The notes under the pieces: generated by a model
The model's database searches: none
What the model was told of the DNA's origin: nothing
Seen by the model: only the letters and a program-made list of their open reading frames with translations
Assembly: GCA_964016885.1 (NCBI GenBank)
Contig: OZ024741.1
Coordinates: 150,226,001 to 150,290,000, forward strand
Direction: 5' to 3'
DNA: 64,000 nucleotides
From: Eledone cirrhosa
Lineage: Eukaryota
Position numbers and translations under genes: made by a program
In this document: positions 1-64,000 of the stretch, in pieces
Numbering within the stretch: the stretch's first letter is position 1
Layout of the letters: every line of letters starts with the position of its first letter

Positions 1-702
1 GGATTAAATGTTTCGGTGTTTGTCCTGGCTCTGTGCTTTGTGTTCATATTTTTCCAAGGTCAACTTTGCCTTCTAGACTTTCGGTGTCGATAAATAAAGT
101 CCCAATCTAGGGACTGTCGGCATTTGTTCCGACCTTGCGCGTTCTGATTTCGGAATAGGGTGACATGTCAGCCAGAATTTGCGACCTGGCAGATAGCATC
201 AGCAATAGAAAGACCAATGGGAACGTTGTTTCTGTGGTCTGATTTGACAATCAACTTCTTTTTATCCCCCACTATATATATTCCCGAACCACCACACCAC
301 CAAATCATCACATTACACCACTTCGCTCCTGCATAAACACCACAATATTACACCACACCACCACCACCACCACCACTACCACCACCACCACTATGTCACA
401 CAACCATACCACACCACACCATCACCATCACTACATACAAAACACCCTCATCACTACACCACACCACCATTATAGCACACCACTACACTCCAACCACTAC
501 ACCTCCCGACCACGATTACACCATACCACCACCACCATACCCACACACTTCCCTATTCCCACATCCCCACGCCACAACTCCACAGTACTCAGATGAATTA
601 ATTCCTCATTTGAGAAATGTCCAGTAATTGTTCACACTCCAGCGATTTCTATCTGTTGGTTGAATTCTCGTTTATTCTCGTTTCAGAGAACTTTGAAAGA
701 CT

Positions 703-757
<55 letters not shown>

Positions 758-1255
758 GATGATGGTAATGATGATGATGATGATCATCATAGCGGGCGGG
801 GGGTACCATTGACGGTACTGAGAGAGGGGGGGGAGTAAAGAAGAGGAAGACGAGAAAAAAGTAGAAGAAAGCTGATTGAAAATTATGGACAAGAAAAACT
901 TAGAGATTGAAGTGTTTTCATATAGAATATCTGTCTGGTTGTCTGCCTCTCTCTCTCCCCCCTCTCTCTCATATATATATATGTGTGTGTGTGTATGTAT
1001 ATATATATAAAAGTATTTGTATATTATTAAATATACAATACGTACATTCATATATGTGTGTGTGTGTGTGCGTGTGTGTGTGTGTGCAGTTGATACAGAG
1101 AGACACCTGAAAATTGAATCAAGCCACATATTAAAATACATGCATTGCATATATATTTATATTTATATGAATATATAGCTTGATTATATTGCATTTTTAT
1201 CTTCTTATTAACTGAATGTACACACCCACACATCCACACACACTTACTCACACAC

Positions 1256-1334
<79 letters not shown>

Positions 1335-2893
1335 TATATATATACACATACATACATATATAAATGAAAAGAATCAAATTTAGAGCGATTAATTTAGATG
1401 TATATATATGTATGTATATATACATATATATATACATATATATACACATCTAAATTAATCGCTTTAAATTTGATTCTTTTCATTTGTATCCTACTATCTC
1501 GCTAATCACTTTGCATGAAAATAAAATATTATTAGCCTGATTGGGAGATATTTAACCAAACAGAATAAACTACTGAAACGACGTTATTTATCCAGTGGCA
1601 AATTGACAATGTCGTGAGTGCCTCAGCATATGTTCTGTCTCCTTGCACTTCGAGTTCAAATCCATTGCGGTCAGCTTTGTCTTTTATCCTTTATGGATCG
1701 ATAAATAAAATACCACTTCAGCGCTTGAGGATTCGCAGATTTGTATAAAGAATCAGACGGGGTGCTTTAAGGTATCCAATCCGATTCTGTGCGTTTCTAT
1801 TTCAAATCCTTTCTCTTTCTGCCAAGATTTGCGACTGGCCGATAGTATCAGCAATAGAAAAAAAAAACAATGGGAAATAATTTTCTTGTTCCAATCCTGC
1901 GATCAATTCCTATCCTTTTATTTTTTAAAAAATCGGTATATAACATTTTTCAGTCTATGATGATGGATACGTTCGGAAGAGCTACGTTGGCGGCTCGTCT
2001 TACTGAAATATCAGGTGATACTTTCACGTGAAGTTGCTTGGTTATCCCAGCATCCTGTGATTTGAACTCAGAGCGTAGAGAACGGGAACAGATATCGTGT
2101 GGCATCCCACCAATCTCGTCGGACTGGTATATTATTTATCGACTCCGCAAGGATGACTGGCAAAATAAACCTCAATTGGCAGAGCGCAGAGAATCGAAAG
2201 AAATACCATGAGGCATTATTTTCGAGACACTCTAACAACTCTGTTAATTGGCTGCCTAGACCAGACGACATTAAACTAATGTAATACTCAATTGTAATTT
2301 CATAAATCTCTTTAAACCGTTGTCAGCAAGTCTGCCAAATATTTCCATAAATGTTCTATTCTCCCAAGATTTCTGATCACAATTTTTTTTCTCATTTTTT
2401 ACCATTTTTATATTTTTATCATTTTTTCCCTCAAAATTATTCTCATTCACGAGATTGAGTCACACTTCCATCACCTCTTAAACGTATTTATATAACATTT
2501 TATTAGATTTTCAATACGTTCTATTTAGATTTTTTTTATGTGACCATTTATATATAATGAAATTTTTTGTCATAAAGTTTAATCATCATTTTTTAAAATC
2601 TGTTACTGTTTTCTAATGAGATTGTGCTTGCTTGCTCGTTCATTCTTAATTTAAGGCTAATTTTCTATAGTCATAAACATAATTGATTTTAACGTTCTGA
2701 TTTATCAATTTATTTATTCTTTTATTCCCTTACTCATTTCAGTCATTACAGAGCGGCCATGTTGGGGTTCCAGCTTGAAGAGATTTAGTCAATTATATCA
2801 ACCCCTGTACTTTTTTTTAAAGTTTGGTACTTATTTTATAGATATCTTTTTGTCAAATCCCTAATTTACGGGGCATAAACAAACAGTAAGCGT

Positions 2894-2984
<91 letters not shown>

Positions 2985-3002
2985 TTCTCTCTCTCTCATT
3001 CT

Positions 3003-3039
<37 letters not shown>

Positions 3040-3256
3040 TCCCCCTCTCTCTTTCTCTCACACACATCATATCTTATGAATTACCGAAGCGCTGGTAATT
3101 TTTTCTGTCTATTTTCCGTCTATTTTGTGTTCGGGGTTCCCGCATTTTCAAATACATATATACGACGGTCTTTTATACAGTCCCCTCCCCAGCAATTTCC
3201 CTTACAATGCATTGGTCTAGAATAGAAAATACTTGTCTAATCTACAGCCCACTCGC

Positions 3257-3388
3257 AGGGCGCCACCTAACGAGTTCCAGCAGAAAGCGAGTTAGAGGGG
3301 TGCATTACCTTGATAACGGCTATATAAGTCAGAAAGAGCTGTCGGTAATTTCCTCTTGCTTTTGCTGGAACTCGCTAGATGGCGCCCT
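3257..3388. mobile_element. Small inverted-repeat element (MITE-like)
   Basis: agggcgccacctaacgagttccagcagaaagc at about 3257 is the imperfect reverse complement of gcttttgctggaactcgctagatggcgccct ending at about 3388. Confidence 0.5.
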
Positions 3389-5355
3389 TCCACCACCTTT
3401 TAAAATTAGGAGGCGCTTGCGAGGTATGTATCTATGTATATAGTCACGACTATAGTTGATAGTATTGCGTTTTTGATTCGTTTCCATATATGAAAATCTC
3501 CGAGTTTGCCTAGTTTATTACGATTTGATATTAGGATAAAACTTTCTAGGAACTATTTCATTAATAACACACACAAGCACTCTTGCGGTATCTGTTCCAA
3601 CTGTGTGTTCAGATTTCAAATCACATCTCCTGTAACAACAAGGTCAATAAAGACATAATTTCATTAATTTGATCTGATAAGCGAATCCTTTGCCTCTCTC
3701 CAGAAGTTAACAATAAACATTTTTGATTTGTATTTAGAGCACGGATCAATGTATGGCGTGACTATTTGGTTTTTAGGTAAATAAAAGTTTTTGAACAAAA
3801 ATGTTAATCTATGATGACAAAAAGATATTAATTCTGGTCGGGCGTTTGTGACAATATATTCATTTAATTAATAACTTTTTGATATTACAAATCAAAATTA
3901 TATATCACCTGACTACTGAACACTAAACAGTCACGTTTTGCACGATTTAAGAAATAATTCAAAGAATGCGAAAGATTGGGTAGAAAAGGTAGAACCATTT
4001 AATACAGACACTAAATGACAACCATCACCATAACTATCATCACTACCACCACCACCACAACAACAAGAACAACAAGAACAGCAACAATAATAATATTGAT
4101 AATACTATTATACGTAACTATAATAATAATAGTTTACAGTTTAGGTAAAAGTTCAGCAATTGTGAAGGAAGAGGAAGAGACTGTCGGTTATTTCGAGCCC
4201 CTGTACTTTATTATCTCGACCACTGAATGATGAAAAGCTAAGATGATCTCGGCAGAAAATGAAGTCAGATCGTAGAGAGCCGGAATTTCCACAAGACATT
4301 TAATCCAACGCTCAAACAACTTTGCCAATCCTCCAGCTTCAATTAAAATCGGGACTACTTGAATAATATGGAACATTGTTGAGACGAAAAACTCTCAATT
4401 CGGCGTTTCAACTTGAAATAATTCTACTAGATTTGTGATTTATCAAATCTTTCATTTTCGATGAAATTTGGAGAACATACATATCTACATCAACGCAACA
4501 GCTCGATCTGATACGAAAAATTCTTTGTATTACTTCTTTCATTTGCAGAAATTTCTAGTTTTATTGCTTTTTGTGTTGAACACTATGTGTAGATAAGTTT
4601 TTACTTATTTTCCCGCAACCTTATTGTTTTCTAGAATTGCTTTATTCTTTAAACAAGTATCCTCTCTATATTCTGTGGCGTCACTTTTATTTACAGAAAG
4701 CTATTTTCTATTTCTTTATTTCTATTATCTTTTTATGTTTTATGTAAGAGAACTAACTGCCTTTTATCCTCCTTTCTTGCTAATTTCTCTTTCTATTTAC
4801 ACTTTACTCATTGGTTCTTTTACTTGCTAGAGTTAGTAGACTGCGGCCATGCAGGACCAACACATTATTGTCATACTTCATTTTTTTTCCCTTTCAAGAA
4901 ACACACCTGTTGTTGCTGCTGTTGTTGTTGCTGTTGTTGCTGTGGCTGTTGTTGTAATTATTGCTATCGTTGTTGTTGTTGTTATTGCTGCTGTTGTTGT
5001 TGTTTTTGTTATTGTTGCTGCTGTTGTTGGCCTAATATCAACTCAAACTTATTCATTCATTTCATAAGATGGTTGCGAAGTTTGTTCCACAAACACGTGA
5101 TGTCTGCTTCAGCTTTACTATCTAGCATCTTAAGCAAGTGTCTTCAACTACAAATTTGTGTCAACCAATTTTCATTGGTAGACAGAATCCAAGGAGAATC
5201 TCGTTGTCAGAGGGACGACCGTTTGTGTTCATGTTATGGTGGACTTAGTCTCGCAGTTTAACACCACTACTGGGTATTTAACAGAGTTCCCTCAGTTGCA
5301 GTCATATATATATATATATCTGTACGTATTCTATTTGAGTGTGCATGCAGATGCA

Positions 5356-5418
<63 letters not shown>

Positions 5419-5453
5419 AACAAAAAGTTATTACTCTACATGGCTGGATACAA

Positions 5454-5614
5454 TAAATGTAACCTGAGTTTTTCGAATATTAATAATAATATTCGATTCG
5501 TTTGCAATTATGCAAACAAGCCTCTTTTAAGACATGGCTTAAAAGAGGCTCTTTTGCATAATTGCAAACGATTCGAATATTATTATTAATATTCGGAAAA
5601 CTCAGATTACATTT

Positions 5615-5615
<1 letters not shown>
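5454..5615. repeat. Near-perfect hairpin, 78-bp arms, 6-nt loop
   Basis: Arms 5454-5531 and 5538-5615 are reverse complements with few mismatches, between (TA)n and (CA)n tracts. Confidence 0.85.
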
Positions 5616-5665
<50 letters not shown>

Positions 5666-5986
5666 GTCTAAGTCAGTGTTGTAGCATAGGTACAAACTTT
5701 ATTTGCATGTTACAACGTGCTTCGATATCTATTTACAGACTGCACACTACAGCCATAATACTGGAATACAAATCTAACCAAACCGATCTCGTAACAGCAT
5801 CGAGTGCTTCGAACGGCGCACCACCTGATGTTACACACATAACTTACACAGACACACACACACACACACACACACACAAATACACCCCCCCCCCCCACAC
5901 ACACATACATATATATATATATATAAAATACATTTTTTCCAATTCCAACCCACCCGTCCCCTCAATCTATCTTATTCCTCATTGTT

Positions 5987-6022
5987 TCTTCTGATGAAGG
6001 ACTAGCGTCCGAAACGTTAAAA
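5987..6022 (+). ncRNA. Minimal type I hammerhead ribozyme motif (family F1)
   Basis: UCUU-CUGAUGA-A-GGAC(UAGC)GUCC-GAAACGUU-AAAA. The homologous copy at 32645-32680 (-) has the matching stem I strand AAGA. Confidence 0.7.
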
Positions 6023-6135
6023 CCCTCTTCCTGCTATATCAAGCGTTAACCTAATATATCCATTCCATATAGTGTACCGATTGTGTTGTTATTTCTGTTT
6101 ACCTTTTACATACATATATATATACATATATATAT

Positions 6136-6239
<104 letters not shown>

Positions 6240-6285
6240 GAAGTAACAGGAGGCTGGACTGGTGTAAATCCCTGAAAGGTTTATT

Positions 6286-6343
6286 ATACTATGATCATTT
6301 CAATGTCCGGGCTCAATATGAATCCGGTGATATCATCAGGTAT
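6286..6343 (-). ncRNA. Type I hammerhead ribozyme motif (family F2)
   Basis: Minus strand: AUAC-CUGAUGA-..CCGG..CCGG..-GAAAU(GAUC)AUA-GUAU, with palindromic stem III AUGAUCAU. Confidence 0.75.
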
Positions 6344-7440
6344 TGGAACATAACAAAGGAATATGTAAAAAGCCATGGGTCCGAACAACCATTGATCCGA
6401 GATACCAGAGACAGAGAAGGCGGCTGACCAACTAGCTTCACAGCCAGCCGCCCTCAAAGTGTTGGCAACCGAAACACTTCCAGTGAACATCTGGTAAGGG
6501 GGCGCAGGCCTATCATGTACTACCACCACTCCGTCAAAGAAGAAGGGGAAGAAAGAAAGAAAGGGAGAAAGAAGTGCAGTGTAAGGGTCAAAATACATTC
6601 ATGTTAGAAAATGCTGCGAAAAGAATGCTACCCAAAGAATCTATAGTGGGTGTCTGTATGGTCTAATGTGTGAACCGAAGATTGGAACGCTAAACTTATG
6701 TTGCGAGTTATAGGATTAAATAAATTAAATTAAAAATATTATCTTGCAAAATGGTAAATTGAAAAATAGAGGTAGCGAGATTTATTTATTTAACGAACTT
6801 ATGGAGAGAGTCTTATATGAACAAATTTTTTTTAACTCGATAAGCTATTAGGATGGCATATAGAGTAAAGATTTCGATTGGGAGTCCCAGTCAGCACACC
6901 CAACATCATGAGTCAGCCAGTCTCGAGGGGTATCGTACAGCGAAAGAAATGGAAATTAATTTTTCCGAGTACTCTAGGAACGTAACTAACTTTGGCCCCG
7001 GGATCGCTAGCGGGAACCCCACAATTTCGACAGGCCATCATCTATACCACGAATACTATTAAATCACACATTAGGGGTTTATTTACGTGTCAATAGAGGC
7101 AAGATACAGCTAATAGTTGTGCCCAAACCTGGAGTTTGTAGGTACAGGTATAATTTGGCGGCCAAAACAAGCGGCGCGGTGGGACTGGGGCAGAGCAAGC
7201 CACTCCGAGTAATTTCATTTAGCGAAAGAGGAGAAATTTATTTTTCCGAGCACTCAAGGAAGGCTGAATTTTCCGAGTGCCCAGATTATTGAAGTTGCAT
7301 CTTTCGCAAGGGATGAAAAAGTATCCTTACTGCAGTTTCAAAATCCAAAGAATAACCAGGATTGACCATACGGAATGACCAGTTCTATCCAGTGGTGAAC
7401 CAACAAACCTTAAGAAATATATATATATATATATATATAT

Positions 7441-9546
<2,106 letters not shown>

Positions 9547-9893
9547 TATATATTGAATTGAATTAGTAACTTTTGCCGTATGTTTGAATTCAGAAAATAA
9601 TCTAATAATAATAGGGTGTATAAGGGCATATGCTCCCAGAAGGGAAAAAAATGGGCATTAACATGCGTGGTAATCGAACTGACACTTCTTATTTTCATGA
9701 TGTACAAGCCGACTAAATCAACGTGCCTACCAGATTTTCTACGTTAAATTTAGGAGCTATGATTTAATAGCTATACACACACACACACATATATAATATA
9801 AACATCACGTATGTAGAAGACGACGGTGGGATTCGAAAAGTGAATTGAATTAATAACTTTCGCCGTATTTTCTGTAGCTAAAATACTAATTCA

Positions 9894-9993
<100 letters not shown>

Positions 9994-10074
9994 AAGTAAA
10001 TTTTTCAGAATAAGAATAACATCTCAATGAGAAGAGGTCGCTAAAATAATCTCATTCAGAGAAGCAAATAGATA

Positions 10075-10272
10075 TATAATATCTTATACAAAATCGCTGA
10101 GGGGCAGATTATTGAAGTAGCATCTTTCCTCAGGGATAAAAAAGTATCCTTACTGCAGTTTCAAAATCCAAAGAATAACAGGTATGGATTTTGAAACTGT
10201 AGTAAGGATAATCCTATCCCTGGGGAAAGATGGTTCTACAGTAATCAGCCCTTCAGTGATTTTGTATAAGAT
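10075..10272. mobile_element. Fold-back element carrying only the 3' half of an HHR
   Basis: Diverged inverted arms about 10075-10168 and 10185-10272, with a GAAAC(UGCA)GUA motif. Homolog at about 7283-7360. Confidence 0.55.
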
Positions 10273-10285
10273 GTAGATGATATAC

Positions 10286-10389
<104 letters not shown>

Positions 10390-10575
10390 GTAGTTAGGAA
10401 AGCAGAAAATTGCTTATTGTGATCCAGTTCGTGGTTAAGAAAGCCAGTTTCATGGACGGTTTCAACATACGGTTTAGGGTAACTCCACAAGTTAGTAAGA
10501 ATTCCGTTCAATCTTGGAGTATAAAGTATAAAAGAGAAAACACAGGTAAGCATTAAAAGAAGGATTTTATCCAGG

Positions 10576-10676
10576 TATTTACGACCGTTTCATTGGTAAG
10601 TGCAACCTTATATTGCTATACTGCAAATAGCAGCCACTCAATTATAATTGTTGTTCACGTCCAAATTTTCAAAATA
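10576..10676 (-). ncRNA. Type I hammerhead motif, U3-A8 core variant (F5)
   Basis: Minus strand: UAUU-UUGAAAA-UUUGG...CCAAU-GAAAC(GGUC)GUA-AAUA. An inverted arm at 10681-10738 starts at the GUA triplet. Confidence 0.65.
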
Positions 10677-10751
10677 GTGAGTAAATACCTGGATAAAATC
10701 CTTCTCTTAATGCTTACCTATGTTTTCTCTTCTATACTGTATATATATATG

Positions 10752-10785
<34 letters not shown>

Positions 10786-10797
10786 TATATACATATA

Positions 10798-10881
<84 letters not shown>

Positions 10882-10908
10882 TATGTATATATGTATGTTA
10901 TACACACA

Positions 10909-11019
<111 letters not shown>

Positions 11020-11127
11020 ATATATATATATATATATATATATATTTAAAGCGCTGATTTGATTTTTTCAATATCCAGATTGGCGAAAGGCAATTCAGAG
11101 ATAAATCCAGTTAGTATACTTCCGGTC

Positions 11128-11251
<124 letters not shown>

Positions 11252-11292
11252 CCCCCCACCCACACACCCACACACACCCCCACACACACACG

Positions 11293-11339
<47 letters not shown>

Positions 11340-11562
11340 TTTGTTGCTTTGCCAACTGTAACTGACTATCTTTCATTTCAAAATTACCTTCCAGCTCAGT
11401 TACATGTTGTTTTAACAATATTTTCTATAATTTTTTTCTCTCTATCTTTAAACTGTATCTCCTGATGAAGGGCGATACGTTGAACTCTCTTTTCTCTCCC
11501 TTACATGTAAGGTGAACATACATTGTTTTGTATCCCAGTGTTTGGCTTTTTAAATATATATT

Positions 11563-11689
<127 letters not shown>

Positions 11690-12089
11690 ACGCATACACG
11701 TACGCACACACACACACACATACACACAAACATATATATATACTGGTAGCTTAGTTCGGATCTAGCTGTCGAAACGGCCGGAGCTCAGCCGTCGGGGTCC
11801 TGACTCTTTTCACACACACACAGAGACACACACACACATACACACACACACATATATATATACATGAATGTGTGTGTATGTACATAATCAGAGCGTAGGT
11901 GTTTATCTGTTAACTATATTTCCTACCATATTTTTCTTCGACTCTTTTCTGACTCTTCCCACGTGTTCCCTCTCCCCTTCTCCGTTGTCGTTTTCCTACC
12001 TTCTTCCTAATTCTTTTTAATCCTTCACGTACACTTTTTATTCCCATCTCCACTCTTCGACCTGATACATCTAACTTGACAGCAATTAT

Positions 12090-12258
12090 ATTGGTAGAGG
12101 GTCAGACATGCTTTCCAGCGTAGTTACGTCCCTTTACGATCTGAGTTCAAATCCCGCCGAGCTTAACTTTGCCTTTCATCCTTACGGGTCGATAAAATAA
12201 AGTACCAGTAATGAACTGGGTAATTGCTGGCCTTGTGCCAATAGTAGAAACAATTATA
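12090..12258 (+). mobile_element. tRNA-derived SINE (family S1)
   Basis: B box gagttcaaatcc, core aactttgcctttcatccttacgggtcgataaaataaagtacc, 3' end ggccttgtgccaatagtagaaacaatt. Confidence 0.85.
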
Positions 12259-12607
12259 CAACGAGAACAAAAACACTACAAAATGAAATAAAAAAAAAAA
12301 AAACTATAATAACACAACAAAAACTAAACAAAACAAAAACCCATGTAAATTACAATAAACGAATAGATATGTAATTCAGAATTAAATTTAAAAAAGAAAA
12401 ATATATAAACATAAAACAACAAACAACAGCAAATAAAACACACACACATGCAATATAATCGTCGCCATCATTATCAATGGACACGAGTGTTAGAATGTGA
12501 GAATGAGTGTGATATTTGGCTTTGTGATGATATTGTTGACAGCATGGGGATGTATGGAGATATAGGAGGAATCTGTCTATTTACTAAATCAGAGTCAGTG
12601 AGTAGTG

Positions 12608-12912
12608 AAGGGTCGTAGCCTAGAGGTTAGTGGGTGATCAGCTAACAATCGTTATGAATTCGATTCCTGGTGGGCGCTGTGTCTTTGAGCGAAAAACTTT
12701 ATTTCATGCTGCTCCAGTCCACGCAACTGGCAAACATCCGTTGTATCTGTAATTCAAACTTATTTGAGGCTGAATTTCTCCGAGAACTGCATTAAGGATA
12801 CATGTGACTAAAGAATGCTCAGCCACGCGCGTATTCATTTCACGTGCATGTTGCTCCATTGTTTGATCATCTGGAACACACCTCGTCGAAAACGATGGAG
12901 ATCCAACAACAA
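12608..12912 (+). mobile_element. Second tRNA-derived SINE family (S2), degenerate
   Basis: A/B-box-like gtagcctagagg and gaattcgattcc, (caa) tail. Related pieces at about 33300-33615 (+), 40840-41110 (-) and 47010-47155 (-). Confidence 0.6.
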
Positions 12913-12936
12913 GAGTCAGTGAGTCGTCTTAATTAA

Positions 12937-13152
12937 CCCCTTAGCATTTAAACCGGCTGTATCCGGCTAGAATTCCCCCACCCTCTCTGTTTAAACCGGC
13001 TGTAACCGGCCGCTCATACTGATGTTAGGATATTGTTCTCAAAATAAATGTTAAAATCTCATAGATTCAATATTATGTGAGATACTATGTGAGGTAAAGC
13101 CTTTACTGTGAAAATATATAGTAAATATAGAGTAATGTGAATACTAAAAGGG
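12937..13152. mobile_element. piggyBac-like MITE
   Basis: TTAA on both sides (12933-12936 and 13153-13156). Termini ccccttagcatt and aatactaaaaggg are imperfect inverted repeats starting CCC. Confidence 0.7.
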
Positions 13153-13647
13153 TTAATCACTTATTTAAAACTTAGAAGTTTCTTAATGAGTTTAATATGG
13201 CGACAACAGTGCAACAGACAATAGTTGACCGAAAATGAAGGCTTTTATATTACAGTAAAATGAAACCCTTACACCACCACCACCACCACCACCACCACCA
13301 CCACCACACCACCACCACCACCACCACCACCACCACCACCACCACCACCACCACCACCACCACCACCATCACCATCACACAAAACACCACACAATAAAAC
13401 AAAGCAGAAACAGACAAGTAATTGAATTAATTTGATGCGACAGATTTTTCAGCTGATTGTGTCAATGAAAAATAATTGTTGATAACAGATGTTGACAGCA
13501 AATTATGAAGCGATATATATATATATATACATATATATGTATATATTAATATGTGTTATATATATATGTATATATATATATATACTGTATATGTAGGTAT
13601 ACATTTATATGTATATATATATATGTATATATATTTATGTATATATT

Positions 13648-13678
<31 letters not shown>

Positions 13679-13706
13679 ATTTAAGTGCATATATATACAT
13701 ACATAC

Positions 13707-14722
<1,016 letters not shown>

Positions 14723-14785
14723 AAGATGATTTTTTTAAAAAAGATGTCCCAAACGACAACAGAAACACAAACTCTCCATCCCAAT

Positions 14786-14829
14786 TTTACTTTTGAAAAC
14801 CCTAAGAACTGTGAAACCGGTAAAGTAAA
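14786..14829 (+). ncRNA. Minimal type I hammerhead motif, U3-A8 variant (F7)
   Basis: UUUACUU-UUGAAAA-CCC(UAAGAAC)UGU-GAAAC(CG)GUA-AAGUAAA. The homolog at 21174-21217 has a paired stem II GCA/UGU. Confidence 0.65.
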
Positions 14830-14899
14830 TAAATAAATATTCTTAAAAGACTCCAGTTGCATTTTCAATTTCTTTTCCTAATATATATATATATATATA

Positions 14900-15478
14900 G
14901 TAATAATAGTAAAATTGAAGACTAAAATCCAAAGAGGGCTCGATAAGGAAAATATATATCAAATATATAAGAACCGTAGAGCAAATATTTATTAAAATAA
15001 CAGATTAAAGTTCAAGCAAAGAATCGCTGCTTTCACCCTTAACAGGATCTTCTGAAACTAACAAAGTCAATCTGTAAACGCAGAACTGGATATTTCAAAA
15101 AACGTTGCAACCGGAGGAAGACAGGAAGACGATACTTTGGTTCGTGGTAACGTTCGCTGGCAAAGAACGGGAAAAAACGAATAATACGTATGCACCACCT
15201 AAGAGAACATTAGTCTACGACCTCTTTTATACCATAAACGTGGTTTTGTCTTTGCGCGTAATTGTTTTTCACCGCTCCTATTAATGACGTATTATTCGTT
15301 TTTTCCCGTTCTTTGCCAGCGAACGTTACCACAAACCAAAGTATCGTCTTCCTGTCTTCCTCCGGTTGCAACGTTTTTTGAAATATCCACTTCTGCGTTT
15401 ACAGATTGACTTTGTTAGTTTCAGAAGATCCCGTTAAGGGTGAAAGCAGCGATTCTTTGCTTAAACTTTAATCTGTTA

Positions 15479-15485
<7 letters not shown>
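14900..15485. mobile_element. Fold-back element F8 (about 200-bp inverted arms) with HHR-like motif
   Basis: Arms about 14990-15186 and 15288-15485. Motif AGUUU-CAGAAGA-UCCC(GUUAA)GGGU-GAAAGCA..UGCUU-AAACU at 15417-15467, minus copies at 15009-15059 and 16922-16972. Rearranged copy at 16902-17122 and fragment at 23940-24035. Confidence 0.75.
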
Positions 15486-15519
<34 letters not shown>

Positions 15520-15524
<5 letters not shown>

Positions 15525-15735
15525 AACCAGTAAGACCCCGACGGCTGAGCTCAAGCCGTTTCGACGGCTAATTCTGGACTAAATTCTGGACTAAATTTAG
15601 TCCAGAATTAGCCGCCGAAACGGCCTGAGCTCAGCCGTCGGGGTCTTACTGGTTCCTATTACCCACTCTACTACCCTAAGTATTGAGTACTTTGGTGCGT
15701 TATGGTCCACCTGGTTCCTTACCACATTTCCTTCG

Positions 15736-15740
<5 letters not shown>
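15520..15740. mobile_element. Fold-back element F9 with 3' half of an HHR
   Basis: GAAACGGCCUGAGCUCAGCCGUC-GGGGUC at 15617-15645, inverted at about 15533-15563. Related pieces at about 11770-11800, 35309-35346 and 36062-36180. Confidence 0.7.
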
Positions 15741-15778
<38 letters not shown>

Positions 15779-15811
15779 CGTCTTCCCTACCCGCCGTCTT
15801 CAGAAATAATA

Positions 15812-15941
15812 ATTTCTGAAGACGGCAGGTAAGGGAAGACGTATGTATATTTTCTTACTTTGATAATTTGTAATATATTTTACATAGATCACTAACAGAA
15901 TGAACATACGGAGAACTACCCCCCAGAAACGATCGTAAAAT
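15812..15941 (+). ncRNA. Type I hammerhead motif with large loop 2 (F10)
   Basis: AUUU-CUGAAGA-CGGCAGGUAAG...CUACCCCCCA-GAAAC(GAUC)GUA-AAAU. The adjacent inverted arm 15771-15809 gives better-paired GGCGGGUAG and AUUAUUU. Confidence 0.7.
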
Positions 15942-16070
15942 AATGAGTTTTACTATGAATTACCCGTATTTTGTTTAATTTCATTGTTTTCACTATTTGT
16001 ATTATGTATATATATATATATATATGTATGTACAGTATATATATGTATATATATATATGTATATATACTG

Positions 16071-16101
<31 letters not shown>

Positions 16102-16132
16102 TAGGAAAAGAAATTGAAAATGCAACTGAAGT

Positions 16133-16191
<59 letters not shown>

Positions 16192-16418
16192 TCAATTTAG
16201 GAAAAAAGTAAGAAAATAAATACAAACCGGAATTGTGGTAACTACCAATCACCCAGACTTGTTGTTGTTTCGCAAAGTTAATTGTGAATAGAAATACCAA
16301 TCCAAGCTCATTCACCTTAGCGAATCAGGTCTCTTACGATTTGAACACATATATGTATATGTCTGTGTTCTGTTCGTTTTTCTTTTATATTATATATATA
16401 TATATGTATATATTTATA

Positions 16419-16757
16419 TATTGGTAAAAGGAAAAGAAAATGCTGACAAATTGTTCCCAGTGAAAAATAGTTTAATTAGGAATAAGTAAAAATTAGTAAT
16501 AGTATTGGTTAGTATTCAGTTTTGGTTTTAAGTTTTAAGTTTTTTGGTTTTGGTTTTAAGTTTTAAGTTTTTTGGTTTTGGTTTTAAGTTTTAAGTTTTT
16601 TGGTTTTGGTTTTAAGTTTTAGAAATGCGCAACCGGTAAAACTTAAAACCAAAACTGAATACTAACCAATACTATTACTAATTTTTACTTATTCCTAATT
16701 AAACTATTTTTCACTGGGAACAATTTGTCAGCATTTTCTTTTCCTTTTACCAATATA
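16419..16757. mobile_element. Fold-back element with an internal tandem repeat of about 25 bp
   Basis: Arms about 16419-16536 and 16638-16757. Repeated ttttggttttaagttttaagtt units lie between them, and gcaaccggta directly precedes the second arm. Confidence 0.75.
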
Positions 16758-16788
16758 TCATAACTCGTGTGTTACACCTCTATTCTTT

Positions 16789-16905
<117 letters not shown>

Positions 16906-17118
16906 TAAAATAACAGATTAAAGTTTAAGCAAAGAATTGCTGCTTTCACCCTTAACGGGATCTTCTGAAACTTACAAAGTCAATCTATAAACGCAGAAGT
17001 GGATATTTCAAAAAAACGTTGCAATATATAAATATTTGCTCTACGGTTCTTATATATTTGATATATATTTATCCTTATCGAGCCCTCTTTTGATTTTAGT
17101 CTTCAAATTTATTATTAT

Positions 17119-17169
<51 letters not shown>

Positions 17170-17404
17170 AAAGCATGTCCATAGAATCATTTGATAGTAT
17201 ATATACATCATTTCTTCTCCCAATTAGCATAATTAACCACACAAAAAATCAATTAGACCAGGCTATAAGATTAAAAGGCACCTATGAAGAAACAGTAAAT
17301 AAATAAACGATAGCAGCGTCTTCGCGGCCAACCGCTATAGAATATTTACCCAACATTTCAACAGCACGTGGAAATTAATTAAATATACGGTCAGTCATAC
17401 ACAA

Positions 17405-18302
17405 TCTATATATATAAAACTGTGGTTGTCTGTCTGTCTATCGATTTTTGGCACACATCTCCTCTTAGAATCTCTCACGGAATTGCACCGAAATTGCTAT
17501 ACTTGTACATTGAGCCCTAGCGAAGACATCGGAAAAAAAAAATTTCAAATTGACCCACCCTATGTGACGAAATCGAATATAATGTATCGATTTTTGAGCG
17601 TAAGTTATCAGTTATTTCCCTTTGTTCTGTTTACATTGAGCGTCTTACGTAAAAAATTACGCTGGCTTTAACAGTTGTCGAGCCAGCAAAATATTGACCT
17701 GCAAAATTCATCAGTTCGAACACTAAGCTTCCGTTTTGCTTCATTTCCATTTAAAAGCATTTTAAAACAATATTTTTACTTGAAAACAAGTCTATTTAAA
17801 GACTACGTAAAACAAGCAAATATTTCGTCGTTAGGCGTGCAGACAGACAGTCGTGCAGAGAGGTGATATACGCGTGCAGACATATAGTCGTGCAGAGAGG
17901 TGATATAGGCGTGCAGACAGACAGTCGTGCAGAGAGGTGATATAGGCGTGCAGACAGACAGTCGTGCAGAGAGGTGATATAGGCGTGCAGACAGACATAA
18001 CTGATAATTTGGTTACGCTAATGTTTTTCTCTGCGTTGCAGTGTTTACATTTTCGATCTTTGTTAATAAATAACCAGTGCAGTTTCTATCCCCAGCATCC
18101 TCTTTTGTTATAACATTCGGGTTATCGTTATGTTTTCTTAACTTCATAAGGCATATTGTTGGTTGAGGGAATATTAATCAAAAACACCACATGCAAGTCT
18201 GCACAGTAGACACTACAGTTTTTAAGCCAAGAAAGAAACTTAACATTGTAACTTTAACACAGCTACTGAGCGATCCCGAGCAACGCCGGGCTTTACTGCT
18301 AG
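17405..18302 (+). mobile_element. Non-autonomous Helitron
   Basis: Starts TC after A, ends CTAG before T, with subterminal hairpin cccgagcaacgccggg and (gtct)n near the 5' end. Confidence 0.8.
17832..17997 (+). repeat. 37-bp minisatellite, about 4.5 copies, inside the Helitron
   Basis: Unit taggcgtgcagacagacagtcgtgcagagaggtgata repeated in tandem. Confidence 0.9.
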
Positions 18303-18423
18303 TTAGGTATAAAATTAAAGTTAGAAATGCTTATATACGTACCAGGACTAAATCCCTAAATCCCGACCCATGGGTTTCGTCCTCATTTTGAGATATCCTA
18401 TTAAGGATAAATCTCGAGTTTCG

Positions 18424-19126
<703 letters not shown>

Positions 19127-19139
19127 TTAATATAGAAAT

Positions 19140-19183
19140 GACTTCTAAAAATGTTTCATTCAAAAGAAATCATCAGGAAAGTC
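19140..19183 (-). ncRNA. Minimal hammerhead-like motif (F13), weak stem III
   Basis: Minus strand: GACUUUC-CUGAUGA-UUUC(UUUU)GAAU-GAAACAUUUUUA-GAAGUC. Confidence 0.5.
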
Positions 19184-19665
19184 CTGTACAAGCCATTTCA
19201 ATACTAAACTTGATGTTTACTTGATGTATTGAGTATCTTACTAACTGTGATTACCCCCAATTGAATCCAGAACACACACACTCTCTCTCTCTCACAAACA
19301 CACACGCACATATACACACACACACATATATATATATGTACTTATGTGTGCTTGTGTGTGTATTCGTGTGTTTTTATGTTCGTGTGTATGGGTATCTAGT
19401 TGACTTAAGAAACAATGGGAAAATTTAAAATTTGAAATGTGGTTCTCCCACCCCCAAATAATTTCTCAACAGGCAAAGATAAGCGACATTACCAGATATA
19501 TCGTCTCTATGCCCAATGCTAGAATAGACCTTGAAACCTTATGTAGGATGAAGCTGTGTTGAGAATTTATTCACAATAACACACTTTAGCTCTGTATATA
19601 AGATAGAACGCTCTTTTGCCTTTATTCTACAGAAAGTCTTGACTCTACCCACACACATATCTATT

Positions 19666-19697
<32 letters not shown>

Positions 19698-19794
19698 CCT
19701 CTCTCTCCGTTTGTGTACGTGTGTGTGTGTGCATGTGTGTGAATGTATGTGTTTGTGTGTGAGTGTATGTATGTGTGTGTGTGTGGGTGTGTGT

Positions 19795-19833
<39 letters not shown>

Positions 19834-20259
19834 GTGGGCGGGTGTGTGTATAGCGATATTTCTATCACGTATTTTTCATGAATTTCACTTTTTTTTGTCT
19901 TCTTTTATTTGTGATGTTTGGACAATAACAGAAACTGCAACAGAAGAGATAAACGGTAAACATTGCTCTCTTTTATACAATTCTACATACTGAGCCGATT
20001 ATAATTACCACCAAAGAACAGAAAACGAAGAGTTAATTACAAGAGCAGACACTTTTGTCAAATAATAGTGCGTTACATTCTCAAAAAATTAATTTTTTTT
20101 TAACATGTTCTAAGACGAACAAACATAAAACTACTCACCATTTTATATCACAAAAATGACAAGCTACAAAGCTTTATCGTATTAAAAGCTTTACTAGATT
20201 CATCAATATTAGACTTAAACCTTTTGATATCAATCCGCTTGAAACCCCCTGGTTTTATG

Positions 20260-20452
20260 GACATACGACTCAGTATGGATACCTTCGTCGCTCGTCATTT
20301 CCGTCCCCAGGACACTCCTCCCTACATGTCTCAGTCATTGGTGTTCTTTGACATCATGAATGCTGACCTCGCGCTCCAGGACTGAGCAGAGTCTGCTTTT
20401 CCGCCTTGTGTCCAGTTTCTCTAATGGACTCAACACTCAAATTTCTTTAATC
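20260..20452 (+). pseudogene. C-terminal GIY-YIG endonuclease region of a Penelope-like element, frameshifted
   Basis: Hand translation across frameshifts gives DIRLSMDTFVARHF-PGHSSLHVSVIGVL*..RSRTEQSLLFRLVSSFSNGLNTQI. This matches the VARHF..GH / E..LIFRL..P.GLN pattern of Penelope-like ORF ends. Confidence 0.7.
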
Positions 20453-21664
20453 TTGCACACATACGCTCGCGCTTACTTCTATACCCCTATACACTGTCAC
20501 CCCTACCTCGTCCGCTGTCACGCATGCACGCGAACATTCATCCCCTAGGTTCCCGTGGCTCTGTTACTATCAGAAACGCACACTTTACAGCTTGTACAGA
20601 CCAACAACAAACAGGCACGCACCTCTACATTTACCCTCACAGCTCTGTACGGACCAACTACTAACGCACACTCTCTTAAACTTATATATACACTCACATA
20701 TCCTCTTAGTTTCGTAAAGACAAATAACAAATACACGTACATACGATACAAATACACGTATATACAAATAACAAATACACGTATATACAAATAACAAATA
20801 CACGTATATACAAACGATATTTTTTAGATATATATAGAAATATATATTTTTATTTTCTACCTTGCCGCCGTCATCACCACCACCACCACCACTCTCGACA
20901 CAGACATTCAATTTATTTCAATAGAAAGTCTGAATTTTAATACCTCAGCACACCAGCCATACTCACTGAACCAGAACGATTTCCCCCTCCCATTTCTTGA
21001 CCATTATCTTTTGTTTGGCACAAAATTCTCTATGGCAAATCATGTGACTATGAAAATGGCAATAAAGAACCTTCAAACACGGACTGGCGCGAAAGTTGAT
21101 GTACTTAATCACCTGACAGTCATCAACCAACCAAATTACACTTATAAAAAAACAACAAACACCCCGCCTCAATTCTACTTTTGAAAAGCATAAGAACTGT
21201 GAAACCGGTAAAGGAAACAAATAAATATTCTTAAAAAGACTCCAGTTGCATTTTTGATTTCTTTTCCTTATACTTTCACTCGTGTAGGACATCTCGTTTT
21301 TTTCTTAAAAAAAAAAAAAAAACTCATTTTCTTATATATATATATATATATATATGAAGGATCGATCGATTTTCGTCAAATCGGACCGAGGAAACAATGT
21401 TTTCGTCGGTCTTTCCAGTTGTTAGTACTATCTATCGGTCGCAACTCCAGGTAGAAGGAGCAACATGAATAAAGTGTCTTGCTCAAGGACATAACGCATC
21501 GCCCGGTCCAGGATATATATATATTGAGTATGTGTTGGTTGTTTACCGACACCTCAGTATGCAGCTGGAAGCACTCGACGAAGTACGCAGGTTGGTTTGT
21601 TTACTCCGGAGTAATGTAAAATAAGTAAGTCAAACATGTTAAATTTGGCTTCGTTTATTACAAA

Positions 21665-21726
21665 TTGTCTGCTATATATATTTCAGGGACAGCTATTATT
21701 GGCTGTGACCTCATCAGGCAGTACAA
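21665..21726 (-). ncRNA. Type I hammerhead ribozyme motif, intact core (F14)
   Basis: Minus strand: UUGUACUGC-CUGAUGA-GGUCACAGC(CAAUAAUA)GCUGUCCCU-GAAAU(AUAU)AUA-GCAGACAA. Confidence 0.8.
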
Positions 21727-21997
21727 ATTAATGTAGAAAAAACAGGTAAACATAACATGTTGTTGAAATGTGTTCCACTCTGTCAATTCATCGATATGTC
21801 CAGCTCCTGGGTGTGTTGTTAGTCTTCCGAGGAACTGGAATCATATGAGGTAGAACAAACGAATTTCAGCGTCAGAGGACACGCTCCTACACCATTGGTC
21901 AGATATCATACCATCCCAGCCGAAAGTCTATAGAAATTCTTCAGAGACAGGTCAGCCTATTATAGCTGTTTTTATCAGAATGTTTAAGTCCAGCTGA

Positions 21998-22080
<83 letters not shown>

Positions 22081-22216
22081 TAAACCTCTCCGACACTAAT
22101 TTGCATAATAGACCAATAATAAAATTAATAAGCCCACTATCCGGGAGCTTCCAACAGACATGGTCGCATTCTTTTAAGGGTATGTCAATATTTGTTTATA
22201 AAACTGATCTATATTA

Positions 22217-22261
22217 TATTTTATCTGATGAAAGCGCCCTTGAAATATGTATAATGAAATA
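22217..22261 (+). ncRNA. Minimal type I hammerhead motif, intact core (F3)
   Basis: UAUUUUAU-CUGAUGA-AAG(CGCC)CUU-GAAAU(AUGU)AUA-AUGAAAUA, within the TA-flanked element 22080-22393. Confidence 0.75.
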
Positions 22262-22390
22262 AATATGGTTTTATAAATATAGTTTCCATTTATTAATATA
22301 TTGTATTTTTACTCCAAAAATTTGTTGAGTGCTTTATATCAGTTATAAAAATATTTGCTTGTTGTATCCCAACAAATTAAATATAACTTC

Positions 22391-22454
<64 letters not shown>

Positions 22455-22455
<1 letters not shown>

Positions 22456-23260
22456 ACCTTAAAATGGAATGAGAATAAGAAGAAAGTAAGAACGGGGGTA
22501 GTTTTCCTCATCAGTTGTCTACTGGGGTCTCGGATATTTCAACGCTTTAAAGACAAGATATCTACCGCCCAGAGCGTCAATAACTGGGTAAGTTATTGGG
22601 AAAATGGAGGAGGGAGGGAAGGAAAATAGAAGGGAAAACGGAAGAAAAGAGAAAACATAAAAACAACAACAAACCGAGCAATGTGCGAGCAACTTAAAGT
22701 AAGAAAATCCAAGTCCACAGTGATAACTGAACTTAAGTTCGAGAGCGTGTGGGCGAACGAAAAGACACGTCTGACCCCAGCGAGTGTAAGTGAGAAAAGG
22801 ACTGCTAGAGGGTCAGGCGAGGGAAACAATGAGGTGGTAGGCAGAGAGAGGATGAGTGAAAGTGAGAGGGAGAAAGGGAGAAGAAGAAAGAGGGGTAAGA
22901 GTAGATAGTAACGAAATAGGTAGGTAGAAGAAGAGAGAAGACGGGCCACAGCGAAACATGATAAAATATATGGAGAATATGATTGGCTGTGTAGTTGGTA
23001 GTTAAGGTAGCTTAAAATGGAATGAGAATAAGAAAGTAAGAAGGGGTGGGTGGGGTAGGGAGTTTTCCTCATCAGTTGTCTACTGGGTGTCTCAGATATT
23101 TCAACGGGTAGATATCTTGTCTTTAAAGCGTTGAAATATCCGAGACCCCCAGTAGACAACTGATGAGGAAAAATCGCCCCCCCGTTCTTACTTTCTTCTT
23201 ATTCTCATTCCATTTTAAGCTACCTTAACTAGCAACCACACAGCCAATCATATTCTCTCT
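22455..23260. mobile_element. TA-flanked element with direct plus inverted terminal segments (pLTR-like architecture)
   Basis: 22455-22565 is repeated directly at about 23010-23106 and inverted at about 23108-23222. No canonical HHR could be assembled. Confidence 0.65.
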
Positions 23261-23261
23261 A

Positions 23262-23481
<220 letters not shown>

Positions 23482-23669
23482 TACAATGCATACATGTATG
23501 CATATATGCAGCATACATACATGCGGTAATACCCAGGAATGAACGCTATATAAATCAACATACCTGTTCAGCTCCGTGTATCTAACTATATGTATAGAGC
23601 GTGAAACTGATAAGGCTTTATGTTAATGCATCCTCTTGTTTGTTTGTTTCTTTCTTTCTTGTATTATTG

Positions 23670-23855
23670 ATGGATTGGCAGTATCGGTGGAGGGTCGGAC
23701 GCCATGCTTTCCAGCATAGTTACGTCCCTTTACGATCTGAGTTCAAATCCTGCCGAGGTTGACTTTGCCTTTCATCCTTACGGGGTCGATAAAATAAAGT
23801 ACCAGTAATGTACTGGGTAATTGCTGGCCTTGTGCCAAAAGTAGAAACAATTATT
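23670..23855 (+). mobile_element. SINE S1, full length
   Basis: A box tggcagtatcgg, B box gagttcaaatcc, conserved core and agaaacaattatt tail. Preceded by tattatt. Confidence 0.9.
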
Positions 23856-24051
23856 GATATATATATATATATTCTCCAGAGAGAAATTAATTCATGTATA
23901 AATATCTCTCTTATCATTATATATATATATATATATATAGTAATAATAATAAATTTGAAGACTAAAATCCAAAGAGGGCTGGATAAGGATAAATATATAT
24001 CAAATATATAAGAACCATAGAGCAAATATTTATTATTTGGATACCTGTCAG

Positions 24052-24102
<51 letters not shown>

Positions 24103-24165
24103 GTGTTTATTTGTAAATAAACATCGATAGTTTTATTAATACCAACGTACATGTATACATTAATG

Positions 24166-24233
<68 letters not shown>

Positions 24234-24254
24234 CATCTATCTATCTATCTCTCT

Positions 24255-27200
24255 ACCAGACGTGTGTGACTTCGCGGAGAAGTTTCCGTTAATTTATGTA
24301 AGAAAAAAACGTGAGTTTTCAATTAAATTTTATATTATTGTGTAACTTGACACCCCGTCTGGACCTTCAGGTGGTGGGACAACTCATTTTCGCCCCTACA
24401 GGGGCGAAATATCCGTTTGAAAAATTTTTTCTCCATCGAATTTTGAAAAAAATATCGGAAGAAGTTTGATTACGTTATGAACGCTGCGTTCAACGATAAT
24501 GGTGGTGGAGAGTCGGTAAGACTACAGAGCTCGCAGTCAACATCGTCTTCTTCCCTAGATACCATGGAGATGGAAAGACGAAATGAAAATGTAAAAACAA
24601 ATTGATATCCAAACAATACAAATGGCACCAAACAGTTCAATGACAACAAAAATAACAACAACACCAATAATGATGATAAAAACAACGATGACAACAACAA
24701 CAAAGAAAAAAATAAAGACAACACCAATAACACCAGCATCAAAGACAACAACAACACCAACACCAACACCAAGGAAAATACGAATAATATCAACATCAGT
24801 GACAACAAAATAACAACAACAATAACAACAATAATGACAACACCACCAACACGGATAATTCCACAAAGAAACCAAAAATTCTCCTTTGCACAGACAGTTC
24901 AAAAAAAGGAGGAACTGACATATCTCGACATAACAAATGCCGAACAACTTTTAAAGGACGCTAGGAGATATGTCACTTTCGAAAAAATGGTGCTTTCAGC
25001 ATTAATTCTCCGGTAGAAATTCGCAAGGAAACTGCTCTCAAAACGATAGTTTTTAGGACAGTTTCCAATTCTACCCGAAAACCAGTCCAATTGTCACAGA
25101 AAGAAATTGAACTGGTTTTCAAAAATTCAATGAATGATATTGCATTCATTCAAAGAAGCAAACTTTTTGGGAGTATTTCGGTACTCATGAAGGATCAATT
25201 GACGGCCCAAAATTACTCTGTGTCGCCAATTGTATCCAACCTGTACACCTTTTCCCCCACATACATGGGAAAAAAGGACACAAAAGATCAAAATCACGAG
25301 TTTCACACCAAATGTAAACATATGGTGGATACTGTGCGGCTTCATCAATTTTGATGAAGACAGAATACTGTCAGTAGGAAAGTCCCCCAGAGATGTATTT
25401 AATGGGACTAGCATTGAAGTTCTGGTGTAAAGGAGCCCAGAGCGAATAGCTATGATCCCACAACGTGTACTCCTGGACGGACTCACCTACATAAACTTTT
25501 CGGTTGAGGGTAGGCGGCCTTCATGTTACCAATGCTTTAGCAGGGGTCACCTGAGGGCTTCCTGTCCTAAATTAATGAGTCAAAAAGGCTCTTCTGCCGA
25601 CACCCATCAAAACCAACCAACCACCAACACCACCACCACAGCAACAACACCAACACACAAAAATAACCACAACAAACACAGTCCCACCCAACCCCACTCC
25701 ACCTAAAATCACTGCAAAATCACATACAGACACAACAGCTCCCCAAGACATACCCCTCCCCAATCACACAGACGATACAACAGATGAGGCTATCTCGCCA
25801 TCACCCAGTGAAGACGAGGGAGAACCCCATCGCTCGAAAAGAAAGAAAAGACATCTCAAAAGCAAAAAAACCAGCAAACACTACCACAAACATACAACCA
25901 CCAACACAAACAACAAAAACATCACAAACAAAACCCCCGCCTCCTGAAAACAAAATACCTACAACAAAACGAAAGCACACACAATAACTACAGACAAAAA
26001 CAAACACAACACAAGAAAATTACACTTACACTTACATAAACACTGAAAACAAAACACTAATGGAGACCATCACGAACGACCCTTCGGTGAAAACCGAAGG
26101 GAAAACTTTCGCCTACTCTATTAAAAATAACAAAAAACTGAACCTAAAACTGATTAGTGTCCATATACAAACTTATAGGTCCCTAAAAGAAACATTTGAG
26201 AAGGATGTGGGGAATTCCTGCGTGAAACCACTTAACCGCGTCCTTCTCAAATGTCTCCCCACCGCAGACACCCCATCCAACCAGACCCCACCCCACCAAA
26301 CAGCTCCGTCCCCACCCCGCCAGAGACCACTACCCACCCACGCAACCCCTCCAACACCCCCATTGAAATCGTGCATCCTGGTCCCCAGGAGACGAAGGGT
26401 GAGTGATCTCTTTTCCTCTTTTAAATTTTCAGCACCAACATGGCCAATATAAGAGTTGGATGTGTGAACGTACGCGGCCTGGGGATGCCCTGGAAACAGG
26501 GCAAACTCTTAAACGACCTCAGGTCGCACAGTATGGATGTGGTAGCCATTTGCGAGTCCAGGATCCACAGCGAGCGACAGCTGGCCCCCATCTTCGATGA
26601 CTTTGAGATCTACGCATCTCTCTGTCAACCGGGGGTGGGGGTGGGGGCGGAGTTGCCGTTTTGCTGCGGAAACACCTGGGCCTCGTAACACAGACGGTAC
26701 ATCTGGACCCAGAGGGTCGACTGGTGGTCCTAGACGTTGACGGTAGTGAAGGTGGAGCCTTCAGGCTGGTGGCCGCATATGCCCCATCCGGGACACCGCG
26801 GCCAGACTTCTTCAAACGTCTAGAGACTTTTCTGGGAACGTCCCGCTCCTTGCTCTTAGTGGGGGACTGGAATGGAATCCTAGATGCACGTTGGGACTAT
26901 GTGGGAGCCTGTCCCGATAAAGGGGGTGTGTAACAACCTCAAACAGTTAATCGACCGATTTGACCTGGCCGATAGATATCGACTAGATTTTCCGACTGTG
27001 CCACTGTGAACGTGGACTAATCGTAGCGGAACATCTAGATCGTACCTAGATAGGGTTCTAGTTAGAAATAAGGATAGGGACATGTTAAGCTGTCCACAAA
27101 TGTTCATGGTTGCCTATTCAGGTCACAAACTAGTGACCTGCATAGCCAACCTTGATAGAACCCATAGACAAGGACCCGGCTACTGGAAGCTGAACTTGTC

Positions 27201-30122
27201 GTTACCGACAAGCAAAGCCTACAGTAGACGGATTAGCACTTTAGTTAAACAGCACTTGACAGGGGCCATTGTCAACAACAGATGGTGGTACTCTCTCAAG
27301 AGGGCAGTTAGATTAGACTCGTTAGTTTTTACTAAAGAATTAGCGTTAGATAGAAATAGAACCGAGAAGGAACTGGTAGATAAAGTAGAAGAGGCAATTA
27401 GAAGTGGCAACGTAGCCAGCGTGCTAGCAACGAGAACGGCATTGGACCAGTTCTTCGACGCAAAGCACGAGGGCTGCGTTGTCAGAAGCAAAATACGTGC
27501 TCTAGGAAACGAGAGAGCCAAAGCTGTTAGCTGGGCCCGAGTGACGGAGGCAAAAAGTGGCAACAAGTCCACGATTCGGTCTTTGAAGGACAAAAACGGA
27601 CGCGTGATACGTAAGCCGAAGCAGATGTGTGCGGCCTTTCAGCGGCACTTTGCTCAACTGTTCGGGCGGGGTGGCGCGCCGGGAGGGGCTATGGATTTCG
27701 GTCCATACCTCGACGGCCTACCACGACTCTCGGACAGCGAGGCAAAGTTCTGCGAAAAGCTGATTTCAGCCGCTGAGATAGGGGACGCGCTGAGCCAATG
27801 CGGTAAACGCAAATCTCCAGGTCTCGACGGTCTACCCTACGAATTTTAGGTAGCAATGCCAGACTTATTCTCCGGTCTCCTGGAAGCGGTCTACTGCAAC
27901 TGGAAACAGAACGGGAGAATTCCCAGTTCTGTAACCGGGGGCGTGGTCACACTAGTCAGGAAGGACGAGAATAAGGGGGATGACATAGGCAACTCTGGCC
28001 CATAACTCTGCTAAACACAGAGTTACAGATTTTGGCCAAGGTGTTGGCAAAGAGGCTGGCGCTTGTCGTCGAGAACCTGGTGGGAGAAGCGCAGACATGC
28101 GCAATCCCGACCAGGTCCATACACGACAACCTCCACCTCATGCGATATATCATAGAGAGGGTAGGGTGTAAACCCGGCTTCGGTCGAACCCTGATCAACT
28201 TGGATCAGTCTAAGGCTTTCAATAGGGTTGACCATCGTTACCTGGATGCGGTGCTCGAGGCGGCAGGCTTCGGACCCGTGTTCAGGGGGTGGATTGCTGC
28301 AATGCACAACAGCAACATCTGCTCAAGGGTCAAGGTGAACGGCTACCTCTCGGAGCCGTTCCATATTACGCGATCCATTCGACAGGGTTGCCCTCTCTCC
28401 TCCCGTCTGTACGTACTGACTCTCGAGCCACTACTCCGGAAGTTGGAGCTATTGCAGGGTATCCCTCTGGAACCGGGACTGCAGAAAGCGGCGTCAGCCT
28501 ACGCCGACGACGTGACAGTAATGGTGTCGAGCGCCTCGCAAATCGAGGAAGTCGGTACCTTACTGAAGGAATACGAAAGTTTCACAGGAGCGAAGCTGAA
28601 CCGGGACAAGTCCATCGGTTTGAAACTCGGATCGTGGAGAGGCAAACCGATGCCTTTCGATGGCGTCGTCGGACGCTGGACGGAAGGACCGGTAAAGCTG
28701 CTCGGGGTCTGGTTTGGTCCGGACCTCCAGGTGGAGAAGAACTGGAACGAAGTGACGGCCAAGGTGTTTGCACTCACCCAGAAGTGGGCCGAGTGCAAAC
28801 TATCCTTGAAAGGTCGAGCGGAGGTGGCCAACACTTTTATAGCGTCCGCCATCTACTACCGCTTGACCGTCGTGCCTTGTCCAGCCAAAACGCTCTCCAA
28901 AATGGAGCGCGCGCTCTTCCAATTCCTTTGGAAGAGGCGGGCTCCTTTGGTGAGAAGATGCATCTGCTGCCAACACCCTTCTAACGGAGGGCTGAGGATG
29001 CCGTGGTTGACGATGCGCAAACACGCGCTCAAGCTGCGGCATCTCTACGTATTCCTCACCGGACAACCGATGTGGGCCCCGTTCGTGAGGCGAGACTTCC
29101 CACGACCCGTCTCGCTGACCGAGCTGCAGTCCTGGGTCAAGCAAAGACCGAGGAAAATGGGCGACTGGCACATCGAATGTGCTCAGGCGCTCACAGCCCT
29201 CTGGCAGGCGGACCCGGCGATCAGTGGAGACTCCACTTCGTCATTCTATAGAGGGTTGATCCGCAGCAAGTGCGACGACGCGCTCGGTGAAACTCTAGGC
29301 GTAGAGGAAGATGAACTGGCCAGTCTATTCGGTAGGACCTCCCGCCCGGGACCGATGGACAACTTCCAAAAGTCCCTGACCTGGCAGTGCTACCGAGGAG
29401 CTCTACCAGTTCGAGACAAGCTCCCACAGACATGTCCGCCCTGGCAGGGACCCTGCAAAAAAGATCTGTCCAAGGTGCATGCGTAACGAAGAAACCGTCG
29501 CGCACGCATTCATACACTGCCCGGGCGTCACTGACCTGTGGGGCTATGTAGAACGACTATTGTCGCGGGTTGGACCAATCCGGTTGACCACCGAGTCCAT
29601 TGTCATGATCAAACCGCCACCCTCCTTCAAAAACGAAGGAGAGGCGGTTTTCCTTTGTGTGATAGCTATGGCGAAAGAGGTTGTATGGTGGACAAAGTTG
29701 AAAGGGCTGAGTTCAGACACCTTTCTCTCCGGCCAACAACTGATCCTTTTTTTTCAAATACCACTTTGGAAGAAGAATCAGGATGGAGAGAGAAGTGCTG
29801 TACCCCAGCAAGTTTTATGAAAGGTGGGTGAAAGTGGCGAGAATGGCCCGAGTGAATGGGCCTTCTCTTTATATCAACCTGTAGGTTTAGGAAAAGGAGG
29901 AGGAGAGGAAAGGAGTACAAACTCTTCGTACTCCTGGAGATGAGGGTTGCACATTTTTTGGGGGTATGTGTTACCCACATGAACTGTCTCCCCCTATTGG
30001 GGAAAATCGACTCATTTTTAAAATTGCATTTGTGATAACATTTTACACGTTTTTATTGTATGTAAACTTCCCCCTTTGTATTTGTACCCTTCTTTTGTGC
30101 CCCTGTGGCTAATAAAGAAACA
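24255..30122 (+). mobile_element. Full-length, decayed Tx1-clade (L1 group) non-LTR retrotransposon within (TATC)n (Tx1-A)
   Basis: ORF1 zinc knuckle CYQCFSRGHLRASC. ORF2 has APE, RT and a C-terminal Zn region. Ends gtggctaataaagaaaca. (TATC)n at 24166-24250 and 30123-30210. Confidence 0.92.
26440..29884 (+). pseudogene. Tx1-A ORF2 (APE endonuclease + reverse transcriptase), several frameshifts and stops
   Basis: NVRGL, ICESR, VGDWN, SYLDR, KSPGLDGLP, LDQSKAF, RQGCPLS and YADD motifs in ORF pieces 26440-26688, 26661-26933, 27082-27849, 28032-29486 and 29479-29820. Confidence 0.92.
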
Positions 30123-30201
<79 letters not shown>

Positions 30202-30472
30202 ATATCCATCTATCTCTCTCTCTCTATATATATATATTCTATAATTGACAATTTAATATACGCCCTTTTAAATATATCTGCCTCTTACCCCCCCCCCCCC
30301 TCTCTCTCTCTATATATATACATATACACATATGTACACACGTAGATACACATTTAAATGCACACATATATCCTTACATACGCGTATATACACACACACA
30401 CACACATATATATAATATATATATTTATACACACAGTGACACACACTCACTGACACACATATACACGCACAC

Positions 30473-30539
<67 letters not shown>

Positions 30540-30796
30540 GTTTGTTCGTGTGTGAAAGAAAAAAGAAAAATATAACGTTAAAAAACACGGAGACAATTTA
30601 ACACGCCTCGTTTATAATTTTACTTAATTAGTATTTTATTGCATTTGAAATATAAGAATAAAAAGAAATATCTCCTAGACAGTGAATTCTGAAAAGAATT
30701 CTACCATCTATATTCAAATATATCACGTAAAACAGCTCCATTTCATACGAATATATATATATATATGCATCACACGCACACACATATATATATAAA

Positions 30797-30837
<41 letters not shown>

Positions 30838-31589
30838 GCTAGCTTTCTAACCTAGATTTCTTGTTGCTAGCGTTTGTTGAACTATTTTTTTTTGCGTCTG
30901 CATATGCGTGTTGGTATGTGTGTACGCTAGCTGAAAGTAAAGTGTTCACTAGCCAAGGCGTATGAATTTATGTCTGCTGTTAAATGCATACTTACAGCTA
31001 GTGTCTTGATTTTATGTATGCGTGTGCGTATGCGTGTGTATTTGTGCATGTATGTGTGTGCGTGACTGTGTTTGTGTATAGCATGTGTATTTACTTGCCA
31101 GAGTTTTCCTCCATGTGTTTATTTTTGTGTATTTATGTGTACATGCTTGTATGTGTACATGCTTTTTTTTTCTCTGTGCGCGCATTAATATGACGATATA
31201 TTTATGTGAGTGTGCTTGGGCTTTTGTGTGAATGTGTTTATGTGTTAGAAACGGTGCAATTATTTAGGTTCATGTACATATATGTCTCTATGAATGGGTG
31301 TGTGTTTGTGTGTGTTAGTGTGTGTGAGTGTGCATGTGCGTGTATAGGAGTTAAGAAGACAATGGATTGGCAGAATCGTATAAGGTTTTGGTAAACATTC
31401 CTACAGTATTTAGTTACATCTCCGTACCTTCCGAGTTCGAATTCCACCGTGGATCCACTTTCACTTTCCTCAGTTTAGAGTGGATAAAATCATTATCAGT
31501 CAAGTTCTGGAAAAATTTCTGTATATATATATATATCTTCTTGCCTCATCTGATGCCATGAGTCGGTGGTGAAGTGTTATATGTATGTA

Positions 31590-32538
31590 AACACCATTTT
31601 CTCAGCAAAGTTCGAGCACCAGAGTCCTCGGACGGCTATTGCACTCAAAATCATTCTTCAAACTGATTACATGATTTCTAAAGTTATTTTTCAGACATTC
31701 TTACGACTTATTGGAGGTATGAGGGCTTGCTCCGCCTTGCTGGAACAAGAACTTATTCATTAGAGATGGGTACATGGTCTATACCTCCTTTCTGAAGTTT
31801 TCCAGGACATCAACATAACGTTCCTTAGTGACTGTAGCAATGACATCATTTTCTTCAAAGAAGAATGGGCAAATTAACACTCTCAGAAATGACAGATCAG
31901 ATGCTACATTTAATCGAATGGACAGGTTTCACAGCCACTTCAGTGAGTTTCTCTAACCCCAGAACATATTGTTCTTTCCCTTGTTGATCTTTCTCTCGAA
32001 GCGAAAGTGGGCTTCATCTGAGGTCCACAACAGATTCAGAAAATTTCGGTTGTTTACAATTTTCTCCAACATTTTCTCAGTCATAGCTTTTCTCTTGGTC
32101 TTATCAGTTACAGTACGCTTTTGTTTAGTCTGTATTCTATAGGGGTACTTCTTAAGATTTTCTTTGTCAACTCTTCTGCAGGTTTCTGTGGAGACACCAG
32201 ATCAATAACTTCCCGTGTACGCTTCTTGAGTCGTCTACAGTGGGTAGGGTGGTCCTCAGACATTGTATTGAGTTTCTACACTGTCCGATAGGTCTCAAAC
32301 TTCTTGTATATTGATTTTGAAGGGAGACTTGTCCGTTAAAAAAAATGCATGACATTGTTCCTGGACCTATCTGTACGAGCTACACTTATATTAGTTTTTC
32401 ACACAGAACATCGGGTGCTGGGGCTCCCAGTGTGATTGTCCATTATGCTATGTACTGATATTTAAAGTCGATCGAGTAGAAAATTAATATCCAGAGACAC
32501 AAAACGTGCGTGGGATCAGTTTGTTTTGAGTCACACTG
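31590..32538 (-). mobile_element. Tc1/mariner transposon remnant
   Basis: Minus-strand motifs KKYPYRIQ, WTSDEAHF and FQQGGASPHT. One terminus TA-CAGTGTGACTCAAAA at 32538; the other end was not seen. Confidence 0.75.
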
Positions 32539-32564
32539 TATATATATAAATATATAATTGTATG

Positions 32565-32712
32565 TATGTAAAAGGTAAACAGAAATAAAAACACAATCAG
32601 TACAGTATATGGAAGGAATATATTAGGTTAACGCAGGAAGAGGGTCTTAACGTTTCGGACGCTAGTCCTTCATCATAAGAAAGAATGAGCAGCATGAATG
32701 GACCTGTTATTT
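32565..32712 (-). mobile_element. Second copy of HHR element F1
   Basis: Reverse-complement homolog of about 5970-6112, with the core mutated to AUGAUGA. Confidence 0.75.
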
Positions 32713-33732
32713 ATATATATATATATGCACGCATACATGCATACACATAACACACACACAGGCACACACACACAGACATTCACACACACCCATACACACA
32801 CACAATACACACACATAATAGTGTGAATAGAGTTATAATTTCCTTGTTAATACGTCTTAATTATATAGATGAAAATCATGTCATTGTATCTATTTCCATA
32901 ACATTGGAAACATTCTTCAATACTCTATCATATGTATTATGTTCAGGTAATATTTTACACAAGAAATTAATAATCTGGAAATCTTATAAATTCAACATTT
33001 GTAACTTAGCATTAAATATATTTTTATCTCATTAACAAATCACATTTACCAATCCCCCTTAGGTATGAGATAATGGAAACTATTTAGAGATTATCAAATA
33101 AATGATTAAATGTATGAAACAAGAAAAGATATACTATTTAATAAATTACTCGTAATTGTCCGTAATAATACAAAAAAAACAAAAAAAAAAACAACAATAA
33201 AACACATTAAAACATTACCAACATACATCTTTTTCTTTCAAGAAGAGAATGACTTAACCACAGAACTACTTGGATTTAGACGAGAACGCCACTCGACCAA
33301 ATGGTTGAGAAATTCGACTCGCAATCATTAGGACTCGGGTTCGATCCCACTGTGTGGCATCTTAGGCAAGTGTAATTGGGTCGACACAAGACTTGAGAAT
33401 GAAATTAGGTTGACGGAAAATGCTGTAAGCCCTTCGGATGGACTGTACCTGTAATTCAAAGAGCCAGACTTGTCACACAATGTATCACTCTGAAATCTCC
33501 ATGAAAATTATAAGTTTGTAGAATCCTCAGTCACTTAAACGTTAATTTCATGAGGAGCCTGCTTCGTTGATCGAACAACTGGAACATTCAGCGTCGAAGC
33601 CGAAGAAGGTCCAATCCGTGTATTTAGCCAATGTAGAAATATATGTCCGATATTCTTCTTCATCTTTACAAATGATTTTAATAATTTTTTTTGTCTATTA
33701 AATACTAAAATCTAAATTATTCTTATTTAAAG

Positions 33733-34850
33733 TATGTATGTATGTTCTTCTCGTTTTATAATTTCACAAATTTTTGCCAATAGAGAGAGAGTCGGTTTCT
33801 AACATAGTTACAAGACTCTTATTGGAATTTACACAACATCAACTGGCTAGATATGTATGCATGTCTGCATGCATGCATGTGTAGGTATGGATGTTATTGT
33901 ATGTGTGGATGTGTATGTTTTGAGTTGTATGAGTGCATGTGCATACGCTTTGTATCTGTACATGTGTATATGCAGTTATTAGATACAAACATTTTGGAAT
34001 ATCTTACATATTTTTACTGTTCCATTAATGGATTGTACTTGTAATTTCCTAACTAGTTGTGTTCTTTCTCTTCCTGTGAAGCCTGGCTTCTCGAGATTTG
34101 TATTGAGTCAGTTACTAACATACCCCAGTGCCCCAATAATCACAGGCATAAATCTGAAGGTATTATCAGGGTGGAGTATTTGCAGATTTCTCATTAGTTC
34201 TGCATAAATATTCTCCTTTTCGCTAATCTTTGATATTATATTGGCATCTGCTAGGCAGCTATCTTCCACGTATGTATGTATTTACTTCTGGTTTTATAAT
34301 TTCACAAATTTTTTTCCCAATAGAGAGAGAGTTGGTTTCTAACATAGACACAAGACTATCTCATTGGAATTTACACAACATCAACTAGTAGATTATGTAT
34401 GCATGCATGCATGTGTAGATATGGATGTTATTGTATGTGTGGATGTGTACGTTTTGAGTTGTATGTGTGCATGTGTATATGCTTTGTATCAGTACATGTG
34501 TATATGCAGTTATTAGATGCAAAACTTTTGGAATGTTTTACATATTTTTACTGTTCATTAATGGATTGTACTTGTAATTTCCTAACTAGTTGTGTTCTTT
34601 CTGTTCCTGTGAAGCCTAGCTTCTCAAGATTTGTATTGAGGCAGTTACTAACATACCCCAGTGCCCCAATAATCACAGGCATAAATCTAAAGGTGTAATC
34701 AGAGTGGAGTATCTGCAGATTTCTCATCAGTTCTGCATAAATATTCTCCTTTTAGCTAATCTTTGATATTATATTGGCATCTGCTGGGCAGCTAATTTCC
34801 ACTACTGTGTATGCTTTCTTCTCCCTGTCCCATATCATAATATCTGTCCA
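33733..34850 (-). mobile_element. Two head-to-tail 5'-truncated R4/Dong-like LINE 3' ends, each with a (CATA)n tail
   Basis: Units about 33733-34269 and 34270-34850 encode DIMIWDREKK..VVEISCPAD..KENIYAELMRNLQ..FMPVIIGALG (restriction-like endonuclease C-terminus) plus 3' UTR. Confidence 0.8.
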
Positions 34851-35128
34851 CGCATTGCCTGGGAACTTAGCTGACAATAGACTTCCCTGATGACGAAAGG
34901 ATTTCTCCATGCGTTCCTTCGGAAACCATGTTTATTCCCTTTCAGAAGCTAATTAGTTGGAGTGAAATTTTAGTAAGTAAGTTAATTTTTATAATTTTCT
35001 TATTTTACGTCTTTCATATTATTGTTCTGCATCCCCTTGCATTGAACCACAGAGTTACTAAGACAAAACCTATATATTTGCTAGCATAGGTATGCATCTG
35101 TATATATATGTTGGTAGATATACTAATT

Positions 35129-35130
<2 letters not shown>
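34850..35130 (+). mobile_element. Diverged copy of HHR element F6
   Basis: Homologous to 14512-14677 plus the reverse complement of 13855-13975. HHR at 34882-34963 has GAAAC changed to GAAGC. Confidence 0.85.
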
Positions 35131-35170
<40 letters not shown>

Positions 35171-35457
35171 GAGTTTTGACAGTAAATTATATAAAAAAAT
35201 TCCTCGATACACAAATGACAGATTTTTGAGAAAGCCATATTTCGGTATGCAGGTGCTTTCGAAAATCGTTTCCCAAGATATTGAATATATATATATAGGA
35301 AAATGTTTGACCCCGACGGCAGAGCTCAAGCCGTTTCGACGGCTATTTTTGCACCCAAAAAATCGAAAAAAACAACAACGGCTAATTTCGTAAACACTAT
35401 TTTATATCTATCTATCTAACTCTCTGTGTGTGTATATATATATATATTTGTCAGATT

Positions 35458-35519
<62 letters not shown>

Positions 35520-35758
35520 AATCTGACAAATTAATAAGCGGGGGGTGGGGACGATTATTCAAGATCTGAGGGTACGTGAATTATTGACGGACGTATGAAT
35601 GGAAACTCAATACCGAAGTAGAATTTAAATATTCATTTATTATGGCTAAGCCTTGTTACTCAGTAATCTCACCTGCGTACTCACCAGACAAGATTAGTGA
35701 CCCTGTGAGTGCGCTGTTGAAACTTTAGAGCAACAAAGCTCACCAATAGTCATAATAA

Positions 35759-36061
<303 letters not shown>

Positions 36062-36064
<3 letters not shown>

Positions 36065-36175
36065 CGAAGGAAAAGTGGTAAGGAACCAGGTGGACCATAA
36101 CGCACCAAAGTACTCAATACTTAGGGTAGTAGAGTGGGTAATAGGAACAAGTAAGACCCCGGGGTCTTACTTGTT

Positions 36176-36180
<5 letters not shown>
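36062..36180 (-). mobile_element. F9 fragment beginning at the predicted HHR cleavage site, with a 20-bp fold-back
   Basis: Reverse complement of 15640-15738. Palindrome axis gacccc|ggggtc at 36160/36161. Confidence 0.8.
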
Positions 36181-36225
<45 letters not shown>

Positions 36226-36556
36226 AGATGAATATATTGGGTATAATACCAGTTTCTTATATCAAATGCGAAGAAGCACGATTTATTAACTCCTTAGGAA
36301 AGGGCACAGAGCATAATTTAAAAAAATTATATAAATACAGTGGCATGCACCCTTCCAATAATTATATTTTCTCCCCAAACTACCAAAACACACATCTATT
36401 TGGATATGCGCTAAAATTTATGTTCATGTTTTGTTTATCGCATATCGAAGTTTTCTGACCATTTTAAAGTGCAAAGAGCTAAACTAATCACTACAACTAA
36501 ATTGTCCAAAGTTCACCCCCACCCAACACAATTCAGAAATGATTCCACCGCCCCTG

Positions 36557-36759
<203 letters not shown>

Positions 36760-36808
36760 GTATATATATGTATATATATATATATATATATATACAATAT
36801 ACACACAT

Positions 36809-36860
<52 letters not shown>

Positions 36861-36974
36861 ATGTTTGTATATTGTATATATATATATATATATATATATA
36901 CAATATACACACATATACATACATGCATATATATATATATACACATACATACATATATATACATATATATACAT

Positions 36975-37007
<33 letters not shown>

Positions 37008-37110
37008 GATATATATATATACAATATACACACATATACATATATATATATATATAGATAGATAGATATATATACAATATACACACATATACATACATAT
37101 ATATATACAC

Positions 37111-37141
<31 letters not shown>

Positions 37142-37632
37142 TACATATATATATAGATAGATATATATATATACAATATACACACATATACATACATATA
37201 TATATACACACATACATACATATATATACGTATATATACATATATATACATATATACACACACACACATATATATATATATTTTTCTCTCCTCTGTACAC
37301 ACACAGACACACATACACACATACACACATACATACACATACATTATGTATAAATATAATATAATTCCAGCTAAAATCTTTCTATGATAATAGATTATTA
37401 TTCTCAGTCCAACTGACAACTGACAAAGATTCATCTTTGTTTTCCGTGAGAATAAAGATAACTTTCAGAAATCAGTCTAGAAAATTCTGAGTGTGTTATA
37501 AAGTTTAAGGAATATAACAACAGCGACGTCCAAAATAGCAACAAGAACAAAAGCGTCAACAACAATAACTACAACTATAATAGACATAGCAACAACCTCA
37601 TGAAAAGAGAAATCTAATATCGAAGAAAATGA

Positions 37633-37687
<55 letters not shown>

Positions 37688-37715
37688 GCTGCTACTACTA
37701 CTGCTGCTGCTGCTG

Positions 37716-37761
<46 letters not shown>

Positions 37762-37799
37762 AGTAGTGAAAGGACCCGCTTTCACTATTCCCCATCTAG

Positions 37800-39695
37800 C
37801 TAGCCTTGACACCATTATCTGAGATACTAAACATGACTGGATTTGGTTTTAAATGCCACGACAAGAAAATCAACCATCTCCTGTATATAGACGTCTAAGG
37901 TTGTATTTTACAGACGAGAGACAATTTGAAACACTGCTGTAGAACTGTTGGATAATGAACTGGGAAAGAATATCAAGGGGTTTAAGAGAGTTGACAGAAA
38001 TCTACTTAGAAAATGGACGAAAAAGTTGAATGGAGTGTTATCTGAAATAAAGACACGTAACATAACAGGAACAAACAACTTAATCAAATCATGTGCCCTT
38101 TATATTAGATGGGGTACAGGCTGTTATTTGGAAATCTGACTTCATTTTCACGAGAGAATAACTTTGCAAATGAACGATATGATTAACAACGGTGTGGAAA
38201 TCTAAAAGTAGATGACCATGGGAAAGACAGTATTGTACTAAAAAGATCATGCTAAAGGAAATGCTGTTGATAATTACAGACCGATCTCATGTTTAACCTT
38301 TATGTGGAAGCTAATGACGGGAATCATATCCGAACATATATATGAATTCCTCGAAGCAAACGAGAAACTATTTGTAGAACAGAACGGGTGCAAGAAGAAA
38401 AACCGTAGAACAAAAAATCAGTAAATCAGTTCCTCATTGATAGAATGGTGCTCAAAGATTGTACGAGGCAACACAAGCATTTGGGAATGGCGTGGATCGA
38501 TTATAAAAAAAGCTCATGATATGGTCCCCCATTCCTGGGCACAAGTTTCAGACAACATAGGGAATTTCATTAAGAGATTAATGAATAATTGTTAAACAGA
38601 ACTAACTTCGAATTTCTGGCAAAGGAAAACACCAAGAGAGGTATATTTCAGGGAGATAGCCTACCCCCATTGTTGATTGTTATTTGCATGATCTAAAATG
38701 AGCTTAAATGCCTTGATAAAAAGACGAGGAAATTGATGAACACGTATGGAACACTCCACCCTAAAAGTGATGTAGACAGAATATATGTAACAAAGAACAA
38801 AGGAGGAAGGTGATTAATAGGATGTAGAGAATGTGTGAGGACTGAGGAGAATAGCCTTGCTTGTAATATCAGGAATTCGGAAGAATTACTGTTGAAAGCT
38901 GTAAATAAAAAGTGGTGTCATTGATACTGAAAATACTTAAGAATGAATATAAATAGAAAAATGAAAATGAAAAGATGGCTAAATGGAAAGGAAAAATAAT
39001 GTAGACAATTTGTGAGAGAAATGCCAGACACAACTTATAAGGAGAGGTCTTGGTACTGGTTAAGGAAATTTGACCACAAAACAGCAACTGAAGCACTAAT
39101 TTTCTCCGCCTAAGAGCAAGTAATCAGAACCAACTTGATAGAAAAGAAAATAGATAAAACTGAAGGTTCAACCACATGTAGACTATATAGTGAAAAGAAC
39201 GAGAATGTGTGTCATATCATTAGTGAATGTCCCAGATTAGTCCCAAGAGAATAGAAGAGAAGACACGTTACAGTTGCTAACATTATCTATTGTAAGTTCT
39301 GTGGGAAGTATCATCTGGAACGAAATGAACTGTGGTGTGAACATCAACCAGGAGGAGTAGTTGCGAATAATATAAAAGCAAGGAGACCTGACATAGTTGT
39401 GATAGAAAAAAAGAGATGATTTCAAATTACTGATGTTACCATTCCAGGAAATGAAAGGACCAACTCAAAAGAAATGGAGAAAGTTGATAAATACCAAGAC
39501 CTTAGAATTGAAGTCCAAAGAATGTGGAACATGAAAAAAATTGAGGTCATACCAATAGTAATAGGTGCTTTTAGTTGTGTGACCAAACACTTAGGAAAAT
39601 GGATAGAAAAACTTGGGATCCAGGCAAAGGTAGTATTTCTTCAGAAAACGACACATAGGAACAGCTAGAATTTTGAGAAGGGTGATGAGAACATA
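37800..39695 (+). pseudogene. Decayed R4/Dong-like LINE ORF (RT + CCHC + restriction-like endonuclease)
   Basis: [53 protein letters not shown] and KVDKYQDLRIEVQRMW..IPIVIGA. Many stops and deletions. Confidence 0.85.
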
Positions 39696-39696
39696 A

Positions 39697-40172
39697 ACCC
39701 TAGAAACAGTCGCACATAGTGCTGCTGAAAAGCCGCACACATCTGCTTGGAATCGAGCAGCACTCACCCGTCTTGGTCTGTCAAAGAAGGAATTGTGGCA
39801 TTGTTTCCACACTGCACCTCTGCTATCGAATAGCTTTCATTCCCTTGTTTCTTAGAGCACAAGCCTTAGCTCTGACAATGCAATCTTCATGTTTCACATT
39901 GAAGAAATGGTCCAGTGTCATTCCCGCAGCTAGCACGTCAGTTGCAATGCCCCTCCTAAACGCCTCTTCTGATTTAGCTACTAACTCCCCCTACTTTCTA
40001 TTTTATCCTATCGCTACTTCTTTACCAAATGCTACTGATTCTACTCTAATTGCTCTCTTGAGAGTGCCCCATCACCTGTTGTTTACAATTGCCTTTGTCA
40101 ACTGGTGCTTAACGAATGTCCTAAACCGGTCGCTGTAGGTTTTACGCTTCGGGAACGACGTAGTAAGCTCCC
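39697..40172 (-). mobile_element. Tx1 ORF2 internal fragment directly downstream of a SINE (ATT)n tail
   Basis: Minus strand is homologous to 57123-57590 (..AIVNNRW..KHEDCIVRA..MCAAFQQH). Confidence 0.8.
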
Positions 40173-40390
40173 AATAATAATAATGGTTTCTGATTTAGGA
40201 ACAAGGCCAGCAATTTTGAGGAAGTGAAAAACCGAATAAATCGACTCCAGCACATTTTTGATACTTTATTTCATCGACCCCTTAGGAATGAAAGGCACAA
40301 CTAACCAGAAGCAAATCAGAACGGAAAGTCAAGTAACTAAATACCTCTATGGTATGTTGTCCGATGCTATACTGATTCTAGCAATCAACA
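40173..40390 (-). mobile_element. SINE S1-related copy
   Basis: Minus strand has the core gcctttcattcctaaggggtcgatgaaataaagt and ends ggccttgttcctaaatcagaaacc(att)n. Confidence 0.75.
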
Positions 40391-41509
40391 TACATGTTAT
40401 TCATTTATAGAAGAAAACTCAATGTCGGTTTCATTACATTTGTCTATATATTTGCAAGACACAACGATTAGAATTAGTTAGTCTGTCAGTCTCTGCTATA
40501 CGTGGGGGAGAATATTGCTCTGAAGGTGTTAGCTTTGGTAGGAAAGTTATCATTGTAATACTGGATAGATGAAATGTTCAATTGTTTGATATTGACAGGT
40601 GTCTTTAAGCAATTATCTGTCTTCAAGTGGCGTGGAAGTTTACTCGATCTGCAGTTCGTATAACTACACACCGTAAATATTTCACATTTCCTTCATTACA
40701 AAATTAGAAACAATTATTAACGCGTCATTGCAGTAGGGAGCGGCCTAATCAGATACGTTAATCTCGAAGGAGAAATTAGATATTCTATTTACGACGATGA
40801 ATTCTCTGTCGGTTTCAATGATAAGCATTCAGTTTTTCGAATTGAACTAAACGTTCAACACGTGAATTAACGTGTAAATGGCTGAGTATTCTATAGCTAT
40901 ATTTACTTTTAATATAATTCTCAAGTCTAATTAACATGAGGCTATATGATAAAGCTGGACTTTTGAACTACAAATCAGTCCATCCGACGGGCTCCCACAC
41001 AATTTCCGTCTATCCAATTCCACTCCCAAAACTAGGGGCACTTGTATAAGATAGTATGCAGTGGGATCGAATCCGGAGCCTTATGACTGCGAAACAGCCT
41101 CCTTAACCATTTGGAAATGCTGTGTCAACGCCTGCTCTTTAGACTATTCAGTTGGTCATATAGGTTGGCTCTTTCAGTACTTCTTCCTTTTTTCTTTCAG
41201 CTATTCTTCTTCTTTACTTTCTGTTTTCTTTCTCTTTCAGTCTATACGTATGTTTGTGTCTTTTGTTTCTTTCAGTCTATATGTGTCTTTGTGTCCTTTG
41301 TTTCTTTCGTTATTTGTTTGTTTCATTAACTTATTAGTGATGCCTTTTCCCTTTCATCTCTCGCTTCTTGCTTTCTTTCTTTCCTTTATTGCTGTCATGA
41401 GTCTGATTTGTAATAAACGTTTTCAAATTAATTTTAATTGTTTTGATAATGAAGAGGCGCTTAAAACACACTGAATTAGATTTACAAAACCAGCCAGACA
41501 AATATCATT

Positions 41510-41549
<40 letters not shown>

Positions 41550-42087
41550 GCAGCAACAGCAGCAACAGCAACAATAACAACAGCGACATTAACAACAGCA
41601 ACAGTGTTAACAACTACAATATTAACAACAACAACAACATTATCATCAACAGCAATAAAAACACCAAAAGCAATAACAACAAAAACATTAACACATCCTT
41701 CAACGACAATTTTAACAACACCATTAACAGCAGCAACATTAGGTACAACTTTACCCAGTTTTTCAAATAATCATTTATAGTGATTTGCGCTAGGACGCAC
41801 ACATTTCAAATTTTCCCAATACTTTTAAAATCAACCACTTTGTTTGGGGTTGGGGTGATCACCCACCGAGGACGCGCCCAGCTTGTAACGCCTGCAAATT
41901 TTACTTAACTACTGTGAATAACAGTTGCAGTTGAATCTGTTATGAGGAGACTATAGTACAGAAAATATCGATAGTCCGGGTTTATTTGGTATACAAATAT
42001 TATTATCCGAGCGCTGTCGTTTACTTACTAATAACGAATTTATGTGCATTCTGAGTTAAAGTATGTATTGCTTACGTATAATTCTTA

Positions 42088-42250
42088 TAATTGCTTCTAC
42101 TTTTGGCACAAGGCCAGCAATTATCCAAGTGCTTACTGGTACTTTATTTTGTCAACCCCGTAAGCATGAAAAGCAAAGTTAACCTCGGCCGGATTTGAAC
42201 TCAGAACGCAAAGGGCCATCACTCTACCGACACTGCCAATCCACCGCCCC
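42088..42250 (-). mobile_element. SINE S1 copy
   Basis: Reverse complement of the A/B boxes, core and ggccttgtgccaaaagtagaagcaatt end. Confidence 0.85.
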
Positions 42251-42499
42251 TTATAATACTGAATACAAATCTTATAATATCATTGAGTGTTGTTTAGAAT
42301 TATTCGAATTTTAATATCAATTGCTCGGATTTCGTCTATCGTACTCTCGAGTATTCCAAAAGTTTGTGTTAGGACAGGCACAGCAAGCACATTGTGTGCC
42401 ACTGTTTTACTGTTTTACGCAGAGAGTTCCGATGATCATATTTTTCTTAATCGGGTGTAATATTCCCTGGTTACGCGTTCCTTATTACAAATACCATTA

Positions 42500-44464
42500 T
42501 AGGATATATTCTCATTTATCTCCAGGTATCTGTAGCAGACCTCGTCAGAAATCGGTGAAACAGGCCATTGATGACAATGTTGCTAGATTGGGTTGTTGTT
42601 TTGCCCCGCTTTACAGTCATGTATGAGCATTTATCTTGGCCAAACTCCATTCCTATATCCTTTGAGAACGTTGTAACCAGGTCAAGATTTTTCTTCATCC
42701 CATCCATGTTCTTGGCATAGAGTTTCAGATCGTCCACAAAGAAATTATAGGTTAAATTCATATTTCTGTCCTCATGTGAGCCAATGATGTATCCTTCACA
42801 TTTCTTGAGCAAAAAGTATAAGAGGTTTAATGACAGGATGAATAATATCACAGAGAGACTGTCTCCCTGAAATATACCCCTGCGATATTTTATTTTATCA
42901 GGGAAAATAGAGTCCCCCCCTCTCTGTCTTTAACCTTAGGATAGTAGCCCAAGAAGAAGACAGCTTCTGTATGGCTCTGATAATAATGTCTGGGACTTTA
43001 GCAAGTTGGAGGGCCTCTATCATCCAAGAGTGGGGAACAGAATAGAAAGCTTTCCTGTAGTCCAGCCAGACTGTAGCCATATTCCTCCTAAGTTGTCGCA
43101 CCTCCGACATCTCAGTTTTGTTGATTAGGAGTTGTTCAGCACATCCCCAAACCCCTTTCTTTCCAGCTGTTTGTTCATCTGTGATGATGTTATTATTTTC
43201 ACAGTGATCTTGGAGGAATAGGTTGAGGCAGGCTGTATACATCTTATACATCAGGTTCTGGCATGCAATGGGTCGGTAGGTTTTTGCCAAGTGGGTGTCT
43301 TTGTTCTTGGGGACCAGTAATGTTTGTGCTAATGTCAACCATTCTGGTATAAGTGTATCTCCCTTAAGAACTTGTTGGTAGAGGTCAGTAAGATACCTAA
43401 TGTACCATAAGCCGACAATCATGTCTCTTCCTGGTGTTTTCTTATCTTGGAGTTTTCCTATCACAGTCTCAAGGGTACCCTCACTTATTTCGTATGTTTT
43501 TGTTGTAGTGTAGGAGCAATAGTTCTTTTGGATTTCTTTTAGCCACGCTACATCTTGGTTGAAATTCTTCTTTTCACCCCATATTTTTCTCCAAAAGGAA
43601 TCTTAGCCTTTCTAGGATGGGGCTTCAGTGACACTTATTATTTTGTTCTTCATATCTCTATAGACTGATGTTTGGTTTCGTCTGAATCTTTTATTAAGCA
43701 CTTTTCTCTCATCTACCTTCTTCAGGTATCGGCGATTTTCGCTAACAGCTCTCAATTCTTGTTTGAGGGTGATCAGCTTATATTGAAGAGTTCTGGTTCT
43801 ACTGTTACCAAACATCGTCTCTATTTTATTTTTCACTCTTTGTTGGTGAGGAGTGAGTTTTTTTGTGTTTGTTTGCATGTAAAGAGCATTGTCACATATC
43901 CTATGGTTTTTCGTAGGTCAGCACGCTTTTTTTCTATTTTAGTTATATATGATGGTATTTTTGGTGGTGTTTTGTTCTTGTTAATATCTCTGCTATCACC
44001 AAGAAAATGCTTCACTGTCGTTGCTAAGGCATATAAACAGGCGTTGATTTGCCAAAATGTTGGGGTTTTTATCCGCCGAAAATATTCATCCCCCTATTTC
44101 GTCAATAACACGTAATATTTAATTATTTGTTTTTTGTTTTATTAAATATTGTCGTTTTAATACGTTCAGCAAGAGAGATATTTATACATGAATTAATTTC
44201 TCTCTGGATTTCGTTGAGGGAAATTTTCAATTGTTTATACTTTTGATTATTATCATTATCGATAGTATTTTCCACAACAGTCGAGGTAGACTCGGATGAT
44301 ACAGGTGGTGTCAAATTTCTTCGATTATTAGTATTATTTCTCCGATTATTATTATTATCGATAGTGTTTTCCCCAGCATTCGAGGTAGACTTAGATGGTA
44401 CAGGTGGTGTCAAGTTTCTTACAGGCATAGTTGTTTCAAGGCTCTGTTCGACCTGGCTGCTAGG
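42500..44464 (-). mobile_element. R4/Dong-like LINE, 5' part through RT, 3'-truncated, starting at (CATA)n
   Basis: ORF pieces MPVRNLT.., KKTPGRD..YRPIACQN..WLDYRKAF, RGIFQGDSLS and FFVDDLKLY. (CATA)n at 44465-44586 lies immediately 5'. Confidence 0.88.
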
Positions 44465-44586
44465 ATGTATGTATGTATGTATGTATGTATGTATGTATGT
44501 ATGTATGTATGTATGTATGTATGTATGTATGTATGTATGTATGTATGTATGTACGTACGTACGTATGTATGTATGTATGTATGTAT

Positions 44587-44777
44587 GGATAAAACACGCA
44601 TGGTGATGCATAAAGATTGTATCTGTGGAAAGCACGACTCTCTTTTGTAACCTGTGTCGTAAACCATGCAGATTTGGTCTAAAAGGTCATTTACGACGTC
44701 GTAGACGCGGATGGGATGACAATGAAGAAGCAATAAGAGACGGCAATCGTCTGTGAAGACGTTACGATCACCAATGA
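44587..44777 (+). mobile_element. 3' end of an RTE-like LINE with (TATG)n tail
   Basis: CNLCRKPC..GLKGHLR zinc-finger-like C-terminus and short 3' UTR, with (TATG)n on both sides. Confidence 0.55.
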
Positions 44778-44861
44778 ATGTATGTATGTATGTATGTATG
44801 TATGTATGTATGTATGTATGTATGTATGTATGTATGTATGTATGTATGTATGTATGTATGT

Positions 44862-45203
44862 TAGAAATAGTTGGGCTGGACACCTGATCGCGCGGTTAAA
44901 CCACTGGGAGTGAAGGACTCCTAGCCTTTGTCAGGGCATTCTTCTAGGAGAAGGCAACTCAGGAAACTGGGATAACTCCGACATAAAACCTCCGGCCCAG
45001 TAGTTACCGATGATGTTGATCTTTTCTTCTTTTCGGGTTATAGCTACTGTCGCTCAGAGAGTGGGATTGGCTCAGTGCACAGTCTTTCCTTACTTTTAAA
45101 AAATCTTCGCGCACAGGCATTGCATGATAGAATTAATTAATAATTACTAATAATGGTATATCGTGCAATGGCCATACTCGATAACGAGGGGGGCAGCCAT
45201 CAT
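44862..45203 (+). mobile_element. RTE-derived non-autonomous element
   Basis: Shares gcctttgtca..ctaggagaagg, gagtggga..gtgca, gcacaggcattgc and the 3' ggccatactcgataacgag..gcagcca(tatg)n with 45642-46293. Confidence 0.65.
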
Positions 45204-45216
45204 GTATGTATGTATG

Positions 45217-45553
45217 TTTCTCTTTCTCTAAATTTCGAGTACATTTTTAACCGGACACCTTGAATCGCAAGAATTTTCTTCAAATTTTGAAGGTGCTAGC
45301 TATCGCAGCCATTTGTAGTCTATGAATTAGGGAGCTGCATTCTTTGTCCTCAAATCCAAGTTCAGTTATTCTTTGGTCCAAGCAGGCTGGTATATAACCC
45401 GTAGCTACAATAATGTTGGGTATGAAGCTGAAAGTGTATCTTGGATACTGGATCTGCAAATTCCTCATCAGTGGTCCGTAAATGTCCTCCTTCTCTTGTA
45501 TTTTTCTTACAACGTTGACATCAAGTAGGCAGCAGATCTCTACAACAAAGCAC
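45217..45553 (-). mobile_element. 5'-truncated R4/Dong-like 3' end inside (CATA)n
   Basis: VVEICC..KEDIYGPLMRNLQ..FSFIPNIIVATGY. (CATA)n on both sides. Confidence 0.8.
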
Positions 45554-45641
45554 GTATGTATGTATGTATGTATGTATGTATGTATGTATGTATGTATGTA
45601 TGTATGTATGTATGTATGTATGTATGTATGTATGTATGTAT

Positions 45642-46293
45642 GTTATGGTCAGGTCACCAGTTGGTGCTACTGGTAACATGTATCACCCTCCTCACCAAGA
45701 AACATTGGTGGGGTTGCCAGTTTAGTCGCCAACGACCCGACCATGAGACAGGTTGTAATAAACTGGCAACCCCACCAATGTTTCTTGGTGAGGAGGGTGA
45801 CTTTGGACATCCTGCAGGACTAAAAACAAAACCTGTCAAAGGGCAAAGGAGCTCTTAAGAGTCAATGGCCATCCAAAATCATCGGGAGAGATGACCCCTT
45901 AGCCTTTGTCAAGGCAGAATTCTAGGAGAAGGAAAACTCTGATATAACACCTGCAACCCTGATGGTATCCAATGATGTTGACTTGTTCTTCTTTTTGGTA
46001 CATATCATCTTGGTTAAGAGAGTGGGACTGGCTTTGTGCAGTGCCTTTGCTCACTATAAAAGCTTCACGGCACAGGCATTGCTTTATATCTGGAGATCTC
46101 TCTGCACTTGTCGTCACATGGTACCATGGGCCCAGCACTATGTGTCAATAATTGTCACAAGTGTAGTGTTTGTACCAGAGTTTTCAAATCGCTGGCTGGA
46201 CTAAAAAGTCACACTCGTTCAGCGCATCGGTAGGGGTTCTCCTACATGGATATAAAGTAGTGGCCGTACTCGAAAACGAGTTGGCAGCCACCA
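45642..46293 (+). mobile_element. Internally deleted RTE-like element with a perfect 42-bp hairpin near its 5' end
   Basis: Arms 45683-45724 and 45759-45800. The 3' part encodes HKCSVCTRVFKSLAGLKSH, followed by a (TATG)n tail. Confidence 0.7.
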
Positions 46294-47267
46294 TGTATGT
46301 ATGTATGTATGTATGTATGTATGTATGTATGTATGTATGTATGTATGTATGTATGTATGTATGTATGTATGCATGTATGTATGCATGCAGGCAGGCATAA
46401 ATCTCTGTGCAGGATGAAAAATCGGTGCGAAGAATAAAATAGTCTGTCGTGTTCTATTAAAATCATGTTTGCTTATCTCCTGTTATTGATAAAATCGGCA
46501 GCAGATAATGAGCCGATGCCATATAATATCAAGTAAAAAGACATAATTAAAGATGGTGCTCCAGCATGGCCACAGTCTAATGATTAATAACAGTAATATA
46601 ATAACTGAATAACAGAATAATTGAATAATAGAATATTGTAGCTTGCGCTTTACTTAAATTAGTAGAATTATTTCTGAAAAATTTTCTGAAACTGCAGTTG
46701 ATTCATTCTTTATAATTGATCATTTCATATTTCAATCACGGAAAGTCCTGTTACCTGTTGCAGACAACTTGTAATCCATAGACTAAATACTTTATCTGCT
46801 GCGAAGAATTACAGTCCAATAAAGATTCACAATCCTTCATTTCAGCAGACTGTTTATTTATTAAACTCGGCTTAAGGCGATTACTATTCTTGTACGTACA
46901 CCCATTCTCGGTATGGACCTCCGTCGAATTCGACGATGAGGCTCTAGTCGTTCGATCGGCGGACATATTTTGTATAATGTCTAAGTACACGGAATGGACT
47001 TCCTTCGGCTTCAACGATGACTGTTCAAGTTGCTCGATCAACAGAACAGCCTGCTCCTGAAATTTACGAGTAAGTGGTTGGGTATTCCTCAGACATGTAT
47101 ATCCGACAGGCTTCTGACAGCTTTTGTCTACCCAAATTTACTCACAAGGCTTAGGTTAACATAATACATACTTGCATATAAATGCATGTATACATACATA
47201 TATATACAGGCATGCATACACACATGCATACATACAGACATACATACAGATAAACATATATACATAC

Positions 47268-47670
47268 ATGATGGCTGCATCCCGCTTTCGAGAATTGCTA
47301 TGACTTGATACTTTTCTCACATATTGGTGGCACAAATATGACGTTATAGCCCTGCCATGGATTTACATTCCTTCTGCATATGCTGCAACGAATGGAAAAA
47401 AGCCCTTTTCGGCTACAGGCAGCTATGCTCATGCGACACACGCGTTAGACGTTTAGATAAAGTGATGTCTTTGAAGTTTTTTAAAATGAAGAAATACCTT
47501 GCACTGGACAAAACCGACTCTTTGAACAACGGTGACTGGTATCCCAAAAGAACAGGTCAATATCATTGGTTGCAATCAAGTCGCAGGTTTTACAACAGAA
47601 TTTTCTTTCTCCTAGAATGATATCCTAAACAGGGCCTGGGACTTTCACTCCCAGTGGACTAATCGCGCAC
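47268..47670 (-). mobile_element. RTE-derived element, related family
   Basis: Minus strand has tcattctaggagaaagaaaattctg and ends ttctcgaaagcgggatgcagccatcatgtatg. Confidence 0.55.
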
Positions 47671-47678
47671 TCGGACAC

Positions 47679-47825
47679 TAAATCCCGCCGAGGTTTGTTT
47701 TGCCTTTCATCCTTATGATAAAATAAAGTACCAGTAACACACTGAGGTCGATTTAATCGACTTTTCCCTCCCCCCAAATTATTGATCTTGTGCCTAAATC
47801 AGAAATCATTATTATTATTATTATT
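47679..47825 (+). mobile_element. 5'-truncated SINE S1 variant with (ATT)n tail
   Basis: aaatcccgccgagg..gcctttcatcc..aaagtaccag..cttgtgcctaaatcagaaatc(att)n. Confidence 0.8.
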
Positions 47826-50800
47826 GAATGCTATGGCTGACGGAGGCTCGGCTCTGTAAGGTATTGTAAATTTTGAACGCTATAACAATTGTAAATTGTT
47901 TAAAACTTTAACCAACTTGTAGACAAAAACACCCTCCTCCTCGTGAGAGGGGTCTTTCTGCCCGTTATTTGGCCCTTTGGGGTTAAATAACTGCTTATTG
48001 GGGTTTTGTACCCAATATTTATTTTAAACAAAAAAAACAACAACATGGCTACGAAAAAGAATTTTCATAGGTCACTCCTACTCATTCCGTCTTCTTCTTC
48101 CTCAATCGTCACTACAGCAGAGAGAAGATTGTCTCTCTCCCTCCCTTCTTTAAATGTGTCTCTCTCCCTCCCTTCTCTTTCGCAAGCGACGACAGAAAAG
48201 AAAAGTCTCGTGCAAAGCGTGCAAGATTTCTCCACGACGACGACAACAACGACGAAACAGGTGTGCGGGAAATACGAAAACCCATTTCATTCGTCTGACG
48301 TCAGGAATAATAGCAGTAGCAGCCGTAATAACAACAGCAACAGTGACAATGAAAACAACAGTAGCAGCCGCAACAGCATCACCAGCAGCATAAACAACAA
48401 CAGCATTAGCAGCAGCAACACCAACAACAACCACAGCAACAGCGGCGGAGGCAGTAGTCGTAGTACCTGCAGCAACAACAAAAGTAACAGCAGCTCTGAC
48501 GACAACAACAACAACAGCAGCAAAGAAAAACCAATCTCGTTTGCAGGTATCGCGAAGAACCTGGAAACAATCCTAATAACAAATGAGGAATTAGAGGAAG
48601 CGAAGAAGATGGTGACAAAGACTGGACACCGAGAAATCTGCAAGGCAGCGGAAAATTTTTTCGAAACCCAACAGCACTGTACGGTCACGTACCGTACAGT
48701 AAGTACAAAATCCCGTAGGGTTGAAAGAGCCACAGAGGCTCAAATACAAAAAGCCTTGGGGTCTGTGTGGCAGCGGAAAACGCACATCACCCGAGGCAAA
48801 AAAATGCCACCGTAGACGTACTTTTTGCCACACCCCAGGAGGCAAAGGCTCAATCCGTAGTGACCCTAAGGGGCGAGGAAATGGTGTTGGTGCCCTCCTA
48901 CTGCGGGCAAAAAATTGTGAGGGTCAAACTGACCCACGTCCCCCCGGGATGGCCCCTTCTTGGCTGGCCGCGTCTGTCCTCGTCGGAATCGAGGACAAAA
49001 CAACTGTACTGCAAGTACAGAAAAAAGTAAGAGAAGATTGGGTCGGCACCTCCATTGAGATGTTAATCCAAACCAACCAGGAGTGCATCGAAGCTATCCC
49101 GGATGTGATAGACTTCGATAACGGCACTCAACTTCCCATAAGTGTTGAGGGCAAACGCCCGAAATGCTTTCGCTGTGGATCGAAGACTCACCTCAGGGCC
49201 TTCTGCAACGAGAAGACCCTGAGAAAGGAGAAAACCCCCCTCCTTCCGAAACCGGCTCCACGGCTACCAGTAACAGGACAAGCGGCAACCAGGAACGATA
49301 GGTCCGTGGCACCCATACCCACGCCACGGAAATCAAAAACAGCAGCAGCAGTGGAAATATTAACAACAACAACAACAGCAATACCAAATGCAGCTGCAAC
49401 AGAGACTCCAGTGCAAACATCACCAACAACAACAAGTGAAAGAGTGGAGCTGGTACCCCTCCCCGACTTCACAGAATCAGACATGGAGTGTGAGGTGGGA
49501 GAGGAATGGCAAAAGGTCGTAAGAAGGCACAAACGCAGAAGCAGCGCATCGTCGCCTTTGAAAAGGGAGGAAAGAAATGAGAAAAGGGTAAAGTCTACTG
49601 CAAAGAGACTCACAGCAGCAACACCACCAACACCATCACCACCCACACTAACACCACCATCACCACCGGCGAAAACCCCACCGCCAACAACACCTTCAAC
49701 ACCACCACCACAAGCACCAACATCGCAAACACAACAATAAAACACACACACCCAGCAGCAACGACAAGAAAATAGCAGAACGACACCCCACCCCCAGAAA
49801 AACAAATGCACGGCAATAAATACACACAACAAGAAACTAACGACTACATAATACCAGCACCAATCAAAACGCCAACTAACATAAGACTGCTAAAAATAGC
49901 ACAGAAACAATACACAAACATTAAAACGAAATTCCCCAACGCAGTTGGTGATTTCAGGGACCTAGGAGGAACTATCAATCGAAGAGTATATTCGGACATA
50001 CTCATAGAAAAGCCGACGACCAGCCGAAGGGACGATTCAACGGTCCCTTCACCAGACGATCAAGTGAAAAGGGATGTAAAAACCATCCCTCCTCTACGAA
50101 AAGTACGGTAAGTGGTCTTTCCCATCTTTTCCACTCTATTTTAAACATGACCTCACTCAGAATAGGCAGCATAAATGCGCGTGGATTGGGGTCGTCATGG
50201 AAGCAGGGTCACCTGCTCAACGACCTCGGGTCACTAAACATAGATGTAGTGGCCATCTGCGAGACCAGAATCTCCGAAGCACGGGCCTTCGCACCGATCT
50301 TCGGCGGCTACGATGTGTACGCATCTCCCAGCCGTCCTGGATCGGGGGGAGGAGTTGCTGTGCTTTTTCGGAGAGGTTTGGATCTCGCCATACGGGCAAT
50401 CTTCCTGGACCCAGAGGGTAAGCTGGTGGTGCTGGACGTGACCAGCGGAGACGGGCAAGCTTTCAGGCTAGTGGCCGTCTATGTCCCGACAGGAGCAGGG
50501 CGGCCTGATTTCTTCCGGCCTGATTTCTTCTGGAGACCTTTCTTGGAACGTCCCGCTCTTTAGTGTTAGTGGGCGACTGGAACGGGATCTTAGATGCACG
50601 CTGGGACTGTGTGGGATTAGCGGATAGGGGAGGAGGGTGCAAGAGCCTCACCAACCTGCTCAGGCGTTTTGAACTGTCTGACAGGTACCGATTGGATTTC
50701 CCGAATGTGCCAATATGCACTTGGACAAATCGCATAGGGTCATCCAGATCATATCTAGATAGAGTATTTTGTAGGGAAATAGATAGGTCTAGCTTAGGCT

Positions 50801-53756
50801 GTCCACAATTCAACATAGTCAGCTACACGGACCACAAATTCGTGATCTGTGTGCTTGACTTAGATAGGCTTCATAGACGAGGACCCGGCTACTGGAAGCT
50901 AAACGCGTCCTTACCAGCGCGCAAGGCCTACAGAGACCGGATTAGCGAACTAGTTAAGCGGGCGTTGACGGGGGCCATCGTCAACAACAAGTGGTGGTTT
51001 GCTCTGAAAAGAGCGATTAGAATAGAATCGATTAGGTTTAGTAAGGCTTTAGCAATAGAGAAAAATAGAGCAGAGGGAGAACTAGTTAGAAAATTAGACG
51101 AGGCGCTTAGCAAAGGCATTGCGACCGACGTGCTTGCGGCGAAATTGGCCCTTGACCAATTCTTCAATGCAAAGCACGAAGGCTGCGTTGTCAGAGCAAG
51201 GGTGCGTGCTCTCAGACACGAGGGGACGAAAGCCGTTCAATGGGCCCGAGTGGCGGAGGCGCGTCGTGGCAACAAAGCCACGATCCGGTCTTTGGTGGAC
51301 CACGGCGGGCGCATACTACTCGATCCCGGGCAAATGTGTGAAGCTTTTCAGCGACACTTCGCTCAGCTGTTCGGGGACAGCGGTGGGCCGGGTAGAGGGA
51401 TGGACTTTAGTGTCTACCTCGACGGACTGCCGCGGCTCTCGGCCACTGAGGCGAAGTGTTGCGAAAAGCCGATAACAGCCGCTGAAGTAAGGGAGGCAAT
51501 GACTGGCTGCACAAGGGGTAAATCGCCTGGTTTGGATGGTCTGCCCTATGAACTTTACGTACAGATGCCAGACTTGTTCGGAGGCCTCTTGGCGGACGTC
51601 TACTGCAACTGGCAACAGAACGGGAGAATTCCCAGTTCTGTGAGCCGAGGAGCGGTGGCACTGCTGAGAAAGGATCCGAACAAGGGGATAACATAGATAA
51701 TTTCCGGCCCATAACTCTGCTAAACACAGAGTTCAAGATTTTGGCCAAGGTGCTAGCAAAGAGGTTGGCGCTTGTCGTTGGTGGTCTGGTGGGACAGGCG
51801 CAGACATGCGCCATTCCCGACAGATCCATCCACGACAACCTCCACCTCATGCGATACATCATAGAGAGGGTAGCTAAGGAACCTGGCACGGGTGGGTCCT
51901 TGATCAATTTAGATCAGTCGAAAGCTTTCGATAGGGTCGACCATCGTTACCTAGCGGCAGTCCTGAGGGCGGCTGGCTTTGGGCCCGTCTTCAGAGGCTG
52001 GATCGCTGCCATGCACAGCGACATCTGTGTCCCTCTTGTACGTATTGACTCTCGAGCCATTACTGCACAAACTGGAGACGTTGAGGGGAGTCCCGCGCGA
52101 ACTAGGATGCGGAAGATCCGTGTCAGCATATGCGGACGATGTCACCGTAGTGGTGTCGAACGCCAAACAGATCGAGGCGATCGGCACTACACTAAGAGAA
52201 TACGAAGCGGTGACAGGAGCAATGATCAACCAGGAAAAGTCAGTGGGCCTGCAGCTCGGCACCTGGAGAGGCAGGTCCATGCCGTCCAACAGCGTCGTCG
52301 GGTGCTGGACGGACGGACCGGTTAAATTGCTAGGGGTCTGGTTCGGTCCGGACCTCCAGACGGACAAAAACTGGGACGAGGTGACGAGCAGGGTGGCTTC
52401 TCTCACCCAGAAATGGGCGGAGAGGAAGCTATCCCTGAAAGGTCGAGCGGAGGTGGCTAACGCGTACATCGCGTCTGTCATCTGCTACCGCCTAACCGTC
52501 GTACCTTGTCCTAAGCCTCACCTGACTGCGCTGGAGCGTTTGCTCTTTCGCTTTTTGTGGAAGGGACGTGCTCCGATGGTCAGGCGGTCCATCTGTTGTC
52601 AACACCCGCTACGTGGAGGGCTGGGCATGCCGTGGCTGATGATGCGCAGGCACGCGCTCAGGCTACGACATCTCCACCTCTTCCTCGACGGTGATCAGGT
52701 GTGGTCGCCGTTTGCTAGACGCGTTTTTCCCCAGCTCGTTTCCTTGACGGAGCTGCAGTCCTGGGTCAAGCGAAGACCGAGAGGGAGCGCCTGGAGACTG
52801 GAATGTCTTCAGGCGCTCACAGCCCTCGACCAATCGGGCAATGTGATCGGTGGAAACTCCACCTCGGCGTTCTATAGAGGATTAGTGGAGGGGAAGAGCG
52901 ACGACGTACTTGGGGAAACTCTAGGCGTCGACGAAAATCAACTAGCCAATCTCTTCGGAAGAACTTTCGGGCCAGGGCCTATGGACAACTTCCAGAAATC
53001 TCTGGCCTGGCAGTGCTACCGAGGAGCCTTGCCAGTTCGGGATAAACTCTACAGGCATGGAGGTGCCGTCAGCCGGGCATGTCCGAGATGCGCGCAGGGC
53101 GACGAAACCGTCCTGCACGCACTCGTCCAGTGTCCGAAAATTGCTGACTTGTGGGTTTATGTCGAACACCTGCTGTCGCGTTTAGGACGGATCCAGCTAT
53201 CATCTGAGTCCATCGTGAGGATTGCCCCGCCCTCCTCCTTTAGCCGGGAAGGGCAGGCAGTTTTTATCTGTCTGGTGGCCATGGCGAAAGAGATAGTATG
53301 GTGGACACGTTTGAAAGGGCTGAAGACGAGCACTTACCTCTTCGGTGATGCTCTGATTGACTTTTTCAAATTTCATTTGAAAAGGAAAATCAGAGTAGAG
53401 AGGGAAGTGCTCTCTTCCCAGCATTTTGTTGAAAGATGGGTGAGAGAAGCAAGAATGGCCCGAGTGAATGGGCCGACTCTGAGTATATATCTGTAAACTA
53501 AAGGTGGAAAACTGGGAGAGGACACTTGCCTTGGTGGTCAGGGTCATTGTGGCTTTTTACTGGGCTTTCTCCACAAATGTCCCTCCGAAGTCTCCCCCCT
53601 ATTGGGGAATTTTTCATTGTTATTTTCATTGTTATTTTTGTTACATCCTCTGTTTTTGTTTTTTTACACGCAGAAATGCCCATTTGTACCGTCCTGCATT
53701 GTCCTGCACTGTCCTTAATGTCTACTTTATGTAAACCCTTGTGGTTAATAAAGAAA

Positions 53757-53758
<2 letters not shown>
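47826..53758 (+). mobile_element. Full-length Tx1-clade LINE (Tx1-B)
   Basis: ORF1 about 48045-50111 (CFRCGSKTHLRAFC), ORF2 50147-53496, 3' end cccttgtggttaataaagaaatc, then (ATT)n 53759-53792. Confidence 0.93.
50147..53496 (+). pseudogene. Tx1-B ORF2 (APE + RT + CCHC), frameshifted, RQGCPLS segment deleted near 52028
   Basis: ORF pieces 50147-50563, 50563-51696, 51741-52325 and 51979-53496, with YADD and CPRCAQGDETVLHALVQC. Confidence 0.92.
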
Positions 53759-53792
<34 letters not shown>

Positions 53793-53793
<1 letters not shown>

Positions 53794-54185
53794 GGCGAAT
53801 TGGCAGTATCGGTAGAGGGTTGGACACTCTGCTTTGCAGCAAAGAGTTACGGCCATTTATGGTCTGAGTTCAAATCCCGCAGAGGTTAACTTTGCCTTTC
53901 ATCCTTACGGGGTCGATAAAATAAAGTACCAGTAATGTACTGGGTAATTGCTGGCCTTGTGCCTAAAGTAGAAACAATTATTATTATTATTACGGTGGAT
54001 TGGCTGTATCGGTAGAGGGCCGGACGCCATGCTTTGCAACAAAGAGTTACGGCCCTTTATGGTCTGAGTTCAAATCCCGGCGAGGTTAACTTTGCCTTTC
54101 ATCCTTACGGGGTCGATAAAATGAAGTACCAGTAATGTACTGGCTAATTGTTGGCCTTGTGCCTAAAGTAGAAACAATTATTATT
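53793..54185 (+). mobile_element. Two tandem full-length SINE S1 copies
   Basis: 53793-53992 and 53993-54185, each with A/B boxes, core and ccttgtgcctaaagtagaaaca(att)n. Confidence 0.92.
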
Positions 54186-57100
54186 GGTCTGTTCGGACGT
54201 CTTTTTGCTCGCTCCCACTAGGTCGCTTTATTTGGCTGTTATAATTATTTGTTGTTTAATTTTTCTTGTTGTGTAAGGGACTTTTCCCTGTGAAGGGTAA
54301 AGTATAATATTTGGGCCTTTTGGTCAAAATATTTGAACAATTTTTGAACATTTTACTTTAAAAAAAAAAACATGGCTGAGCCACGCCGCCCCAGCAATAT
54401 GTCTGCTGTCGTGTGACAATAGCGTAAAAGTTGAGAGGAGGGTTACAGAAATTGATACAACAAACACCACCACAAACAACGTGAACAAAGAAAACAACAC
54501 TGAGAACACTATTTTAAAAAAAATTACTACACCAACTACAACAATAACAGCGACAACCAAAATACAGACAATAGAAAAAAATGACAACAAATGCAACAAC
54601 GATATTAACACCACTAACAAGAAAATAAACAACGACAACACCAACAGTAACAATACAAATTGCACCGAAAACAACAACAACGGTGGCACCAAAAACACAA
54701 CCAACTACAACAGTGATAACACCAACACCAACAACACCGTTTGTAGCAGTAGCAACAGCAACAGCACCAACAACAAGACCAATAGCAGCAGTAACGGCAG
54801 CAATAATGGTGCCGCTGAAAAAGGGGCCATTTCTTTCGCAGGTGTGGCCCGAAATATAGAGACAGTCGCAAGAGCCATGGTGACAAGAAATGACAATAGA
54901 GTTTCCCTGAAACCTCCACCCGATTTCTTCAAAGACCAACAGCTGCGCCCGGTGACTTACCGCACCGTAAGCAAAATGTCACATCGGGTGGAGCGAGCCA
55001 CGGAGGCTCAAATCCAAAAGGCCTTGGGGTGCGTCTGGGCGCGCAAAACCCACATCACCCGAGGCAAAAAGTACGCCACAGTAGACGTACTTTTCGACAC
55101 CCCTCAAGAGGCGTAGTCTCACTCTTTGGAAACCCTAAAGAGTGAGGAGATAGTCTTGGTGCCCTCCTACTGAGGGCAGAAAATTGTGAGAGTCAAAGTG
55201 ACCCAGGTCCCGCCCGACGTGCCCATACCTTGGCTGACCGCGTCTGTACTTGCTGGAATCGAGGAGAAGACCACCATACTGTCAATACAGAGAATGGGAA
55301 GAGAGAACTGGTCAGGAATAGGCATGCAAATGCTAATAAAAACTGATCAGGAGTGCATCGAGGCCATCCCAGATATCACAGACCTTGAGGAAGGACTCCA
55401 ACTCCCTACAAGCGTGGAAGGAAGGCGCCCAAAGTGCTATCTCTGTGGGCAGAAGGGTCACCCCAGGGCCTTCTGCCCGCAGAAGACAGCAAAGAAGAGG
55501 GCCCCCTCCTTCCGACGCCTCATCCGCTGCAATCAAGAGCAGGGCAGGCAACAGAGGCAGAAGACCCTTCCATGGTGAGTAGGAGAGCAACGTCCGTGGC
55601 ACCCATACCAAGGCCATGGACAACTAAAACAGTTGGCAGTGGCGGCAACACCACCAGTCGCAGTAGCTACACCGGCGGCAAAATCGCCGGAGCGGGCTCC
55701 CCTACCAACACCAACAGAAGTGGAGCTCATGCCCCTCCCAGACGCCACGGAATCCGACATGGAGTATGAGGTGGGAAGGAAGTGGCAAACGGTCTGCCAC
55801 AAAAAAGAAAAAAAGAATAAAACCCTTAGCTTCACCCTCCAAAGGCCAAGGCAAACAAAGAGGGGTAAAGGTTGCAAAGAGACTTGCAGCAACACCACCA
55901 TCATCATCATCACCACCACAAGAAACACCACCAACAAAAACCACACCACCACCAGCATCACCAAAATCACCAACATCGCAAACACAACAAAGCACACACA
56001 CCCAACAGCAGCAACAAGAAAACAGTAACAAAATCACCCCTCCCCCCCAAAAAGTACACAGCCATAAACATGGCAAATAAAGAACTCTTACAACATATAA
56101 AGCAGCACACAGACATCACAGACAAAAATTACTACACCCCACCAACACCAAGAACTCTCCCGAAAAATATAAAGATTATTGAAATCAAAATAGAACATTA
56201 TTAACTTTTAAAAGAAAATTTCCCCAACGCAGTTGGAGACTTCAGAGGGTCGGTTACCAAGAGGATATACACCGACATCATCTTGGAAATACCCATGACC
56301 AGCCAAAGGGACGGTTCGACTGTCCCTTTCCCACACGATCAGGGCAGGTGATCCTTTCTCACTTACTCCATTCCTCACCCAACATGGCCTTACTTAGAAT
56401 AGGCAGTATAAATGTACGTGGCCTGGGGTCATCTTGGAAGCAGGGCCACCTGCTTAACGATCTCAGGTCACTAAATATAGATGTGGTTGCCATCAGCGAG
56501 ACCAGAATTTCCGAAGCACGAGCCTTCGCACCGATCTTCGGCGGCTACGATGTATACGCATCTCGCAGTCGTCTAGGCTCGGGGAAAGGAGTTGCTGTGC
56601 TTTTTTGGAGAGGCTTTGATCTCGCCATACGGGCCATCTTCCTGGACCCAGAAGGTAAGTCGGTGGCGCTGAACGTGACCGGCAGCGAAGGCAATGCTTT
56701 CAGGCTAGTAGCCGTCTACCCCCCAACAGGGGCAGGACGGCCAGATTTCTTCAGACGTCTGGAGACCTTTCTTGGAACGTCCCGCTCCTTAGTGTTAGTG
56801 GGCGACTGGAACGGTATCTTAGATGCATGCTGGGATTATGTGGGGCTAGTAGACAGGACAGGAGGGTGTAAAAGCCTCAACAACCTGCTCAGACGTTTTG
56901 AACTGTCTGACAGGTATAGACTGGATTATCCGAATGTGCCAATGTGGACATGGGCAAAACGCATCGGGTCATCCAGATCGTATTTAGATAGGGTATTCTG
57001 TAGGGAAACAGATAAGGATAGTGTAGGTTGTCCACAATTTAAAGTAATCGACTACACGGACCACGAATTTCTGATCTGTGAAGTTGACTTAGATAGACTC

Positions 57101-60007
57101 CATAGGCAAGGGCTCGGTTACTGGAGCTGAACGCGTCGTTCCCGGCGCGCAAAGCTTACAGGGACTGGATTAGCGAATTAGTTAAGCGTGCGTTGACGGG
57201 TGCGATCGTCAACAATGGGTGGTGGGTTACCCTGAAAAGGACTATTAGAGTAGAATCGATAAGGTTTAGCAAAGGAGTAGTGATAGTGGAAAATAGAGTA
57301 GAGGGAGAGTAAGTTAGAAAGCTAGAAGAGGCGTTTAGGACAGGCATCGCAACCGACGTGCTTGCGGCGAGATTGGCACTCGACCAATTCTTCAACGCAA
57401 AGCATGAAAGATGCGTTGTCAGAGGTAGAGCGCGTGCTCTAAGACACGAGGGGACGAAAGCCGTTCAATGGGCCCGGGTGGTGGAGGCGCGACGGGGCAA
57501 CAAGTCGACAATTTGGTCTCTGCCTGATCAAAGCGGGCGCATGCTGCTCGAACCCGAGCAGATGTGTGCGGCTTTTCAACAGCACTTCGGGAGCGGCGGC
57601 GGGCCGGATTGGAGTATGGACTTCGATGCATACTTCGACGGACTGCCGCGACTCTTGACGACCGCAGCGCAGTGCTGCGAAAAGCCGATAACAGCAGGTG
57701 AAATACGGGAAGCGATGTCTGACTGCACGAGGGGTAAATCGCCAGGTTTGGATGGTCTGCCCTACGAGATTTATGCGTATATGCCAGACTTGTTCGGCGA
57801 CTTCTTGGCAGATGTCTACTGCAACTGGCAGCAGAACGGGAGCATTCCCAGTTTTGTGAGCCGGGAAGCGGTGGTGCTGCTGAGAAAAGACCTGAAAAAG
57901 GGGGACGTTATAAACAACTTCATGCCCATAACTTTGCTAAACCCAGAGTTTAAGATTTTGGCCAAGGTGTTAGCGAAGAGATTGGCGCTTGTAGTCGGTG
58001 ATCTGGTGGGAGAGGCGCAGACATGTGCTATTCCGGACAGATCCATCCGCGACAACCTCAATCTCATGCGATACATCATAGAGAGGGTGGTTAAGGAACC
58101 TGGTACGGGTGGGGCCCTGATTAACTTGGATCAATCTAAAGAATTCGATAGGGTCGACCATCGGTACCTGGCTGCGGTCCTCGAGGCGGCTGGATTCGGG
58201 CCCGTTTTTAGGGGCTGGATCGCTGCGATGCACAGCGACATCTGCTCGATTGTGAGGGTGAATGGTCACCTGTCGCAGCCTTTCAGCATCATGCGCTCGG
58301 TCCGGCAGGGTTTCCCCCTCTCGTCTCTCTTGTACGTACTGGCCATCGAGCCATTACCACACACATTGAAGACGAAGAAGGGGTGGGGGACCCACGCGAA
58401 CTGGGATGCGGGAGTTCCGTGTCATCTTACGCCGACGACGTCACCGTGGTGGTGTCGAGCACCAAACACGTCCAGATGCTCGGCACCGCTCTCAAGGAAT
58501 ACGAAGCGGTGACAGGAGCAAAGACAAACCAGACAAAGTCGGTGGGTTTGCAGCTCGGCATCTGGAGAGGCAAGTCGATGCCGTCCGACAGCATCGTGGG
58601 GCGCTGGACGGAAGGACCGGTTAAATTGTTCGGGGTCTGGTTCGGTCTGCACCTCTAGATGGAGAAAAACTGGAGAGAGGTGAAGAGCAGGGTGGCCTCT
58701 CTCACCCAGAAATGGGCCGATAGGAGGCTGTCTCTGAAAGGTCGAGCGGAGGTGGCGAATGCGTACATAGCGTCCGTCATCTGTTACCGCCTGACCGTCG
58801 TACCTTGCCCCCGCCCAACTCTGACCAAAATGGAGCGCCTTCTCTTCCGGTTTTTGTGGAAGGGACGTACTCCCATGGTCAGACGATCCGTTTGCTGTCA
58901 ACACCCGTTGCGTGGAGGACTAGGCATGCCGTGGCTGATGATGCGCAAACATGCGCTGAGGCTGCGACATCTCTGGTGCTTCCTTGATAGTGAAAAGGTG
59001 TGGTCGGCGTTTGCCAGACGCGCTTTTCCCCAGCTCGTCTCCTTGACTGAGCTGCAGTCCTGGATCAGGAAAAGACCGAGGGATAGCGCTTGGAAGCTGG
59101 AATGTCTCCAAGCGCTCACCGCCTTCTACCAGCTGGGTACTAGTATCGGTGGAATATCCACCTCGACGTTCTATAGAGGGCTAGTGGAGAGAAAGAGCGA
59201 CGACGTCCCCGGGGATACCCTCGGCGTCGTAGACGATCAGCTATTCTCTCTCTTCAAGAGAACTTTCAGAAATCCCTGGCCTGGCAATGCTACCGGGGAC
59301 CGTTGCCGGTTCGGGATAAGCTCTACAGGCACGAAGGTGCTATCAGCCGAGCCTGTCCGAGATGCACGGAGGGCGACAAAACCGTCCTGCACGCACTCGT
59401 TCAGTGCCCGAGGATTGCTGACTTGTGGGGCTATGTCGAACAGCTGCTGTCGCGTGTAGGACGGATCCGGTTATCGACTGAGTCCATTGTGCAGATAGCC
59501 CCGCCATCCTCCTTTATAGAGGAGGAAGGGCAGGCAGTTTTCATCTGCCTGGTGGCCATGGCGAAAGAGATTGTGTAGTGGACAAGATTGAAAGGGTTGA
59601 AGACAGACACTTTCCTCTCCGGCCAATCCCTGATTCAAGTTTCACTTGAAGAGGAAGATCAGGGTGGAGAGGCAAGTGCTGTCTTCTAGTAAGTTTGTTC
59701 AAAGGTGGGTGAAAGTGGTGAGTCTGGTCCGAGTGAACAGGCCCGCTCTGAGTATACGCCTGTAAATTGAGGAGTGGGAAAAGTGGTTAGGGTGGCCGTG
59801 GGCGTTTGTGTGGTTTTCACCACGAGTAACCCTCGGAGGTTTCCCCCTTCTTGGGGAATTTTTGTTGCTTGAATTTTTTTGGATTTCTAGCCCGATTTTG
59901 TTATAACCTGTTTACACGACCAAAACCCACTTTGTATCGTCCTGTACTGTTCTGTGCCGTCTCTAATGTTTTTCTTCGTGTCAGCCCTTGTGGCCAATAA
60001 AGAAACC
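54186..60007 (+). mobile_element. Full-length decayed Tx1-clade LINE (Tx1-C)
   Basis: ORF1 about 54372-56351 (CYLCGQKGHPRAFC), ORF2 56384-59765 with stops and frameshifts, 3' end cccttgtggccaataaagaaacc(att)n. Confidence 0.93.
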
Positions 60008-60017
60008 ATTATTATTT

Positions 60018-60220
60018 TGGCAGTATCGGTAGAGGGTCGGACGCCATGCTTTGACGCAAAGAGTTACAGCCCTTTCCATTATGAGTTCAAATCCCGCCGA
60101 GGGTAACTTTGTCTTTCATCCTTACGGGGTCGATAAAATAAAGTACCAGTAATACACTGGATAATTGCTGGCCTTGTGCCAAAAGTAGAAACAATTATTA
60201 TTATTATTATTATTATTATT
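60018..60220 (+). mobile_element. SINE S1 copy with (ATT)n tail
   Basis: tggcagtatcgg..gagttcaaatcc..ggccttgtgccaaaagtagaaaca(att)9. Confidence 0.92.
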
Positions 60221-63200
60221 GGCGACCTACGTAGGAACTCGTATTATCGTGAGCTCCGCAAAGGTTTGTTGTTTTCAGTTGTTTCAAATTGCCAGTTATG
60301 GACAATTTTTGTTGTTAAGTGTTTATAAGTTCACATATATTGCTATCTGTAAAAGACACAAAAATATTGGGGCCTTGAGTCCAAACTTAAACCTTTAATT
60401 ATCAAACAAAATATTTCTTTGAAAAGAAAAACATGGACCACAAATGTTCTGTTTATAACAGACCAACACCCGCTCCCCCACCATCACCAACACCAACACC
60501 ATTGTAAGCCTTGCCACGGATGCCAACACTGAAAATATAATTACTAGCAGTCTGAATTATTTAGACTTGCCGCATAAAGACATGGATTTCTCGCCATTAC
60601 CAATAACTGCAGGTGTTAAAGCTGCCACCCCCACCACCACAATGTCAAAAAGAACAACCAACACCACTGATACCACCACCACCACAGCGACAACAGACCC
60701 CCCCCCCAAAAAAAAAATTATTATCTCGTGACATCAAAATGGATTCACCCAGAATCCACTCTTCCACGCCGAACACCACTGACACCACCACCAACTCCAC
60801 CACAACTGAAACTAAAAATAACAATAACAACAACAGCAACAACAACAACAATGAGAATAACAACATCAATACCACCGCAAAGAAAAATGTGTCGTTTGTC
60901 AAAGCAGCTAAGAAAAGCGAAACAATCGAGGTAAGCCAGGATGAATTAAATGAAGCCAAGAGAATGGTAAAAATAGATGGGTACAGGGTCAGCCTCACCC
61001 CCACCTAATAAAATGGAGCATCGGCGCCTATGCACCGCGTCTTATCGGACGATAAACACAAAATCACGCCGAGTGGAACGGGCATCCGAGTCCCAAATAC
61101 AAAAAGCTTTGGGACATGTGTGGGAGAAAAAACCCACATCAGACGTGAGCAGAAATATGGATACGTGGACGTGTTCTTTGGAACACCACAGGAAGCCAGA
61201 AAGCACTCCATGGCCCCATTAAGAAGCGACGACTTTACACTCGTCTCAAGCTATTGTGGTCAGAGACTCGTGAAGATCAGGGTGACCAACGTTCCACCGG
61301 CCATCGAAATTCCCTGGCTAATGGCTGCCGTCCTCACCGGCATCGAGGCCAAGACGAAAATAATTGAGGTAACAAAAGAAAAGCAGGAGAATTGGTCCTG
61401 ATCCAAGCGGACCAAAAAAACATTGAGGAAATCCCAGAGGTGATAGACCTCACTGACGGCAGCCACCTGACCGTAATCGTTGAGGGTAGAAGGCCTAGGT
61501 GTGTCGTTTGTGGTGAAGGAACCCACCTAAAGGCTTTCTGCCCTCAGGCTAAAAAGTTGAGGCCACCTCTCCTACCCAATCCAGTGACTCAACCATCAAA
61601 ACCAGCAGCAGCAGAAATGGCAGCAAGAACAGAAGCAACTATAGCAGCAACAACCCCAGCAACAGTAGCAAAACCAACACGACCACCACCCACCGAGCCA
61701 GAAATAGCACCAGTGCCTCCACCATCCACCACGCCACAACCAAAACCAACGCCTGTGGAGGATTTTCCACTCCCCGAACTATCGCAACTGGAGACAGATT
61801 GTGACGACGAGGAGTGGGAAACTGTATCAGGAAAAAAGAAAAAAAGAAAAAAAGAAAAAGAACCCCAAAAAGAAAGAAATCCACTTCCTTCCTCCCGAAA
61901 AAACAAAATACAGGGGGAAATAAATAAACTAACAAACAAAAAAGTTAGGACAACTATGCCACCATCCACACCAGCATCACCAACCCCAATACCACCATCA
62001 CAAACACCACAAAAGTCACCAAAAGGCGCAACAGAAACAAACCCACAACAAACGCAAACAAAACAAAACAACCAAAACGATACACACAGCACAGCATTAA
62101 ATTTGTACAACAACCAGTTATTACACTACATCCAACACAACACCAGCATCACAGAAAAAGACTACACAACACCTCAAAAATTCACACCACCTCCACACAT
62201 ACAAATCACTCGCATCACACAGAAAACGTACACCACACTAAAACAAAAATTCCCCAAGGACATCGGAGACTTCCGACAAGCACTTTCCAGGAGGATATAT
62301 ATAAGGACATCCTTTCGGAGGAGGCCACAAGCAGTGAGAAGGATGGAGAAACCATCCTTCCTCTACGAGAAGTAAGGTAAGTGGTTTTTCCCATCTTTTC
62401 CACTCCTTTTCAACATGACGTCACTCAGAATAGGCAACATAAATGCGCGTGGCTTGGCGTCGTCATGGAAGCAGGGCCACCTACTCAACGACCTCAGGTC
62501 ACTAAACATAGATGTGGTGGCCATCAGCGAGACCAGATTCTCCGAGGCACGGGGCTTCGCACCGATCTTCGGCGGCTACGATGTGTACGCATCTCCCAGT
62601 CGTCCTGGATCGGGGGGAGGAGTTGCTGTGCTTTTTCGGAGAGATTTGGATCTCGCCATACGGGCCATCTTCCTGGACCCAGAAGGTAAGTTGGTGGTGC
62701 TGGACGTGACCAGCGGAGACGGGCAAGATTTCAGGCTAGTGGCCGTCTATGCCCCGAGAGGTGCAGGGCGGCCTGATTTCTTCCGGCGTCTGGAGACCTT
62801 TCTTGGAACGTCCCACTCTTTAGTGTTAGTGGGCCACTTGAACGGGATCTTAGATGCACGCTGGGATTGTGAGGGATTAGCGGATAGGGGAGGAGGGTGC
62901 AAGAGCCTCACCAACCTGCTCAGGCGTTTTGAACTGTCAGACAGGTACCGATTGGATTTCCCGAATGTGCCAATGTGGACTTGGACAAAGCGCATAGGGT
63001 CATCCAGATCATATCTAGATAGAGTATTTTGTAGGGAAATAGATAGGACTAGCATAGGCTGTCCACAATTCAAGATAGTCAGCTACACGGACCACAAATT
63101 CGTGATCTGTGTGCTTGACTTAGATAGGCTTCATAGACGAGGACCCGGCTACTGGAAGCTAAACGCGTCCTTACCAGCGCGCAAGGCCTACAGAGACCGG

Positions 63201-64000
63201 ATTAGCGAACTAGTTAAGCGGGCGTTGACGGGGGCCATCGTCAACAACAAGTGGTGGTTTGCTCTGAAAAGAGCGATTAGAATAGAATCGATTAGATTTA
63301 GTAAGGCTTTAGCAATAGAGAAAAATAGAGCAGAGGGAGAACTAGTTAGAAAATTAGACGAGGCGCTTAGCAAAGGCATTGCGACCGACGTGCTTGCGGC
63401 GAAATTGGCCCTTGACCAATTCTTCAATGCAAAGCACGAAGGCTGCGTTGTCAGAGCAAGGGTGCGTGCTCTCAGACACGAGGGGACGAAAGCCGTTCAA
63501 TGGGCCCGAGTGGCGGAGGCGCGTCGTGGCAACAAAGCCACGATCCGGTCTTTTGTGAACCACGACGGGCGCATCCTACTCGATCCCGGGAAAATGTGTG
63601 AAGCTTTTCAGCGACACTTCGCTCAGCTGTTCGGAGGCAGCGGTGGGCCGGGTAGAGGGATGGACTTTAGTGTCTACCTCGACGGACTGCCGCAGCTCTC
63701 GGCCACTGAGGCGAAGTGTTGCGAAAAGCCAATAACAACCGCTGAAGTACGGGAGGCAATGACTGGCTGCACAAGGGGTAAATCGCCTGGTTTGGATGGT
63801 TTGCCCTATGAACGTTACGTACAGATGCTAGACTTGTTCGGAGGCCTCTTGGCGGACGTCTACTGCAACTGGCAACAGAACGGGAGAATTCCCAGTTCTG
63901 TGAGCCGAGGAGCTGTGGCGCTGCTGAGAAAGGATCCGAACAAGAGGGATAACATACATAATTTTAGGCCCATAACTCTGCTAAACACAGAGTTCAAGAT
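60221..64000 (+). mobile_element. Tx1-clade LINE running off the window (Tx1-D)
   Basis: Frameshifted ORF1 about 60433-62380 (CVVCGEGTHLKAFC), ORF2 from ATG 62415. Confidence 0.92.
62415..64000 (+). CDS. Tx1-D ORF2 N-terminal part (APE + start of RT), apparently open to the window end
   Basis: The frame from ATG 62415 is in phase with the terminal NFRPITLLNTEFK. The APE motif GDWN reads GHLN here, so the endonuclease may be dead. Confidence 0.7.
   Translation, partial: MTSLRIGNINARGLASSWKQGHLLNDLRSLNIDVVAISETRFSEARGFAPIFGGYDVYASPSRPGSGGGVAVLFRRDLDLAIRAIFLDPEGKLVVLDVTSGDGQDFRLVAVYAPRGAGRPDFFRRLETFLGTSHSLVLVGHLNGILDARWDCEGLADRGGGCKSLTNLLRRFELSDRYRLDFPNVPMWTWTKRIGSSRSYLDRVFCREIDRTSIGCPQFKIVSYTDHKFVICVLDLDRLHRRGPGYWKLNASLPARKAYRDRISELVKRALTGAIVNNKWWFALKRAIRIESIRFSKALAIEKNRAEGELVRKLDEALSKGIATDVLAAKLALDQFFNAKHEGCVVRARVRALRHEGTKAVQWARVAEARRGNKATIRSFVNHDGRILLDPGKMCEAFQRHFAQLFGGSGGPGRGMDFSVYLDGLPQLSATEAKCCEKPITTAEVREAMTGCTRGKSPGLDGLPYERYVQMLDLFGGLLADVYCNWQQNGRIPSSVSRGAVALLRKDPNKRDNIHNFRPITLLNTEFK

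Follow-up and report, generated by a model that had tools for sequence, protein, structure and literature searches.

Sequential insertion as the probable origin of SINE/Tx1-like LINE chains joined by (ATT)n tracts in Eledone cirrhosa

Results and Discussion

Organization of the chain locus

The window analyzed here, a stretch of 64,000 nucleotides of contig OZ024741.1, contains most of an 18.6 kb chain of three LINEs and five SINEs, eight separate elements that all lie on the plus strand. They follow one another in the order SINE-Tx1A-SINE-SINE-Tx1B-SINE-Tx1C-SINE from 47680 to ~66320, past the window end, and are linked by (ATT)3-16. The chain and two further features of the window are listed below.

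47680..47807, plus: SINE of a second subfamily, 5'-truncated, starting inside the B box
47808..47825, plus: (ATT)6 junction
47826..53758, plus: Tx1A, full-length Tx1-like LINE
53759..53792, plus: (ATT)11 + A junction
53793..53976, plus: SINE of the main subfamily
53977..53992, plus: (ATT)5 + A junction
53993..54176, plus: SINE, 92% identity to the SINE at 53793..53976
54177..54185, plus: (ATT)3 junction
54186..60007, plus: Tx1B, full-length but broken, older family
60008..60016, plus: (ATT)3 junction
60017..60193, plus: SINE with a few 5' bases missing
60194..60220, plus: (ATT)9 junction
60221..64000, plus: Tx1C, part within the window; it reaches ~66080 in L121
Beyond Tx1C (in L121): (ATT)16+GTT, then the fifth SINE (66135-66313), then (ATT)3+GTT and unique DNA
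39718..40306, minus: second join, consisting of a SINE 3' part (40306-40185), (ATT)4 (40184-40173) and an internal ORF2 fragment (40171-39718)
24253..30122, plus: Tx1D of a sister family, with (ATCT)n on both flanks

The original prediction had described a same-strand SINE/Tx1 chain with six (ATT)n junctions, all of which were found in place and consist of pure (ATT)n apart from a single added A at two of them. A recurrence of the join on the minus strand at 40172 had also been proposed; the join is real (40173-40184), but the LINE contributes an internal ORF2 stretch of 454 bp (72% identity to Tx1B) rather than a 5' end. The same junction types were found again at dozens of other assembly loci on many contigs, and the chain locus is not special, LINE/SINE joins of this kind being common in the genome. 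Among the records listed for short-read searches (four runs at 53400-54500 and four at 59850-60400), none bridged a junction with 31 letters per side, as other copies swamped the signal; these reads did not resolve the chain locus, and no empty or polymorphic site was seen. No RNA run was listed as containing these sequences, which carries no weight as to expression.

The Tx1-like LINE families

Tx1A, with ORF1 starting at ~48045 and an ORF2 (~50147-53496) carrying APE, RT and zf-RVT domains, belongs to the youngest family (A), whose 5' ends are 97-98% identical; the chain copy has frameshifts and lacks ~78 bp at 52027/52029. An intact family A copy (L134) encodes an ORF2 of 1139 aa with Pfam matches to Exo_endo_phos, RVT_1 and zf-RVT, and among solved structures its closest match was human L1 ORF2 (E 1e-52 vs E 7e-22 for R2). 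The features of the L1 group, i.e. an N-terminal APE, an RT, a C-terminal zinc finger and an ORF2 nearest to L1, were therefore all found in this copy. The ORF1 of the intact relative contains two RRM-like domains and a CCHC knuckle, with a CX2CX4HX4C motif visible in the sequence, and a feature search, a lead-grade method, retrieved zf-CCHC and ZCCHC3-type RNA-binding clusters at 0.91-0.94; ORF1 gave no Pfam match and its core no homologue at E 0.001. An ORF1 with RRM/zf-CCHC is tied to Tx1 in the portion of PMC5203782 consulted. By these ORF1 features, the RRM together with the CCHC zinc knuckle, families A, B and C are assigned as putatively Tx1-like; the homology searches and a cluster look-up retrieved no named Tx1 element.

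The ORF2 of Tx1B starts at 56384 and shares 82% DNA identity with that of Tx1A, while its 5' end is 84-89% identical to those of other family B copies. Tx1C has a 5' UTR and ORF1 of its own, followed by an ORF2 (from 62415). The expected divergence of the three LINEs in 5' UTR and ORF1 was borne out insofar as the 5' UTRs of Tx1A, Tx1B and Tx1C gave no mutual blastn match, but it does not extend to the ORF2 and 3' UTR of Tx1A and Tx1C, which are 96-97% alike. This similarity, the 92% identity of the two adjoining SINEs and the missing locus-level bridge from short reads would be compatible with an origin of the chain by tandem duplication, unequal exchange or assembly error. We consider such an origin very improbable: the 5' UTRs are unrelated, and the combination of a C-type 5' part with an A-type ORF2 represents a dispersed family in its own right (8/8 fetched copies retaining ORF2), in line with the earlier view that the chain is no simple tandem duplication. 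SINE pairs are 88-92% alike, the same as random copies, and identical joins on many contigs argue against an assembly error.

Flanks and target preference

Scoring covered the best 40 of 1742-2125 candidates in each family, and 30 sequences per family were retrieved, a sample that is biased towards full-length and similar copies. Analysis of the 87 full-length A, B and C copies outside the chain revealed (ATT)3 at most 30 nt from the 5' end in 82, compared with 0.17% of 200000 randomly drawn positions, a rate at which the chain joins are not due to chance either. In 78 of the 87 copies the 5' junction lies exactly in ATT phase (2.3% background). Exceptions are L041, a full-length copy without ATT upstream, and L200, L063 and L086, which have just 1-2 ATT units before the 5' end. 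The sequence upstream of the tract was a SINE tail in 25 copies, a Tx1 tail in 18 (and one more by eye), an antisense Dong-like LINE in 15 and something else in 28. The proposal of microsatellite-specific Tx1-like elements was supported.

Downstream of 29 non-chain LINE 3' ends, we found Tx1 in sense orientation (9), sense SINEs (4), antisense Dong-like LINEs (6), antisense Tx1 (1) and other sequence (9), so that another LINE or SINE directly adjoins 20 of these ends; at least three exact ATT units follow the LINE in 25/29. The suggestion that each insertion regenerates its target and thereby builds arrays was supported.

The sister family D, represented in the same window by Tx1D, serves as an internal control for target specificity. 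Its ORF2 shares ~70% DNA identity with those of the chain LINEs, its endonuclease ~61% of amino acids. Upstream of 24 family D copies, (ATCT)3 within 50 nt was found in 21 and (CT)n in 3, while (ATT)3 was found in none; the tails are (ATCT)n as well, and the family has formed tandems of its own. In the consulted portion of PMC4494074, an element counts as microsatellite-specific when one repeat type flanks more than 20% of its copies; this share is exceeded both by families A, B and C with (ATT)n (82/87) and by family D with (ATCT)n (21/24).

The (ATT)n tracts are shared by Tx1 elements and SINEs with antisense LINEs whose own tails read (AAT)n. Two such neighbors, X and Y, which we tentatively place in the R4/Dong clade, show CCHC and PD..D motifs and match R2 weakly (E 0.001-0.003); an AAT-rich tail follows 20/20 Y ends (by eye). 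Neither these antisense LINEs nor the (ATCT)n use by the sister family had been part of the original prediction.

A passive accumulation of elements in repeat-rich, low-recombination DNA, with no sequence-directed insertion, would agree with the concentration of matches on the largest contigs, where Tx1-like DNA amounts to ~4%. It is scarcely credible given the base-precise junctions at the tract, and it is already contradicted by the family-specific flanks, as family D in the same window follows a different repeat with no overlap.

The SINE and its relation to the LINEs

The SINE is 184 bp long, with 3318 candidates genome-wide and 59 blast matches in 400 kb. The main subfamily contains A-box-like and B-box-like motifs (by eye) and no internal T4 run. 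By its shortness, high copy number, A and B boxes, target duplications and simple-repeat tail, it has the hallmarks expected of a tRNA-derived SINE; neither a tRNA (ARAGORN) nor a known RNA family (Rfam) was detected in the window. Its target duplications are 10-20 bp long, and duplications of at least 10 nt were present in 15/29 copies, whereas swapped flanks yielded 1.65 on average (max 5). Insertion sites begin with ATTAT, which follows 25/29 background SINEs, and 8/29 lie in (ATT)3. Thus, the SINE needs only ATTAT, a looser preference than that of the full-length LINEs.

When the last 40 nt of the SINE were aligned with the Tx1 3' ends of the three families, p ranged from 0.001 to 0.1 over 12 comparisons and fell below 0.02 in 8 of them, whereas the same number of comparisons with CR1-like and Dong-like ends gave p 0.12-0.94. 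The likeness is short (~25 nt), but it makes the LINEs the likely partners, from which the SINE would borrow its enzymes; duplications starting with ATTAT are also common to both. Folding of the three LINE 3' ends gave a weak hairpin (z -1.2 to -1.8); two SINE ends were without it, and no hairpin common to SINE and LINE 3' ends was found.

It had further been suggested that an upstream SINE supplies the LINE with a promoter for read-through transcription, or that both move as a single unit. The main SINE, free of an internal T4 run, could permit read-through, and a SINE tail lies directly upstream in 13/29 Tx1B copies vs 4/29 Tx1A copies (p 0.02). However, T4-T5 runs, which terminate Pol III transcription, occur 46, 17 and 52 nt into the 5' UTRs of the three LINEs (the T5 at 17 nt being that of Tx1B) and number 22-24 per element. 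SINE tails are not enriched overall (25/87 LINEs vs 12/58 background tracts, p 0.33), and the youngest family (A) is mostly without a SINE. Regarding the single unit, seven full-length SINEs before Tx1B are 90% alike, compared with 89% for 13 SINEs of the background; those found upstream of LINEs belong to different subfamilies and are cut off at many different positions, and SINEs have target duplications of their own, one of which (L073) covers the first 7 nt of Tx1B. Neither proposal was supported, and both are very improbable and were rejected as largely refuted; as to a co-mobilized SINE+LINE unit, the upstream SINEs have neither a common structure nor high identity.

Order and mechanism of insertion

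Neighboring elements are unlike in family, age and truncation, and the last chain SINE has an (ATT)3GTT target duplication of its own. Truncated LINE ends in ordinary DNA (L233, L071, L008) have short duplications like those of the SINEs. In L073 the SINE was inserted after the LINE, as the duplication flanking it includes the Tx1B start; in L133, where Tx1A lies between two copies of a duplicated ATT(CTT)n(ATT)n, the LINE arrived later than the SINE. These loci show insertions in both orders, SINE before LINE and LINE before SINE. Because the elements prefer ATT repeats and each copy ends in more ATT, we conclude that the chain probably lengthened step by step, through separate insertions of Tx1-like LINEs that target (ATT)n and of a SINE likely borrowing their enzymes.

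Duplications with bases outside the repeat were sought in 33 full-length copies with both ends, of which 31 gave no convincing case but repeat-only or short matches attributable to chance, one a clear (L133) and one a doubtful case (L126). Part of the 5' (ATT)n could therefore derive from the element RNA or later slippage rather than from a long pre-existing tract. An unlikely alternative is that the 5' (ATT)n is mostly carried by the element: transcription would begin in the upstream tract, the cDNA end would anneal to any short ATT, and only such events would yield full-length copies. In that case, the real target would be no stricter than the ATTAT of the SINE, and insertion and slippage would have produced the long tracts, with chains still arising sequentially. 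The exact phase of 78/87 5' junctions agrees with this, as does the presence of SINEs and of short pieces of truncated LINEs at ATTAT sites where no microsatellite exists; moreover, all 6 tracts of at least 5 units found in evenly spaced DNA totalling 400 kb adjoin a LINE (by eye). Against it, the 1-2 ATT units of L200, L063 and L086 indicate that no fixed leader is added, the duplicated stretch of L133 has a locus-specific CTT run on both sides, and the long tracts formed by Tx1 tails occur upstream of full-length LINEs more often than in the background (19/87 vs 1/58 tracts, p 0.0004).

Under sequential insertion into existing tracts, and following standard target-primed reverse transcription, the predicted APE endonuclease would nick the AAT strand, and the (AUU)n end of the RNA would pair with the nicked end and prime synthesis. 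Every insertion would split the tract and add a new tail, so that targets multiply at occupied sites, which, with the polarity fixed, would result in same-strand head-to-tail chains; R4/Dong-like LINEs with (AAT)n tails would enter the same tracts in reverse orientation.

We tentatively propose, as one possible wider reading, that these elements form parallel self-feeding microsatellite guilds, in which most long (ATT)n tracts are made by Tx1 families and their SINE together with Dong-like and CR1-like LINEs, all inserting into one another's tails; in sister Tx1 families, tail and target would have changed jointly to (ATCT)n. If true, the target would be set in part by pairing of the RNA tail with nicked DNA, and a swap of the tail, not only of the endonuclease, would retarget an element. 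Families A and D are a natural pair of close LINEs with different microsatellites, matching tails and one intact copy, which makes the share of endonuclease and tail pairing in target choice testable. The findings may also help to account for hotspots of LINEs and SINEs and for the long ATT tracts of cephalopod-type genomes, where ATT microsatellite markers would often be element junctions. An octopus annotation from 2026 names L1-Tx1 and Dong-R4 families as active and reports hotspots as well, with targets not discussed in the part consulted (PMC13282606).

Comparison with known systems

The general principle of microsatellite targeting, with tandems through double insertion, is already known. 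Kibi and Koshi of teleosts and crocodilian Tx1 families are APE-type Tx1-clade LINEs inserted in (TC)n, (TTC)n, (TTCC)n or (TTTC)n (PMC4494074; PMC3812793), and (ATT)n and (ATCT)n are not among the targets listed in the consulted portions of these sources. The elements described here are inserted in (ATT)n and (ATCT)n in an invertebrate genome and may be likened to Kibi and Koshi by microsatellite targeting and domains; the (TC)n or (TTC)n target proper to Kibi and Koshi is approached by only the 3/24 family D copies that follow (CT)n. The chain LINEs are thus classed, on their sequence features, as a putative variant of these microsatellite-targeting Tx1 elements. We did not find (ATT)n/(ATCT)n Tx1 targets in print, although Kojima and Fujiwara 2004, Ohshima and Okada 1994 or Repbase reports may describe octopus Tx1 targets. 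The octopus SINEs OK, OR1 and OR2 (Ohshima and Okada 1994, as cited in parts of PMC4758252 and PMC3531059) are tRNA-derived, a description by which the chain SINE may be likened to them.

A target preference common to SINE and Tx1 families is described for crocodilian SINEU and Tx1-Mar, where successive insertions around a target duplication gave rise to SINE tandems (PMC4494074, consulted in part). There, the target is a Mariner element, the SINE head derives from U1/U2 snRNA, and that part reports no LINE with the 3' end of SINEU-1, whereas the chain SINE targets the elements' own tail, has a head that looks tRNA-like and is LINE-like over ~25 nt of its 3' end. Dong of the R4 clade, including DongBg of a snail, is specific for TAA microsatellites according to the consulted part of PMC3812793, i.e. 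for the same microsatellite as the chain, and Dong-like elements with a putative restriction-like nuclease are present in these tracts. They would differ from Tx1 in nuclease class and do differ in strand, with (AAT)n instead of the (ATT)n tails of Tx1 and the SINE. Finally, double insertion yields tandem transposons (R1 arrays, P, jockey) at preferred sites where an insertion keeps and adds target (PMC5932611, consulted in part). In that part they are mostly dimers of one family, whereas here LINEs from several families, SINEs of different subfamilies and an R4-like LINE in antisense share one target, which is also their own tail.

Structure of the SINE/Tx1 chain

Reading of 47000-64000 together with self-comparison revealed seven same-strand elements with pure (ATT)n at all six junctions between them, as the original prediction had it. 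In the next 20 kb, the third LINE, Tx1C, ends near 66080 and is followed by (ATT)16 plus GTT, a fifth SINE and (ATT)3 plus GTT, bringing the chain to eight elements and about 18.6 kb on contig C2 of the 3.0-Gb genome. The further SINE-(ATT)n-Tx1 join predicted on the minus strand is real: at 40173-40184, read on that strand, a SINE tail leads into an internal ORF2 fragment. The chain itself is real and, as set out below, mechanistically explained.

Repeat features besides the chain (L-numbers denote other stretches of the same assembly)
Window 8212-9547: tandem repeat, period 482, 2.8 copies, 99% matches
Window 24253-30122, plus strand: Tx1D, sister LINE family with (ATCT)n on both sides, control for target specificity
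L158 1070-5750, minus strand; L124 6479-8100: two R4/Dong-like families, tail-to-tail with Tx1 and SINE tails

An element whose inverted ends contain (ATT)3 beside (TA)n also recurs (window 17111 and 23942; L121, two pairs; L149, L151, L171); it is probably a small DNA transposon with TA repeats as its insertion site.

Target preference of the LINE families

The genome was searched with each LINE 5' end, leaving off the ATT; of 1742-2125 candidates each, the best 40 were scored and 30 examined, and exclusion of three self matches left 87 copies of families A, B and C together. In these best-40 samples (ATT)3 precedes most copies, lying within 30 nt of the 5' end in 82/87 compared with 0.17% of random positions, and the 5' junction falls exactly at ATT in 78/87 compared with 2.3%. 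Among the full copies examined (20 A, 10 B, 10 C), all 33 of 40 with the 3' end in range carry ATT tails. For the control family D, 21 of 24 other copies follow (ATCT)3, three follow (CT)n and none follows (ATT)3; the seven of ten 3' ends in range all open an ATCT tail, two with another D copy directly behind (L282, L284). Endonuclease identity between families A and D is about 61%. Other ATCT-tailed Tx1 ends lie upstream of D copies in L258, L262 and L279, and Tx1-like 3' ends with (AGT)n-like or (TA)n tails (L163 about 5606; L193 3872; L002 minus strand 2884) possibly represent further families with other targets.

The flanking repeats are thus family-specific and equal to the tails, polarity is fixed, and insertions are independent and occurred in both orders, which supports the earlier proposal that each insertion regenerates its target. 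Mechanistically, the AAT strand would be nicked and the (AUU)n RNA end would prime, whereby insertion would both split and renew the tract. Separately, ATT tails that give way to (AGT)n or (CTT)n (L228, L231, L247, L133, L254) suggest that new microsatellites are born from element tails via substitution and slippage.

Neighbours and expected chain length

Upstream of the tract, 25 of the 87 copies have a SINE tail, 18 a Tx1 tail (19 counting L085, assigned by eye) and 15 an antisense R4/Dong-like element; a further 28 have other DNA there. As background, 40 evenly spaced 10-kb stretches of five large contigs yielded 58 distinct ATT tracts of at least three units, comprising 12 SINE tails (11 by script, one reassigned by eye), one Tx1 tail and two CR1-like tails. 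Tx1 tails are therefore enriched upstream of LINEs (p 0.0004), a result to be expected if longer tracts make the better targets, whereas SINE tails show no enrichment over these tracts (25/87 vs 12/58; p 0.33). Downstream of 29 non-self 3' ends we found a same-strand Tx1 or SINE in 13, an antisense Dong-like end in six, an antisense Tx1 in one and other DNA in nine. At a same-strand gain of about 0.45 per tail, the chance of seven links in a row is near 0.4%, a rough value using the Tx1 figure for every link; as Tx1-like DNA makes up about 4% of the contigs examined, the eight-element chain is the expected upper tail and not an anomaly.

The antisense elements, putative members of the R4/Dong clade, bear tails that read (AAT)n in the sense direction, and their coding capacity covers RT, CCHC and a restriction-like nuclease motif; the 3' ends of one family, Y, are 97-99% alike, indicating recent activity. 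An (ATT)n tail is also found on a 3' end that is presumably CR1/L2-like, from translation read by eye (L154 minus strand about 6140-6500; L169 3872-4218).

Relation between the SINE and the LINEs

The SINE is 184 bp long and abundant in the genome. An exact 3' end was available for 29 background copies; ATTAT follows it in 25 of them and (ATT)3 in only eight, and 15 show 10-20 nt duplications versus a mean of 1.65 with swapped flanks. Its last 25 nt are similar to Tx1 3' ends but not to CR1-like or Dong-like ends, and duplications of this sort are also seen with very short fragments of Tx1 ends; judged from sequence, Tx1 LINEs are the likely partner of the SINE. A five-SINE array with (ATT)n+AAGGG spacers (L002; C17 37808320-37809160) reflects either sequential insertion or local amplification.

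It had also been proposed that an upstream SINE drives LINE transcription or moves with the LINE as a unit. The sole point in favor is that 13/29 B copies directly follow a SINE compared with 4/29 A copies (p 0.02; best-40 samples per family), an excess that would be explained by family B being older and thus open to SINE insertion for longer. Co-mobilisation is not supported, as the upstream SINEs belong to two subfamilies and start variously at 1-8, 71, 80-83, 93-99, 113 and 138, while the full-length copies before Tx1B (n=7) are 90% alike versus 89% among 13 background copies. Moreover, both insertion orders occur: in L073 both flanks of the SINE carry ATT repeats together with the first 7 nt of Tx1B, so the SINE entered after the LINE, whereas in L133 Tx1A entered after the SINE, as shown by its duplication of ATT(CTT)n(ATT)n, a part of the SINE tail peculiar to that locus. 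Read-through is likewise disfavored by T4-T5 runs 46, 17 and 52 nt into Tx1A, Tx1B and Tx1C and by the lack of SINE-tail enrichment.

Identity and modularity of the LINEs

All three window copies are broken. A fully intact Tx1A relative (L134 1730-7284, minus strand) encodes an ORF1 of 699 aa and an ORF2 of 1139 aa with APE, RT and zf-RVT domains, and L128 holds a second intact ORF2. The nearest relative of ORF2 among solved structures is L1 ORF2; ORF1 has a CCHC knuckle and was likened by feature search to RRM/CCHC proteins, an ORF1 type linked to the Tx1 clade in the accessible part of a review (PMC5203782). Assignment of families A, B and C to this clade is well supported, if short of proof.

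The families are modular, with 5' UTR, ORF1 and ORF2 reassorted among them. A-type ORF2 lies behind C-type 5' parts in 8/8 examined copies retaining ORF2, and among ten B-type 5' ends L190 and L195 combine a C-like ORF1 with B ORF2, L186 has the same start, and L194 has an A-type ORF2. The swap point lies just upstream of the ORF2 start (these four loci; window 50063/62333), and head-to-tail arrays might promote such reassortment. In L139, a 58-nt Tx1A 5' stub (558-615) follows (ATT)9, and a full copy lies 385 bp downstream of it.

Comparison with known systems

The accessible parts of earlier reports describe Tx1 elements targeting microsatellites (PMC4494074, PMC3812793), a TAA-targeting Dong (PMC3812793), a Tx1-mobilised SINE with tandem insertions (PMC4494074) and tandem transposons from double insertion (PMC5932611); PMC4640811, PMC4758252, PMC3747384, PMC3531059 and PMC13282606 were also consulted. 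In the literature open to searching, to which Repbase reports and subscription papers do not belong, we found neither Tx1 elements that target (ATT)n or (ATCT)n nor mixed chains of this sort in cephalopods. Within the literature searched, microsatellite targeting and double-insertion tandems are thus known, while (ATT)n and (ATCT)n as Tx1 targets and the mixed chains appear to be new.
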